Positions 1-64,000 of a stretch of DNA of 64,000 bases are shown piece after piece. The notes under the pieces are model-generated. The model ran no database searches. It saw only the letters and a program-made list of their open reading frames with translations, and was not told where the DNA came from. Source of the stretch: an uncultured Spirochaetota bacterium (lineage in GTDB: Bacteria > Spirochaetota > Brevinematia > Brevinematales > JAOACQ01); the NCBI GenBank assembly GCA_963835575.1, contig CAWIGG010000004.1, forward strand, positions 512,001-576,000, in the 5' to 3' direction. A program made the translations under genes and the position numbers. How positions within the stretch are numbered: the first letter of the stretch is position 1; every line of letters starts with the position of its first letter.

Positions 1-3
1 AGA

Positions 4-1248
4 TTGCTTTGGGAAGAATACCTGAGAAAATATCCAGGAGGCTATCGCTATTCTCAATTCTGCTATCACTACGGCATCTGGAAAGGTTCTCTTGAAATAT
101 CCATGCACCAGGAATACAAGGCCGGAGACAAGCTTTTTGTTGATTTTACCGGCGCGAAATTTCCGATTGTAGACCGTTCCACAGGAGAAGTTATAGAGAA
201 AGAGGTATTCGTAGCCATTCTTGGAGCAAGCCAGTATACATATGTGGAAGCGACGGATAGCCAGAAGAAAGAAGACTTAATCAGGGCTATCGAGAACGCG
301 TTGTATTACTTCGGAGGATCACCAAGAGCCATAATACCCGATTGTTTAAAAAGCGCTGTAACGTTGGGCAATAAATATGAACCTGCAATTAATTCTGAAT
401 TTCAGAATTTTTGCAGACATTATTCTATGTGTCCCCTCCCTGCAAGACCATATAAACCGCGAGATAAAGCACACGTTGAAAACGCCGTAAAAATCACCTA
501 CAGCTGGATATTTGCCGTTCTCAGGAATAGAGTTTTTTATACTCTGGGAGAATTGAATATTGCTATACGGGAACAATTGGGAATCTATAATTCAAAGAAG
601 ATGCAGAAGCTCAAAGTCAGCAGGCGGGAATTTTTCGAGGAAACAGAACGGAAAGAGTTAAAACCGCTTCCGAAGGAAAGATACAGTTTTAAAAGCTTCT
701 CAAAAGCTAAGATCCAATTCAACTATCATGTCTGTCTCAAAGAAGATTCTCATTACTACAGCGTTCCATATCGATATAGAGGCAAAATGGCAGATATTGT
801 TACTTCCGATCGGACAGTGGAAATATTTGTTGATAATATCCGCATTGCAGCCTATCCACGGGACCGTAGAAAGCAAGTTTATACAACCACACATGAACAT
901 ATGCCGCCCCATCACAGGTGGGTCGGAGACTGGAATCCGGAGAAGTTAACACATTGGGGTAAGTCGCTTGGTCCGGATGTTGAAGAAATGATAAAGAGAG
1001 TCCTGCAAAGCAGGGATTATCCAGAACAGGCATATAAGGTCTGTCTGGGCATCTTAAGCCTGGCCAAAAAACTCGGAAAAGAAAGGCTCGATAAAGCCTG
1101 TAAACGGGCGCTTGATTTTCAGTATTATTCATATCAGGGAATAAAGCGGATTCTGGAGAAAGGCCTGGATAATTTTGAGGAAGAATCGGTACTGTTTCCG
1201 GCCGTTAAGATGCATGAAAATATCCGCGGAAGAGAATATTTTGAATAG
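4..1248 (+). CDS. istA: IS21 transposase IstA (5'-truncated by window edge)
   Basis: rve/DDE motifs FVDFTG, IPDCLKSAV, PARPYKPRDKAHVENAV, HYYSVPY, HENIRG. Confidence 0.93.
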   Translation: MLWEEYLRKYPGGYRYSQFCYHYGIWKGSLEISMHQEYKAGDKLFVDFTGAKFPIVDRSTGEVIEKEVFVAILGASQYTYVEATDSQKKEDLIRAIENALYYFGGSPRAIIPDCLKSAVTLGNKYEPAINSEFQNFCRHYSMCPLPARPYKPRDKAHVENAVKITYSWIFAVLRNRVFYTLGELNIAIREQLGIYNSKKMQKLKVSRREFFEETERKELKPLPKERYSFKSFSKAKIQFNYHVCLKEDSHYYSVPYRYRGKMADIVTSDRTVEIFVDNIRIAAYPRDRRKQVYTTTHEHMPPHHRWVGDWNPEKLTHWGKSLGPDVEEMIKRVLQSRDYPEQAYKVCLGILSLAKKLGKERLDKACKRALDFQYYSYQGIKRILEKGLDNFEEESVLFPAVKMHENIRGREYFE

Positions 1249-1260
1249 GAGGAACTGAAT

Positions 1261-2004
1261 ATGACCAATGAAGCAACTATTGAAAAAATGCAGAAGATGA
1301 AACTGCATGGGATGTCCAGGGCGTTTGAGGATATCATTGCCGGTAAAACGCCTGACGGCCTGACTGCCGATGAAACAATTGCGCATCTTGTGGATTCGGA
1401 ATGGGACGAAAGGTATAATCGGAAACTGTCATCTTTAATCAAAAGAGGGCGTTTCAGATATCAGGCTGGTCTGGAGAATCTTTCTTACCGTGCGGATAGA
1501 GAACTGGATAAAAATCTGATATTGAGGCTTTCGAATTGTGATTGGATACGAAAGAAAGAAAATATGATTATTACAGGCGCTACCGGCAGCGGGAAAAGCT
1601 ATCTTGCATCAGCTTTCGGTAATCAGGCTTGCCGGCAGGGCTACAGGACCCTTTATTTCAACTGTTTGAAGATTTTTACCCGGTTAAAATTCGCAAAAGC
1701 GGAAGGTAGTTACTCAAAAGAAATGAATTTTATCCAGAAGCAGGATTTATTGATACTGGATGATTTTGGTCTTGAAATTCTTGATACACCCTCAAGATTG
1801 TCTCTTCTGGAAATGCTTGAGGACCGGCATGGTAAAAACTCTACTTTGATAACTTCTCAGCTGCCGGTAAAAGATTGGTTTGAAAAAATCGGTGATCCTA
1901 CGATAGCTGACGCAATCTGTGACAGGATAAATCATTCTGCTATTAAAATCGAATTGAAGGGGGTTGATTCTATGCGTAAAATTTATGCTAAAGATTCTGG
2001 ATGA
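1261..2004 (+). CDS. istB: IS21 helper ATPase IstB
   Basis: Walker A GATGSGKS, Walker B LLILDDFG, ADAICDR; GGAGG RBS. Confidence 0.95.
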   Translation: MTNEATIEKMQKMKLHGMSRAFEDIIAGKTPDGLTADETIAHLVDSEWDERYNRKLSSLIKRGRFRYQAGLENLSYRADRELDKNLILRLSNCDWIRKKENMIITGATGSGKSYLASAFGNQACRQGYRTLYFNCLKIFTRLKFAKAEGSYSKEMNFIQKQDLLILDDFGLEILDTPSRLSLLEMLEDRHGKNSTLITSQLPVKDWFEKIGDPTIADAICDRINHSAIKIELKGVDSMRKIYAKDSG

Positions 2005-2101
2005 AACATGCCACCTGCCTTAAAATGTTTTGGGAATTTTAGTGTTTTGAAAAGTGGTAACATTTCGCCCGGAACCCCGGCACATTTCACCGGAATACGC
2101 A

Positions 2102-2305
2102 ATCAGTTGAAATTCCAGTACCATTATCGTAAAAAGAAATACTTTTAGCGTTTTCATCAATAGTTATAATAAATATAGTAGCGTTTTTATCAATAGAATT
2201 TGATACTGCTTCCCTTGTTTTAATACGTATATCCGAATAAATTGATTTAGCTATAGTATTAAGAATTCCTGCTTTTACATTAACAGAGGATAAATTTGTT
2301 TTCAT
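2102..2305 (-). pseudogene. N-terminal fragment of a GHKL (HATPase, Hsp90/MORC-like) ATPase, interrupted by IS21
   Basis: MKTNLSS...SIYSDIRIKTREAVSNSIDKNAT...FYDNGTGISTD carries the ExxxNxxD and DxGxG boxes, then runs into the IS end; G-rich RBS before ATG 2305. Confidence 0.8.
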
Positions 2306-3410
2306 CAATTCCCCCCTTTTTTGTTCTTTTAATGATCTTATCATATTCATAAATTTTATAGAGTTTCTGTATAAATTCTTCCTTATTGTTTCCATAAATA
2401 TTCAAGAAAGCATTTCTATCCTTCTTTATTAAGCCCTTCTTGTAATAGAAAAGCAGACTAAGATTAAATGCACGTAATAAATACGTATTCCAATATTTTC
2501 CTGGAATTGTGGCGTTTGTTTCAACAGGTCTTCTATAACGCATTGGAAATGAAAGGACCCCTTCTTTATTCAATAAATTAATACGATAATAAAGTTCTTC
2601 TGGTGTATCATTATAGTTAAATAATACATAAACTCTGATTTCAGTATTAGTATTTTTCTTTGCAATAGATATAGCTTTTAATATATCTTTTTCATAACTG
2701 ATATTATCAAATGCAAATCTTATTGGGTCAAGTCTAATTTTTGATAATAATTTTGATTTATCTTCATCATAAAGTCTTGCATCAATACCTTGATTAAAAT
2801 CAACAATTTTATTAAAACTGGCTAAAGTTTCACAATCCTTTTCAAAGTTTGGCGATTGTAAAAAATTATTATCCCATAACGTTATATATTTTAATTTAAT
2901 ATCAACATCTCTTTCCCATCCCACCCTTACAAAAAAGTTCGGTTCAAGTGTATTTACACTGCAAAAACCACAATGACGTTGACAACCTCTTGTAGTAAAA
3001 CTGATGGATGTATTTATTTTTCTTTCGAAAGAGAGAGAATAATCAGGTGGATAAAATTCTGCATCCATATATAGTCCTTTATGAATAATGACATTCTTAT
3101 AAGGAAATTCTATATCATTAATCAGAGTCGTACCAATACCACCGACAATAATTTCACTTAATGGAAATTTTTTTGAATAGAAATCTATACATTCGACAAG
3201 ATATTTGTAATCCCAAGTAAAAAGTGAAGTAATAAATATTTTATTTGGTTTGTTTATGTGTTGAGGAATTCCTATACCAACTTGAGAAACAACTGTACAT
3301 CCTTTATATTTATCTTTAAGCATTGATGATATTTTTAATAACCCTAATGGTGGATATGGAGTCTTAGAAACTGGTTCTACTAATAAAAACTGATCATTTG
3401 TATTAATCAT
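2280..3410 (-). CDS. Radical SAM protein with N-terminal cobalamin-binding-like domain
   Basis: TTRGCQRHCGFC (CxxxCxxC), N-terminal YPPLGL...ITSLFTW...IIVGG, WDNNF, DFNQGIDAR; strongly AT-rich. Confidence 0.85.
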   Translation of the reverse strand: MINTNDQFLLVEPVSKTPYPPLGLLKISSMLKDKYKGCTVVSQVGIGIPQHINKPNKIFITSLFTWDYKYLVECIDFYSKKFPLSEIIVGGIGTTLINDIEFPYKNVIIHKGLYMDAEFYPPDYSLSFERKINTSISFTTRGCQRHCGFCSVNTLEPNFFVRVGWERDVDIKLKYITLWDNNFLQSPNFEKDCETLASFNKIVDFNQGIDARLYDEDKSKLLSKIRLDPIRFAFDNISYEKDILKAISIAKKNTNTEIRVYVLFNYNDTPEELYYRINLLNKEGVLSFPMRYRRPVETNATIPGKYWNTYLLRAFNLSLLFYYKKGLIKKDRNAFLNIYGNNKEEFIQKLYKIYEYDKIIKRTKKGGIDENKFILC

Positions 3411-3822
3411 TAAAAAAACCTTTTATCCATATAGAGTATTCTATTTATTATATGGAATATTTATTTTCCGGTCAATTAGATGTTGTATTAAATAGAAATT
3501 ATAATTCATTGCTCAATATCATAAAATTTAGTAATTAACTCTTTTGGATTTCATAGGAAGAATCCCAAGAGCGGAACCTCTATTAAGGGTAAACTCTAGC
3601 GTTATAATTAATTTGTTGTGGCATAGTGTTCAAGTCTTAATATAATTGTTCCTCCCCCCACCCAACAAAAAAGGCAATGGCTTCAACACCATCGCCCATC
3701 AATCCCCCTTAATCGCAAAAACAAGCTCAAAACCCCCAGTCAAAGACAGTAAATCATATTGCGTTTCAAAGGATATGTCAATTATTGTGAAATCCCGCCT
3801 GACATCCGGCTTCTTTATTCCC

Positions 3823-3891
3823 GGACATCTCGGTAGTGCGGCCCCTCGATACAATTTCGCTGTATTTCTATGGACATTTCGATAGTGCGGC
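3823..3891. repeat. Two 20-bp direct repeats with a 29-bp spacer
   Basis: GGACATCTCGGTAGTGCGGC (3823-3842) and GGACATTTCGATAGTGCGGC (3872-3891), 18/20 identical. Confidence 0.75.
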
Positions 3892-4348
3892 AAAGCAGGG
3901 AGCGTTAAACTCAATGTCCGTGTTTTGTCTTATTTTATTATTTTTTTTCTTCATTATCGTCCCCCGGCGGGGGCAGAGAGTAAACTTTTCCAGACGCGTC
4001 ACTCAGTTAATTATGGAATTGTAATGCAGAGCATCGCGCAGAGGGCGTAGTTTTGCCCGCGACCGGCCGGCTTGAACGTGCGGAATGTCTGAGCGCGCCC
4101 ATTGTCGGCAATTCAGGAATCAAGACAGATTTACAAAAGAATCTTTCATAAAAACGCTTACAATGGGTGTGCGAGTTCCGCGCGTGCGGCCGGGAGCGGA
4201 TGCAAAACAAGCCCTCGCAGCGTAGCGTGCTTTTGTTTTTATAAAAAAAGAATATGATTATAAAACAGCATCCGGAAAAGTTTACTCTCTGCCGCTATCT
4301 TCCGCCGGGGGACAATCCTGCTGGCGATGCGCGCAGCGCATCGCGCTC

Positions 4349-5020
4349 TCATTTATCGAGTGCGGCTTCCAGCAATGTGATGAGAATTTTTTGCCGGTCC
4401 AGCGAAAGGAAGTGATCGGCCGTGAGGATGGCTTGCCCGAAATCCCGGCCAAGGAAATCAAAAGAAAGCTTTTCCCCTGTTGAGAGCGCATGAATGGAAA
4501 TATCGAGAATTTTTGAAAATTCCGCGAGTTTGTCAACAGTGGGATATATTCCTGATTCATATTGGGATAAAAGGTTCCTGGTAATTCCCAGCTTTTCGGC
4601 AAGGCTGGATTGGGTCATACTTCTCAAATTACGCATATTTTTTAAATTGGAATGAAAATCCCCGGTCAATTCGATCTTAATTGGGTCCCGGCACAATTCC
4701 GCTTTTAAGGCGGATTTTTTACCAAGCAGTGACTCGGCGGTGATTCTTAAGTTTTTCCTTGAAGCGGAAAAAGGGCCTCTGTCCAGTTTTTCGGCCAGTC
4801 CGATTAAATTCAGGTTCCGCGGATACGGGCATTCATCCCCCCGCATAATATAATCCAGGGAAAATTGAAAAACATCTTTTATTTTGACCAATACCTTAAA
4901 AGACGGGTAACTTCTGCCATTCTCATAAGCCGTTATGGTATTTGGGTCTATCGATAACTTTTGAGCTAATTGTTGGCGGGACAAATTATAATAATCTCTA
5001 ATTTCTTTAAGATATTTCAT
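4349..5020 (-). CDS. XRE-family regulator with two HTH domains
   Basis: LKEIRDYYNLSRQQLAQKLSI...YENGRSYP and LKNMRNLRSMTQSSLAEKLGI...YESGIYP; AAGAGGA RBS before ATG 5020. Confidence 0.85.
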   Translation of the reverse strand: MKYLKEIRDYYNLSRQQLAQKLSIDPNTITAYENGRSYPSFKVLVKIKDVFQFSLDYIMRGDECPYPRNLNLIGLAEKLDRGPFSASRKNLRITAESLLGKKSALKAELCRDPIKIELTGDFHSNLKNMRNLRSMTQSSLAEKLGITRNLLSQYESGIYPTVDKLAEFSKILDISIHALSTGEKLSFDFLGRDFGQAILTADHFLSLDRQKILITLLEAALDK

Positions 5021-5051
5021 TATTCCTCTTGACAAACAAATAAATAATTGA

Positions 5052-5083
5052 TGCACTATTTACAAATAGTGTTAAATAGTGCA
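5052..5083. promoter_or_regulatory. Probable XRE operator (perfect 11-bp inverted repeat)
   Basis: TGCACTATTTA-N10-TAAATAGTGCA with a third half-site AAATAGTG in the spacer, about 30 bp upstream of the XRE start. Confidence 0.6.
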
Positions 5084-5777
5084 GCCCTTTTCTTTTAATA
5101 GAATTTGTTTGCACTTTATATATATTTCAAAAAATTAAAAATGCACCTGCATATTTTCAACGCAAGCAAACCCGGCTTTCCGAAGTCCTGGCCGGGCGAA
5201 GAAAGCAGGGGGCTTTAAATCGGGAAATATCCACGAATTTTATATTATAAGGCGGACATCCGCTTTACGCAATTCGGGGGTCATATTTCTAAAGGTTGAA
5301 TTACAATTTTGTGGGAAAGAATGGCGGGATAAATCCCTTTTTATTTTTCACATTTTGAATTTTTATCAACCCATTTAATACACAAACAATACCACAAAGC
5401 GGCTAATAAAAATCCCAGACCGATAAAATATGCCCTATTATTGAATCCAAGGAAAAGAGAAACAACCGATTAACCAATACAAAACCAAAAATAACCCAAT
5501 GCTGTTTTCCTGCTGTAAATTCCCATCAAACCGATTTTTACCAATAATGGGAATCCCTGAGTATTTTTCATTTTTATCTCCTGACAAATCTAGTTTATTA
5601 AAAATATTAAGCATTGCAGTGCTAACAAATTTCTCTTTTTATAAAGCATTTAAAATTAATTGTATTTATCATAATAAAGCACTGTTTAGCTGTCAAGACC
5701 GGATTATTTATAGTTTAATGTTTTATCTGATGAGAAGATTTTGTTTGTAGGTTTTATGTATTGGATTAAATTGGCTG

Positions 5778-5823
5778 ATCCGCGATAATTCGCCCAATCC
5801 GCGTCATCCGCGTGCAGAATTGG
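5778..5823. repeat. AATCCG-unit boundary repeat, right-end orientation
   Basis: ATCCGCGATAATTCGCCCAATCCGCGTCATCCGCGTGCAGAATTGG resembles 49928-49972 and 41026-41064. Confidence 0.7.
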
Positions 5824-5930
5824 ATCAGTATAATAAGGCTGCAATAATTTGTTTTTATAATCGTTCTTTTAAGGAATTGAATGAAAAATATTAATCTGTG
5901 TAATCTGTGGTTAATCCCTGGTCTTTGCGC

Positions 5931-6470
5931 CTAGTTAAATCCCAATTCCTTGAGTACTATGGACGCCATAATAGCCGCGACTGTGCCGACTTTCGATGAA
6001 TAAAGCTTATTCTCATGAAAGTCCGAAACAAAATCGCCCGCGATATAGATATGACCGTTCGGCTTTTTGACCCGGATGGCACTTGTATCGAGCCCGGCGA
6101 CGCCGGATGCGCTGACAATAACTGCCGGGGATTCATAAAAAGTTTCCAGCAGCATGGCCTTGAGTACCGCTTTATCGAAGCCTTCTATTATAATGCCGCA
6201 GTCATGAAAAGTCTTTTCGATATTGTCCTTATCAAGGACGCTGTTAACTTTTTCGATAACGATCTCGGGATTGATGTTTGTTAAATTTTCCTCAAGGGCA
6301 TCAACCTTGAACATGCCGATTTGATTTTTGAAATAAAACTGTCTTGTGAGGTTGGATTCCTCCACCTTATCGAAATCGGCGATTTTGAGCTGTTTTATAC
6401 CGCTTCTTGTAAGATGCATGGCAACGTTACTGCCGATCCCGCCGATGCCTGCGACCCCGATTTTAATCAT
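5931..6470 (-). CDS. thiF: Sulfur-carrier adenylyltransferase, ThiF family
   Basis: GIGGIGS, DFDKVEESNLTRQ, next to thiS. Confidence 0.85.
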   Translation of the reverse strand: MIKIGVAGIGGIGSNVAMHLTRSGIKQLKIADFDKVEESNLTRQFYFKNQIGMFKVDALEENLTNINPEIVIEKVNSVLDKDNIEKTFHDCGIIIEGFDKAVLKAMLLETFYESPAVIVSASGVAGLDTSAIRVKKPNGHIYIAGDFVSDFHENKLYSSKVGTVAAIMASIVLKELGFN

Positions 6471-6472
6471 AC

Positions 6473-6676
6473 TTATCCCCCGCCGACAAAGCTGACGATT
6501 TCAAGGCGGTCGTTAGTCTTAAGTTTTGTTTCCTTCCAGAACTCTCTCTTAATGATATTGTAATTGAGCTCGGCAACGACATTTTCGGGAATGAGCTTTT
6601 TTTCACCGGCAATAAAATCATACAGGTTTTCCGATGCGATTTCAGCCTCTGTTCCGTTTAAGATTATTTTAATCAT
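6473..6676 (-). CDS. thiS: Sulfur carrier protein, ThiS family
   Basis: Ubiquitin-like size, C-terminal EIVSFVGGG. Confidence 0.9.
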   Translation of the reverse strand: MIKIILNGTEAEIASENLYDFIAGEKKLIPENVVAELNYNIIKREFWKETKLKTNDRLEIVSFVGGG

Positions 6677-6698
6677 ATAAATCCTCATAAAGACGTTG

Positions 6699-6731
6699 TT
6701 TCCGGCTGTAGAATATTATTACAGCCGGAAA
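6699..6731. terminator. Intergenic stem-loop between metY and thiS
   Basis: TTTCCGGCTGTA-N9-TACAGCCGGAAA, perfect 12-bp stem. Confidence 0.55.
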
Positions 6732-6740
6732 ACTGTTTTT

Positions 6741-8039
6741 TTATACTTTTGCAAGGGCCTGGTCCAGGTCGGCTATGATATTATCGATATTTTCAAGACC
6801 GATGGAAAGCCTCACCAGGTCCGGGGTCAATCCGCCCTCTTTCTGCTGTTCTTCTGTAAGCTGTGAATGCGATGTGCTGGCCGGATGCAGGGCTAAAGAT
6901 TTCGCGTCGCCGACATTCGCCAGATGCGAAAAGAGGTTCAGGCTGTTGATAAATTTCTCGCCTGCCGCTTTTCCGCCTTTTACTCCGAACACGACCATTC
7001 CGCCGAAGCCTTTTTTCAGATACTTCGAGGCGACAGGGTATGTCGGGTCGTCCTTCAGGCCGGGGTATCTGACCCATGCCGCTTTCGGGTGCTTCTTCAA
7101 ATGTTCAGCGACTGCGAGAGCGTTTTCGCTGTGCCTGGGCATTCTGAGATGAAGGGTTTCCGTGCCCTGCAGGAAAAACCAGGCGTTATCGGGCGCGAGG
7201 CATGCGCCCAAATTCCTGAGAGGGACTGTCCTGAACCGGAGCGCGTAGGGTATCTTCTTTAATTCAGGCGGAAGATCGGTCGCCCAGTGAAGTCCATGGT
7301 AATTCTTGTCCGGCTGAGTAAAAAGTGTGAATTTGGGGTCATTCCAGTCAAAATTGCCGGCGTCGGTTATAATGCCGCCGATGGCCGTGCCATGCCCTCC
7401 GATCCATTTGGTCAGCGAATTGACGACGATGTCCGCCCCATACTCGATCGTCCTGAGCAGGTAGGGCGTTGTGAAAGTGGCATCCACGATCAGCGGAAGG
7501 TGGTGCTTTCTGGCGATTTTTGAAACCGCCTCAATATCGGTAAAATCAAGGACCGGGTTGCCGATGGTCTCAATAAAGATAGCCCTTGTTTTTTCGTTGA
7601 TCACCTTTTCAAAACTGGCCGGGTTCTTATGATCGGCAAATTTTACATTAATTCCCAGGTCGGGGAGAATAGCGTCGAACATGGTATAAGTGCCGCCGTA
7701 AAGGTTTGACGCGGACACGATCTCGTCTCCGGCCTTCGCCAGCGTTATGATCGCGTAAAATACGGCGCTTGTGCCGGATGATACGGCGACTGAAGCGGCC
7801 CCGCCCTCAAGAGCGGTGATCCTCTGTTCGAGCACATCGTTGGTAGGGTTATTCATCCTTGTGTAAATATAGCCTAATTCCTTTAAGGCGAAAAGATTGG
7901 CCGCCCTTTCCGCGCTCGGGAACACGAAAGAGCTTGTCCGGTAGATTGGTACGGCCCTTGACGTCGTCTCGTCGATTTTCTGCCCCGCATGCAGGGCCAG
8001 TGTTTCGAATCCTGCTTTTTCCAGATTAATATCAGACAT
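6741..8039 (-). CDS. metY: O-acetylhomoserine aminocarboxypropyltransferase/sulfhydrylase
   Basis: IYTRMNNPT, SLTKWIGGHG (PLP Lys), HLANVGDAKSL. Confidence 0.92.
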   Translation of the reverse strand: MSDINLEKAGFETLALHAGQKIDETTSRAVPIYRTSSFVFPSAERAANLFALKELGYIYTRMNNPTNDVLEQRITALEGGAASVAVSSGTSAVFYAIITLAKAGDEIVSASNLYGGTYTMFDAILPDLGINVKFADHKNPASFEKVINEKTRAIFIETIGNPVLDFTDIEAVSKIARKHHLPLIVDATFTTPYLLRTIEYGADIVVNSLTKWIGGHGTAIGGIITDAGNFDWNDPKFTLFTQPDKNYHGLHWATDLPPELKKIPYALRFRTVPLRNLGACLAPDNAWFFLQGTETLHLRMPRHSENALAVAEHLKKHPKAAWVRYPGLKDDPTYPVASKYLKKGFGGMVVFGVKGGKAAGEKFINSLNLFSHLANVGDAKSLALHPASTSHSQLTEEQQKEGGLTPDLVRLSIGLENIDNIIADLDQALAKV

Positions 8040-8053
8040 TTTTTTCCTCCTGT

Positions 8054-8977
8054 TTATTCTTCAAAGAGCCATGTGCTGAGATATCTTTCGCCCGTGTCAG
8101 GGGCTAAAGTGATTATTGTTTTACCTTTGTTCTCCGGCCTTTTTGCGACTTCCATGGCAGCCCAGACGTTGGCGCCCGCCGAAATCCCGACAAGTATACC
8201 TTCTATTTTCGCCAGCGTTCTTGAGACGGCGCCCGCGTCCTCATGCTTGACCTGAATGACCTCGTCGATTATTTTCCTATTGAGCACATCCGGTACGAAA
8301 TTCGGGCCGATTCCCTGGATCTTATGCGGCCCGGCCTTTCCGCCTGATAATATGGGCGAATCGACAGGCTCGACGGCTATGGCTTTAAAATCCGGGTTCC
8401 TTGATTTTATGACTTCGCTGATCCCGGTAAATGAGCCGCCTGTCCCGATCCCCGCTATGAGAAAATCCGCTTTTCCTTTTGTGTCCTTCCAGATCTCTTC
8501 CGCCGTTGTTTTTCTGTGAATCTCGGGATTGGCGGGATTTTTAAACTGCTGGGGAAGAAAAGAAGAGGGGAATTGTTTTGCCAGTTCCTCCGCCTTTTCC
8601 ACGGCCCCGGCCATTCCTTTAGCGCCTTCTGTCAGGACAAGCTCCGCGCCGAATATTTTTAAAAGTTTTCTTCTTTCCACGCTGAACGTGTCCGGCATGG
8701 TCAATATCAGCCTGTAGCCTTTTGAGGCGCAGACAAAGGCCAGGGCTATTCCCGTGTTGCCGCTCGTCGGTTCTATGATGACAGTGGATTCATTGATCAG
8801 GCCCTTTTTTTCGGCGTCTTCTATCATCGCCAGGCCTATGCGGTCCTTGATGCTGGAAAGCGGGTTAAAAAATTCCAGTTTCAATAATATTTCAGCCGGA
8901 AGACCTTTGCCTATTTTATTAAGTCTCAAAAGCGGCGTATTGCCGATAAGCTCGGTAATGCTGTTCGCTATGCGCAT
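8054..8977 (-). CDS. cysK: Cysteine synthase A
   Basis: [34 protein letters not shown]. Confidence 0.95.
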
Positions 8978-8989
8978 AAAAACCTCCTT

Positions 8990-9691
8990 TTATATCTGAA
9001 ATCCGTCTACAACGGGTATATTTCCTTTTTCGAAAATAAAAAGCCCGATCCCGATATATTCCCTGAATTTGAGATAATTGTTCCTTTCCTCTATCCAGGC
9101 GGGGTCGCCGCCCCGGTCTGAATAATAGATTTCCCACCAAGCCGGCTCATAATAAACCCGGTTATAAACATCTTTAAAGCCGGTCTTTTCCAATTCCCAG
9201 ATCAGGCTTTCCCGGGAAAGCACTTTAATTTTCCTGTTTGTCCAGATATTCCATATATCTTTAGGGACCATATTCCCCATAAAAACGACTTCTATCAGGA
9301 TCAATATCCCGTTTTTTTTCAGTACGCGGTATGCTTCAAGTATTCCCTTATCAAAAAACCCCCCTATCGCTCCCGAAGAATAGACAATATCAAAGCTTTC
9401 ATCCTGAAAGCTGAGATTCTCGCCGTTCCCTGTTTCAAAATGGAGGTTTTTAACGGATTTTTTTGAAGCCAGCTTAACCGCGGCCTCATTTATATCGACG
9501 CCGGTCATCTCGCAGCCGTATTTCTGTGCCAGGTATTCCTCTATCTCGCCTGTTCCGCAGCCAACACTGAGCACTTTGTCATATTTATGAATGGCGGCAT
9601 GCTTTTCCGATTCCAGCGTCAATTCAATCCCGGCCGGCGTAACGATCCTTTTACGGGGGATCCTGTCAATCAGTTTGTCTTTATCTGTCAT
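8990..9691 (-). CDS. Class I SAM-dependent methyltransferase
   Basis: VLSVGCGTG, FDIV, EAYRVLKKNG. Confidence 0.85.
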   Translation of the reverse strand: MTDKDKLIDRIPRKRIVTPAGIELTLESEKHAAIHKYDKVLSVGCGTGEIEEYLAQKYGCEMTGVDINEAAVKLASKKSVKNLHFETGNGENLSFQDESFDIVYSSGAIGGFFDKGILEAYRVLKKNGILILIEVVFMGNMVPKDIWNIWTNRKIKVLSRESLIWELEKTGFKDVYNRVYYEPAWWEIYYSDRGGDPAWIEERNNYLKFREYIGIGLFIFEKGNIPVVDGFQI

Positions 9692-9741
9692 TTATTCCGT
9701 CCTTTTTTATTAACGGTTATAAAAACCAATATTAATGCCTT

Positions 9742-10182
9742 CTATATTTCGTAATTCGCATTATTATTCAATATCCTCGACTCTTCCGCCAAGTCTGAGA
9801 GCGTCACCGAATCCAGCGTTGACCGCATGGAATCCGAAAGCTTCTGCCAGAATAAGGATGCCGCGCAAATACCAAGGCGTCCGCAGTTTTCCTTTTCATT
9901 GCAGGGCACTAAATCCAGCGAGCCTTCCAGCTTTTCCATAATCTCCCTCATCGTGATCTGTGCCGGGTTCCTGGCCAGGATATATCCGCCCTGCGCTCCG
10001 CGTTGGGAAAGCACAAGCCCGCCTGTTCGCAAGATCCGTATGATCTGTTCAAGATATTTCAGGGAAATATCCTGCGCTTTGGATATCTCGCTTAATTGAA
10101 TATAACCTTCATTGTACCGGATCGACAACTCCATTAATAATCTCACGCCGTATCGTGTTCTGGTGGAAATCTGCATAACCAT
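9742..10182 (-). CDS. Rrf2-family regulator (IscR/CymR-like)
   Basis: STRTRYG, YLEQI, SQRGAQGGY; three C-terminal Cys. Confidence 0.9.
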   Translation of the reverse strand: MVMQISTRTRYGVRLLMELSIRYNEGYIQLSEISKAQDISLKYLEQIIRILRTGGLVLSQRGAQGGYILARNPAQITMREIMEKLEGSLDLVPCNEKENCGRLGICAASLFWQKLSDSMRSTLDSVTLSDLAEESRILNNNANYEI

Positions 10183-10192
10183 ATCCTACTAT

Positions 10193-10211
10193 TCATACTA
10201 ACATAGTATGA
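10193..10211. promoter_or_regulatory. Probable Rrf2 operator
   Basis: TCATACTA-ACA-TAGTATGA perfect 8-3-8 palindrome directly upstream of the Rrf2 gene. Confidence 0.65.
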
Positions 10212-10355
10212 TATATAATAAGTTATTTTTTCACCGATGTCAATAGTTTTAAAAAAATAATTTACTAAACTTGTAATTTATTCCCGGCTTGACAATTGAA
10301 CATGTCTCCCTTACAATCTTTAAGATTGTTCATTTGTTCTTTGGAGGATTTTTGC

Positions 10356-12995
10356 ATGGGGATTGGTTTAGACAGCGCTTACAAACCTTCTGAATTTGAG
10401 GAGGAGATATACCGCGAGTGGCTTCAAAAGGGTTATTTTAAAAGCAGGGTAAATCCGGACAAAAAACCTTATACGATCGTCATTCCGCCTCCCAACGTCA
10501 CTGGCGTGCTCCACATGGGGCATATATTAAATAATACATTGCAGGATATCCTGATCCGGTATTACCGGATGAACGGATACGAGGCCTGCTGGATCCCGGG
10601 GACTGACCACGCGTCGATTGCGACGGAAGCGAAGGTTGTGAAATACCTGGCTGATAAAGGCATAGATAAGTTTAAAATAGGCAGGGAAAAATTCCTGGAA
10701 TACGCTTGGGAATGGAGGGAGAAATACGGCGGGATCATCATCAGCCAGCTCAAAATGATGGGCGCGAGCTGCGACTGGGACAGGGAACGTTTTACAATGG
10801 ACGGCGGTTATTATAAAGCGGTCATTCACAGTTTTGTTGAATTATATAAAAAAGGATATATTTATAAAGGGTTCAGGCTGGTCAACTGGTGCCCGGTTTC
10901 CAAATCGGCCATTTCCGACGAGGAAGTGTATTATAAGGAAGTTGAAGGCAAACTCTGGTACTTTAAATACCCGGTAAAAGGCGAAAAGGATTTTCTGGAA
11001 ATAGCCACGACAAGGCCCGAAACTATGCTCGGCGATACGGCCGTCGCGGTCAATCCCAAGGACAAGCGTTATAAAAAATATGTCGGAAAAACCGTCATTC
11101 TTCCCATTGTCGATAAGGAAATTCCCGTCATTGCTGATGAATATGTCGATATGGAATTCGCGACAGGCGTTGTCAAGATCACGCCGGCGCATGACCCGAA
11201 CAACTATATCATCGGAAATAAGCATAATCTTGAATTTATCAATATCATGAACGAGGATGCGACTCTGAACAATAATGTACCGGAGGATTACCGCGGCCTG
11301 GACCGTTTTGAGGCCAGGGAAGCGGTTGTGGAAAAAATGAAGGAGCTCAAGCTTCTATCTAAAATTGAGAATTATACTCATAAAGTCGGGTACAGCGAGC
11401 GCGGGCATGTACCGATAGAACCGTATTTGTCCGAACAGTGGTTTATGAAAATGGATGAACTTGTAAAACCGGCGATAAAAGCTGTTAAAGAAGAAAAGAT
11501 ACAGTTTTATCCCGACAGGTGGACAAAAACTTATTTCCACTGGCTTGAAAACATAAAAGACTGGTGCATATCCCGGCAGCTCTGGTGGGGACACCGCATA
11601 CCGGTTTATTACTGCGGCGACTGCGGCTATTATAACGCGTACGAAGAGGCGCCGGTTAAATGTAAAGAATGCGGCAGTAAAAAAATAAGGCAGGATGATG
11701 ATGTGCTGGACACATGGGCTTCCTCATGGCTGTGGCCCTTTGCCGTGCATAAATGGCCTGAAGTCGATGCCGACCTGAAGTATTATTACCCGACGGATAC
11801 ACTGGTGACGGCTCCGGAAATCATATTCTTCTGGGTCGCCCGGATGATCATCGCCGGTATGGAATTCCTGAATAAAATTCCCTTCAGCAAGGTTTATTTC
11901 ACAGGGATAGTCCGCGACGAACTGGGCCGCAAGATGTCGAAGTCCCTGGGCAATTCGCCCGATCCCCTTGATGTGATCAAGGAATACGGGGCTGACGCCC
12001 TCCGCTATACCATTACACGCCTCGCGCCCCTGGGCAATGATATTTTTTACACTAACGAAAACTGCGAGCTGGGAAGGAATTTCGGGAATAAGATCTGGAA
12101 CGCCTCTAAGTTCATATTTCAAAACATCAAAGACATCGGCATTAAAAAAATAAATGAAATAACCCTTGATAATTCTGACAAATGGGTCCTTTCGCGTTAT
12201 AATAAAACCATAAAAAAGGTCAGGCAGGAAATAGAGGACTTCCGTTTTAACGACGCGACGGTGAGCCTCTATGATTTTATCTGGGGCGAGTTCTGCGACT
12301 GGTATATTGAAGACTCAAAAGTGGGTTTATACAAGGGGGAAAAAGCGGTACAGGAAGCGAAAATCGCGGTACTTCTCCATATTCTGGAAGGCGGTTTAAA
12401 GCTCCTGCATCCTTTCATGCCTTTTATAACGGAAAAGATTTATCAAAATCTGCCTTCGCATGAAGAGACCATAGTAAGGGCAAGTTTCCCGGTGTATAAT
12501 CCGAAACATGTATTTGAAAAAGAAGAAGCCGGCAATGTGATGATCCAGGCCGTAATTACAGCGGTGAGGAATATCAGGGCCGAAAACAATATCAAACCCA
12601 ATGTTATGGTTAATACGGTCATAGTCATTAAGGATGAGGAAAGCGCCGGTCTGATAAAAAACCAGACAGAAGTGATAAAAAAGCTGGCGAAGATCGAAGA
12701 TATGAAGGTGACGCAATCGTATAAACAATCGGACAATGAAGTGGGAGGAAGCAGCAGGGACTTCGAGGTCTTTGTGTCTTTGGCCGGCATTGTTGATGTG
12801 GAAAAGGAAAGGGAAAGGCTGAACGGGGAACTGCAGAGAATGGAAGCTTCCATAAAATCGGTCCAGGGGAAGCTTGCTAATAAGGATTTTGTCGGGAAAG
12901 CGCCGGAAGCTATTGTTCAGAAAGAAAAGGAAAAACTCGCCTTTCTGGAAGGGGAAAGGGAAAAGATAAAAAAGAATTTAGAGGTTATTAAATAA
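10356..12995 (+). CDS. valS: Valine--tRNA ligase
   Basis: PPPNVTGVLHMGH, DWCISRQLWWGH, KMSKS, C-terminal coiled coil; GGAGG RBS before ATG 10356. Confidence 0.97.
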   Translation: MGIGLDSAYKPSEFEEEIYREWLQKGYFKSRVNPDKKPYTIVIPPPNVTGVLHMGHILNNTLQDILIRYYRMNGYEACWIPGTDHASIATEAKVVKYLADKGIDKFKIGREKFLEYAWEWREKYGGIIISQLKMMGASCDWDRERFTMDGGYYKAVIHSFVELYKKGYIYKGFRLVNWCPVSKSAISDEEVYYKEVEGKLWYFKYPVKGEKDFLEIATTRPETMLGDTAVAVNPKDKRYKKYVGKTVILPIVDKEIPVIADEYVDMEFATGVVKITPAHDPNNYIIGNKHNLEFINIMNEDATLNNNVPEDYRGLDRFEAREAVVEKMKELKLLSKIENYTHKVGYSERGHVPIEPYLSEQWFMKMDELVKPAIKAVKEEKIQFYPDRWTKTYFHWLENIKDWCISRQLWWGHRIPVYYCGDCGYYNAYEEAPVKCKECGSKKIRQDDDVLDTWASSWLWPFAVHKWPEVDADLKYYYPTDTLVTAPEIIFFWVARMIIAGMEFLNKIPFSKVYFTGIVRDELGRKMSKSLGNSPDPLDVIKEYGADALRYTITRLAPLGNDIFYTNENCELGRNFGNKIWNASKFIFQNIKDIGIKKINEITLDNSDKWVLSRYNKTIKKVRQEIEDFRFNDATVSLYDFIWGEFCDWYIEDSKVGLYKGEKAVQEAKIAVLLHILEGGLKLLHPFMPFITEKIYQNLPSHEETIVRASFPVYNPKHVFEKEEAGNVMIQAVITAVRNIRAENNIKPNVMVNTVIVIKDEESAGLIKNQTEVIKKLAKIEDMKVTQSYKQSDNEVGGSSRDFEVFVSLAGIVDVEKERERLNGELQRMEASIKSVQGKLANKDFVGKAPEAIVQKEKEKLAFLEGEREKIKKNLEVIK

Positions 12996-13064
12996 ACGGT
13001 TAAAGGATGGGGATATATATTTTTATAAAGAATTAATTATCCAGAGGGGGTATTCTGGAAAATT

Positions 13065-14210
13065 ATGTTTAATAAAGGAAAATTAGAAATTATCGATGTG
13101 AATTTCCTGAGAGATGGGACAATGCTTTCGGGCATCCTCTATGATGATGTCGGCAACATGCTCTGGCCGGCCAGAAAGCCGCTCTCTGGTAATTTCATAT
13201 TAAAATTGAAAGAAAAAGGCTTGAAGAATGTCTATTATACCCTTCCTATATTTAAAAATTTATTTAATAAAACGCCCATGTTTTCCGCTTCGACCCAGGA
13301 ATTCGCAAAAAATGCAATTGATGAAGTTGTTCATCAAATTAAATTCGGAAAGCTGAGGGATGTCAGGGTTGCCAGGGATTCAGTCGAAAAATTCCTTTCT
13401 GAAATTAAAACACATCCGGAAAACTTTCTGAACCTGATGGTCTTGAAGGACTACGATTCCTATACTTATTATCATTCGATTAATGTAGGGATCCTTTCCG
13501 TGTTTCTTACCAAAAAACTGGGATTTAATGATCTGTTTGCCCTGGATGTCGGGCTGGGCGGTTTTCTTCATGATATTGGAAAAGTGCAGGTGCCCAGTAA
13601 AATAGTCAATAAGAACGGAACACTGAACCCGGAAGAATTCATGTTCATGAAAAGACACCCGATTTTCGGATTTAATCTCATCAGGGACAATATGACGCTC
13701 AGTAATTATATTAAAAAAATTATTCTTTATCATCATGAAAAATGGGACGGTACAGGATATCCGCTTGGTCTGAAAGATGATTCCATCGGCAATTTTGCAG
13801 GCATTGTCGCAGTCAGCGACGTTTATGACGCTTTGACCACGGAAAGGCCTTATAAAAAACCCTATTGTGTGAATGACGCCCTGCTCTATGTCATGCGGAA
13901 TACGCTGACGCATTTCAACCCCTATGTCTCGCAGAGGTTTGTGAATGAAATGGCCAGGATGTTTGATATTGGCTCTTTTTATCCGGTCGGAAGTTTTGTT
14001 TATCTCAATACAGGCGAAGTAGGATATATCATTGCAAAAGACGATGAATACACGATCAGGCCGCAGGTCATTATTTTAAAAAACTTTCAGGGACTTCCTT
14101 TAAGGAATCCAATAGAGGCGGATCTCAGGCGTGATACGACGAGGATCATATACAAAACAATCGATGATCCTGAAGAAATCGAAAAATTATCATTTTTAGT
14201 AAAGTATTAA
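13065..14210 (+). CDS. HD-GYP cyclic-dinucleotide phosphodiesterase
   Basis: YTYYHSINV, LHDIGK, HHEKWDGTGYP, DVYDALTTERPY. Confidence 0.9.
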   Translation: MFNKGKLEIIDVNFLRDGTMLSGILYDDVGNMLWPARKPLSGNFILKLKEKGLKNVYYTLPIFKNLFNKTPMFSASTQEFAKNAIDEVVHQIKFGKLRDVRVARDSVEKFLSEIKTHPENFLNLMVLKDYDSYTYYHSINVGILSVFLTKKLGFNDLFALDVGLGGFLHDIGKVQVPSKIVNKNGTLNPEEFMFMKRHPIFGFNLIRDNMTLSNYIKKIILYHHEKWDGTGYPLGLKDDSIGNFAGIVAVSDVYDALTTERPYKKPYCVNDALLYVMRNTLTHFNPYVSQRFVNEMARMFDIGSFYPVGSFVYLNTGEVGYIIAKDDEYTIRPQVIILKNFQGLPLRNPIEADLRRDTTRIIYKTIDDPEEIEKLSFLVKY

Positions 14211-14224
14211 AGGCAGTACCAAAA

Positions 14225-14370
14225 CTTGTGGTGAGTTTATCGAACCAACCCTGGTTTTTGAAGCCATTGCTGTTGTGCTGAACTTGCAGCCGCTTCGTAT
14301 GCATGGTTCGACAGGCTTGGTTGGTGAGCTTGCCGAACAACACCACAAGCCGCATACTTAACGCGGCAGC
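14225..14370. repeat. Nested REP/MITE-like palindromic element
   Basis: CTTGTGGTGAGTTTATCGAACCA pairs with TGGTTCGACAGGCT...CACCACAAG; the second arm is split by another TGGTGAGCTTGCCGAAC unit. Confidence 0.65.
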
Positions 14371-14405
14371 GCCGTTTCTATTTACTTAAAGCTTTATATT
14401 ATAGG

Positions 14406-14437
14406 GCAGTTATAAAAACTGAGGTTTTTGTAACTGC
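14406..14437. terminator. Stem-loop between convergent genes
   Basis: GCAGTTATAAAAAC-TGAG-GTTTTTGTAACTGC. Confidence 0.6.
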
Positions 14438-15799
14438 TTATTCTTTAATTTCCAGATCTTTATCAATATTCAGTTCTTTTATCTTACGGTGCAGGTATGT
14501 TCTTTCTATTTCCAATGATTCCGACGTTTTTGTGATATTATTATTCAGCTGTATCAGCCTGTTTATGATGAGCTTTTTTTCAAAATCATGTTTTGCTTCT
14601 TTCAGGCTCATTTTTTCATATTTTAAATCAATATTGCTTTCTTCGGGATAGAGAAGCTTGAGCACGTCTTCCGCCTCCACATTTTCCTTATTATTTAAAA
14701 TGATAAGCCTTTCAATGAAATTCCGGAGTTCCCTTACGTTGCCGGCCCAATTTCTATTCTCCAGGATATGAACCGCCGCTTTTGAAATCGTAATGTCCTT
14801 CCCCTTTTTTAAAGCCAGCTCGTCCACGAAAAAGAACACGAGGGATTCTATATCATCTTTTCTTTCACGCAGCGGGGGGATGAGTATAGGTATGACGTTC
14901 AGCCGGTAAAAAAGGTCCTGGCGGAATTTTCCGAGTTTTATTTCTTCGAATAGCTCTTTATTTGTCGCGGCGATAAGGCGGGCGTCAACCTTTACGTTGT
15001 CGTTCCCACCGACGCGCTGGATTTCCTTTTCCTGGATTGCTCTGAGAACTTTCGCCTGAGCGGAAAGGCTTAAATCGCCGATTTCATCTAAAAAGAGCGT
15101 GCCTCTGTGCGCCGCTTCAAACTTGCCCTTTTTCTGCTTAATGGCGCCGGTAAAAGCGCCCTTCTCATAGCCGAAAAGTTCGGACTCGATCAGCGTTTCA
15201 GGAATGGCGGCGCAGTTCACTCCGATAAACGGGAAATTTTTTCTGATGCTCAGGCTGTGGATCATCCGCGCGATCACTTCTTTTCCAGTGCCGTTTTCAC
15301 CGGCAATAAGGACTGAGGCGTCGCTTTGAGCGATCTGCGGAAGTTTATCAAGAATATCCTGTATGATCCTGCTCGATCCGACAAACTGTACCGGCTCTAT
15401 TTTAGATTTGAGATTGAGGTTCTCCATCTGGAGCTCTTTAAATTTGACGGCGTTCCGGATCGAATTCAATATTCTTTCTATTGAGAGAGGTTTTTCAATA
15501 AAATCATAGGCGCCTTTTTTCATGGCTTCAACGGCCATTTTAATATCGCCATGTCCGGAAATGATCACCGCCGGGATAAGAGGAAATTCATTGTGTATAT
15601 AGTCGAGGACATCCATACCGCCCTTTTTCGGGAGCATGACATCCAGAATGACGGCGTCGATATCTTCCAGAAGTATTTTTTTTATGGCGTCTTCGCCGTC
15701 TTCCGAGCATATAGTATCGTACTCTTCGTCCATCAGAATGTCTGAGATCGTCTCGCGGATTTTTTCTTCATCATCAACAACCAGTATTTTATACTTCAT
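14438..15799 (-). CDS. Sigma54-dependent response regulator (NtrX/NtrC-like)
   Basis: REC (ILVVDD, LDVMLP, KP), GENGTGKE, GAFTGA, C-terminal Fis HTH. Confidence 0.92.
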   Translation of the reverse strand: MKYKILVVDDEEKIRETISDILMDEEYDTICSEDGEDAIKKILLEDIDAVILDVMLPKKGGMDVLDYIHNEFPLIPAVIISGHGDIKMAVEAMKKGAYDFIEKPLSIERILNSIRNAVKFKELQMENLNLKSKIEPVQFVGSSRIIQDILDKLPQIAQSDASVLIAGENGTGKEVIARMIHSLSIRKNFPFIGVNCAAIPETLIESELFGYEKGAFTGAIKQKKGKFEAAHRGTLFLDEIGDLSLSAQAKVLRAIQEKEIQRVGGNDNVKVDARLIAATNKELFEEIKLGKFRQDLFYRLNVIPILIPPLRERKDDIESLVFFFVDELALKKGKDITISKAAVHILENRNWAGNVRELRNFIERLIILNNKENVEAEDVLKLLYPEESNIDLKYEKMSLKEAKHDFEKKLIINRLIQLNNNITKTSESLEIERTYLHRKIKELNIDKDLEIKE

Positions 15800-17501
15800 G
15801 ATAAACCTCTTTTCTGCCGCTTTCATCCGTTATTTTTACCGGGGGATTGTTTTCAAGGGGAATTTCTATAAAGAATGATGTGCCTTTTTCACTGCTTTCA
15901 AACCAGATATTCCCATTATGTTCGGAAATGATCCTCTCGGCAATGGCAAGGCCTATACCGCTTCCGTGTTTTTTTGTAGTGAAATAGGGCTCAAATATTT
16001 TATCCTGGATCTCATTTGGTATGCCCGGGCCTTTATCAATAATGGAAATAATGAGATTTTCCTCATTTTTATCCGCTTTAATTTTCACGAATTTTTCAGA
16101 ATTTTCGCTGGCTTCAATGGCATTATTAACAAGGTTAATGATCACCTGTTTTAACTGATTTTCGTCATAAGACATATATAATTCATTAAAAGAGAGGCTT
16201 TTATTGATTTGAAAAAGCGGATAAGCCCCTTGAAAGAAATCGACAAGTTCATTGAGCGTGGCGGCGATATTTTTCTTTTCCAGCTTCACATTAGGCAGAC
16301 GGGCAAATTTTGAGAATTCATTCACCAGGTTTTCCAGCCGTTTGGTCTCATTGATAATCGTTGAGGTTGTTTTATTGAGTATTTCCCCAAATTCCTTGGG
16401 TTTAAATTCATAAGCGTAGAGAAGCCTTTCGGTGGAAAGCTTTATGGGTGTCAGCGGATTTTTAACTTCATGGGCCAGCCTCCTGGCCATTTCCTGCCAG
16501 GCTTCTATTCTTTCCATTCTTTTTATCTGCTGGTAGGCGAATTTTAATTTTGTGGCCATTGAATTAAAATGATATGCTAGGTCCCCTATTTCATCATGGG
16601 ATTTTACATGGACTTTGTAATCGAGGTTTCTTTCCGCGATGATTTTAATGCCTTTGGCAATTTCTTCTATCGGGATGGTGATATTTTTAGCCACAAGCAG
16701 GCTGACAAAAAACACGCCGACAAGAATAGGGACTGCGAGTGTAAAAATTGAAAGGATGGATACAGGCAGAATATATTTTTTCATATGCCGCATCTTATTA
16801 AGTGAATCAAGGTTGTTATTAAGCGATTGAAAAGCTTCTGTTAACACGTTTTCCGTATAGATCGCGTAATAAACATTTTTCTTTTTAATTACTGTAATAT
16901 AATATATTTCGCCGGGATAATAGATGTTTTCTTTTTTACTGGAAAAGAAATTGATAATATTGTTTTTTGCGTCCATAATTGACTGCGAAAGAGATAAGGA
17001 TGTTTTTTTCCTGAAAACTATTCTTCCTTTATCAATCGTGAAAATAATCGGGAATGCGGAAGGATTACTTTCTGTGACCGAGGAAATATCTTTTTCATAA
17101 TCTTTTTTGTGGGCCCATATCATGTTTTTATAACTTTCCAGGAGGCTGTCCGCCACGCTTCTTTCACGGTCTATAAAAGTATTTTCTATAAGAAAGATCA
17201 GGAAAAACATCATACACCCGAATATGATAATAAAGCTCAGTGTAGAAAGAAGGAAGTAGGAAGTGATTTTTCCTCTTAATTTATAACCGCGAACGCCTTT
17301 TCTCTGAAAGAACAGGAGTTTGATGAAATTATAAAACAGCCACAATCCGAAAAATGACGCTAAAAAGAATATAATCGGCACCACAATTTTCAAGGTTAAA
17401 TTCGCCTGTATGGAAAAGAGCCACCGGTAAATGGCATAAGCGGATAATGAAGCAAGGATTGCAATAAGCGGGATGATGACATAATTCCATTTTTTATTCA
17501 T
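15789..17501 (-). CDS. HAMP sensor histidine kinase (NtrY-like)
   Basis: AWQEMARRLAHEVKNPLTPI, DKGPGI, GSGIGL; TM segments. Confidence 0.92.
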   Translation of the reverse strand: MNKKWNYVIIPLIAILASLSAYAIYRWLFSIQANLTLKIVVPIIFFLASFFGLWLFYNFIKLLFFQRKGVRGYKLRGKITSYFLLSTLSFIIIFGCMMFFLIFLIENTFIDRERSVADSLLESYKNMIWAHKKDYEKDISSVTESNPSAFPIIFTIDKGRIVFRKKTSLSLSQSIMDAKNNIINFFSSKKENIYYPGEIYYITVIKKKNVYYAIYTENVLTEAFQSLNNNLDSLNKMRHMKKYILPVSILSIFTLAVPILVGVFFVSLLVAKNITIPIEEIAKGIKIIAERNLDYKVHVKSHDEIGDLAYHFNSMATKLKFAYQQIKRMERIEAWQEMARRLAHEVKNPLTPIKLSTERLLYAYEFKPKEFGEILNKTTSTIINETKRLENLVNEFSKFARLPNVKLEKKNIAATLNELVDFFQGAYPLFQINKSLSFNELYMSYDENQLKQVIINLVNNAIEASENSEKFVKIKADKNEENLIISIIDKGPGIPNEIQDKIFEPYFTTKKHGSGIGLAIAERIISEHNGNIWFESSEKGTSFFIEIPLENNPPVKITDESGRKEVYHEV

Positions 17502-18108
17502 TGATTATTCCATTTTTATTAAAATATTTTGACTGTAATTTTCCTGAAGTATAATTCCACCTCCCCATCAGGCTGTAAATAAAGCTGAGCGGAGGGAAAA
17601 GCTCCATGGATATAATCTCCTGTTTTGCGACTAAATAATAATGAGAATCCTCATCCAGAGAATCAATGGGAATAATTTTAACATTCTTTATGCTTGAAAC
17701 ATAATCTATCATGTCTAATATACCGGGGAACCATTTACTTTTCAATTCATTTTGATTTGATAGAATTGATTCAAAGCCGTTATTAATGATGTCTTTTTTA
17801 CATTTATATTCCATGTTAATATTGGTCAGAAGCATATCCGGGAAAAAAAGAGGGTTTTTTTTATATATATCAAATTCATAAATGATCTTAAGATTGATGC
17901 CGTCCTCAATAATTCTCTTCATATCAACATAATTCGTCGGATCTGAGCTGACTGATAGAATTAAAAAATTACCTTCAAAAGCTATTTTTGTTATTTTGAA
18001 TTCGGAAAAGGCCTTCGGCGGAATAGAAATGAAAAGAGGAATGATAAACAGGAATAAACTTTTAGCGATAAAATGGATCAGATCTTTACAGAGCATACTA
18101 TCATCCAT
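17494..18108 (-). CDS. Exported hypothetical protein (DUF4390-like)
   Basis: Sits upstream of the NtrY-like kinase; LFPPL motif; signal-like N-terminus. Confidence 0.55.
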   Translation of the reverse strand: MDDSMLCKDLIHFIAKSLFLFIIPLFISIPPKAFSEFKITKIAFEGNFLILSVSSDPTNYVDMKRIIEDGINLKIIYEFDIYKKNPLFFPDMLLTNINMEYKCKKDIINNGFESILSNQNELKSKWFPGILDMIDYVSSIKNVKIIPIDSLDEDSHYYLVAKQEIISMELFPPLSFIYSLMGRWNYTSGKLQSKYFNKNGIINE

Positions 18109-18593
18109 TCTCTGGGGCTGACATGAAATGAAATATTATTGAGGCTTTTTTCTATTTCCTTATTAAGGTCGACGGCATAATTATAAGCGTCATAAATACT
18201 ATAAGCTTTGAGGCCGGTATAAACTAAAATAGAGGCGCATAAAAGCACTTTGTCTGTATTATCCATACTGAAAAAACTTATGGATGAATTGGAATAAGTG
18301 TTCTGGAATTTCAGCATCATTGCGAAATTGAGAACATGGTAAAGTGTTTCACCGAAAAACAGGATTGATCCTGTGGTATACTGCCGGTTATAAAACTGGC
18401 CTACACCCGAGTAAATAAGTGAAAACATGGCTGAAGCGAAGGGATCTTTTTTTTCAGAAATCAGGTTTATTGTTTTTTCTTTCAATAATATACTATTCTG
18501 GGATGAATTGTTTTCTTCCGGAAAAAAGGATACTTTTGCTGTAAAAATGATAAAGAGGGTTAAAATTACACAAAAACATCTGGACATTTTCAT
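18078..18593 (-). CDS. Membrane protein (DUF5683/TM2-like)
   Basis: KDPFASAMFSLIYSGVGQFY, YSIYDAY. Confidence 0.6.
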   Translation of the reverse strand: MKMSRCFCVILTLFIIFTAKVSFFPEENNSSQNSILLKEKTINLISEKKDPFASAMFSLIYSGVGQFYNRQYTTGSILFFGETLYHVLNFAMMLKFQNTYSNSSISFFSMDNTDKVLLCASILVYTGLKAYSIYDAYNYAVDLNKEIEKSLNNISFHVSPREWMIVCSVKI

Positions 18594-18600
18594 TTCCTTT

Positions 18601-19044
18601 TTAAAATTGATATTGATAACAAAGGCTGACCGTATCCTTATTTATGTCAAAGCCGATCGAAGTATTCTGGTCAAATGCCGCGTCAACTATATTGTAGATA
18701 TACAAAAGAGAGTAGGTTATTCCCAGGCCGATACTCCAGAAAAGACTGTTTTTATCAATGTCGGTCCGCAGACGGAACCGGGGAGGCGACGTCCAGATTG
18801 TCGATAAGTCAATATCGCAGAAGCTTGAAAAAAAGCCGTACGCGAGAATTGTTGAAGAACTCCATATGACTATACCTTTTACCAGCTGGCCGGAATATAT
18901 CTGCCCGGTTCCGGGACAGACAACCGAAAGAAGAATGGCTAGGGGTTTGTTCCTGACCGGGCTTGTTTCCTCAGAAAACAATGGATTTTGTAAAAAAAGA
19001 AAAGAAAAATAGAAGAAAGATATAAAGACTTTTTTAATCTTCAT
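18601..19044 (-). CDS. Membrane protein, paralog of 18078-18593
   Basis: AILLSVVCPGTGQIY, YNIVDA. Confidence 0.6.
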   Translation of the reverse strand: MKIKKVFISFFYFSFLFLQNPLFSEETSPVRNKPLAILLSVVCPGTGQIYSGQLVKGIVIWSSSTILAYGFFSSFCDIDLSTIWTSPPRFRLRTDIDKNSLFWSIGLGITYSLLYIYNIVDAAFDQNTSIGFDINKDTVSLCYQYQF

Positions 19045-19303
19045 CGAATTTTCTGATCTCCACCAGCTCTTTTAATGCCTCAAGAGCTTTTTCTTCATCC
19101 TCCCCGCTGGCAATTATGCTTAAAATAACGCCTTTACCCGCGGCTAAAAGAAGCAAATTCATAATGCTTTTACAGTTCACTTCGCTGTCATCTTTTATTA
19201 CTTTAATATCGCATTTAAATTGGCTTGCCAGATTAGCCATCAGTGAAGAAGGACGGGCATGAAGACCATATTCATTTTTAATCTGAACCTTTATTTCTTT
19301 CAT
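19034..19303 (-). CDS. ptsH: Phosphocarrier protein HPr
   Basis: GLHARP (His15), KSIMNLL (Ser46). Confidence 0.93.
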   Translation of the reverse strand: MKEIKVQIKNEYGLHARPSSLMANLASQFKCDIKVIKDDSEVNCKSIMNLLLLAAGKGVILSIIASGEDEEKALEALKELVEIRKFDED

Positions 19304-19355
19304 TCTTTAACTTAACCTCTGAGCATACTACTTAATTTTATATTATTTTAGCAAT

Positions 19356-20336
19356 TTATACAACTTCTTTTTCCTTTTTCATAAAACTTTGTATTTTCTG
19401 GTCGAGCTCCTGGGCCGAATTAAAACCCAGTTTTCTCATTACTTCCCGGTAGGCGGCCACTTCGATCAGGAGCGGTATATTCCGGCCGGGGCTGACCGGG
19501 ATTTCTTTTCTGGGGATTTCGATGCCCAGTATATTATCATACTTTTCTTCCATGCCCAGCCTGTCATAACCGTAGGTGCTGTCCCATTCATGCAGGTCTA
19601 TAATCAATTCCAGCCTTTCTGATTTTAATATTCTGCCTTCGCCGTAATACTGAGAAACGTTGATAATCCCGATCCCTCTTATCTCAAGGTAAGGGCCGTA
19701 GTTCAGGTACGGTTCTCCTTTTAATTCAAATCCATGCGCGGTCCGTATTTTTTTTATTTTCACAATATCATCACAGATAAATTTATGGCCTCTTTCCACA
19801 AGTCCCAGTACGCTTTCACTCTTGCCGATGCCGCTTTTCCCTGTTATCAGGACTCCCACATTATAGATTGACATAAAATTGCCATGGATGGTGACAAACG
19901 GGGCAAATACTTCAGCCAGTATTGTTGAAATGAGGGCTATAAAGCGCCTGGACGAAAGCTTGGTTTTAAAAAACGGTATGGCTTTAGCGTTACTTTTTTG
20001 AATAATGTAGTCCGGTATTGAAAAGTTATGCGTCACAATACAGACGGGAATGTCATAATTGAAAAACTCATCTATATTCTCGGTGTTTTTTTCATTAACC
20101 AGCTTTTCAACATAGGCAATTTCACCCCTTCCGAAGATCTGAATTCTCCTGCTGGCAAAACAATCGAAAAAGCCTGCTAAAGGAAGGCCCGGCCTGTTGA
20201 TTTCCTCGCTGATTATTTTCTTGTTCAACCCGTCTTCACCGCCGACCATTTCAAGACCGAGCGAGTTATTCTGTTCCTTATCGATATCCAGAAGTTGTGA
20301 TACGGGAATACTTGAGGTACTGGATTTATCATCCAT
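19356..20336 (-). CDS. hprK: HPr kinase/phosphorylase
   Basis: NRPGL, GKSGIGKSE, LEIRGIGII, PGRN. Confidence 0.95.
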   Translation of the reverse strand: MDDKSSTSSIPVSQLLDIDKEQNNSLGLEMVGGEDGLNKKIISEEINRPGLPLAGFFDCFASRRIQIFGRGEIAYVEKLVNEKNTENIDEFFNYDIPVCIVTHNFSIPDYIIQKSNAKAIPFFKTKLSSRRFIALISTILAEVFAPFVTIHGNFMSIYNVGVLITGKSGIGKSESVLGLVERGHKFICDDIVKIKKIRTAHGFELKGEPYLNYGPYLEIRGIGIINVSQYYGEGRILKSERLELIIDLHEWDSTYGYDRLGMEEKYDNILGIEIPRKEIPVSPGRNIPLLIEVAAYREVMRKLGFNSAQELDQKIQSFMKKEKEVV

Positions 20337-20348
20337 AATGATACCGCT

Positions 20349-20642
20349 TTATTTGTGATGATCGGTCAAGCGATCCTTTTTCTTTTTGATTTCTTTTTCA
20401 ATTTTATCCGTGACTTTATCAAAAGATTCCTGCCAGGTCGAACCCAGGTCTTTGGCGAAATATATATCGCGGTTTGCCGCCACTTTGAGTTCTGTAAGAT
20501 ATTGCCCTCTCTGCAGGCCGATGATCGCGGTAATATTCAAAATCTGCTGATAGTAAAACTTGATTTTCTGGAGCCTTTTTTCCAGATAATCTTTCATTTC
20601 ATCATTGATTTCAATATGCTTTCCTGTATAAGACACAATCAT
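20349..20642 (-). CDS. hpf: Ribosome hibernation factor (short HPF/RaiA)
   Basis: TGKHIEIND...YLEKRLQK; GGAGG RBS; adjacent to hprK. Confidence 0.8.
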   Translation of the reverse strand: MIVSYTGKHIEINDEMKDYLEKRLQKIKFYYQQILNITAIIGLQRGQYLTELKVAANRDIYFAKDLGSTWQESFDKVTDKIEKEIKKKKDRLTDHHK

Positions 20643-20663
20643 AGTTTCCTCCAAGTTAATATA

Positions 20664-21467
20664 TCATTTGTTCAAAAATCCTTCTTTGATCTTTTCCAGC
20701 TTGCCTCTGAGTATCATGATCGCTTTTGTGTGCAGCTGGGATACTCTTGATTCTGTGACATTAAGAATTGTCCCGATTTCCTTTAATGTAAGACCCTCAT
20801 AATAATAAAGTATCAAAACCTGCTTTTCTCTTTCCGGAAGGTCCATCAGACAGCGGGCTATCATTTTCTTTATTTCTTCCTTTTCAGCCGCGACATCCGG
20901 ATTGTACGTGTCGGAACTTTCCAGAGTGTCTTCTATGGACATCGGGGCGTTATCTCCGCCGTCATTGATGTACCAGTTTTCATCCATCGAAACAAGGGAA
21001 TTGCCGCTGACACGGAGCAGCAGATTATGGAATTCCTGAATGGAAACCCCGAGCGCCTCTGCTATTTCCTCATCATTGGCTGAACGGCCCAATTTGGCCT
21101 CCAGGTCGGCTATAGTCCGCTCAATCTCCTTTGCTTTCTGGCGTACTGAACGGGGAAGCCAGTCTATAGCCCTTAACTGGTCAAATATTGACCCTCTGAT
21201 TCTGGTTACAGCGTATGTTTTAAATTTGATCTCTCTTTTGGGATCGAATTTATCTATAGCATCTATCAGTCCGAGAACTCCGTAGCTTACTAAATCAAAA
21301 AACTCAACGGAACTCGGGACATTCATAGCAACTCTTCCTGCCACATATTTTACCAAAGGAGCATATTTTTCGATAAAATAATTCCTTAACTTCTGATTAT
21401 GAGTTTTAACATATTCTTCCCAGAGTTCTTCTTCAGAAAGATGGTCAAACTCTTCATAACCTCTCAT
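20664..21467 (-). CDS. fliA: FliA/WhiG-family sigma factor
   Basis: KFKTYAVTRIRG, DWLPRSVR, TESRVSQLH. Confidence 0.9.
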   Translation of the reverse strand: MRGYEEFDHLSEEELWEEYVKTHNQKLRNYFIEKYAPLVKYVAGRVAMNVPSSVEFFDLVSYGVLGLIDAIDKFDPKREIKFKTYAVTRIRGSIFDQLRAIDWLPRSVRQKAKEIERTIADLEAKLGRSANDEEIAEALGVSIQEFHNLLLRVSGNSLVSMDENWYINDGGDNAPMSIEDTLESSDTYNPDVAAEKEEIKKMIARCLMDLPEREKQVLILYYYEGLTLKEIGTILNVTESRVSQLHTKAIMILRGKLEKIKEGFLNK

Positions 21468-21572
21468 AATATTTCTCCCTCAGCTTAACTAACTAATTTT
21501 AATTAATATAATAAAATAGCATACAATTATAAACCATTTCCTTTTTTTTTACAAAAAACCTCCTCTTTTATA

Positions 21573-22688
21573 TCAACTGATAAGCCATAAAAAGATAAGT
21601 AAAACAAAAGCTAGGCTGGCTGCTATTATCAGAATGATACTATAAACACTCACCTTTTTTCCTCTATCGGCAGCGTCATTTGCAAGTTGGTCCTGGTTTG
21701 TCAGGGATTGTCCCAGATAATCCTCTATATGATAACCCGGCTGTTCCGGGACAGGATTTTGAGGGACGGCAGTTTCACCTTTACGGTGCTGATGTTTTTT
21801 TACCTGAACTCTTATTTTTTCTCCGATCATAAAACGGCCGTAGATGCCGGGAGCAAATTCTATAATAACTAAATTGCTCATTAAATTGGGAGCTTTTTGA
21901 TTATAAACAATCCTGCCGTAAAGTGTGCCGGGAGATAAAGCTGACGTATCAATAAATCCTAATATGAAATTTACAATTTCCCTGCTGTCCACTATTTTAA
22001 CAAGCAGTTCGTCATAAATTTCCATTTTTTCCAAATCGACCCCGCCCAGAGGCGCCAAAACAGGTTCAACTTTTATATTCAGGAGCGTAATTAAATTCAT
22101 TTTGAGCTGAGATTGAACCTTCATGCCGACCCGGGTCGCTTTTAAAAATGTTGTAAAGTGAAAGATGTTGGTTTGTTCGTTTATCATTTTAAGGATGATG
22201 CCTGAGTCCGCAAAAACCTTGCTGAGTTCGCTTAAGATAAATCTTTTTATATTAACAAGATCAATAGTATGAGTATCTGTGAAAAAAGTGGCAAGGTAGT
22301 TTGCATTATCAGCCGATAGAATCTGTGACTCGGATTTCGAGGCCATTTCAACATCGGATTCGGGTTCTGTCAGATACTCAAGCATAATACTGAAAATATC
22401 GCCCCAGGAATTTTCAATTTTGATTTTAGTAAGGCTTGGGTTGTTGGACACAACGCAGAACATATATTCGGGAATACGCGTCTGAAAATTAAAAAATAAA
22501 AGGAATGCGCCGCTGTACATTTTTTTATTAGATATGAATTTAGCTTTGAGGACCACAATATCCTTTTCTGAAGATTCAATTATCTTTATAGCGGCTTCCA
22601 GATCAGTCTTGGTGAAATTAAGAAGATCTCTTGCAAAATCCTGAGGAATGCCATAATTATTTATGAGTATTTCAGCTTCTAAGGCCAT
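21573..22688 (-). CDS. Hypothetical protein with C-terminal membrane anchor
   Basis: 371-aa ORF, GGGAG RBS, hydrophobic C-terminus. Confidence 0.65.
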   Translation of the reverse strand: MALEAEILINNYGIPQDFARDLLNFTKTDLEAAIKIIESSEKDIVVLKAKFISNKKMYSGAFLLFFNFQTRIPEYMFCVVSNNPSLTKIKIENSWGDIFSIMLEYLTEPESDVEMASKSESQILSADNANYLATFFTDTHTIDLVNIKRFILSELSKVFADSGIILKMINEQTNIFHFTTFLKATRVGMKVQSQLKMNLITLLNIKVEPVLAPLGGVDLEKMEIYDELLVKIVDSREIVNFILGFIDTSALSPGTLYGRIVYNQKAPNLMSNLVIIEFAPGIYGRFMIGEKIRVQVKKHQHRKGETAVPQNPVPEQPGYHIEDYLGQSLTNQDQLANDAADRGKKVSVYSIILIIAASLAFVLLIFLWLIS

Positions 22689-22697
22689 AGAAACTCC

Positions 22698-23441
22698 CTA
22701 ATCTTTATGCAAAATTGTCCTTATAGCCTTGGCTACTATTGCAGGATCGGCATTAATAACCTTGTTTTTCAGCCTGAATGATACGGCTTTATCTTGAGAA
22801 GAAGCGCCTAAACGGCCCTGTTTTTTAAGATCTTCTTCTCTGCCGGCTTCTCCCAGGCTGCTGGTCTCTTCGCTCAGATTTGATGATCTGTCAATTTCTG
22901 AATTTTCAATATTAACTGAATCGGGCTCTATTGATGAATCCCTGCCGTAGCCGGTTTTAAAATTTTCTTCATTTTGAGTGTTTACAGTATCATCTATAGA
23001 ATGCGGCATTTCATTGTTCGGATAATCGGTTTCTTGAAGATATGGTTCAGACTGGCTCTGTGAAGGAGGGATTGTTTCTTCCGGAGTATTATTTGTATCT
23101 TCTCCGGCGGCATTTTTATAAAGGTCCTGATATGCCGATTCGGGATTTACGGCAGTTTCATCGGTTACATCAATTTTATAATTGAGCGGCTGTTCCGGGA
23201 TTTTACCTTTCGGGCCGGCTTCGGTAAATAGAAACAAAGAATCATACTCTACCTGCGAAAGGGTGCGCTTGAGAAAGAAATCCAGTCCCGCTCCGATCCC
23301 CCCCATTAAGAATCCCCCGATGATTGTCTTTGCCGCAATCAGCAGAATAGAAGTTCCTGAAAATACACTCAATAATAATGAGAAAGCGATTCCAAAAAGC
23401 CCAAAAAATAGAATAATTTTACTTTTTAATATGTTCTGCAT
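22698..23441 (-). CDS. Hypothetical membrane protein
   Basis: Two N-terminal TM helices, acidic linker, C-terminal DPAIVAKAIRT. Confidence 0.65.
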   Translation of the reverse strand: MQNILKSKIILFFGLFGIAFSLLLSVFSGTSILLIAAKTIIGGFLMGGIGAGLDFFLKRTLSQVEYDSLFLFTEAGPKGKIPEQPLNYKIDVTDETAVNPESAYQDLYKNAAGEDTNNTPEETIPPSQSQSEPYLQETDYPNNEMPHSIDDTVNTQNEENFKTGYGRDSSIEPDSVNIENSEIDRSSNLSEETSSLGEAGREEDLKKQGRLGASSQDKAVSFRLKNKVINADPAIVAKAIRTILHKD

Positions 23442-23920
23442 AAAATATCCTACCGTGGCAAAAAATGAAATTATTAATTAAAAGACCATTAGCGTAGTTT
23501 GGGCTTCTGCGATCATGGCATCTACTCTATTATTATATGGGAGATTAATAAAAAGTCAATTTTTATGACTATGGAGGGTGTTATTTTGTGAGACAAAAAA
23601 TCCTGTTACTCATAATTTTGTTAATTCTTATAAGCGGTCTTCATTTTTTACTCAATTTAAAGTATTCCGTAATAACTATAAGATTGAGTATATACCTGCA
23701 GGAAGTTATTATTGCCTTTACATTATCTATAGGCGGTTTAATTCTTCAAACCCTGCTGCTCAATCCGCTTGCCGAACCTTATATTCTCGGTGTTTAAAGC
23801 GCATCAACTTTCGGGGCTGTCATAGCGCTTTTTCTTTCCCTATCCCCGCTTTTGATTTTCAGGACTTTATTTGCCGTTATCGGCTCTTTCCTTCTGACAG
23901 GATTCATTTTTTATCTCAGC

Positions 23921-25595
23921 TTGCCTGTCGGTTATTTCATTTTCGGAGTCAAACCAGCCCCTTACAATAAGCGGGCAAATAAAAATTTTGTCAGCTTAGC
24001 TGATTTTAATAATAAATTTCGAATAATCGATACTCAGACTATACAAAATCCTCTCTATTTTCTCAAATATTGGGCATATTTCATAAAATTATGCGCAAGG
24101 GATACCCAGCATAGCTCCAAATTCACTTTCCGTTGACCTCTGTAAACTGTCTGAACATAACCCTTCTGTGTTTTGATGTTTGAAAATACGTGTTCTTTAC
24201 CTATCCTGCGGTTGTATATCTTTTGCCCTTCTTCGCTGTAAAGTTTTGTTAAATAAGCATCAATCTTAGACCGATTATTCAATTCAAACTCACTGAAAAT
24301 TACTGTCTTTTGCTGTGTTTTCGGTTTGATGTTTTTATAACACTCACTGAAAAATGGACATCTTTCACAGCCCTTCCGTGAATACAAAAATGTATATCTT
24401 TGGTTATTTCGATCTAAATACCCATTTTCCTTACGGCCGCCCCGGCATCCCAGGATATATTCGTCATCAATCTTTTCCAGTTTAAAGTCTCTTCGCTTCT
24501 GTGATTTATCACTGAAATCCCGCTCTTTCGTATCCACATAAAGGTCTTTTCCTTCCTCCACCATCCGGATTGTCTCTTCCATGTCCTGAAAACCCGAATC
24601 AAAAAGGTATTTGCTAGCCTTATCAACTTTTAATTCCGCTTTTTTCTGTTCCACCCTCTTTACCATTTCTTCCGTATGCTGTTTTTCCGGTGTTGTGATT
24701 GCTTCAAAATCTATAATCACATCATTATTACTGACCATCATCGCCGAATTATATCCCTGTATAAACACACTATGCGGATTTCCAGACATCAGCTTGCTTT
24801 CGGGATCAGTCAGGTTGGTGAATTCTTCGTCTGTCTTTTCCCCTCTCTCTACCTGTTTTTTGTATTCATCGATTTGGTTCAAAACACTATCGTAAATCTT
24901 TTTCCGCCTTGATACCCGCTTCTTCTCCGCTTCGTAATAAGGCTGCTCCAGCTTGCCTTCCCGGTAAGATTCTTCCAGTTCCAGGTCTTGTTTCACAATC
25001 TTTTCCGCCATCTTCTGGTAAGTGTCCATCAGCTTCCGGGTATGTTTCTTTCCCACATTCTTATTCTTACTCGCGTAGGCCTTGATCTTTGTGCCGTCAC
25101 CCACTACCATGTCCCAATCTATAGACCCCATTTCGTTGAGTATATATAAAAGCTGGCTGAACAACTCCTCGATCTTTTCCTGAAAAAGTACCTTGAACTC
25201 GCAAATTACCGAATGGTCAATTTTCAGCCGGTTTGAAACATACATAAACCCAATGTGTTTTTTCAGCAAATCTTCTATCTTTCGGCTGATACGATTTCCC
25301 GTAATGTAACCGTAGAGTACCGCACAGATCACATCCCGAGGATTTTTAATCTCTCTGCCTCTATGGTCGTTCTTATAGTAAGCCGCGAAATCCTCCAGTT
25401 TAATACGGTTTTTGATGAATTCTTTTAGTATAAATTCTCTGGAATTCTCATCAAACTGCTCGCCTATATTGATCGCGAGGAACTCACCCTGCTCCAGGCT
25501 GTTCTTTTCAAATCTTGCCATCTTTTTCTCCCGTTTTATTTTAACGGGAACCCTGCCGTATGTCCATGAAGCATGTTATAAAAACCGACAGGCAA
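23921..25595 (-). mobile_element. IS1182-family element, complete
   Basis: 13-bp terminal inverted repeats TTGCCTGTCGGTT / AACCGACAGGCAA; CAGC duplicated at 23917-23920 and 25596-25599. Confidence 0.9.
24055..25521 (-). CDS. IS1182-family transposase
   Basis: DUF772-like N-terminus (LYGY...SRKIE...DHSVI), DGTKIKA, TDPES, FDSG, EHVFSNIK...AHN. Confidence 0.88.
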   Translation of the reverse strand: MARFEKNSLEQGEFLAINIGEQFDENSREFILKEFIKNRIKLEDFAAYYKNDHRGREIKNPRDVICAVLYGYITGNRISRKIEDLLKKHIGFMYVSNRLKIDHSVICEFKVLFQEKIEELFSQLLYILNEMGSIDWDMVVGDGTKIKAYASKNKNVGKKHTRKLMDTYQKMAEKIVKQDLELEESYREGKLEQPYYEAEKKRVSRRKKIYDSVLNQIDEYKKQVERGEKTDEEFTNLTDPESKLMSGNPHSVFIQGYNSAMMVSNNDVIIDFEAITTPEKQHTEEMVKRVEQKKAELKVDKASKYLFDSGFQDMEETIRMVEEGKDLYVDTKERDFSDKSQKRRDFKLEKIDDEYILGCRGGRKENGYLDRNNQRYTFLYSRKGCERCPFFSECYKNIKPKTQQKTVIFSEFELNNRSKIDAYLTKLYSEEGQKIYNRRIGKEHVFSNIKTQKGYVQTVYRGQRKVNLELCWVSLAHNFMKYAQYLRK

Positions 25596-26358
25596 CAGCA
25601 GGAAAAAGTATTCTTTTTCAATCAGTGTCGCTCTTCTGGCGGGGGTAAGCCTGAATGCCTTTTTTTCTTCTCTTATAATACTATTGCAGGGCTTTCTTCT
25701 TCCGAATGATTGGGCGGTTTCAATCCGCTGGATCATGGGAAATATCGATTATATTTCTTATCCGGAAATCATTCTTTTATCTCTGGCTTTATTGATTGAG
25801 CAGATCTTTCTTATCGTTTTTCATAAGGAACTGGATATTTATCTGACGGGTGAAGAAATGGCCCAATCGGTTGGCGTCAATGTTCAAAAACTGAAACGCT
25901 GGGGTTTTATCACGGTAAGTCTGGCGATGGGTTTGATATCCGGCGAGGCCGGTATGCTTGGTTTTATCGGTCTGGTAGTTCCTCAAATGGTAAAGTTTAA
26001 TTTTCATTCAAATCATAAAAATTCCATATTGCCGATATTTTTACTCAGTTCCGTTTTTTTAGTCGGATCGGGCATCATATCTAAAAATCTGCTCCAGGGA
26101 GCCTCTCTTCCTTTAGGGGTAATCAACTCCATGGTTTCAGCGCCGTTTTTTATTTATATTCTCATTAAGAATTATAAGGGTTTTTAATCTTATTATAATT
26201 GATTATTTTGCATTATTTTTAAAATAATCTTATGCTTTTAACAGATGGGAGCCTTGATATTTATGATAAAGATGATATCATATATTGAGACTCTCAAAAA
26301 GAAAAACAACCTGAGTTGAACGATTTATTTCTTTTTTATGTATAGCATTTATAGTTTT

Positions 26359-26407
26359 CCTCGCCATTTTGTCAGGCCGCACTGGAGTGGCAAACAAAAT
26401 GGCGAGG
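26359..26407. repeat. Long stem-loop, loop shared with 52149-52221
   Basis: CCTCGCCATTTTGT-N21-ACAAAATGGCGAGG, perfect 14-bp stem. Confidence 0.7.
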
Positions 26408-26474
26408 GGCTATTAAAAAGCTATTAGCATAAGAATTGTTCAATTGAGGAACAATTATTTTGGAGGGCAGGCAT

Positions 26475-27815
26475 ATGAGAATAAGTGTGGAAGCGGTCTT
26501 ATTCTTATTTTTTGTATTTTCATTTAACGCAATTTCTTTCAGTCAGGACCAGAGTTCTTCTTCGAACCAGAACCCGGAAAATCCGGTTCTTGAGAGTCAA
26601 AACAATTCAAATCAGCAGTTGGCGCCGACCTGGAAAGCAGGCTTTCAATTCGGAGGAATGTCAATTAACGGCAATGACTATAATGCCATCAGGCTTCAGC
26701 CGGAATTTTCAATATGGAAATTCGGTTTAGGTCTGGACTTGAATTTTGAATTTGATGCTGGCGGCCGGTTCAGGGTGACCGAATGGAATTCCTGGCAGGC
26801 TGTTGTATCAAAAATTCTCTATCTGCGGTTTGGTTTTAAAAGAGAACCGATTTATGCTAAAGTGGGAAGCATCAACGATTTTACTCTGGGGAATGGTTTT
26901 ATTGTGGACCGTTATTCCAATATGCTGAATTATCCCTCTATAAAAAAGCTGGGCTTTGCTTTTGATATTGATTTTCATTATGCGGGTTTTGAATCAATGA
27001 CTGATAATATCTTCGATTGGGATATTCTTGGTCTCAGGGCTTTCGGAAGGCCTCTCATCGGTACGGGAATTCCGCTTCTGGATAAGCTTGAAATCGGCGC
27101 GACAATCGCGGCTGATCTGGATACTCATAATCCTATCCCTCCGGCAGATAGTCCGTATGATTTTACTGATAGTACGAACAGTACGAATTCAGTGGTATGT
27201 TATGGGGCAGATATCGGCATTCCTCTACTTGATACAGCCGCTTTTTATCTGAAGTCTTATGTTGATTTTGCGGCCATAATGAATAAAGGAACAGGAGAAG
27301 CTCTGGGTATCGGGGGCAGCGTAATACAGATGATACCGTATAAACTGGAATTGAGAATACTTCAGCCCAGATTCATTCCTTCATATTTTGATTCATATTA
27401 TGATGCCGCCAGGGCATATAAATATGATAGCCTGGACCTCCTGACCTCTGATAATATCGGATGGCTGGCTTCTACAGGCATAACGCTTTTGGACAATTTA
27501 TTTGTATGGAATGTTCAGATGGAAGGTTCTTTTTCATCAGACATAAAACCTTCATTCATGACCACAATAAGATTGTCAAAAAATCTGTTTAAAATAATAG
27601 GTGTTCAATTAACATGGATGAGGCAGAATATTTCATCTTTTAGTGATGTTTTTATAATTCAGGACGGAAATTCTCTATTGTTATTGACCATTAATTATTT
27701 TATTTCCGAGAACCTGGCTATTACTCTTGATTACAAACGGACATTTGAAATGGATTCGAGCGGCCAGATTAATCCTTTTACTTCTACTACGATCAGCACA
27801 AAAATCATCTTCTAA
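26475..27815 (+). CDS. Probable outer-membrane beta-barrel protein
   Basis: Signal peptide, amphipathic strands, C-terminal Phe. Confidence 0.6.
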   Translation: MRISVEAVLFLFFVFSFNAISFSQDQSSSSNQNPENPVLESQNNSNQQLAPTWKAGFQFGGMSINGNDYNAIRLQPEFSIWKFGLGLDLNFEFDAGGRFRVTEWNSWQAVVSKILYLRFGFKREPIYAKVGSINDFTLGNGFIVDRYSNMLNYPSIKKLGFAFDIDFHYAGFESMTDNIFDWDILGLRAFGRPLIGTGIPLLDKLEIGATIAADLDTHNPIPPADSPYDFTDSTNSTNSVVCYGADIGIPLLDTAAFYLKSYVDFAAIMNKGTGEALGIGGSVIQMIPYKLELRILQPRFIPSYFDSYYDAARAYKYDSLDLLTSDNIGWLASTGITLLDNLFVWNVQMEGSFSSDIKPSFMTTIRLSKNLFKIIGVQLTWMRQNISSFSDVFIIQDGNSLLLLTINYFISENLAITLDYKRTFEMDSSGQINPFTSTTISTKIIF

Positions 27816-27835
27816 ACACTCAAGAGGAGGAGCTT

Positions 27836-29797
27836 ATGAAGACTTTTTGTTTATTTTCAGCTTTATTTATACTGGTCATATTAATCCCTTCTCATTTATT
27901 TTCAAAAAAAGATAATCTGTCTAAATTATCAGGGAATGTCCTGACTGTCAGCGGGTTCATCGGGGATTGTGAAATGAAATATGAAGGCGGCGAATGGCAG
28001 GGCTTATATATTGGCGATAAAGTCCCTGAAAACTCAGAAGTCCGCGTCAATGGTCAGAATGATTACCTTGAGCTTGATTTTCCTGACGGCTCTACATTAA
28101 AAATATCGGGGCTGACAAGTGTAAGAATCAGTGATATCCTTAATAAAAAAAATAACGGCAAGCAGGAAAGTTTTATTTCCTTACTGACCGGAAAATTGTT
28201 TGCTTCGGTTAAACCGTCTTCCGATCAGGATTTTAAAGTAGAAACACAGACAGCCATCGCGGCGGTCCGGGGTACAAAATTCACTGTTTCATTCAGCCCG
28301 AGTGAGGGAGGCCAGGTATTTGTCGGAGAAGGCGCGGTGGCGCTTAAAGACATTGAAGGAAAGTTTAACGAGGTAGTTGTTAAAGAAGGGTTTGTCAGTG
28401 AAATTCCGGCGGAAGTTGGCGAACCTCCGTCAGCTCCTAAGGAAGCCTCGAAAGAGGTTGTAAATGATTATCAGACAGAATTAAGCAATATTCAGCAGGA
28501 AAAGATGGAAACAACAGTGCCGGTTCAGGAAACAACGCCCGTGAAAACAGAAGAAAAGGCGCAGAAACCCGGAAGGGGATGCAGTGAACAGGGCTTAAAC
28601 TGGTCTGTCAGCGCTGAAACTCTTGATAATTCTGTCTGGAATAAAGTGCTCCTCAGTCCGACTTTTAAGTTCGGCGACTTTTCATTCGGGCTTTACCTGG
28701 CGCTCTACTTTAAAAATCTGGAAGACCTCGGGTATATTGATAGGTGGTATAATAAAGACGAATGGGATTTTTCTTCCTGGCAGGATGCTCTGCATGATCT
28801 TCTGCTTAAAATACGTTTTGCCCAGTATCAAAACGGTTTCATGCTGGCCGCAATCGGCAGCCTTGACAGTATGACAATCGGGCATGGTTCGCTTGTTGAC
28901 GGTTACGCGAACGATATTGAATTCCCGGCAGTGAGAAAAGTAGGCTTTCAATTCAATATCGACGCTGACTGGGTCGGCTTTGAAAGTATGACGGGCGATG
29001 CGTTTTTAATGCAGTTGTTTGCCGGCAGGTTATTCGCGAGGCCTTTTAAAGCCGTTCCTATAATCGGTAAAACAGCATTCGGTATTTCAGGCTTTATAGA
29101 TACTGATCCGCTTCTTGACGGAAAAAGAAAAGTTTTCGGCTATGGGGCGGATATCGATTATCCTTTAATAGATTTTGATTCCTTTAAAACAATTTTGTAT
29201 GGAGATGTGGCGACCCTGGGTTATCATGACGAGGTGATCAAGGATGACGACAGCCAGGTCGGTTATGGGATTTTTACAGGCGTTAAGGGAAGCCTTGCGG
29301 TCCTTGATTATAAAGCGGAATACCGCTATATAGCAGGCGGTTTTATGCCGTCCTATATAGATAAATTTTATGATATGGATAAAACTGAAAATTATTATCA
29401 GCTTATTTCACATACTCTCCCGGATTTTAACGGATTCCTGCTGGAGGCCGGTAAGAAATTCGAAGGAATAGGAAGCATAACAGCGAGCTATCAGCATCTA
29501 TTCCCTATGGATTCTTCGACAAATATATATAATTTTCTGCATCTGGAAGCTTCTGTCAGCAAATGCCTGTTTCAAAAGGCATATGGTACCATAGCTTATG
29601 ACAGGAAAAATTTTATTTTTTCTGATTTATACAACAGCTTTGTGGGAAATGGAGTAATTGTCACGACCCAGATATTTTATGAGATTACCGAAGGTGTTTA
29701 TGTCGGGCTATTATATAAAAAATATTATGAAACGGATGCTTTTGGGAATTTGACGGAAAAATTTACGGTCGGATTGCAGACTCAAATGGGTCTATAG
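27836..29797 (+). CDS. FecR-domain protein fused to a paralogous beta-barrel
   Basis: FKVETQTAIAAVRGTKF...VGEGAV (FecR); C-terminal half similar to the upstream gene. Confidence 0.72.
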   Translation: MKTFCLFSALFILVILIPSHLFSKKDNLSKLSGNVLTVSGFIGDCEMKYEGGEWQGLYIGDKVPENSEVRVNGQNDYLELDFPDGSTLKISGLTSVRISDILNKKNNGKQESFISLLTGKLFASVKPSSDQDFKVETQTAIAAVRGTKFTVSFSPSEGGQVFVGEGAVALKDIEGKFNEVVVKEGFVSEIPAEVGEPPSAPKEASKEVVNDYQTELSNIQQEKMETTVPVQETTPVKTEEKAQKPGRGCSEQGLNWSVSAETLDNSVWNKVLLSPTFKFGDFSFGLYLALYFKNLEDLGYIDRWYNKDEWDFSSWQDALHDLLLKIRFAQYQNGFMLAAIGSLDSMTIGHGSLVDGYANDIEFPAVRKVGFQFNIDADWVGFESMTGDAFLMQLFAGRLFARPFKAVPIIGKTAFGISGFIDTDPLLDGKRKVFGYGADIDYPLIDFDSFKTILYGDVATLGYHDEVIKDDDSQVGYGIFTGVKGSLAVLDYKAEYRYIAGGFMPSYIDKFYDMDKTENYYQLISHTLPDFNGFLLEAGKKFEGIGSITASYQHLFPMDSSTNIYNFLHLEASVSKCLFQKAYGTIAYDRKNFIFSDLYNSFVGNGVIVTTQIFYEITEGVYVGLLYKKYYETDAFGNLTEKFTVGLQTQMGL

Positions 29798-29813
29798 AAT
29801 TTTTAAAAATAGT

Positions 29814-29842
29814 AAAGGGCTGTCTTTCGACAGCCCTTTTTT
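29814..29842. terminator. Bidirectional intrinsic terminator
   Basis: AAAGGGCTGTC-TTTC-GACAGCCCTTTTTT between convergent genes. Confidence 0.8.
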
Positions 29843-30183
29843 CATGTTTTTTTTAGGAACGGCAGGAATTTGACATCCTGAGCCACGATCTGCACTGAGC
29901 TCCGGTTTTTGCCTTCCTCAGTTTTCCAGCGGGATTGTCTGAGCTTGCCGGAAACAATAATTTTCCTTCCTTTTTTCAGGTAAGTGGAACAGATTTCCGC
30001 CAGCTTGCCCCAGGCGCTGATGTCAAAATAGCTGACATCTTCGGCTTTTTCACCATTTTTGTAGGTGATGTTTGTGTTAGCCACACTGAACTTTGTGTAA
30101 GCCAATCCGTCCGAAGTGTACTTCAGCTCCGGGTCTTTGACCACTCCGCCTTCTACCACAATCACGTTTACTCCAGCTTGCAT
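29842..30183 (-). CDS. ssb: Single-stranded DNA-binding protein (short form)
   Basis: KDPELKYT, FSVA, AWGKLAE, YLKKGRKIIVSGKL. Confidence 0.9.
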   Translation of the reverse strand: MQAGVNVIVVEGGVVKDPELKYTSDGLAYTKFSVANTNITYKNGEKAEDVSYFDISAWGKLAEICSTYLKKGRKIIVSGKLRQSRWKTEEGKNRSSVQIVAQDVKFLPFLKKT

Positions 30184-30513
30184 ATCAAGCCTCCTTTTTT
30201 GTTATATTATCCTTAATACCTGAAACATGTTAAATTATATTAATATAGTGTATAATAATTGATAATTATATTTAACAATATTATTACAATATACGGGATA
30301 TAATATTGGTATATAAAAACGATGGACGCTTCTTCAACATTTGATATCATTAGTTTAAGTGAAAAATATAATTATAATTTGATGTTGAAACACATGGATT
30401 ACTGAATATTTAGTAAAATTTATCTTATAAATTTTTGTAACATTTAATCTTTCAGGCTAAAATATCAGAGAAATTTCTGCGAAGATAAAAAATATAACAA
30501 ATTGGAGGGCAAT

Positions 30514-31635
30514 ATGAAACCAACGGCAAAACCGGTCATTACAAATTTTTCGTCGGGGCCTTGCGCGAAGCGGCCTGGATATAAACTTGAGAACCTTAAA
30601 GACGCTCCTTTGGGCAGGTCGCATAGAAGCTCGCTGGGTAAAGCCAAACTGCAGAAGGCAATCGAAGATACCAAGCGCATACTGGGGATTCCTAAGGATT
30701 ATCTGGTTGGTATTGTTCCGGCTTCCGATACCGGGGCCATGGAAATGGCTCTCTGGTCATTACTCGGACAGCGCGGAGTGGATGTGCTTTATTGGGAATC
30801 CTTCGGCAAGGAATGGGCGGATGACATTCAGAAACAGCTTAAGCTTCCCAATGTCCGTGTTTTTCAGGCCGAATACGGCAGGATCCCTGATCTGAAGCAG
30901 GCGGATTTCAAAAGTGATATTGTTTTTGTATGGAACGGCACTACCAGCGGAGTAAAAGTGCCCAACGGCGATTGGATTTCAGACAGCCGCGAAGGGTTGA
31001 CCATCTGCGATGCTACATCGGCGGTTTATGCCATGCCGGTTCCGTGGAATAAACTCGATGTCATAACATTTTCCTGGCAGAAAGTATTGGGCGGAGAAGC
31101 GGCGCATGGCATGCTTGTCCTTTCTCCACGCGCTGTAAAGCGCCTTGAAACTTATACTCCCGCTTGGCCTTTGCCTAAAATATTCCGCATGACAAAAAAG
31201 GGCGAAGTGATGAAGGAAATATTCGAAGGTTCGACGATAAATACGCCCTCAATGCTTTGCAATGAGGATTATCTGGACGCGCTGGCCTGGGCCGATAAGA
31301 TAGGCGGCCTGAAAGGGCTTATGGACAGGTCAAACTCGAATTTGGGCGTTTTTGAAAAATTTGTGGAGACTCATGGCTGGATCCATTTCCTGGCCGAGAC
31401 AAAAGAGATCCGCTCCAATACAAGCGTCTGTTTTAAAGTTGATTTAACGGAAGAACAGGTGAAAATTTTTGTGAAACTTCTGGGAAAAGAAGGCGTTGCC
31501 AATGACTGCGGCGCTTACCGCGACGCTCCGGCAGGTCTCAGGTTCTGGTGCGGAGCAACAGTGGAAAAATCGGATATTGAGGCTCTTTTACCCTGGCTTG
31601 AATGGGCTTATGAGGAAGCAAAAAAAGCGGGTTAG
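30514..31635 (+). CDS. serC: Phosphoserine aminotransferase (Methanosarcina/alphaproteobacterial type)
   Basis: [45 protein letters not shown]. Confidence 0.92.
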
Positions 31636-31645
31636 ATTTAATAGG

Positions 31646-31674
31646 AAAGGGGCATTAAAAATGTCCCTTTTTTT
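31646..31674 (+). terminator. Intrinsic terminator after serC
   Basis: AAAGGGGCAT-TAAAA-ATGTCCCTTTTTTT. Confidence 0.7.
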
Positions 31675-31717
31675 ATGGCTAAAATCTGAACAATTAAATT
31701 TTGTTTAACTGCCTCTG

Positions 31718-32851
31718 CTATTCACTTTTGTAATACTTGATTTTCCTTTTAATGAGGGAGATATATTTGCTTTGCACTTTTGCTAGATCCGGATCTGTAT
31801 CATAAGATTTTAGCGTTTGAGATATCCAGTTTCCTTCTTTATCGTATTCATATTTATATTGCCATAAGTGATATAATTTATCATTGTAATTAAAGAGTTT
31901 TTTTTCTGTTAAATTATTAAATTCATCATATTGGAAAGTATAACGCTCTTTTAATTCTCCCGATATTTCATATGTTATTTTTTCCGATAAATTTCCATTT
32001 GAAAAAACGCTTTTTCCTACCAGAATATTTGTATTATAAGAATATTCATTTAGCAAATTGAGATTGCCGTCTTTATCATAAATATAATCAATTTTAGTCC
32101 AATATTTCGGACTATAAGCGTATCTCACTTCTTCTTGTGCTATCCTGCCGCTATCATCATATATTTCTATGCGTCCTGCTTCATTTTCTACCGGCACACC
32201 GGCTTTTTCGGACAGCGAGTGTTCTTCTTTTTTCTTTAGACGATTATTATTGTAATAATAACGGTATTTCTTATTATTAACTCCTACCAGACGGATTTCT
32301 TCCTTTATTGAAAAATCATCATTATAGGTATATATGATTTTCTTGTCGGTATAATCAATAGTTCCATCCTTATTCATCCTGGTCCTGGCAACTTCCTGGC
32401 ATAAATCCTTAGTATTATAAGTAAACGCATATTTTTCATGAATGTCAAAATGAGTAAAAAAACCAAATATATCCGACCAGCCAGCGCCGGTTTTATAATC
32501 GATTTCAATTAAATTCCCTTTTTGATCATAGGAAAATAAATAATAGCCGTTTTTTGCAGATTCTCTTATTTTATTACCCTTTTGGTCAAACTCCATTTCC
32601 AGATCCCATGGATAAGTTTTTTCAATATTCACTATTTTTCCTTCTCTTTCTTCGGCACGGAAATAGGCTTCATGAATAAGTTTGACATTTCCAATTAATT
32701 TTTCGCTGTTCAAGCCGGGATTTGAGAGCGGGCCGGGAAGATTTAAATAATTGTCGATTGAGAACTCAGAAAATAGGGATGCGGAATGAGGATTAAAAAC
32801 AGACATGGTTATAATTATCCAAAAACAAAAAGAGATTTTCCTTTTCTTCAA
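31718..32851 (-). CDS. Exported protein with YD-like repeats
   Basis: Signal peptide; YDQKGNL, YDDSGRI, YDKDGNL, YDEFNNL, YDKEGNW. Confidence 0.65.
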   Translation of the reverse strand: MKKRKISFCFWIIITMSVFNPHSASLFSEFSIDNYLNLPGPLSNPGLNSEKLIGNVKLIHEAYFRAEEREGKIVNIEKTYPWDLEMEFDQKGNKIRESAKNGYYLFSYDQKGNLIEIDYKTGAGWSDIFGFFTHFDIHEKYAFTYNTKDLCQEVARTRMNKDGTIDYTDKKIIYTYNDDFSIKEEIRLVGVNNKKYRYYYNNNRLKKKEEHSLSEKAGVPVENEAGRIEIYDDSGRIAQEEVRYAYSPKYWTKIDYIYDKDGNLNLLNEYSYNTNILVGKSVFSNGNLSEKITYEISGELKERYTFQYDEFNNLTEKKLFNYNDKLYHLWQYKYEYDKEGNWISQTLKSYDTDPDLAKVQSKYISLIKRKIKYYKSE

Positions 32852-32915
32852 ATTTTCTCTCTTAATTAAATTTCTGATATTATAATAACACTCTGTTCTA
32901 TAATCAAAAAAAACA

Positions 32916-34901
32916 TTATAAATTTTTAAAATTGGAAAAAAATGTTGTTATTCCTTTTTTAAAACCATCCAGATCTTTAGATATCTTCGAGTAATCCAGA
33001 TCTTCCTGGGCTAAGATTTCCTTTGTCAGGTTATTGTCAATATTTAAATAATTTTCCAGTTTTAATATATGATTTATAAAATTTGCCTTATTATCAAGAT
33101 TCTCATGCCCTAATTCCTTTTTAAATTCAATTTCTTCAATGGGGGGAGCGATCGGCAGTGAAACCATTACATTCTGAATGTCTTTCAGATACTCAGCCGC
33201 TTTTTCCGGTTTATGATTGAGAGAATATTCTACCGTATAGAGAATAATCAAGCGGCAAACAAACCAATCTAAAAATTCCGGCAGGTGTTTTTTTTCCTCA
33301 GGAGAACAATAGTTAAAGTTATATTCCCTGTCATTGATCTCCCAGAAATCCTCCCTGGAATACTTCAATTCCCTGATCATAGTATAGATCCGCTCAAACC
33401 CGTTCGGGCGGTGCAGTTCTTCGAGCATATCAGAGTATATCTTTCTGGCCAGTTTGAATGCATCATTGGATTTTTCTTTAAGGTAATAAACGGCAAGCTG
33501 TATTTGAGCTTTACGGATTCCGCGGAGTGAGAGCTCCTTTTCACCCTCAATGGGCATATCAACAGTCAGGAATATATCCAGTATATCCGACCGTTTTTGC
33601 AATGAGCAGGCATAAGCCTTTTTATTGATATCGCACAGGTCATGGGCCGCTGTCTCCAGGATAAAGTCCATGCCCTTGGTTTCTTTAGCCAGAAGGCCGT
33701 AATATTTAAAATGGTTCACTACTTCGATGGAAAGGTTGTCTTCCTGCGCCTCAATGATTTTTTCAGTCAGTTTCCTGTATTGATTGAGAGTGTTAAAGCA
33801 GGTGCGGACATCGGATTCATTTATTGTCGCGCGCAGAAAGGTGTTGAAATACAAAATCATTTTCTTTAAAACAACAAGATTCTTTGTCTCCAGGGCCTTG
33901 CTGCCGAGTATGTAAAGCGAATTTGCTATATAGTTGCAGATTGTCCGGTCATTATTTATTGATGAGCGGAAGAGTGTTTCAAATTGCTTTAAAATCTTGT
34001 CCTCAACCCAATAACGGGAATTACCGACAGGCCCGCCGCTTTCTTCCGCAAAGGTTATAAAACTGACATCCATTTTTACTGAAATTGTTGGGACATGCCA
34101 TGATTCGGGAAGAGGCCGTATATGCTGAAGTTTGATATAATTCGCCAGTATATAGCGCAGTGATCGGAGGCATTCGATGGCGAGTATCTGGTCTTTGTTT
34201 TGGATGCAGTTGAGAGTTATATCGGTGAGCTGATTGATGCCGTTAATATAATTCTTATGCAGTTTTATTAAGAGACGCTCCTTTTTCCGGGCTGCCGGCT
34301 GTTTGAGTTGATAACCTTTTAAAATATTTATGAAAGTTTCTTTTTCTATATTGTAGATAATATTGCTGGGCTGGATAAAACGGAAAATAAAAACAAAATA
34401 AGGGAATATGCTGATCAGTAAAAGACTGACAAGTATGAATGATATAAAGAGGCTTATTTTAGGCATTATTTGCGCCGCATCGCCGATATAGAGCAGCATT
34501 ATGACGGAAACTGTTGTAACAGACGCGAATGTCATAAAAAAGAGATTGATCCGGTTGGCGATAAAAAGGTCGACGATTTTTGTTGTATACCTGTTGGCAG
34601 CCATCTGCACGACAAAAGCTACGACAGTCATGAGCAGAGCAATGACTCCGATCATCATGCCGCCGAACGCGTTTCCGAAAACATCTGAAAGAGTTTGATT
34701 ATTGGGATTTAAAAAGGCGGTCAAAATTTTATTAATACTAAATCCATCTGCCAGTATGATTATCAATACAAAAATAAAAAGGAATAAAATAGAAAGCGCG
34801 AAAGAGATTATGATAAACTTGAAATCAACCAGATTGAAAACATTTTTTTTATGATAAAAACCAAAGGACGCTTCGATGTTTTTTGAGGTATTGTGTTTCA
34901 T
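32916..34901 (-). CDS. Membrane protein (DUF2254-like)
   Basis: VVQMAANRYT, several TM helices, long helical C-terminus. Confidence 0.65.
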   Translation of the reverse strand: MKHNTSKNIEASFGFYHKKNVFNLVDFKFIIISFALSILFLFIFVLIIILADGFSINKILTAFLNPNNQTLSDVFGNAFGGMMIGVIALLMTVVAFVVQMAANRYTTKIVDLFIANRINLFFMTFASVTTVSVIMLLYIGDAAQIMPKISLFISFILVSLLLISIFPYFVFIFRFIQPSNIIYNIEKETFINILKGYQLKQPAARKKERLLIKLHKNYINGINQLTDITLNCIQNKDQILAIECLRSLRYILANYIKLQHIRPLPESWHVPTISVKMDVSFITFAEESGGPVGNSRYWVEDKILKQFETLFRSSINNDRTICNYIANSLYILGSKALETKNLVVLKKMILYFNTFLRATINESDVRTCFNTLNQYRKLTEKIIEAQEDNLSIEVVNHFKYYGLLAKETKGMDFILETAAHDLCDINKKAYACSLQKRSDILDIFLTVDMPIEGEKELSLRGIRKAQIQLAVYYLKEKSNDAFKLARKIYSDMLEELHRPNGFERIYTMIRELKYSREDFWEINDREYNFNYCSPEEKKHLPEFLDWFVCRLIILYTVEYSLNHKPEKAAEYLKDIQNVMVSLPIAPPIEEIEFKKELGHENLDNKANFINHILKLENYLNIDNNLTKEILAQEDLDYSKISKDLDGFKKGITTFFSNFKNL

Positions 34902-35207
34902 GCCGGCCTCTCGAGTTAATATGAAAACTTAGAATTATTAAGAATGATAGTTTTTAGAATATTTTTAATTCTTAGATATTATTATAGATAGAAGAACAGA
35001 CGCTGTAAAGAATTCTTTTATTGTATCAGAAAAAAGCCAAAATTGAGCGGTTTTTGTATAAGATTAATAAAAGTCTCAATTATATATGCTTTGGATAAAA
35101 AAACCGTTCAATTCAGGTAATAATATTTATGACAACTAATTAAAAATATATTGAATAATTTTTAATTTTAAATATAATAGAAAAGTAAAAAATAAGAGGA
35201 GGCATAT

Positions 35208-35720
35208 ATGGTGGAAATTATTTATTTGTTTGTCGCGCTTATTGTGGTTATTATTGTCGCGCTGCTTTTAATCCTTTTCATTACCGCGGTTATCAATACG
35301 CTGCTGATTAAGGAAAAGGGAATACTTGAAAAAAATAATGTAGCTGTGGCTGTTCTTACGGCTTCCATTATCATCTCAACAGCGATGCTTTGCTCCGATT
35401 CTCTGGCGACGGCCCTTTCTTCCATAAAGAACGCCATCATAGGCCATATGGGAAGCGCTTATATTATAAAAGCAAGCGTTATCGGCCTTATACTGCTTGT
35501 ATTGGCTGTTATATTTGCGCTGGTCATCGCGTTTTTATCGGTTAAGCTTTATGATTTTATGACCCCGAATACTGATGAAATGGATGAAATCGTAAAGAAG
35601 AGCAATGTGTCCTTCGGCATTTTGATGGGCACTATTGTCATAGCGTTAACTATTTTTATCCGGAGCCCGTTTACGGACCTGCTCCTGAGGATCGCCAGGC
35701 CGTTATTTGAGGGGAAATGA
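35208..35720 (+). CDS. Membrane protein (DUF350-like)
   Basis: Duplicated NVAVAV / DEIVKKSNVSFGI pattern; GAGGAGG RBS. Confidence 0.65.
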   Translation: MVEIIYLFVALIVVIIVALLLILFITAVINTLLIKEKGILEKNNVAVAVLTASIIISTAMLCSDSLATALSSIKNAIIGHMGSAYIIKASVIGLILLVLAVIFALVIAFLSVKLYDFMTPNTDEMDEIVKKSNVSFGILMGTIVIALTIFIRSPFTDLLLRIARPLFEGK

Positions 35721-35776
35721 CACGGTCGTATTTAAATAAGACTTATTCAGGCTTTGGAAAGAATAAGGAGTCTGTT

Positions 35777-36433
35777 ATGAATAATATAATTAGAACAATA
35801 ATTTTTGCCGGGTTTATAATGCTTTGCGGCTTGATTTACGGCGCTCATAATGAAAACACTCAGGATTTCAGCGCAGTCGGCCCGGAAGGCATTCCCATGC
35901 TGATGGAGTTCGCGAAATACACCGATCCGAAAGATATTGACGCCCGGACAAAGGCGATAGCCAGGCTGGGTGAATTGAAGGCCGAAAAAGCCGTGCCGGT
36001 TATCATAGAAGCCCTTGGCGCCGGCCGTGAAACAATGGTTGAAGTCAAGGACCCTTTCTGGAGGGTGAGAATGAACGCCGCGACAGCCCTGGGTGATATC
36101 GGCACGGATGACGCGGTCATTCCTTTGAAGGACGCAGCCAGGCTTGACCGGAACGCGGTTGTTCAGCGCGCCGCCATACAGAGCCTCGGCAGGATGGGCG
36201 AAAAAGCGCGGACAAAGCTTGTTCTTGAGAATCTTTTTAAACTGCTGGAGCAGACCCAGGACAGCAGTCTGGCGAATGACATATGCTGGGCCCTGGGGAA
36301 AATCGGGGATAAAAAGGCTATGCCCTACCTCATGAAAGTGGACCAGCGGGAATATCTGCAGGTGGTCAAGCAGACGGCAAAAACCGCGATATCTGAATTG
36401 AAGTGGGACAAGGAGTCGGCGATTCCGGATTAA
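35777..36433 (+). CDS. Exported HEAT-repeat protein
   Basis: RTKAIARLGEL, WRVRMNAATALGDIG, VQRAAIQSLG. Confidence 0.85.
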   Translation: MNNIIRTIIFAGFIMLCGLIYGAHNENTQDFSAVGPEGIPMLMEFAKYTDPKDIDARTKAIARLGELKAEKAVPVIIEALGAGRETMVEVKDPFWRVRMNAATALGDIGTDDAVIPLKDAARLDRNAVVQRAAIQSLGRMGEKARTKLVLENLFKLLEQTQDSSLANDICWALGKIGDKKAMPYLMKVDQREYLQVVKQTAKTAISELKWDKESAIPD

Positions 36434-36439
36434 GCCCTT

Positions 36440-36545
36440 TATAATAAGATTCCTTTTTATAGCATCCGATTATCCACGCGGATTGACGCGGATTAAGCGG
36501 ATTTTCGCAGATTTATTTGTAATAGATCAAATAAATTGCTTTAAA
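36440..36545. repeat. Left boundary repeat L1
   Basis: 36440-36504 is the inverted complement of 41026-41090 (52/65 ungapped). Confidence 0.8.
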
Positions 36546-36607
36546 TCAACCGATAATAAATTTGGCATTTAATTAACTGCATGCTATATTACTTATAAGG
36601 ATAATAT

Positions 36608-37165
36608 ATGATACCTTATCAAAAAGAAAAAATTGACAATGCCATCTGTTATTTTGCTAAAGAGTATAAAACAAAAGCAAGAAGATATCTGCCGCAAACC
36701 ATGCTTTATAAATTGCTTGCTTTTCTTGATATGGAAAGTGTTAAGGAAATAGGAATGCCGGTGCTTGGTCTTGATTATCTTGCGATGGAACGAGGTCCTG
36801 TACCTCCTGAAATTTACAATAAAAAACAGGAAACCGCTCTATATAAATTTGTGCCTGTTGGAGACAAAAAGTACGATGTTATCTGCAAAGGCAAACCGAA
36901 TCTGGATTATTTCTCCGATTATGAATTAGAAAAGATGGAAAGATTGATATTCATTCATGCTAATGCGGCAGTTAATACAAAACTTACAAGCCAGGCCAGT
37001 CATGATGAATTACCGGCATGGAAAAAAGCTTATAAGAAAAAACCTGATAGTAAAATTGATTTTGAAGATATGTTTGAAGAGAATCTCAAAGATAAAAGTC
37101 CGGAAAAACTATCGGCCGCAGAAGAACATTTTTTAATTCAAAAAGCAATCCTTGGACATAGGTAA
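36608..37165 (+). CDS. Panacea (DUF4065/SocA-like) antitoxin
   Basis: LYKLLAFLD, YLAMERGPVP, SHDELPAWK. Confidence 0.82.
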   Translation: MIPYQKEKIDNAICYFAKEYKTKARRYLPQTMLYKLLAFLDMESVKEIGMPVLGLDYLAMERGPVPPEIYNKKQETALYKFVPVGDKKYDVICKGKPNLDYFSDYELEKMERLIFIHANAAVNTKLTSQASHDELPAWKKAYKKKPDSKIDFEDMFEENLKDKSPEKLSAAEEHFLIQKAILGHR

Positions 37166-37606
37166 ATGCAGGCGGGAACTGTCTTAAAATGGATAGATTT
37201 TCCCGAACCAATAGATGGGGAAATAAAACCAAGATGGTTTGTTTGTCTGGGAAGATCCTCAAGTTTATTCCCACCAGTATGTTATTATATTTGTACTACC
37301 ACAACTCAGATTTATCATTATGAATCGGGCGGGGATAGAGCACATCATCAGAATATCAGATTTAGAAAAAATGAATTCGAATTTGAGGATGATTGTGTTC
37401 TTGATCTGGAAAGTTATTACTATAAATCTGAAGAGTCGATAAAATTGAATGAAAATAATATACAGATTAAAGGGCTTCTTGAAAGGCAAATAATGATTCA
37501 AATTTATAATAAGATACTTAAATCAAAATGTTATTCAAAGATAATCAAGCAGGATATTCATTTCTCTTTTAATGAAGCTGGAATTACCGGCTTAAAAACC
37601 CCGTAA
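37166..37606 (+). CDS. Putative toxin, possibly PemK/MazF-like
   Basis: Abuts the Panacea stop (TAA-ATG); GTVLKWIDF...KPRWFVCL...ICTTT. Confidence 0.5.
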   Translation: MQAGTVLKWIDFPEPIDGEIKPRWFVCLGRSSSLFPPVCYYICTTTTQIYHYESGGDRAHHQNIRFRKNEFEFEDDCVLDLESYYYKSEESIKLNENNIQIKGLLERQIMIQIYNKILKSKCYSKIIKQDIHFSFNEAGITGLKTP

Positions 37607-37704
37607 ACATCTTATTTATTTTACCTTTATTGCGATTTTCCCGCCTATTAAATATAATTTCTTATCGATAAATAGGGGAATTGTATAAGTAAGCGATATA
37701 AAAA

Positions 37705-40700
37705 ATGTTGAAAGAATACGTTAAGAATCTATTTAAAACTTTTTCCCATGGCGACGCCAGAGAAGAAAGCTATTACGAGCACCTTGCCGGTCTATTGAGG
37801 ATTATCTCGGAAGAAAAGAAAATTAAAAATATAGATGTGACAATTTTGCCGAAAAAAACCGAAGCGGGAAATCCGGATTTCCGTGTTTGGGATGGAAAGA
37901 CCCGCATTACCGGTTATATCGAAGCCAAAGACCCTTCAAAAACAGACCTTGATTCAATTGAGGATTCGGAACAGTTGAAACGCTACCGAAATACATTTCC
38001 AAATGTCATTCTGACCAATTTTTTTGAATTCCGACTGTATCGGGATGGAATATTGATTGACAGTATAAATATTGCCAGACATAAAATCCCGTTTGAACTT
38101 GGCACGGCGCCTCCCGTTGAAAAGGAAGACAAATTCATCGAACTTCTGGATAAATTTTTCTCCTATTCAATTCCCAATGTCAGCAGCGCGAAATCACTGG
38201 CGGAGGAACTGGCGAAAAGGACAAGATTCCTCCGCGATGAGGTGATCGCGGTCGAACTGGAAGAAGAAGCGAAGAATGGGAAAAAGAACATATTCGGGTT
38301 TTATGAGGCATTTAAAAAATACCTGATCGGCGACAGCCTTACCATTCTGCAGTTCGCAGACCTGTATGCCCAGACGATCACATACGGCCTCTTCGCGGCG
38401 CGCACAAGGGCGGACGGCAGTTTCAACCGCGAACTCGCCTATAAATACATTCCGAAAACAATCGGCATATTAAAGGATATATTCAAATTTATATCGCTGG
38501 AAGAACCGCCGAAACCATTAGAGATCATCGTGGACGATATAGCTGAAATTCTTAATGTCACAGATGTCAAAAAGATTCTGCGGGATTATTACCGGGAAGG
38601 TAAAGGCGGCGACCCGGTGGTACATTTTTACGAGACCTTTCTTGCCGATTATGACCCGGCCATGCGCGAAAAACGGGGCGTTTATTATACGCCGGAACCG
38701 GTCGTTAAATACATAGTGCGTTCAGTCCATCAGATATTAAAGACGGAATTCGGCCTTAATGATGGATTGGCAAGCAGGGAAGTAACACTTCTTGATCCCG
38801 CGGCGGGGACTCTGACATTTCCCGCGGAAGCCCTAAAATGCGCGGTGGATGAATACGTTTCAAAATACGGGGCCGGTGGAAAAACAAACCTGATTAGAAA
38901 TCAAATACTTCCAAATTATTACGCCTTCGAGCTGATGATGGCCCCCTATGCCATCGGCCACCTGAAGATAAGCTTTCTGCTTGAGGAACTGGGTTACAGC
39001 CTCGGCGACGAGGAGCGGTTTAACCTGTACCTGACCAATACGCTTGAGACAAAAGAACTGGACGCGGCGAACCTGCCGGGATTGAGTTCTTTAAGCGAGG
39101 AAAGCCATCTGGCGGGGAAGATTAAAAAGGAACAGCCGATTTTAGTCATTATGGGAAACCCGCCTTACAGCGGAATATCGTCGAACATAAACGAATGGAC
39201 AGAAAAGCTTTTGAAGACGAATTTAGACGGCGCGCAAAGCTATTACGAAGTCGACGGGAAACCGCTCGGTGAGAAAAAAGTATGGCTTCAGGATGATTAC
39301 GTCAAATTCCTGCGCTTCGCGCAGTGGAAAATCCAGAAGGCCGGTTTCGGCATCGCCGGTATGATCACCAACCATAGCTATCTGGACAACCCCACGTTCC
39401 GGGGAATGCGCCAGAGCCTGATGAAAACCTTTAACGAAATTTATATTATTGACCTGCACGGCAACAGCCTGAAAAAAGAGGCATGTCCAGACGGCTCAAA
39501 AGACGAGAATGTGTTCGATATTAAGCAGGGCGTGGCCATAGCCCTCTTTGTGAAACAGAAAGATAAGAAAGGGTGCAAAGTATTTCATCTTGATCAATAC
39601 GGCTTGCGGGAAGAAAAATACAGCTGGCTGGAAAATACGGGGTTCAAACGTGGAAGCTATAAAGAAATTAAACCCGAATCACCATGGTATTTCTTTGTGC
39701 CCCGCGATACGGAAAAGATAGCCAATTTCCTTAAATGGGAAAAAATAAATGATATTTTTCCCGTAAATGTTACCGGTATAGTGACAGCAAGGGATAGTTT
39801 TGTAATTGATTTTGAAAAATATTCATTACAAAATAAAATAATGCAATTTAAAAACAAATCAATTTCAGATGATGAGATTAGGGAAGCATTTAAACTGAAA
39901 GATACACGTGGCTGGAAACTATCAAAAGCAAGAAAAGAGCTTTTCACTGATATAAAATGGGATAAGTATTTTCAAAAAATATTATATCGTCCCTTTGATA
40001 TTAGAGACATTTATTATACCCCAAATATGGTTGATTGGGGCCGCCCTGAATTCATGCGCCACATGCTTAAGGAAAATGTTGGTTTAATTATTCCTCGTCA
40101 ATTCAAAGAAGAACCTGGAGCTTTTATTACTGAACATATTATTGGGCATAAAACGGTTAGCGCTTATGATATCAATTATATATTTCCACTATATTTATAT
40201 AAAAAGGATGATTCTGATAACGGTTCCGAACAGGAGCTTACTTTTGACCAATCGGAAGAATACGACAGTCTGAACCGCAAGCCGAATATTTCAAACGGAA
40301 TTTACCGGAAGCTTGAAACGATTTATAAAACAAAACTTACGCCCGAAGATATCCTTTATTATATTTACGGGATATTTTACAGCAACACTTACCGGGAAAA
40401 GTATGCCGAGTTTCTCCGTATAGATTTCCCGCGGGTACCGTTCACGTCCGATTATAAGCTTTTTAAACAAATGTTTGGGTATGGACAAAGTCTTGCTGAA
40501 CTGCATCTTTTGAAAAGCAATATGCTGGATAACCCCGTCTCAAAATATCAGGGCACAGACGGCAGCGACAGAATTGAAAAAATCGCTTACGATGAAAAGA
40601 CGCGGCGGGTTTATATCAATCAGGATAAATATTTTGACGATATTTCACCGGAATTATGGAATTACCAAATCGGCGGCTATCAGGTGCTGGAGAAGTATTT

Positions 40701-40839
40701 AAAGGACCGAAAAGGCCGGATGATGAACAACCCGCGGTATTACTGCCTGATTGTATCAGCGATAAGTAAAACGATTGAAATACAGAAAAAGATTGACGGG
40801 ATTTATAACAGAGTGGAAGAGAAGTTGATAGAATTTTGA
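37705..40839 (+). CDS. Single-chain restriction-modification enzyme (PD-(D/E)xK + N6-adenine MTase + type ISP-like specificity domain)
   Basis: GNPDF...YIEAK, GVYYTP, LDPAAGT, GNPPY, YRPFD, DFPRVP, YQIGGYQVLEKYLKDRK; no helicase motifs seen. Confidence 0.85.
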   Translation: MLKEYVKNLFKTFSHGDAREESYYEHLAGLLRIISEEKKIKNIDVTILPKKTEAGNPDFRVWDGKTRITGYIEAKDPSKTDLDSIEDSEQLKRYRNTFPNVILTNFFEFRLYRDGILIDSINIARHKIPFELGTAPPVEKEDKFIELLDKFFSYSIPNVSSAKSLAEELAKRTRFLRDEVIAVELEEEAKNGKKNIFGFYEAFKKYLIGDSLTILQFADLYAQTITYGLFAARTRADGSFNRELAYKYIPKTIGILKDIFKFISLEEPPKPLEIIVDDIAEILNVTDVKKILRDYYREGKGGDPVVHFYETFLADYDPAMREKRGVYYTPEPVVKYIVRSVHQILKTEFGLNDGLASREVTLLDPAAGTLTFPAEALKCAVDEYVSKYGAGGKTNLIRNQILPNYYAFELMMAPYAIGHLKISFLLEELGYSLGDEERFNLYLTNTLETKELDAANLPGLSSLSEESHLAGKIKKEQPILVIMGNPPYSGISSNINEWTEKLLKTNLDGAQSYYEVDGKPLGEKKVWLQDDYVKFLRFAQWKIQKAGFGIAGMITNHSYLDNPTFRGMRQSLMKTFNEIYIIDLHGNSLKKEACPDGSKDENVFDIKQGVAIALFVKQKDKKGCKVFHLDQYGLREEKYSWLENTGFKRGSYKEIKPESPWYFFVPRDTEKIANFLKWEKINDIFPVNVTGIVTARDSFVIDFEKYSLQNKIMQFKNKSISDDEIREAFKLKDTRGWKLSKARKELFTDIKWDKYFQKILYRPFDIRDIYYTPNMVDWGRPEFMRHMLKENVGLIIPRQFKEEPGAFITEHIIGHKTVSAYDINYIFPLYLYKKDDSDNGSEQELTFDQSEEYDSLNRKPNISNGIYRKLETIYKTKLTPEDILYYIYGIFYSNTYREKYAEFLRIDFPRVPFTSDYKLFKQMFGYGQSLAELHLLKSNMLDNPVSKYQGTDGSDRIEKIAYDEKTRRVYINQDKYFDDISPELWNYQIGGYQVLEKYLKDRKGRMMNNPRYYCLIVSAISKTIEIQKKIDGIYNRVEEKLIEF

Positions 40840-40841
40840 AC

Positions 40842-40898
40842 AATCCTGAAAATCCTCTTAAATCCTGTCAATCCTGCTCAATTGGGTTCTACTAAACC
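40842..40898. repeat. Variant right boundary repeat directly after the R-M gene
   Basis: Four AATCCT units followed by AATTGGGTT, as in 49928-49974. Confidence 0.7.
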
Positions 40899-41025
40899 GG
40901 TTCAATTATATTATCCGATATTCTTTATAAAAATCTTCTGTCTACCGGGTCCCTCGGAATCCTGCTCCTATAAGTCAAACACCGAGTAAATTAAAAAGGC
41001 AGCTTTGAGAAAAACTAAATCCTAT

Positions 41026-41090
41026 AAATCCGCTCAATCCGTGAAAAGCCGCGTGAAAAATCGGATATTATAAACAGGAATACTAATATA
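41026..41090. repeat. Right boundary repeat R1
   Basis: Inverted partner of 36440-36504. Confidence 0.8.
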
Positions 41091-41215
41091 CAATACTTTA
41101 ATATGATAATTAAGCATAATTGAACATCAATTCCTCCCACCTTTTTTAATACCGCGCTTGAATTTTATTTTAAGGTATTATATACTTCTATTCAATAGTA
41201 ATAGGTGGAATAAAT

Positions 41216-41572
41216 ATGGCTAAAGAACTCATAAAAATTCTAAAGGCCCTGGCGGACGAGAACAGGATACGGATTTTATGCCTGCTCAATCAAAAAGACT
41301 TATGTGTCTGTGAGATTGAAGAAGTATTAAAAATGAACCAGTCGAATGTATCGAGGCATCTCATTAAATTGAAGGAAGCCGATCTGATCGTTTCGGAAAA
41401 ACAGGCGCAATTTGTCTTTCATAGCTTGAATGATGAAATGATGAGCAGATATCCTTTCCTGAAACAGCTCTTATCGCAGGCTACTGAACTTGATAAATTC
41501 AAAAAGGATATCGAAGTTCTTAAGACCATGATTAAAGAAAATAAACTGACCTGCAGGACCTCGAGTACTTGA
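41216..41572 (+). CDS. arsR: ArsR/SmtB repressor
   Basis: KALADENRIRI, DLCVCEI, NVSRHL. Confidence 0.9.
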   Translation: MAKELIKILKALADENRIRILCLLNQKDLCVCEIEEVLKMNQSNVSRHLIKLKEADLIVSEKQAQFVFHSLNDEMMSRYPFLKQLLSQATELDKFKKDIEVLKTMIKENKLTCRTSST

Positions 41573-41617
41573 CAAAACTATTTTTTTTAAATAATATATG
41601 AGTATATTTGAATATAT
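41569..41617 (+). promoter_or_regulatory. Sigma70-type promoter with probable ArsR box upstream of acr3
   Basis: TTGACA-N17-TAATAT overlapping ATATATGAGTATATTTGAATATAT. Confidence 0.55.
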
Positions 41618-41649
41618 GTATTAGAGAATATGTTGCCGGGAGGATACCT

Positions 41650-42708
41650 ATGATTGATGCCGCTCAGAAAAAATTGAGTTTTGTTGATAAGTTCCTGACC
41701 TTATGGATATTTACCGCGATGGCCACCGGTGTCGCATTAGGTTATTTTTACCCGCCTTTTACGGCTTGGATCAGTAAATTTCAGGCTGGTACGACATCAA
41801 TTCCAATTGCCATAGGCTTGATACTGATGATGTACCCGCCGCTCGCGAAGGTAAAATATGAGGAAATGGGAACAACATTCAAAAACAAAAAACTGCTTTT
41901 TTTATCGCTCTTTCAAAACTGGCTGATCGGCCCTATGGTTATGTTTTTACTGGCAGTTCTTTTTTTGAGGGACAATCCCGGCTATATGATCGGAGTTATC
42001 CTGGTCGGCCTCGCGCGCTGTATCGCTATGGTCATCGTATGGAACGACCTTGCTAAGGGCGACAGGGAGCTGGGAGTGGGTATTGTCGCTTTTAACGCCG
42101 TGTTCCAGGTTTTATTTTACGCATTTTATATTTATTTGTTCATTACGGTTTTTCTGAACGCACTGGGCATTATAAAGGGACTGAATATCAATATCTCCAT
42201 TCTGGAATCTGCAAAAACCGTCATGATTTATCTGGGAATACCGTTCTTCGCAGGGCTGATTACACGATTCATATTGTTGAAAACAAAAGGCAAAGAATGG
42301 TTTGAAAGGGTGTTCTCCCCTTTTATCAGTCCCATTACTTTGATAGCATTGTTATTCACAATCATCATAATGTTTTCGCTGAAAGGGAAATTTATTGTTC
42401 AGGCCCCGTTCGATGTTGTTAGAGTAGCTATACCTTATATTATCTACTTTTTCGCCATGTGGTTCATTACTTTTTTTGCCGCGAAAAAAATGGGCGCGAA
42501 TTACGAACAGAGTGTTGCGGTGTCTTTTTCGGCAGCGTCCAATGATTTTGAGCTGGCGATTGCGGTGGCCATATCAATTTTTGGTATTGACTCGAATCAG
42601 GCTTTCGCAGCAGTGATCGGGCCGCTGATCGAGGTGCCGGTTATGATCATACTGGTTAATATAGCGTCAAGATTAAAGAAAAAATTCATTGCAAGAGGTA
42701 ATTTATGA
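41650..42708 (+). CDS. acr3: ACR3 arsenite efflux transporter
   Basis: [47 protein letters not shown]. Confidence 0.95.
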
Positions 42709-42944
42709 AAGTTCAGATTTTAGGTTCGGGATGTCCTAACTGCAAGCGGCTGGAAGCGAACGCGAAGGAAGCGGTTCAGGCTTCCGGCATCCAGGCTGAT
42801 ATAGAGAAAGTAACGGATATTGCAAAAATCATGGAATTCGGCGTAATGATGACCCCCGCGCTTGCCGTTAATGGTGTCGTTAAAAGCGCCGGCAGGGTTC
42901 TCAATAAAGACCAGATAATTCAGATTTTAAAGGGAGGAAAATAA
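42705..42944 (+). CDS. Small thioredoxin-like redox protein
   Basis: [16 protein letters not shown]. Confidence 0.88.
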
Positions 42945-42945
42945 A

Positions 42946-43311
42946 ATGGCTGAATGCTGCAGCTGCGGAAGCGGCGGGATCAAACTGATATACGCATGTT
43001 CCGGCGCCGCCAACACGGGATATTTAGCGGACGCAGCCGCGAGAAAGCTGATGAAAGACAACGCCGGTAAAATGACATGCCTTGCAGCGATGGGAGCGGA
43101 ACTTTCCGGGTTTATAGAATCCGCTAAATGCGCTGAAAAGAATATTGTTATTGACGGATGTCCGGTTTCCTGCGGGAAAAAGATATTTGAAAAGCTGGGT
43201 TTGCCATTTGAGCATTTTATCACGACTGATTTCGGGGTGGAGAAAGGGAAGACGGAAATTACCGCTGAAGTTATAGACAGAGTTGCAATGAGCGTGGCTG
43301 AGAGGTTATAG
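42946..43311 (+). CDS. DGC-domain putative zinc-binding protein
   Basis: YACSGAANTG, IDGCPVSC. Confidence 0.85.
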   Translation: MAECCSCGSGGIKLIYACSGAANTGYLADAAARKLMKDNAGKMTCLAAMGAELSGFIESAKCAEKNIVIDGCPVSCGKKIFEKLGLPFEHFITTDFGVEKGKTEITAEVIDRVAMSVAERL

Positions 43312-43313
43312 GC

Positions 43314-44264
43314 ATGTGGAAAACTTTTGTCGACTGGCTGGTATATAAAATAATCGGACTTTCGCCGGAATCGCATATAGGGGCCGCGCTGAATTTCTTC
43401 GTTTACGACACGGTCAAGATTTTCTTTCTGCTTGCGGTCATTATTTTCGCGATAGCCATTATCAGAAGTTTTTTCCCGCCGGAAAAGACAAAGCAGATAC
43501 TGGAGAAAGTTCCGGAGTTCGTCGGGAATATTCTGGCATCCCTGCTCGGTATAGTGACACCTTTCTGTTCGTGTTCGGCAGTCCCGCTTTTCATCGGTTT
43601 CATCGAAGCGGGAATTCCTTTAGGGGTAACATTTTCTTTTCTGGTTTCTTCACCGATGGTCAATGAAGTCGCGCTGATTATGCTCTGGGGAATGTTTGGT
43701 TGGAAGGTGGCTGTTATTTATATTGCCAGTGGCATTGTGATCGCTATTCTCAGCGGGTTAGCCATCGGCAGAATGAAACTGGAAAAGCAGGTGCAGGATT
43801 ATGTTTATAAAATCAAATCCGGGAATGCGGAAATTGAAAAACAGACCTGGAAAGACCGGTTCCTTTATGCGCGCGATTATGTCGGCGAAATCATCGGCAA
43901 AGTCTGGCCTTATGTCCTTGTTGGCATAGCAATCGGCGGGTTTATGCACGGGTACGCTCCGGCTGATTTCCTGTCGAAAGTTGCCGGTCCCGGCAACTGG
44001 TTTGCCGTCCCGATAGCGGTCTTGATCGGCGTTCCGCTCTATTCCAACGCGGCGGGGGTCATCCCGATCGTGAAAGTTCTCATGGACAAAGGGATGGCAA
44101 TAGGGACGGCATTGGCCTTTATGATGGCTGTCACGGCCCTGTCGCTGCCGGAAGCAGTTATTCTCAAGAAGGTCCTTAAAACAAAACTGCTGGTTATCTA
44201 TTTCAGCGTTGTGGCTGCAGGAATAATGCTGACAGGGTATTTGTTTAACTGGATTTTAAAATAA
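43314..44264 (+). CDS. ArsP/DUF318-family permease
   Basis: TPFCSCSAVP, GVPLYSN, LSLPE. Confidence 0.88.
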   Translation: MWKTFVDWLVYKIIGLSPESHIGAALNFFVYDTVKIFFLLAVIIFAIAIIRSFFPPEKTKQILEKVPEFVGNILASLLGIVTPFCSCSAVPLFIGFIEAGIPLGVTFSFLVSSPMVNEVALIMLWGMFGWKVAVIYIASGIVIAILSGLAIGRMKLEKQVQDYVYKIKSGNAEIEKQTWKDRFLYARDYVGEIIGKVWPYVLVGIAIGGFMHGYAPADFLSKVAGPGNWFAVPIAVLIGVPLYSNAAGVIPIVKVLMDKGMAIGTALAFMMAVTALSLPEAVILKKVLKTKLLVIYFSVVAAGIMLTGYLFNWILK

Positions 44265-44276
44265 ATCGGGAGGATT

Positions 44277-44669
44277 TTGACAGTGACAAAAAAAGTATTT
44301 ATTTTTATTATGTTTACACTCATTCTGTTTTCAGCCTGCGCAAAAAAAAGCAAAGAATCCGTAGCGGCTGCACCGGATACCGCCGGATACAAGGTCACTT
44401 TTATTGAGCTTGGTTCCGTTAACTGTGTTCCCTGCAAAATGATGCAGCCGGTTATGGCGGAAATCGAAAAAGAATACGCCGGAAGGGTCAAAGTGGTGTT
44501 TTACGATGTATGGACTCAGGAAGGCCGGCCCTATGGCCAAAATTACAGGATCAGGGTTATTCCGACGCAGGTATTTTTAGAAAAAGATGGGAAAGAGTTT
44601 TTCCGGCATGAGGGTTATTTCCCGAAAGAAGATCTGGTCAAGGTATTGGAATCGCAGGGTGTTAAATAA
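44277..44669 (+). CDS. Exported thioredoxin (probable lipoprotein)
   Basis: FSAC lipobox-like, CVPC, IPTQVF. Confidence 0.82.
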   Translation: MTVTKKVFIFIMFTLILFSACAKKSKESVAAAPDTAGYKVTFIELGSVNCVPCKMMQPVMAEIEKEYAGRVKVVFYDVWTQEGRPYGQNYRIRVIPTQVFLEKDGKEFFRHEGYFPKEDLVKVLESQGVK

Positions 44670-45379
44670 TGGACTTTTTGATCCATCTTTTTGACTTTTT
44701 CACTAAAATGTTCCAGTCCAATCCCTGGACTGCTGTTTTAGCGGCTTTCGGCTGGGGAATACTCAGTATTGTTCTAAGCCCGTGCCATCTTTCCAGCATT
44801 CCGCTCGCGATTGGTTATATAAATGGGAAAGGCAAATTGAAAACTTCGAGGGCTTTCTTTCTGTCTTTGATGTTTTCCCTTGGCATTTTGATAACAATTT
44901 CGTTTATCGGGTTGATAACAGGTTTGGCAGGCCGGATGCTGGGCGATATTGGAAAAGCCGGGACAATTATTGTCGCTGTTGTTTTTGTGCTGGTGGGCAT
45001 CTGGTTGATGGATTTTATACCTATTCCGCTATTACAATCAATAAACCCCAATATGAGAGGAAAAGGCGGTATAGGTGCGTTTGTTTTAGGACTTTTGTTC
45101 GGGCTGGCACTCGGCCCATGTTCTTTCGGGTTTATGATGCCGCTGCTCCTGGTTGTATTTCAGACTGCTCAAAGTAATATTGCTTATTCAATTATTTTAC
45201 TTTCCTCATTCGCGCTGGGTCATATCGGAATGATCGTTTTAGCGGGGACTTTTGTCAATTGGGTGCAGAATTACCTGAACTGGACCGAAAAATCGAAAGG
45301 CGTTATGATTTTCCGCAGAATTTGCGGAGGATTGGTTATATTGACCGGAATTTATTTGATAATTGGGCAATTCAGATAA
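44669..45379 (+). CDS. CcdA/DsbD-beta family protein
   Basis: SIVLSPC, GLALGPC, multiple TM helices. Confidence 0.85.
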   Translation: MDFLIHLFDFFTKMFQSNPWTAVLAAFGWGILSIVLSPCHLSSIPLAIGYINGKGKLKTSRAFFLSLMFSLGILITISFIGLITGLAGRMLGDIGKAGTIIVAVVFVLVGIWLMDFIPIPLLQSINPNMRGKGGIGAFVLGLLFGLALGPCSFGFMMPLLLVVFQTAQSNIAYSIILLSSFALGHIGMIVLAGTFVNWVQNYLNWTEKSKGVMIFRRICGGLVILTGIYLIIGQFR

Positions 45380-45442
45380 ACATGATAAAAAATTAACATC
45401 AAATTAACAAAAATTGGTTATTATATTATGTGAGGTTATCTT

Positions 45443-45877
45443 ATGGAAAAAATAAAAGTATTGTTTGTCTGTGTTCACAATTCCGCCCGGAGCCAGATTG
45501 CCGAAGTTTTTTTAAACCTCTTGGGTGGGGAGCGTTTTATTGCCGAAAGTGCCGGGCTGGAACCGGGTGTGCTCAATCCAAATGTTGTTGAGGTCATGAA
45601 GGAAACCGGCATAGACATTTCCGGTAATAAAACGAAAAGCGTTTTTGGTTTCTTTAAACAGGGGAAGATTTACAATTATGTCATTACCGTCTGCAACGCC
45701 TCGGCCGGGGAAAGGTGCCCGGTTTTCCCCGGAAGAGTAACCCGCCTTCACTGGGAATTTGACGATCCCGCCGGTTTTCAAGGAACGCATGAGGAAATTC
45801 TGGCAAAGACAAGGATAGTACGGGATCAAATTAAAAATAAAATTGAAGAATTTATAAATAAAGTCAAATTCCAATAG
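45443..45877 (+). CDS. arsC: Arsenate reductase (LMW-PTP fold)
   Basis: [13 protein letters not shown]...CPVFP, HWEFDDP. Confidence 0.92.
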
Positions 45878-45964
45878 ATGGAAATAATTGGAAAAGATCC
45901 AATGCTTTAAGAATACAGTTATCATATCCATTCAACGCACATCAAAAAATATTTTTTAAACTCC

Positions 45965-46027
45965 TTGACATACAGGCTTTTTGTTGTTAACATATAAACA
46001 ATAGTTTATATATATAATCGTTTATAT
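45965..46027 (+). promoter_or_regulatory. Promoter and operator of the second ArsR operon
   Basis: TTGACA-N17-TAACAT overlapping palindrome ATATAAAC-AATA-GTTTATAT (45992-46011). Confidence 0.65.
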
Positions 46028-46041
46028 AAAAGGATGTTTAT

Positions 46042-46380
46042 ATGGATGAAGCGGTAAAACTCCAGATTTATTTCCAGATCCTGGGGGATTCCAACAGGCT
46101 CAGGATCATCAAATACATAGGGGGCAGGGAATGTTCCGTTTCCGAAATAGTCGAAAACACAAAGCTTTCGCAGCCGCTTGTTTCGCACCATCTGCGAACC
46201 TTGAGAGAGAATCAGGTACTTGAAACAAAAAGAAAAGGCGCTTTTGTGTATTACAAATTGAAAGATGAAAGGCTTCTGAGCGCTCTTGGAATATTCCTCG
46301 AAATAGTCAACTCCCTGAATGAGGAGAAAATGGCTTCGCCGATGTTCTCCATTCCGGGATGGTGGAATATGTGTAAATAA
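46042..46380 (+). CDS. ArsR/SmtB repressor
   Basis: LGDSNRLRI, SQPLVSHHL. Confidence 0.88.
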   Translation: MDEAVKLQIYFQILGDSNRLRIIKYIGGRECSVSEIVENTKLSQPLVSHHLRTLRENQVLETKRKGAFVYYKLKDERLLSALGIFLEIVNSLNEEKMASPMFSIPGWWNMCK

Positions 46381-46438
46381 GCTCTAAATGGCGGATTCGA
46401 GAAATCCAATCAAATATAAAAAGTCAGGAGGGCACTTT

Positions 46439-46948
46439 ATGGGTATTAAAGAAAAGATGATGGAAGGCATGATGGGCAAGATGTCGGCGGAGGAAAAAAA
46501 GGAAATGATGGATAAGATGATGGACAGCTTCTTTTCCGGCATGACCGCCGAAGAAAAGCAGAACATGATGAAGGATATGATGCCGAAGATGATGGGTTCG
46601 ATGATGGGCGGCGGCTCATCTATGGGCGATATGATGAGTACTATGATGGGAGAAGGCGGTGGGCCCATGGATATGTGCAAAAGTATGATGTCTTCAATTT
46701 CTAAAAGCTCGGATATGGCCAGTTTTGCCTTGCCGGAAGTCAGGGACCTTTTTGAGGAATGGATGATCCAGATCGAGGAGGAAATTATGAACCTGATGGC
46801 CGGGAAAAAGGAAATAACGCCTGAAGAAATCGCCAAGGAACTAAAAATTTCGAAAAAGAGCGCCATCTATTTCGCCTCGCGGCTGGCACAGAACGGCAAG
46901 ATTTCCCTGAAGATAAATAAAGAGGATGAACATGGTAATGAAAAATAA
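46439..46948 (+). CDS. Methionine-rich protein with C-terminal winged-helix-like region
   Basis: 28 Met in the first 84 residues; ITPEEIAKELKIS; GGAGG RBS. Confidence 0.7.
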   Translation: MGIKEKMMEGMMGKMSAEEKKEMMDKMMDSFFSGMTAEEKQNMMKDMMPKMMGSMMGGGSSMGDMMSTMMGEGGGPMDMCKSMMSSISKSSDMASFALPEVRDLFEEWMIQIEEEIMNLMAGKKEITPEEIAKELKISKKSAIYFASRLAQNGKISLKINKEDEHGNEK

Positions 46949-47729
46949 TATGCAGGAAAATAAAGCTTGTAATGGAAAAGAGTGCGATATTCTTGAATTT
47001 ATGGCGAAAGATGTGGGTATGACAGTGCTTCACCCTGGCGGGTTCAAGGCGACCGACAGGCTGATGAATTGGTGCGGGATCAATACGGACGCTCATGTAC
47101 TGGACATTGCTTGCGGAAAGGGGAGCGGTGCAGTTTATATTTCAAAAAAATCCGGCTGCCGGGTGACCGGTATTGACCTGGATCATGGTTTACTGGAAGA
47201 AGCGAAGAAGCAGATAAAAAAAGGAGAGGCGGGAAGTCGGCTTTCTTTTTATCTGGAAAATGCTGAGAATTTATCTTTCAAGGACAATACTTTTGATGTG
47301 ACGATTTTTCAGGCTGCCCTTGTTTTGATCGGAGATGTACAAAAAGCAATAAAAGAAGCGGTAAGGGTTACAAAGAGAGGCGGGAAAATCGGCCTCCTGG
47401 AATTGACTTGGCTTAAAAAACCGGCCGGGGAAGTTCTTGAATCGGCTGTAAAAGATATCTGCGCGGCCTGCATGACTCGGGCTCTTCCTCCGGAAGGCTG
47501 GATAAAGCTCCTGGAGAATAACGGCCTGGCTTTGAAGCATACTCAAAGTTTTAATATGGAATTCAAGAATATGATGGGGGACGAAGGCCCACTTAATATG
47601 GTTAAAATCATGAAAAACATACTTTTCAATTCTTCAGTCAGAAAGAGGGTCTTGAAAATTAATAAATTTTTCGAAAAATACAATTCCTACCTGGGTTATG
47701 GCATTTATGTCGCTGAAAAAATAGGATAA
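46926..47729 (+). CDS. Class I SAM-dependent methyltransferase (exact start uncertain)
   Basis: LHPGGFKAT, VLDIACGKG, RVTKRGG. Confidence 0.85.
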   Translation: MNMVMKNNMQENKACNGKECDILEFMAKDVGMTVLHPGGFKATDRLMNWCGINTDAHVLDIACGKGSGAVYISKKSGCRVTGIDLDHGLLEEAKKQIKKGEAGSRLSFYLENAENLSFKDNTFDVTIFQAALVLIGDVQKAIKEAVRVTKRGGKIGLLELTWLKKPAGEVLESAVKDICAACMTRALPPEGWIKLLENNGLALKHTQSFNMEFKNMMGDEGPLNMVKIMKNILFNSSVRKRVLKINKFFEKYNSYLGYGIYVAEKIG

Positions 47730-47772
47730 ATGAAATATTTCTCAAAAATAAAATCATTTTAAGGAGTTCATC

Positions 47773-47997
47773 ATGTGCGGATACGGTTTCGGACTGTTTA
47801 ATCCTTTCGGATGGGGCCTTTGCGGCATCTTTTTCTTTCTTTTTATGGCGGTTGTCATTTATTCCTTGATAAGGAATGCCGGCGGTCATTCCTGGAGAAT
47901 GCCGGGTTATGATACACCCCTGAATATTCTCAAGAAGCGTTATGCCAGGGGTGAGATCAGCAGGGAAGAGTTTGAAAAAATAAAAAAGGATATCTAA
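47773..47997 (+). CDS. SHOCT-domain small membrane protein
   Basis: ILKKRYARGEISREEF. Confidence 0.85.
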   Translation: MCGYGFGLFNPFGWGLCGIFFFLFMAVVIYSLIRNAGGHSWRMPGYDTPLNILKKRYARGEISREEFEKIKKDI

Positions 47998-48047
47998 TTT
48001 TAGGAAAGCATGAATCAATTAATTGCTAAAAAAGCTATTATATCAAC

Positions 48048-48126
48048 CCCAATTCAACACGGATTAGCACGGATGAAACAGATTTATGCGGATTTAGTCG
48101 TAATAGAAAATGAGATAAATTGCTTT
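48048..48126. repeat. Left boundary repeat L2
   Basis: 48048-48092 is the inverted complement of 49928-49972 (34/45); inner GTAATAGA...ATAAATTGCTTT shared with L1. Confidence 0.78.
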
Positions 48127-48197
48127 TTATCGATTAAATAGTTGTAAATATATATAATTGTTTTAAAATAATATAATTAAATTAGTGGAAATATATT

Positions 48198-49370
48198 ATG
48201 CAGAGTCTTAATGTTTCAGTTAATCCAATAATATTAAAATGGGCTCGTGAAAGATTGGGGCTTTCTATTGACAGTGTTGCTAAATTTTTGAAAAAAGATC
48301 CATCAATTATTATTCAATGGGAAAATGGTGAGAGTAAACCTACCTATGTTCAACTTGAAAAACTATCTTATCAATTATATAAAAGGCCATTAGCGGTGTT
48401 TTTTTTCCCAACCCCGCCTGATGAGCCAGAAATTACTAAATCTTTTAGAACTTTACCTGACATTGAAATTCAAAATTTTATTCCAGACACATATCTGGCA
48501 TTAAGGCAAGCACAATCAATGCAATTGGCTTTAAAGGAATTGAGTAATGATATTAATAAATCGGAAAAAAAGATTTTCTCTGATATAATTGTAGAAAATT
48601 TAGAAGATGTTATTTCTATCTGCTCTGAGATTAGAAGCTATCTTAATATTTCTATTGAAGAACAAATAAAGTGGATGAATGTAGACACAGCTTTAAAAAA
48701 TTGGAGAAAATTACTTGAGGATTCCGGGATTTATATTTTTAAGCGTTCATTTAAACAAAAAGAAATTTCCGGATTTTGCTTAATTGATATAGAATTTCCA
48801 ATTATATATTTAAATAATAGCACATCACAAAACCGACAGATATTTACAATATTTCATGAATTAGCCCATATTTTATTAAAAGTAAATGGAATGACAAAAG
48901 CCGATGATTCATATATTAATATTTTGGCAGGTATGAATAGAAATATTGAATATTTCTGTAATCAATTTGCCGGAGAATTATTAGTACCGTCGCAACATTT
49001 TAACTTAAATATAAAACAATTTCATGAGTTCAATGATGCTGCAATATATAAATTGGCAGACATATATAAGGTTAGTCGTGAGGTTATACTAAGGAAATTA
49101 ATAGATCGTAAATTAGTTGATGGTAGTATTTATGAATCAAAAGCAAATATTTGGGCAAAAGAATTTGAAAATAATCGCAAAGGGAAAAAGGGTGGGGATT
49201 ATTATTCAACACAGATTACTTATCTTGGTGATAAATTTCTAAAACTGGTTTTCAGCAAATATTATGAGGGGAGCTTCTCTATCGATCAAGTGGCTGATTA
49301 TTGCAATTTAAAAGTTAATAATATTGATAATTTAGAACATTATTTCATGAATAAGATGGCCAATATATGA
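48198..49370 (+). CDS. XRE HTH + ImmA/IrrE zinc metallopeptidase
   Basis: LKWARERLGLS...WENGESKPT, FTIFHELAH, CNQFAGELLVP. Confidence 0.9.
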   Translation: MQSLNVSVNPIILKWARERLGLSIDSVAKFLKKDPSIIIQWENGESKPTYVQLEKLSYQLYKRPLAVFFFPTPPDEPEITKSFRTLPDIEIQNFIPDTYLALRQAQSMQLALKELSNDINKSEKKIFSDIIVENLEDVISICSEIRSYLNISIEEQIKWMNVDTALKNWRKLLEDSGIYIFKRSFKQKEISGFCLIDIEFPIIYLNNSTSQNRQIFTIFHELAHILLKVNGMTKADDSYINILAGMNRNIEYFCNQFAGELLVPSQHFNLNIKQFHEFNDAAIYKLADIYKVSREVILRKLIDRKLVDGSIYESKANIWAKEFENNRKGKKGGDYYSTQITYLGDKFLKLVFSKYYEGSFSIDQVADYCNLKVNNIDNLEHYFMNKMANI

Positions 49371-49837
49371 TTTATATTTTTGATACCGGAGCTTTTATTG
49401 TAATAAGTCACTATTTTCCAGAAAGATTCCCTTCATTCTGGACAAAATTGAATGATTATGTGGAAAAAGGTTCTATTATATCAGTAAGGGAAGTATATAA
49501 TGAATTAAGCAACCATGGGAACAAACCTTTTTTGAAGAATTGGCTTGATAAGAATAAAGATATTTTCAGGATGCCTTCCGAAGATGAAATTAACTTTTTA
49601 AGCGAAATATTTCAAATCAATCATTTTCGTCAATTGATTGGGCAGGAACAGATTTTAAAAGGTAAACCAGTTGCTGATCCTTTTGTTATAGCTTCCGCAA
49701 GGATTAATAAAGGGTGTGTAGTTACTGAAGAAAGCTTTAAGATTAATGCTGCTAAAATACCTAATGTGTGCCAACATTTTTCGATTGATTGCACAAATAT
49801 TGAAGCATTTATGGAACGTGAAAAGTGGACATTTTAA
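49367..49837 (+). CDS. DUF4411 PIN-like protein
   Basis: YIFDT, FPSFW, ADPFVIA, VVTEE, KIPNVC; ATGA overlap with the upstream gene. Confidence 0.85.
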   Translation: MIYIFDTGAFIVISHYFPERFPSFWTKLNDYVEKGSIISVREVYNELSNHGNKPFLKNWLDKNKDIFRMPSEDEINFLSEIFQINHFRQLIGQEQILKGKPVADPFVIASARINKGCVVTEESFKINAAKIPNVCQHFSIDCTNIEAFMEREKWTF

Positions 49838-49927
49838 TTTAAATAATAATTTTATAGGTGATAAATGGGAAATAATATAGATGAATTAAAACAGGAAAGA
49901 AAGTCTATTATTTAATTAAATTAATTT

Positions 49928-49980
49928 TCCGTGAAAATCCGTTCAATCCGCAAAAATCCGCGTTGAATTGGGTTATATAA
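49928..49980. repeat. Right boundary repeat R2
   Basis: TCCGTGAAAATCCGTTCAATCCGCAAAAATCCGCGTTGAATTGGG. Confidence 0.78.
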
Positions 49981-50116
49981 ACCAAGCTTAATAAAACGAA
50001 CAAAGGATTTTAATCCAATTTATTTTGTGTTACAGGTGTAGCCTGCCACCCTTTTCCATCCGTGTTCTTCTGTGTAATTCTGTGGCTCACCCATTTCTTC
50101 CCGCCTTCCTGTTGGT

Positions 50117-51316
50117 CTAATCCCCGATCTCACTCACCTTCACATCAGGAACGGGAAATTTCTCCATAATCATCTTCTGCGCCGTATAAACGCTTTTGCC
50201 GGATTCGAATTTATACCCCAGTTCTTTTAAAGCCAGTTCCATGGCCTGAAGCTCCACAATTATGTCCGATTTATCCACATAGCCCAGGTGGCCGAGGCGG
50301 AAAACCTTGCCCTTGACAGGGCCCTGTCCTCCGGCGATCGTTACGCCGTATTTATCCCGCATCAGGCCCGGTATTTTGCTTCCGTCAATGCCCGCGGGGG
50401 CCTTTACAGCGGTGAGAGTATCGGAAGGCCTGACATGCGGTATATCGGCAAGAATGGAAAGCCCGATCGACTGAACGGCCTTACGGAAAGTTTCAGCGAC
50501 CATCGCATGCCTTTTTATTATATTCTCAAGCCCTTCCTCCCGCATCATCTTTAAGGCATGATTGAGGCCGGTGAAGAGCGTGATGGCAGGGGTCCAGGCC
50601 GTTGTGTTCTTTTCCTGGCTTTTCTTTTCCTTCGCGAGATCAAAATAAAACTTCGGAAGGTCCGATCTTTTCATTAATTTTTCCGCTTTATCCGAGTAAG
50701 CGATAAACGACAGACCCGGAGGTATCATAAAGGATTTCTGCGAACCGGCTATGGCGGCATCGACGCCCCACTCGTCCATTTTGAATTCCATCGCCCCGAT
50801 GGCGGTAATCCCGTCGACAATGAGGATGGTGTCTGTTTTTTTAACAATGGAAGCGATATTTTTAATATCAAAAGCGACCCCGGTTGAAGTCTCGCTGTAT
50901 TCGGTATAAACCGCTTTTATATCCGGATTTTCCCTGAGGGCTTTTTCGACCCCATCCGCTTTTATATCTTTGCCGTATTCAGCCGTCAATTCAATCATTT
51001 CGGCGCCATATGTCCGGCCGATCTCTGCGAACCTCTCGCCGAATTTCCCGGCGGAAAGAACCAGCGCTTTATCGCCTTTTGAGAGAAAATTGGTAACAGA
51101 AGCTTCCATGGCCCCTGTTCCTGATGAAGTCAGTGTCAGAACGGGGTTTTTTGTCTGGAAAACATACTTGAGCAGCTCGCCGTTCTCCCTGACAATGTTT
51201 GAAAACTGAGGCGTCCTGTGGTGAATGAGCGGTTTTGACATTTCCGAAAGGATCTCCGCGGGTACGGCTGTCGGCCCGGGAGAGCACACAAATTTTTTAA
51301 TCAATGTCAGCTCCAA
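50117..51316 (-). CDS. Class V aminotransferase (alanine/serine-glyoxylate family)
   Basis: PGPT, HHRT, SETSTG, GSQKSFMIPPG, FRLGHLG. Confidence 0.9.
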   Translation of the reverse strand: MELTLIKKFVCSPGPTAVPAEILSEMSKPLIHHRTPQFSNIVRENGELLKYVFQTKNPVLTLTSSGTGAMEASVTNFLSKGDKALVLSAGKFGERFAEIGRTYGAEMIELTAEYGKDIKADGVEKALRENPDIKAVYTEYSETSTGVAFDIKNIASIVKKTDTILIVDGITAIGAMEFKMDEWGVDAAIAGSQKSFMIPPGLSFIAYSDKAEKLMKRSDLPKFYFDLAKEKKSQEKNTTAWTPAITLFTGLNHALKMMREEGLENIIKRHAMVAETFRKAVQSIGLSILADIPHVRPSDTLTAVKAPAGIDGSKIPGLMRDKYGVTIAGGQGPVKGKVFRLGHLGYVDKSDIIVELQAMELALKELGYKFESGKSVYTAQKMIMEKFPVPDVKVSEIGD

Positions 51317-51328
51317 TAAATATTTTAT

Positions 51329-52060
51329 TTAGCGGGAATTGTTATTATTTTTGTCTTTTACAAAAATGATGCTGATGATCGTCCCGACTTTATCGCTGTA
51401 CTGATTCAGGTTGTTCGGGTCCGCTTTCCATTCGTCATCAACAACAAAACAGTATGAATGAATTCCGGGCTTCAGTCGGATATTGACGGAAAATTCCCCT
51501 GCCCCTGAGTTTTTCAACGGAGTCGCGTATGGGTTCCAGTTATTAAAGTCGCCCACAAGGGAAACGTTCCTGGCCGATGTATTTTCATAATTAAATTGAT
51601 AAATATCCTTTTCGAGCCAGAGAGGATACGTGGCATGCGGGATAAAGTCTTCTTTTAATTCAAAATACGATACGGGCTGGCCGCTGTCATCTATGATAAC
51701 ATTGGTATTATAAGGATCGCTGATCCAGATATCGTCGACCATCAGCTTATATTTATAAATGCCTTTCGGAAGGCGTTCTTCCCAGACATACTGCCAGAAA
51801 TTCGTGTTTTTCTGGTCCATAAGAAGTTCGGGCTTCCAGTCGTTAAAATCGCCGCCTACCAGTATTTTACCGGCCTTTTCTTTATAAAAGAAAATGATGG
51901 CGTCATTAAGGATCCAGGGGGAATTTACCCAGTAGTCCTGTTGATTCGTGAGCTTTTGATATTCCGCTTCCTTACTTAAACGTTCTTTAAACTGTGAATG
52001 GAATTGTAAAGGAATGATAAGAAAAAATGCTGTCAGGACCATGAAATATATTTTCATCAT
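51329..52060 (-). CDS. Exported protein with two glycogen-binding (CBM48/AMPK-like) domains
   Basis: GDFNDW...YKYKLMVDDIWISDP and GDFNNW...YCFVVDDEWKADP. Confidence 0.82.
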   Translation of the reverse strand: MMKIYFMVLTAFFLIIPLQFHSQFKERLSKEAEYQKLTNQQDYWVNSPWILNDAIIFFYKEKAGKILVGGDFNDWKPELLMDQKNTNFWQYVWEERLPKGIYKYKLMVDDIWISDPYNTNVIIDDSGQPVSYFELKEDFIPHATYPLWLEKDIYQFNYENTSARNVSLVGDFNNWNPYATPLKNSGAGEFSVNIRLKPGIHSYCFVVDDEWKADPNNLNQYSDKVGTIISIIFVKDKNNNNSR

Positions 52061-52148
52061 ATCCCCCTCTTTATATTAAGGGCTGTTCTAAAAACCGACA
52101 AAATATTAAGGAATTTAGAACATCTTATTCTCTAAGTATAAGACTTTA

Positions 52149-52221
52149 GGCATTTCCATCCCTCACCAGTTTGATTGCTCCTCAGGTGTAGCCTGACAAA
52201 CTGGTGAGGGATGGAAATGCC
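52149..52221. repeat. 25-bp perfect stem-loop
   Basis: GGCATTTCCATCCCTCACCAGTTTG-N23-CAAACTGGTGAGGGATGGAAATGCC. Confidence 0.85.
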
Positions 52222-52347
52222 CTTAATCTCCGCATTATTATAAAATGAAAAGACCCGGCAGGCAAAATAATAATAGAGATTATACGCGGGTGCTCCTGTT
52301 TATTTTTCGGATTTCTCAGCAGAATGAAAAGAAAGAATTGACAAATT

Positions 52348-54153
52348 TTATTTTCCGGATTTAATGTACTGGTTGTATTTCCCTCTTTTCGTATAATGCG
52401 TGTGCAGAAGTTCATGGGATTTAAGGCCGAGCGGTTCTATCAGGAACTCTTCATACAGAGCCGTGATAAAGGGGTTTTCGTGGGATTTTCTTTTGGGTTT
52501 CCCTTCGTCTTCCCTGTAAATGGCCTGGAGCCTTTTTTCCCGGACCTCATTATTTGTCGGCCTTGGCTGGCCGCCACCGCTGATACACCCGCCGGGACAG
52601 CCCATGACCTCTATAAAATGATAAGGCGATTTTCCCGCCGCGATCTGTTCCATCAATATTCTTGCTCCGACCAATCCGCTCGTAACGGCGATTTTGACTG
52701 TTATGCCGTCCAGAAAGCCGTATTCTTTCTTCGGATTTTCTATTTTTATTTCGGCTTCCTTGATTTTTTCAAAGCCGACAATGGGCGTGACATGCAGATT
52801 GGCGAAGGGCAGTTCCTTTCCCGTTACGATTTCATAAACGGTGCGGAGGGCCGCTTCCATCACGCCGCCTGTTACGCCGAAAATATCGGCCGCGCCGGTC
52901 GAATAACCCATGGGGTTATTGAACTGGCCTTCCGGCAGGGACCTGAAATTAACGCCGGCTTCCTTTATCATACGGGCCAGTTCCCGGGTTGTCAGGACGG
53001 CGTCCACATCTGGATAACCGCTGGCCCGCATTTCCGGCCTGGTTATCTCGAACTTCTTGGCGGTGCAGGGCATTATGGAAACAACAAAGATATCCTTCGG
53101 ATCTACGTTTATTTTTTTCGCGTAATAGGTTTTCGTCAGGACCCCGAGCATCATATGCGGCGATTTACAGGTCGAAAGATTATCCAGATGATCTGAAAAT
53201 TCATGCTCAATGTATTTGATCCAGCCGGGGCTGCAGCTTGTGATCATGGGAAGCTGCGGCTTTTTGGTTTTCCGGCCGCCTTTAAAAGTCTCCGTCAAAC
53301 GCTTGAGAAGTTCATGCCCTTCTTCGATGATCGTCAAATCGGCTGTAAAATTGGTGTCAAATACGTCGGAAAAGCCGATTTCCTTCAGGGCGCTGACCAT
53401 CTTGCCCGTGACAAGAGTGCCGGGTTCATAGCCGAATTCTTCGCCCAGAGCGGCGCGTATGGCGGGGGCCGTCTGAACGACAACCCTTTTCGTTTTATCG
53501 TAAAGGGCATTCCAGACTTTCTGCGTCGAATCATTCTCTTTCAGGGCATCCACAGGGCAGACAAGGGTGCATTGGCCGCAGTTCGAGCAGTTGACCGAAT
53601 TGAGGGGCAGTTCCGCGGCCGGGGCGATGATGGCGTTAAAACCCCGGTGCTGAAGACTGAGCACGCCGACGCCCTGTATTTCATTGCAGACTGTTACGCA
53701 CCTTCTGCAGGAAACGCATTTTGAGGCGTATCTGACAATGGCGGGGCTGGAATCGTCCAGGTAATCCTTGGACCTCTGGCCGTCAAAGCGGGAATCCTCG
53801 ATCTGTATTATCTCGCCCAGTTTCTGGAACTCGCAATTCTGATTTCTGACGCAGTTCAGGCAGTTCTTGGGATGATCGGAAAGAAGAAGCTCATAAATGA
53901 TTTTGACCGCCTTTTTAACTTTTTCCGATGTTGTGTAAACGGTCATTCCTTCCTTCACTTTTGTAACGCAGGAAGCCATCAGGCTTCTGGCCCCCTCCAC
54001 CTCGACCATACAGATCCGGCATGCCCCGGGGCCATGATTGCCTTCAAGATGGCAGAGGGTCGGTATGATAATATTATTCTGCTTTGCCGCTTCCAGTATG
54101 GTGGATTCTTCTTTTACAGCTATCTTTTTTCTATTAATCGTTAAATTAATCAT
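52348..54153 (-). CDS. hydA: [FeFe] hydrogenase group A catalytic subunit
   Basis: TSCSPGW, MPCTAKKFE, EVMGCPGGCISGGGQP; N-terminal Fe-S clusters. Confidence 0.95.
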   Translation of the reverse strand: MINLTINRKKIAVKEESTILEAAKQNNIIIPTLCHLEGNHGPGACRICMVEVEGARSLMASCVTKVKEGMTVYTTSEKVKKAVKIIYELLLSDHPKNCLNCVRNQNCEFQKLGEIIQIEDSRFDGQRSKDYLDDSSPAIVRYASKCVSCRRCVTVCNEIQGVGVLSLQHRGFNAIIAPAAELPLNSVNCSNCGQCTLVCPVDALKENDSTQKVWNALYDKTKRVVVQTAPAIRAALGEEFGYEPGTLVTGKMVSALKEIGFSDVFDTNFTADLTIIEEGHELLKRLTETFKGGRKTKKPQLPMITSCSPGWIKYIEHEFSDHLDNLSTCKSPHMMLGVLTKTYYAKKINVDPKDIFVVSIMPCTAKKFEITRPEMRASGYPDVDAVLTTRELARMIKEAGVNFRSLPEGQFNNPMGYSTGAADIFGVTGGVMEAALRTVYEIVTGKELPFANLHVTPIVGFEKIKEAEIKIENPKKEYGFLDGITVKIAVTSGLVGARILMEQIAAGKSPYHFIEVMGCPGGCISGGGQPRPTNNEVREKRLQAIYREDEGKPKRKSHENPFITALYEEFLIEPLGLKSHELLHTHYTKRGKYNQYIKSGK

Positions 54154-54154
54154 A

Positions 54155-57100
54155 TTACGCCCTCCTATCGCAGCGCAGGCAGCGCATGGATTCGGCTATG
54201 GCGTTCAGTTTGTGGAAACCGACAGACACTTCCTCGAAATTATTTTTCCTGTGCTCGGGGTCGATATATTTCATGGAAAATCTTTCATGCTCGATAATGG
54301 CTTTTTCCTCTGTCGCCTTCGGTATTTCAATGCCTTCGCCGGTATTGAGTGTCCCTTTGCCGCCGAGGTACCTGTCGATGGATTTAGCGGCGTTTTTCCC
54401 GTCGGCAATCGCCGTGATCACAATATCAGAGCCTCTGACAACATCGCCGCCGGCAAAAACACCCTTCAGGCGGGTCATATATGTAGCCTTATCCGTTACA
54501 AATGTGCCCCATTTTGTTACTTCGACCTCTTCTTTATTAATAAAGGGGAGATCGGAATACTGGCTGACCGCCAGTATGGCCGTATCGCAATCAATCATAA
54601 ATTCCGATCCTTCAATCGGAACAGGTTTTCTCCGGCCGCCGGAGTCATAACCTTTCAGTTCCATCTTGACGCACTCCATCTTTTCGAGTTTATCCTTTCC
54701 GATAAAGCGGACCGGAGCGGCTGATAGATATATTTTTATGCCTTCTTCAAGCGCATCATGGACTTCCCTGGGATCGGCCGGCATGGCTTCCATCTCGCGG
54801 CGGTAAAGAATAGTGACGTGCTTGGTGCCAAGCCTTATGATCACTCTTGCTGCGTCAATGGCCGTGTTTCCTCCGCCGACAACAATAACTTTTTCCCCTA
54901 TTTTTCCGAGTTTATTGAGATGAACATCTTTTAAAAAGTCCAGACCATGATAAACACCGCTCAATTCTTCCCCGGCTACGCCGATTTTATTGGAAAACTG
55001 CGTTCCTGTAGCCACATAAATCGCGTCATGCTTCTTCTGGAGATTGTTGAACTGCTTATCGGTATCAATCGCTGTGTTCAGATGGATCTTTACGCCGACA
55101 TGCTCTATTGCCGCTATTTCCCTTGCCAGTACTTTCTTAGGCAGACGGTATTCCGGTATGCCGAAGGCAAGTACGCCGCCGGCCACAGAAGCCGCCTCAT
55201 AAACATCCACATCATAGCCCAGCCTGGCCAGGTAATAACCGCAGGTCAAGCCTGATGGCCCGGCGCCGATGATGCCGACGCTTTTGCCCTTTTTCGGAAA
55301 GACAATATCGGTATAGGGCTCATCAACGCTCATGATCATATCCGCCACATAACGCTTGAGGTCCATAATGGCTATCGGTTCGTCCAGCTGCGCCCTTCTG
55401 CACTGGCTTTCGCATGGATGGGTACAGACCCGGCCGCAGACCGCCGGAAAGGGATTATCCCTGCGTATCAGATTATAGGCCTCGCGGATTTTTCCCACGG
55501 CCAGAAGCGCGATATAGCCGGGCACATTGACGCCGGCCGGGCATGCGTTCTGGCATGGCGATATGAAAAGGCTGCTGCAGACGCCGGCCCGGCAGTATTT
55601 CTTTTTGATATGTTCTTCGTATTCTTCCCTGAAGTATTTTATTGTGCTCAAGACCGGGTTCGGGCCGGTCTGGCCCAGACCGCAGACGGCGGTGTTTTTT
55701 ATCGTGTTGCCGAGTTCTTCAAGGAGCTCGATATCTCCTTCTTTACCTTCACCGCGTGTAATTCTTTCAAGTATTTCCAGCATTCTTTTGGTGCCTATCC
55801 GGCATGGCGTGCACTTGGAGCATGACTCGTCCTGCACAAAGTCCATGAAAAACCGCGCCACATCGACCATACAGGCGTCCTCGTTCATGATGATAAGGCC
55901 GCCTGAGCCCATAATCGTGCCGAGCTTGATCAGGTTGTCATAATCCAGCGGAACATTGAGATTTTCCGCGGTAATACAGCCGCCGGATGGGCCGCCGGTC
56001 TGCGCCGCCTTGAACTTTTTATTTTTAGGAATTCCGCCGCCGATGTCGAACACTATTTCTCCTAAAGTGACGCCGACAGGGACTTCCACAAGCCCTGTAT
56101 TCTGGATGTTGCCGGCCAGCGCGAACACTTTTGTACCCTTGCTGTTGCCGGCGCCGAATGTGGCGTACCACCTGCTGCCCTTGAGAAGTATCAGCGGGAT
56201 ATTCGCGAATGTCTCGACATTATTGATAATTGTGGGTTTTTTAAATAATCCTTCCTCAAAGGGGAAGGGCGGCTTCTGCCGCGGTTCGCCTCTTTTTCCT
56301 TCGATGGAGGCCATTAAGGCCGTTTCCTCGCCGCAGACAAAGGAGCCTGCGCCGATCCGGATCTCTATATCGAAATTGAAGCCGCTGCCGAGAATATTTT
56401 TTCCCAGAAGGCCGTAATCATGGGCCTGTTTGATGGCCAATTCCAGTCTTTCAACTGCCAGCGGATATTCGGCGCGGATGTAAACATATCCCTTCGAGGC
56501 CCCGATGGCGTAGCCTCCAATCAGCATGCCTTCGATGATCGAATGCGGGTCGCCCTCGATGACGCTTCTGTCCATAAAAGCGCCCGGGTCGCCTTCATCG
56601 GCATTGCAGACTATGTATTTCTGGCCCTTGGGGGCATTAAAACCGGCCTCCCACTTAACTCCTGTGGGAAATCCGCCGCCTCCGCGGCCGCGGAGCCCGG
56701 ATTCCTTAACTACCTTGATGACTTCTTCCGGCTTCATTTTATTCAGGACCTTTGAGGCCGCGAAATAACCGTCATTGGCGATATATTGAGACAGCGAAGA
56801 ATAGTCAATCTTGCCGCAGTTCCTGAGGACAACCTTGACCTGCTTTTTAAAGAAATCAATGTCCTCAATATAGGGAATGTATTTATTCGTTTTTTTATCA
56901 AAGTAAGTTTTTTCCTGCACCATCATTCCGGAAAGGAGATGGGAGGTGACGATCTTAGGAATATCCGAGGGTTCCAGTCTGGTGTAAAAGACGCTGTCCG
57001 GTTCGACGATCATGACAGGCCCGATGGCGCATGTGCCGATACAGCCGGTCAGCTTGACCAGAACGCTGTCCTGCAGGCCCTTTTCCTTTAATTCCCTGTC

Positions 57101-57247
57101 CAGCGCTTCCTTTACGGCCAGGCATTCCGAGGACACACAGCCGGCGCCTCCGCAGAGCTGGATTGTATATTTATATTTTCTGAGATGATCTATTGTCTGA
57201 TTCTTCAGATTAACCAGATCTTCCCCGGTTTGGATTTTTTTCTGCAT
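54155..57247 (-). CDS. HydB/NuoF-like flavoprotein fused to a GltD/NfnB-like oxidoreductase domain
   Basis: GLRGRGGGGFP, CNADEGDPGA, CGEETAL, then CQNACP, GRVCTHPCE, GAGPSG, GGGNTAID, CLRCD. Confidence 0.9.
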   Translation of the reverse strand: MQKKIQTGEDLVNLKNQTIDHLRKYKYTIQLCGGAGCVSSECLAVKEALDRELKEKGLQDSVLVKLTGCIGTCAIGPVMIVEPDSVFYTRLEPSDIPKIVTSHLLSGMMVQEKTYFDKKTNKYIPYIEDIDFFKKQVKVVLRNCGKIDYSSLSQYIANDGYFAASKVLNKMKPEEVIKVVKESGLRGRGGGGFPTGVKWEAGFNAPKGQKYIVCNADEGDPGAFMDRSVIEGDPHSIIEGMLIGGYAIGASKGYVYIRAEYPLAVERLELAIKQAHDYGLLGKNILGSGFNFDIEIRIGAGSFVCGEETALMASIEGKRGEPRQKPPFPFEEGLFKKPTIINNVETFANIPLILLKGSRWYATFGAGNSKGTKVFALAGNIQNTGLVEVPVGVTLGEIVFDIGGGIPKNKKFKAAQTGGPSGGCITAENLNVPLDYDNLIKLGTIMGSGGLIIMNEDACMVDVARFFMDFVQDESCSKCTPCRIGTKRMLEILERITRGEGKEGDIELLEELGNTIKNTAVCGLGQTGPNPVLSTIKYFREEYEEHIKKKYCRAGVCSSLFISPCQNACPAGVNVPGYIALLAVGKIREAYNLIRRDNPFPAVCGRVCTHPCESQCRRAQLDEPIAIMDLKRYVADMIMSVDEPYTDIVFPKKGKSVGIIGAGPSGLTCGYYLARLGYDVDVYEAASVAGGVLAFGIPEYRLPKKVLAREIAAIEHVGVKIHLNTAIDTDKQFNNLQKKHDAIYVATGTQFSNKIGVAGEELSGVYHGLDFLKDVHLNKLGKIGEKVIVVGGGNTAIDAARVIIRLGTKHVTILYRREMEAMPADPREVHDALEEGIKIYLSAAPVRFIGKDKLEKMECVKMELKGYDSGGRRKPVPIEGSEFMIDCDTAILAVSQYSDLPFINKEEVEVTKWGTFVTDKATYMTRLKGVFAGGDVVRGSDIVITAIADGKNAAKSIDRYLGGKGTLNTGEGIEIPKATEEKAIIEHERFSMKYIDPEHRKNNFEEVSVGFHKLNAIAESMRCLRCDRRA

Positions 57248-57259
57248 GTTTATCCCCGC

Positions 57260-57757
57260 CTACTGAAAATTGACAAGCAGAGCTTTAAGCTTGTCAGGAT
57301 TGACCTGTTTATAAACCTTGTCGTTAATTGTAATAGCAGGCGCCAGTCCGCATGCCCCGATACAACGCATGACCTCAAACGAGAATTTGCCGTCCGGAGT
57401 TGTACTGCCGGGTTCAATTTCCAGGATTTCTTTCATTTTATCAACAATCTTTTTACCGCCCCGGACATAACATGCCGTTCCCATACAGATCTTTATCGTG
57501 TATTTGCCTCTGGGTTTTGTGGAAAAGAAAGAATAGAAAGTCGCTACGCCGTACACTTCCGACAGCGGTTTATTGAGCTTTTCCGCAATAAATTGCTGGA
57601 GTTCCAGCGGCAGGTAGCCGTAAATGCCCTGGGCGAGATGAAGTATTTGAATAAGACAGCCTTCTTTATTCTTATACTTTTCGATGACTTCGGCGATCCT
57701 GAGATATTTTTCCTCTTCTGTTTCCTGTGAGCAGACGCAGGGGGTTTTTTCCTTCAT
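57260..57757 (-). CDS. HydC/NuoE-like [2Fe-2S] subunit
   Basis: VATFY, CMGTACYVRG, CIGACGLAP. Confidence 0.92.
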   Translation of the reverse strand: MKEKTPCVCSQETEEEKYLRIAEVIEKYKNKEGCLIQILHLAQGIYGYLPLELQQFIAEKLNKPLSEVYGVATFYSFFSTKPRGKYTIKICMGTACYVRGGKKIVDKMKEILEIEPGSTTPDGKFSFEVMRCIGACGLAPAITINDKVYKQVNPDKLKALLVNFQ

Positions 57758-57800
57758 AAACGTCCCTCCAATTTATGATATGAAATTAAGACATGAAAAT

Positions 57801-59207
57801 TTATTTTTTTAATTGGAGGTATTCGTCGATTGCTTTCGCGGCGGTCCTTCCGGCCCCCATTGCCGTGACGACTGTCGCGGCGCCGGTCACGATGTCGCCC
57901 CCGGCAAAAACGCCGGGCATGGCCGTGCGGCCTTTTTCATCGGCCTCAATTTCCCCATGTTTTTTAAATTTCAATTCTTTTGTTGTGCGCGCTATGATCG
58001 GGTTCGGCGTTGTCCCTATCGCGACGATGACTTCGTCCACTTCCATAATGAATTCGGAGCCTTTTATTTGGATCGGGCTCCTTCTTCCGGATTCGTCAGG
58101 TTCGCCCAGTTCCATTTTCTGGCATTCCATCGCTTTGACAATGCCGTTTTCATCGCTCAAATAGCGGAGCGGGTTATTAAGGGTCATAAACTCGATCCCT
58201 TCTTCATGCGCGTGATGGATTTCCTCAATCCTGGCCGGCATTTCATTTTCGGTACGCCGGTAAACGAGATAGACATGTTCCGCTTTAAGCCTTTTGGCGG
58301 TCCGCGCCGCGTCCATGGCGACATTGCCGCCGCCGATGACGGCCACATTACGGCCATGCTTCACCGGAGTATCATACTCATCGGGAAGATAAGCTTTCAT
58401 GAGGTTGACGCGGGTCAGGAATTCATTGGCTGAGTAAACCCCGTTCAAATTCTCGCCGGGGATGTTCATAAACTTCGGCAGTCCGGCCCCGGTGCCGATA
58501 AAGACGGCTTCATAGCCTTCCTGAAAGAGATCGTTTATAGTCAGCGCCCTTCCGATCAATACGTTTGTCACAAAACGGACGCCCAGCTTCTCAAGTAGGT
58601 CAATATCGCTTTTAACTATGGCTTTTGGAAGGCGGAATTCCGGGATCCCATAAACGAGCACGCCTCCCAGCATATGATAGCCTTCGAAGACGGTCGTTTC
58701 ATATCCCATTTTTACCAGGTCCGCGGCGCAGCTTAGACCGGCCGGCCCTGACCCGACAACGGCCACTTTTTTGCCTTTAGACGGCGCCTTTTCTTTTGTC
58801 AATTTATCAGTTCCGGTGTTTTTTCTATTATTGATCTCCCAATCGGAAACAAATCGTTCCAGGCGTCCTATCGAAATAGGCTCGCCGACCTTGCCGACAA
58901 GGCAGACGGCCTGGCACTGTTCCTCCTGCGGGCAGACCCTGCCTGTCACAGCGGGCAGAGCGTCGCTTTCATGGATGATATCGATTGCTTTTTGAAAATC
59001 CTTTTCTCTGATCGAGAGTATAAAAGCGGGAATATCTATTAAAACGGGACATCCGGCAATACATGGCTTATTTTTACACTGCAGACAGCGGCTCGCTTCC
59101 CGTATTGCCTCTTCTTCCGAATAGCCGTACGGCACTTCGTTGAAATTCTTTATCCTTTCCTGCGGGGGCTGTTCCCTCATTTTAACCGCTTCTTTAGCGA
59201 CTGCCAT
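57801..59207 (-). CDS. nfnB: NfnB/SudA (GltD-like) NADPH oxidoreductase
   Basis: EASRCLQC, GRVCPQEEQC, GSGPAG, GGGNVAMD; paired with nfnA; AAGGAG RBS before ATG 59207. Confidence 0.85.
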   Translation of the reverse strand: MAVAKEAVKMREQPPQERIKNFNEVPYGYSEEEAIREASRCLQCKNKPCIAGCPVLIDIPAFILSIREKDFQKAIDIIHESDALPAVTGRVCPQEEQCQAVCLVGKVGEPISIGRLERFVSDWEINNRKNTGTDKLTKEKAPSKGKKVAVVGSGPAGLSCAADLVKMGYETTVFEGYHMLGGVLVYGIPEFRLPKAIVKSDIDLLEKLGVRFVTNVLIGRALTINDLFQEGYEAVFIGTGAGLPKFMNIPGENLNGVYSANEFLTRVNLMKAYLPDEYDTPVKHGRNVAVIGGGNVAMDAARTAKRLKAEHVYLVYRRTENEMPARIEEIHHAHEEGIEFMTLNNPLRYLSDENGIVKAMECQKMELGEPDESGRRSPIQIKGSEFIMEVDEVIVAIGTTPNPIIARTTKELKFKKHGEIEADEKGRTAMPGVFAGGDIVTGAATVVTAMGAGRTAAKAIDEYLQLKK

Positions 59208-60036
59208 CTGAGCACTCCTTATGCCATCTGTCAAGGCAGGTTTTTTCCTCATGTTTATAAGAATCGAGGCGTTTCATTAATTCGGGGAAATCCACCTGGT
59301 GGCCGTCGAAATCCGGACCGTCCATGCAGGTGAAGTAAGTCTTTTGATTGACTGTGACACGGCAGGCGCCGCACATGCCCATGCCGCAGACCATGAGGGA
59401 ATTCAGGCTGACAATTGTCTTGATCTTATGTTCCCTGGTCATATCGGCGACCGCTTTCATCATAACGGCGGGGCCGATGGCGAAAATCCGGTCTATTTTT
59501 TCTTTTTTATCTATCAGCTCTTTCAGCATATCGGTCACAAAACCTTTTTTGCCGTAAGAACCGTCATTTGTCGCGACGATAAGCCTGTTCGAGACATTTT
59601 TCATCCTGTCTTCCCAGAAAACGAAGTCTTTGGAACGGTACCCGATGATCGCGGTGACATTATTGCCGGCTTCCTTTAAACGGCGCGCCAGCGGATAAAC
59701 CGGGGCGATGCCGATCCCGCCGCCGATGACGACGGCATTGCCGAAATTCTCTATTTCGGTCGGGTTGCCCTGCGGCCCGAGCAGGTCCAGCAGGTGATCG
59801 CCCGCATTCAGCCTGCCGAGCTGTGTTGTTGATTTTCCCAGTTCCTGGAAAACAAGGGTGATCGTTCCGTTTTTTCTGTCATAATCGGCGATGGTGAGAG
59901 GCACACGCTCGCCCTTTTCAGAGCCGCGCACAATGACAAACTGGCCGGCTTCGGCCTTTCTCGCGATAAGAGGGGCTTCGACTAAGGTATATTGTATTTT
60001 AGGAGCCATTGTATATTTTTCTTTTATTTTAAACAT
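59194..60036 (-). CDS. nfnA: NfnA/SudB FAD/[2Fe-2S] subunit
   Basis: GERVPLTI, GGGIGIAP, MVCGMGMCGAC, CMDGPDFD. Confidence 0.87.
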   Translation of the reverse strand: MFKIKEKYTMAPKIQYTLVEAPLIARKAEAGQFVIVRGSEKGERVPLTIADYDRKNGTITLVFQELGKSTTQLGRLNAGDHLLDLLGPQGNPTEIENFGNAVVIGGGIGIAPVYPLARRLKEAGNNVTAIIGYRSKDFVFWEDRMKNVSNRLIVATNDGSYGKKGFVTDMLKELIDKKEKIDRIFAIGPAVMMKAVADMTREHKIKTIVSLNSLMVCGMGMCGACRVTVNQKTYFTCMDGPDFDGHQVDFPELMKRLDSYKHEEKTCLDRWHKECSDGSR

Positions 60037-60153
60037 GCTAATTCCCCATCTTTCAAGATGTATAGTCAAACACTAATTATACACTTGTTTGAATTAATAA
60101 TAAAGAAAATAAATAATTTATATTTTTGAATAAATGACTTGTATTAAATAAAG

Positions 60154-60180
60154 ACGGAGAGAGGCAAACAGCCTCTCCGT
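60154..60180 (-). terminator. Stem-loop downstream of tRNA-Ala
   Basis: ACGGAGAGAGGC-AAACA-GCCTCTCCGT, followed by a T-rich run on the minus strand. Confidence 0.6.
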
Positions 60181-60182
60181 AT

Positions 60183-60255
60183 TGGAGATGATGGGAATTG
60201 AACCCACGGCCCCTACAATGCCATTGTAGTGCTCTCCCAACTGAGCTACATCCCC
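60183..60255 (-). tRNA. tRNA-Ala(GGC)
   Basis: GGGGATG acceptor stem with G3:U70, D-arm AGCTCAGTTGGGAGAGC, anticodon arm CTACA-ATGGCAT-TGTAG, T-loop GGTTCAATT; CCA not encoded. Confidence 0.96.
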
Positions 60256-60260
60256 ATAAC

Positions 60261-60295
60261 AGCTGAAAGCTTAAAGCAGAAAGCTAAAAGCTTAT
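60261..60295. repeat. Heptamer tandem repeat x5
   Basis: AGCTGAA AGCTTAA AGCAGAA AGCTAAA AGCTTAT. Confidence 0.75.
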
Positions 60296-60391
60296 AAACT
60301 CTATTTTTTATTGAATGATATTATATAAATGAGATGATAAAAATACAAATTATTACAAGAATTCTAAATCCGGAGATCAATAACTACCGCT

Positions 60392-60565
60392 TTATTTATA
60401 ACGGTAATACTTCTGAAGGCTTTTCCATGACCGGTCGTATGTTTTTTCACCCTCAGGGGTGAAAAAACAGGCGGGAAATTCGCCGCTGTCCCTGTGGTAA
60501 GCGATGCAGGCTTTGCAGTTTCCATGCCTCTCGCAGTCCGGGTATGTGCACCGGCAGGTGTCCAT
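60392..60565 (-). CDS. Small Cys-rich protein (DUF6485-like), absent from the ORF track
   Basis: MDTCRCTYPDCERHGNCKACIAYHRDSGEFPACFFTPEGEKTYDRSW..., 57 aa, AAGGAG RBS. Confidence 0.8.
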   Translation of the reverse strand: MDTCRCTYPDCERHGNCKACIAYHRDSGEFPACFFTPEGEKTYDRSWKSLQKYYRYK

Positions 60566-60964
60566 ATTAACACTCCTTTATTTTAACCGCCAAAACACAA
60601 AGAACACAAAGAAACACCAACGGGGGTAGCCACAGAAATACAAGAGAGGTGAGGAGAAAGTTTCTTTTCAAATATAATAAACAATTAATTTAATAAAAAT
60701 TTTATAAATATTTTACACCAAACCTTTATAGATCTCTGTGGTCCTTGGTGGTTAATTATATATTACTATTAATATCAATCATCGAAACCATGATAATGAA
60801 GAACCATTAATTAACCAGACACCCAATGAATCCTCCTTTCCATGGTCTTAAGTTTCATTCAGTGGTTAACCTCCGTACACCCTTCCCGCCTTGTTAATTT
60901 TACCGCATTCGCGCTAATTCGCGTGTATTCGCGGAATACCCGGTGTATAGAAATTCGGTTTTCT

Positions 60965-61444
60965 TTATTCCGAGGTGTTTTCACATTTAATAAATAAATC
61001 TATTAATTCATCAGCGCATTGCCTGACTTCTTTTGAGAGTATTTCACCCATATGTATATGAGCTTGCTGGACCCCGAGATAGAAAACGGGAGCCTTTGTG
61101 TCTTTTGAAAGGATTTTAGCGAGGGCCTTTATCGGGAAAGTATGGGTTGAGAGGATGGTATCGGGAATATTGTCTTCCAGGAGAAGCCGGGCCTCGCCCG
61201 ATCTTCCGCCGAAATCGGCCGCGTCGATTATCAGTATCTTTTCCGGTTTATATTGGACTGCTTTGTCGATGATGTTTTCGGGCTTGTTTTCCGCGTTGAG
61301 GAGTAAATAATTGGAGGATTTCAGCTTTTCAGCTATATATATCCCGACGCCGTCGTCAGACCTGTAAGTATTGCCTACTGTGATAATGAGCGTTTTTTTT
61401 GAGAGGACGGCTTTTATCTCCTTTTTCAGCTCATCGGTTAACAA
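60965..61444 (-). CDS. Hydrogenase maturation protease (HycI-like)
   Basis: GNTYRSDDGVG, IIDAADFG, STHTFP; TTG start with GGAGG. Confidence 0.88.
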   Translation of the reverse strand: MLTDELKKEIKAVLSKKTLIITVGNTYRSDDGVGIYIAEKLKSSNYLLLNAENKPENIIDKAVQYKPEKILIIDAADFGGRSGEARLLLEDNIPDTILSTHTFPIKALAKILSKDTKAPVFYLGVQQAHIHMGEILSKEVRQCADELIDLFIKCENTSE

Positions 61445-62759
61445 ACCTGACCTCCAGGAAATGAGCCGAGCATGAAATGCATGGGTCATAGGCCCTGACA
61501 AGCATTTCCAGGGCGAGTGTGATTTCCTCGTCTTTTTTATCCAGGATTTCCGGGACAAGTTTTTTCATATCGTGTTCAATATTATTAACGTTCTGGGATG
61601 TGGGAATAATGCAATTGGCATTCAGGATCTTTCCGTTTTCATCCACTTCATAATTATGGAAGAGAATCCCCCTGGGGACTTCCACCGCTCCCACGCCGTT
61701 TCCGGCCTTGACGGGAATATTCTTCAGTTCATTGACGCCCACGACGATTACTTCGTCATAATTGATGCCGTTTTTTCTCAGGCTTTCAATCACCTGGATG
61801 GAATCTTCCAGACAATGGACGCATTCGATGACCTGCGCCGCCGTATTGAGGTAAGGGTTGGTTACTTTCGGTTTGAGCTTGAGTATCTTAGCCGTGTCTT
61901 TTGCCTTGCTGTTCAATTTATCATAATTCAGGTTGAACCTGGCGAGAGCTCCGGTAAAATAAGACTCTCGTGAAAGTTTGGCGTGTTTTGCGCTGGAATG
62001 GTGGACAATGAATTCATTTGTTATTTTGCGGTAATCTTTCTTATTCATCCTGACGCCGTCGGTTGAGCCGATATCTCCTTCCAGAAGGGGATAGTCCGCA
62101 TCATCGGAAACCAGCCCTACATATTCCGTATCCCTTTCGAACTGGGGAAATGGAAAAGATGAGGCGAGCTGAATTGTCGCTTCCATATCCGGCCGCATCC
62201 CTTTTAGAAGAGAGAGCATCAGATCGAGGTCTTTTTCTTTCGGAAGCTTTGTAAAACCTCCGACAATGCATGAAATCGGGTGGACATGGCGGCCGACGAG
62301 GATTTCGCAGATATCGTTGCAGGTCTTTTTCATCCGGAGCGCGCGCCGAACGATAGTATTATGTGTATCGATCAGCGGGACAAAGCTCTTTACACCGAGC
62401 ATATCCGGGGCGACCAGCAGGTAGATATGCAGGAGGTGGCTGTCCAGGATCTCCATATTGAGGAGAAGGCGCCTGAGCGTTTTTGTCTGGGGAGACGGGG
62501 TAAAGCCGATGGCGTCCTCCGCCGCCTGGACCGAAGCGAGCGTATGCCCGCAGGCGCAGATGCCGCAGATGCGGGAAGTGATGTGCTGGGCCTCGAATAT
62601 CGACCGGCCGCGCAGCATTCCTTCAAAAAAGCGGGGAGCCTCGACGATATCCAGTTCGCATTTTTCCAGCTTTCCGTCCGCGACATCGACGACTATATTG
62701 CCATGACCCTCGACGCGGGTCAGATATTCGACATTGACTTTAACGTTCCTTTCACTCAT
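61431..62759 (-). CDS. [NiFe] hydrogenase large subunit, group 3b-like
   Basis: TRVEGH, SRICGIC, RAYDPCISCSAH plus cleavable tail. Confidence 0.93.
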   Translation of the reverse strand: MSERNVKVNVEYLTRVEGHGNIVVDVADGKLEKCELDIVEAPRFFEGMLRGRSIFEAQHITSRICGICACGHTLASVQAAEDAIGFTPSPQTKTLRRLLLNMEILDSHLLHIYLLVAPDMLGVKSFVPLIDTHNTIVRRALRMKKTCNDICEILVGRHVHPISCIVGGFTKLPKEKDLDLMLSLLKGMRPDMEATIQLASSFPFPQFERDTEYVGLVSDDADYPLLEGDIGSTDGVRMNKKDYRKITNEFIVHHSSAKHAKLSRESYFTGALARFNLNYDKLNSKAKDTAKILKLKPKVTNPYLNTAAQVIECVHCLEDSIQVIESLRKNGINYDEVIVVGVNELKNIPVKAGNGVGAVEVPRGILFHNYEVDENGKILNANCIIPTSQNVNNIEHDMKKLVPEILDKKDEEITLALEMLVRAYDPCISCSAHFLEVRFVNR

Positions 62760-63501
62760 GCCTGTCTTTCTCCCTGCATTTATTGTACATATCCACTTTT
62801 TTTATAATAAACTCCAGAGGGATTTCATAAGTTTCAAGGACTTCCTTGAAGGCGTTCTGGTTCGGGTTTGTGACCATTCCCCTGCAGGCGTAGCATATAT
62901 TCCCGTTGTTGATGCACCAGGAGTTGCAGCCCGCGCGCGTTATCGGGCCGGCGCAAGCGATGCCGCGCTCGTACATGCAGACGTTTTCGTTGAACTTGCA
63001 TTCCACGCAGACGGCCTTGTCAGGCACATGGTAAGGAAGGCCGGCCAGCGCGGCTTTTAAAACCTCGATAAATTCCGGCGGATAGATGGGACAGCCATGC
63101 ACGAAATAGTCGACCTGTACGACCTGATGGACAGGCATTGTTTCCACGGTCTCGAAAAAGGCGTAATCCTTCCCGTAAACATATTTCCGTATTTCATCCA
63201 GATTGAAATTATTTTTCATCCCGTTCACACCGCCTATGGTGGCGCACGAGCCGTAAGCAATGATGGTTTTGGAGCGGCCCCTTACTTCCTTGATTAATTC
63301 CACGGCATGCGGCGTCGTTATGCTCCCTTCGATGATGGCGACGTCATAACTCTGGTCCCATTTTTCCGACATGACTTCGCGGAACTCAACCACTTCAACG
63401 GCATCCAGGATGTCCAGCAGTTTTTCGCCCATATTCGCCACCTGAAGCTGGCAGCCCTCGCAGCATGCGAAGTCGAAAAAAGCGACTTTCGGTCTCTTCA
63501 T
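62752..63501 (-). CDS. [NiFe] hydrogenase small (delta) subunit
   Basis: CCEGC, GSCA, GCP, VCVECK, GPITRAGC, CYACRG. Confidence 0.9.
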   Translation of the reverse strand: MKRPKVAFFDFACCEGCQLQVANMGEKLLDILDAVEVVEFREVMSEKWDQSYDVAIIEGSITTPHAVELIKEVRGRSKTIIAYGSCATIGGVNGMKNNFNLDEIRKYVYGKDYAFFETVETMPVHQVVQVDYFVHGCPIYPPEFIEVLKAALAGLPYHVPDKAVCVECKFNENVCMYERGIACAGPITRAGCNSWCINNGNICYACRGMVTNPNQNAFKEVLETYEIPLEFIIKKVDMYNKCREKDRHE

Positions 63502-63502
63502 A

Positions 63503-64000
63503 TCAGATCGCCCCTTTTATGGTTTTAATTTTATCATAGGTGAAAACCGGCCCGTCCTGACAGCAGTAAATGCTGTGTATCTGACAGTGGCCGCACTTTC
63601 CCAGTCCGCACTTCATATGCCTTTCCAGCGAAACGAGTATCTGGTTTTCCGGTATCTTTTTTGAGAGAAGCTCTTTTATAACGAACCTGTACATAACCGG
63701 CGGGCCGACAACGGTGGCGAATGTCCTGTCGGGAATGATATCCACGCCGGGAATAAGCGACGTGATAAGACCGACGTTCCCGGCCCATTCGGGAGACGCC
63801 TGGTCGACCGAGCAGTTGAAATTCACGTCCATCCTTTTGGACCATTCAGCCACTTCATCCCCGAAAAGCATGTTCTGCGGGGTTTTACAGCCCAGCAGTA
63901 TATCCACTTTTCCGAAATCCCGGCGGTTGTCCATAACAAAGTGGATAAGCGAGCGGAGAGGGGCTATGCCCAGCCCGCCCGCGATCAGAAGAAGGTCCTT
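63503..64000 (-). CDS. Hydrogenase gamma FAD/NAD(P)-binding subunit (partial)
   Basis: AGGLGIAPLRS, GPPVMY, ERHMKCGLGKCGHC, CQDGPVF. Confidence 0.88.
   Translation of the reverse strand, partial: KDLLLIAGGLGIAPLRSLIHFVMDNRRDFGKVDILLGCKTPQNMLFGDEVAEWSKRMDVNFNCSVDQASPEWAGNVGLITSLIPGVDIIPDRTFATVVGPPVMYRFVIKELLSKKIPENQILVSLERHMKCGLGKCGHCQIHSIYCCQDGPVFTYDKIKTIKGAI

What the first reader, a model, noticed from the sequence alone, without database searches (positions are those of the whole stretch)
36440..49980. Defence-like cassettes bracketed by inverted AATCCG-unit repeats, with no recombinase inside
Seen: 36440-36504 and 41026-41090 are inverted complements (52/65 ungapped) and enclose the Panacea TA pair plus the R-M enzyme. 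48048-48092 and 49928-49972 (34/45) enclose XRE-peptidase plus DUF4411. All ends are built from 3-4 degenerate 9-10 nt AATCCG units followed by an AATYGG tail. Both left ends continue inward with a shared GTAATAGA...ATAAATTGCTTT segment upstream of the first cargo gene, and the cargo is always co-oriented away from the left end. No transposase or integrase is enclosed, and I found no target duplication. Inference: a non-autonomous gene-capture/exchange system (REP/MITE-flanked or integron-like cassettes mobilised in trans) that stocks defence genes and may supply a promoter. I cannot establish that it is undescribed.
Basis: partly seen in the sequence, partly recalled or inferred. Interest (0 to 1): 0.85.

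Follow-up and report, generated by a model that had tools for sequence, protein, structure and literature searches.

The report
Oriented repeat arms bracketing acquired genes
The short repeats around these defence genes belong to a family of over a hundred directional DNA 'arms' that point from host genes into foreign genes. They resemble the ends of a small nuclease-gene cassette, and in related bacteria they mark slots where unrelated genes replace one another, which suggests an undescribed way of stocking new genes.

Summary
The four ends are 4 of 116 intergenic copies in this genome: a CCGATT/CCCAATT head plus 3-4 ACGGAT words. Arms point from host genes into low-GC genes (31 vs 1). Defence/TA genes lie inside, not outside (18/105 vs 3/110). 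Congeners lack the arms and show empty junctions, such as polA|dprA. In a related genus, one orthologous junction holds four different cargos inside word arms; three unrelated ORFs share one promoter-RBS module. The same word flanks one clade of GxxExxY nuclease genes (23/77 vs 0/74), and gene remnants lie inside arm pairs. Against: no gene of that clade is in this genome, paired arms are no more alike than random copies, cargo homologues elsewhere lack arms (0/30), and cargo is not mostly defence. No empty site was found for the window's own cassettes. Best reading: derived nuclease-cassette ends marking gene-capture/exchange slots; enzyme and mechanism are inferred. This scan had already noted GxxExxY word-array cassettes on other DNA, including this genome. 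Polarity, empty sites and cargo swaps are added here.

The parts
35717..36433 (+). HEAT-repeat gene, host-side neighbour of left arm 1 (region GC 0.47)
   Evidence: orthologue in G004 is followed by an unrelated host gene
36440..36523 (+). Left arm 1: T-rich lead, CATCCGATT head (36463), four ACGGAT-type words pointing into the cargo
   Evidence: (E 5e-18)
36519..36542 (+). Inner segment shared only with left arm 2
36562..36590 (+). Sigma70-like promoter, 10/12 with TG, upstream of the antitoxin; one site found against 1.2 expected, so weak evidence
36608..37165 (+). Panacea/SocA antitoxin (PF13274)
37166..37606 (+). 146-aa putative toxin partner; PemK-like by atlas lead only
37705..40839 (+). 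Type ISP/IIG restriction-modification enzyme, 1044 aa
40840..40889 (-). Inner layer of right end 1: CCCAATT head plus four CAGGAT words, abutting the R-M stop codon (sister family, 33 headed copies in the genome)
40890..41007 (-). Stereotyped tail between the two right-end layers, shared with a 16-member subfamily
41008..41090 (-). Right arm 1 (ATCCGATT head near 41059-41066)
41216..47997 (+). ArsR, SBF/Acr3-like, ArsP, LMWPc, methyltransferase and SHOCT block; outside both pairs, but inside the outermost left arm 1 / right arm 2 bracket
   Evidence: (pair I5)
48026..48103 (+). Left arm 2 (CCCCAATT head at 48047)
48100..48126 (+). Inner segment shared with left arm 1
48198..49370 (+). XRE HTH plus ImmA/IrrE M78 peptidase (cassette GC 0.30)
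49367..49837 (+). DUF4411
49928..49994 (-). Right arm 2 (head at 49966-49973)
50058..50084 (-). Outer layer of right end 2: CACAGAA word array, also pointing inward
50117..51316 (-). Class V aminotransferase, host-side neighbour; followed by a different host gene in 4 of 4 congeners
5771..5849 (-). Fifth arm in the window, of the subfamily whose tail carries a TTGACA-17-nt promoter

Best explanation
The repeats are directional arms: 3-4 tandem 9-10-nt ACGGAT words behind a short head. They descend from the ends of GxxExxY (PF13366, PD-(D/E)XK fold) nuclease cassettes and have multiplied in this lineage. SHOWN: the arms are lineage-specific insertions at gene junctions, point into foreign DNA, nest inside arms of other words, and bracket cargo that is absent or different at the same junction in relatives. 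INFERRED: a word-specific small nuclease, acting in trans or in the past, binds the tandem words and cuts on their inner side. Repair of the break by recombination with other arm-bearing DNA (incoming or chromosomal) then inserts or replaces whatever lies between arms, sometimes behind an arm-linked promoter-RBS module. Defence/TA genes are enriched because such single-gene, stand-alone cargo is what persists in these slots. The two window cassettes are two filled slots.
For: 116 copies at E<=0.01; 0 hits in a reversed-genome control; all intergenic by my gene calls. Close neighbours face inward 19 vs outward 3. The inner gene has GC<0.33 in 38/116, the outer in 3/116, against 9.4% of all genes; at host/low-GC boundaries 31 vs 1. 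A second lineage shows 12 vs 3 of 34. The arms are absent from 4/4 congeners and found in 14/79 junctions with extra genes vs 3/372 without. Clean empty sites: polA|dprA in 4/4 congeners, purE|GDP-mannose dehydratase in G003. At the carB|CBM48 junction, four genomes carry four different AT-rich cargos with inward word arrays, and three non-homologous ORFs share a ~75-nt promoter-RBS module up to the ATG. GxxExxY link: 54/75 loci have inverted flanks; this element's profile hits both flanks inward in 23/77 loci of one clade vs 0/74 of another; in G068 two arm pairs hold remnants of that clade's gene (50-54 bits). The model has a restriction-endonuclease-like fold (pLDDT 95; best Z 8.8, rmsd 2.6 over 94 residues) with invariant D67/E77/K79.
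Against: No GxxExxY gene of the ACGGAT clade is in this genome: the closest is 55% identical and carries another word, and the nearest GxxExxY gene is 4.9 kb from any arm. No remnant lies inside any of the 116 arms. PF13366 was not found in G008 (99% complete, 7 arms), G010 (95%) or G025 (73%), while G002 has 5 genes and no arms. Paired arms are not more alike than random copies (mean rank 0.50 over 23 pairs). 0 of 30 homologues of the window's cargo carry arms. Head-to-head doublets occur (7 among 42 arms), one as a bare insertion and two flanking ileS-lspA, so inward pairs can arise without cargo capture. 39 of 1016 host-host spacers carry arms. At one swapped junction G019's cargo has only degenerate arms, and G015 shows one arm only. 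No empty site was found for the window's own junctions.
Confidence: 0.5

Rival explanations
1. The arms are selfish REPIN/MITE-like inserts that land independently in permissive spacers. Foreign genes gather at the same hotspots, and inward orientation comes from targeting or selection rather than joint mobility.
For: Paired arms are not more alike. 8 of 23 inward pairs are empty. A 182-bp empty unit is copied at 95.6%. Head-to-head doublets and housekeeping genes occur between arms. 416 intergenic word arrays of many words exist, often empty doublets in conserved junctions. 0/30 cargo homologues carry arms.
Against: Polarity of 31:1 towards the foreign gene and 18:2 into inserts. At polA|dprA both arms sit within 8 bp of the host genes, with only the cargo between. 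Four different cargos at one junction each come with inward arms, and unrelated ORFs share one promoter module.
Confidence: 0.25
2. Cargo is exchanged by ordinary homologous recombination through conserved flanking genes (minimal-mobile-element style). The arms and their promoter modules only add homology and expression, and no dedicated enzyme is involved now.
For: Flanking genes are conserved while cargo and arm word both differ among four congeners. The candidate enzyme is missing where arms are present. A dprA homologue is present. The mechanism is documented for Neisseria (PMC1797815, passages).
Against: It does not explain how cargo first entered arm-bounded slots, nor the clade-specific word-enzyme pairing, nor the strict polarity at many independent sites.
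Confidence: 0.15
3. A site-specific recombinase acts at the head: two heads joined across a 10-11-nt spacer form a core site, the words are accessory binding sites, and cassettes integrate as circles into pseudo-sites (pdif- or lambda-att-like).
For: An inverted GG(G/A)T lies 10-11 nt outside the head in 14 of 38 heads from relatives; head-to-head palindromes occur; 23 tyrosine recombinase hits in the genome.
Against: Spacers at the two ends of a cassette are not direct repeats, and spacer length varies. The arms do not resemble the genome's likely dif site (best 18/28, median 15). No recombinase gene adjoins an arm. The one integrase found beside an empty pair does not track arm presence.
Confidence: 0.1

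Closest known systems
REP/REPIN-RAYT systems and REPtrons/TIRtrons (PMC3733652, passages read)
   Same: A small nuclease gene flanked by inverted copies of a repeat that is also dispersed between genes; gene-less doublets; the repeat family can persist without the gene.
   Different: The candidate enzyme is PD-(D/E)XK, not a HUH/Y1 transposase. The unit is a tandem-word array whose single ends mostly do not fold. Arms are polarised towards foreign genes and enclose kilobases of cargo.
NTS/SRM-Ssn GIY-YIG system and Neisseria dRS3/NIME arrays (PMC11893778 abstract and sections 7 and 12; PMC1797815 passages)
   Same: Directional repeats paired with a single-domain nuclease, nested mosaic arrays, and a proposed role in inserting or exchanging array-flanked genes. 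The head-to-head core (short inverted arms around a variable spacer) resembles dRS3 in build.
   Different: A different nuclease fold and a different motif (tandem words, no obligatory hairpin). Here empty sites and unrelated cargos at one junction are seen, with defence/TA enrichment.
Acinetobacter dif modules/pdif (PMC13141974, abstract only)
   Same: Recombinase-free accessory modules, often TA, between short sites, mobilised in trans.
   Different: The sites do not resemble the host dif, and the two ends share no identical spacer.
Integron gene cassettes (own knowledge)
   Same: Single foreign ORFs, many of them ORFans or defence genes, exchanged behind a shared promoter.
   Different: Ends are inverted pairs, not direct attC sites; no attC hairpin or paired core sites; slots are dispersed across the chromosome.
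Minimal mobile elements of Neisseria (PMC1797815 passage)
   Same: Alternative short gene sets, including R-M genes, at syntenic positions between conserved genes.
   Different: The passage read describes no bounding repeat; here the boundaries carry oriented arms.

Membership tests
GxxExxY word-array cassette ends (unpublished; earlier scan notes) | Inward-facing arrays of a tandem 9-10-nt word like those flanking GxxExxY genes | tested here: met
   Element profile hits both flanks in 23/77 clade-B loci vs 0/74 clade-A; gene remnants inside arm pairs in G068
GxxExxY word-array cassette ends (unpublished; earlier scan notes) | Cognate (same-word) GxxExxY gene in the same genome | tested here: not met
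   9 PF13366 genes, none of the ACGGAT clade and none beside an arm; assembly 94% complete
GxxExxY word-array cassette ends (unpublished; earlier scan notes) | Enzyme binds or cuts the arms | not testable with these tools
   Fold and conserved D/E/K residues only
REP/REPIN-RAYT | Each repeat is a palindromic hairpin | tested here: not met
   The four single window ends fold at z -2.6, -0.4, +0.15 and -0.8; an empty doublet folds at z -3.6
REP/REPIN-RAYT | RAYT (Y1_Tnp) gene flanked by the same repeat | tested here: not met
   2 PF01797 hits; their flanks carry other repeats
REP/REPIN-RAYT | Dispersed intergenic family with inverted doublets | tested here: met
   116 of 116 intergenic; 8 empty inward pairs
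Integron cassettes | attC hairpin with paired RYYYAAC/GTTRRRY core sites, in direct orientation | tested here: not met
   No GTTRRRY in the 4 window ends, no stable hairpin, inverted layout
dif modules (pdif) | 11-6-11 sites resembling the host dif, with matching spacers | tested here: not met
   Best match to the candidate dif is 18/28 (median 15) over 116 arms; end spacers differ
IS-derived MITE / non-autonomous transposon | Target-site duplication and ends shared with a resident transposase | tested here: inconclusive
   No duplication at four boundary choices, but the true outer boundaries are blurred by nesting; IS ends were not compared systematically
NTS-Ssn | GIY-YIG gene flanked by the same repeat | not tested
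   PF01541 was not searched; no GIY-YIG hit among the inner and outer neighbours scanned
Minimal mobile element | Alternative short gene sets between the same conserved genes in relatives | tested here: met
   carB|CBM48 and aldehyde dehydrogenase junctions in genus g9; not shown for the window's own junctions

The most novel reading that the evidence does not exclude
A previously undescribed, dispersed gene-capture system. Word-coded arms, each word read by its own clade of a tiny PD-(D/E)XK nuclease, turn dozens of chromosomal junctions into slots that take up and swap unrelated ORFs, sometimes precisely at the start codon behind an arm-supplied promoter. It would be a distributed, integrase-free counterpart of the integron that stocks the defence arsenal.
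Probability: 0.3. Interest if true: 0.9.

Novelty: new variant of a known kind. Interest (0 to 1): 0.72.

Why it matters
How single defence and TA genes enter junctions between core genes without an integrase or transposase is an open question. Here a sequence mark predicts both where foreign genes sit and which side they are on. It links that mark to an orphan nuclease family (PF13366, function 'Unknown' in PMC3424549) with word-specific clades. That gives a direct biochemical test, a possible set of natural sequence-specific nucleases, and a way to mine new defence candidates: many of the genes inside arms are ORFans.

Tried and rejected
Rfam: no match at gathering score in 30000-56000. An exact headed pattern found 0 matches in genome contigs and a related one 0 in viral contigs. 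Related loci for the XRE-peptidase gave none; DUF4411 in metagenomes gave 2 loci, and the true homologue had no arms. Empty sites for the window's own junctions: synteny is broken in G001-G004. Two flanking genes were not found in congeners with these queries. The integrase beside an empty pair in G008 does not track arm presence. My idea that the inner tails are GxxExxY 3' remnants was rejected (0 of 116). No bias to the replication strand was evident. No shared protein family among cargos apart from IS copies and a few pairs. Sequencing runs: one low-share DNA run, no RNA holder listed; laid contigs gave no informative joint. No PDB sequence relative of GxxExxY at E<0.39. The careful tree did not finish; the quick tree used 64 rows, a 35% subsample plus 8 own genes. 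One script motif for the promoter subfamily returned nothing; that subfamily rests. Literature: 'GxxExxY' 3 papers, 2 listed, neither title about repeats; 'PDDEXK_3' 1 paper; combined searches listed no description of this system. The library lacks most subscription papers, and no supplements were read.
Full report
OBSERVATION. The two inverted pairs are present with the stated identities, 52/65 and 34/45. Cassette 1 holds a Panacea antitoxin, a 146-aa partner and a Type ISP/IIG R-M enzyme; cassette 2 holds an XRE-M78 peptidase and DUF4411. GC is 0.34 (TA pair), 0.42 (R-M) and 0.30 (cassette 2), against 0.46-0.47 for the outer flanks. Read towards the cargo, each end is a head (ATCCGATT or ACCCCAATT) followed by 3-4 degenerate ACGGAT words at 9-10-nt period. 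The segment shared by the two left ends occurs only there. The ends are layered: a CAGGAT arm abuts the R-M stop at 40840-40889, and a CACAGAA array lies outside right arm 2.

THE FAMILY IN THIS GENOME. An iterated profile finds 116 copies at E<=0.01 and none in a reversed-genome control; a covariance model without pairs finds 117. All are intergenic by my own gene calls (home-made caller). Consecutive copies within 5 kb number 36, against 13.2 expected (maximum 26 in 2000 draws), and they face inward 19 times and outward 3 times. Of 23 inward pairs within 10 kb, 8 are empty (22-317 bp) and 15 hold genes. The nearest inner gene has GC<0.33 for 38 of 116 arms and the outer gene for 3 of 116. 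At host/low-GC boundaries, arms occur in 32 of 193 spacers against 39 of 1016 host-host spacers, and point at the low-GC gene 31 times to 1. By my hand classification of Pfam and PADLOC hits, 18 of 105 distinct inner genes are defence/TA (R-M types IIG and III, GmrSD, Cas3, Cas8b, SEFIR, Fic, RhuM, PIN, HicA, HigB-like, OLD-like ATPase, DUF2971 and others) against 3 of 110 outer genes, p=3.7e-4. Five more inner genes are possible and were not counted, and one long gene was scanned only in part. Many cargos are ORFans: most of the 30 proteins had no NCBIfam hit. Arms nest: 28 have another word's array just outside pointing the same way, 1 the opposite way. The genome has 416 intergenic word arrays against 0-3 in shuffles. 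A 7-member subfamily carries a TTGACA promoter in its inner tail.

EMPTY SITES AND SWAPS. The model finds no arm in 4 of 4 congeners (149 candidates scored in each), 3-7 in three family members and 10-40 in the four genomes of genus g9; 8 of 150 phylum genomes match. Against 1.2 Mb of G004 (about a third of it; 675 orthologues, 463 junctions adjacent in G004), arms lie in 14 of 79 junctions where G000 has extra genes and 3 of 372 where it has none, or 3 of 91 for gaps of 150 bp or more. Arms within 200 bp of a conserved gene point into the insert 18 times to 2. polA and dprA are 16-28 bp apart in all four congeners, while G000 has arm, 225-aa ORF, arm between them; purE and GDP-mannose dehydratase are adjacent in G003. 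For the window itself, synteny breaks at both outer junctions, so no empty site could be read. In genus g9 the carB|CBM48 junction holds four different AT-rich cargos in four genomes: headed ACGGAT arms in G025, CACAGAG-type arms in G019, one headed arm in G015, and CACGAAT/CACGGAG-type arrays on one side in G022. Three of these ORFs (121, 162 and 320 aa; no blastp hit below E 0.5) follow a near-identical ~75-nt promoter-RBS module that diverges at the start codon; remote homology among them is not excluded. A second junction holds a 189-aa ORF, two other ORFs, or an Mrr nuclease. Polarity holds in g9 loci, 12 vs 3 of 34 (the loci were picked by arm score).

CANDIDATE ENZYME. From memory I recognised the repeats as GxxExxY-associated and tested this. 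The genome's 9 PF13366 genes are flanked, most on both sides, by inward arrays of other words. Of 80 loci fetched, 75 had usable flanks and 54 had significant inverted flanks. In a second set, seeded from a gene beside an ACGGAT doublet, this element's profile hits both flanks inward in 23 of 77 usable loci against 0 of 74 in the first set; the dominant word is CGGAT in 76 of 80 against 0 of 80. In G068, two arm pairs hold 5' or 3' remnants of that clade's gene, which shows arm pairs arising by internal deletion. The model is confident (pLDDT 95) and matches restriction-endonuclease-like folds, best Z 8.8 with BpuSI; a shared fold shows no function.

EVIDENCE AGAINST. This genome has no gene of that clade and no remnant. 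Enzyme presence does not track arm presence among relatives. Of 57 loci with the word across phyla, 2 have the gene within 2 kb and many are empty doublets. Paired arms are no more alike than random copies. Homologues of the window's cargo elsewhere (11 XRE-M78, 18 Panacea, 1 DUF4411) carry no arms. Genus g9 has head-to-head doublets joined over a 10-11-nt spacer; one is a bare insertion and two bracket ileS-lspA. An inward pair is therefore not by itself proof of a cassette.

MECHANISM. Shown: lineage-specific, oriented, nested arms at gene-gain boundaries; empty and swapped states; a clade-specific word-gene pairing. Inferred: binding and cutting by the nuclease, break-driven uptake or replacement of DNA between arms, and selection for defence cargo. 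I give the descriptive part about 0.8 and the whole mechanism 0.5. Rivals: independent selfish insertions at hotspots (0.25), flank-driven homologous exchange (0.15), and a recombinase acting at the head (0.1).

KNOWN SYSTEMS AND NOVELTY. It works most like REPtron/REPIN and NTS-Ssn pairs, and like the exchange proposed for NIME arrays (PMC3733652 passages; PMC11893778 abstract and sections 7 and 12; PMC1797815 passages). It fails membership of RAYT-REP, integron and pdif systems on tested features (PMC13141974 abstract). PF13366 is listed as function unknown (PMC3424549 passage). Ten literature searches listed no description; subscription papers and supplements were not seen. Earlier notes of this scan already describe the GxxExxY word-array cassette, also in this genome; they are not independent support. 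The label 'Brevinematales-like spirochaete' comes from one such note and was not checked. Verdict: a real feature, a new variant of the repeat-plus-nuclease kind, with a 30% chance of being a distinct gene-capture system; interest 0.72.

Noticed in passing
G000:C2, about 1144201, minus strand: Likely chromosomal dif site, 5 kb from the maximum of cumulative GC skew.
   Followed up: partly
L153 (G000:C6:2181-2498): A four-helix-bundle (PF05635) gene with a long 14-nt tandem array upstream and related units downstream.
   Followed up: no
G000:C5:410121-410348 and L154 (C2:500597): A Y1_Tnp domain inside a 1208-aa frame that looks like an R-M gene, and a separate weak RAYT-like hit with its own palindromic repeats.
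   Followed up: no
G000:C2:997648-997859 and more than 25 other places: A ~210-bp MITE-like repeat at 86-99% identity.
   Followed up: no
L069 (G000:C4:909955-913257): Two RlmL-like genes on either side of an arm, with a HigB/HigA-like pair between them; possibly a duplication bounded by the arm.
   Followed up: no
L079 and L141 (G000:C5:349373, C6:242521): An IS110 copy ends at the same point of a word array just outside two arms, suggesting IS targeting of word arrays.
   Followed up: partly
L437 (G009:C5:147010): A 52%-identical Panacea pair sits between direct copies of a different ~60-bp repeat.
   Followed up: no
G000, 33 sites, e.g. C4:380339/385202: A sister family of headed CAGGAT arms that also bounds lineage-specific inserts.
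   Followed up: partly
window 60588-60933: An inward pair of CACAAAG and CGCGAAT word arrays.
   Followed up: no
window 26359-26408 and 52149-52221: Related long hairpins; the second has perfect 25-nt arms.
   Followed up: no
L327, L334, L336, L338, L339, L384 (genus g9): Head-to-head arm doublets joined by a short palindrome around a variable 10-11-nt AT-rich spacer; origin unexplained.
   Followed up: partly
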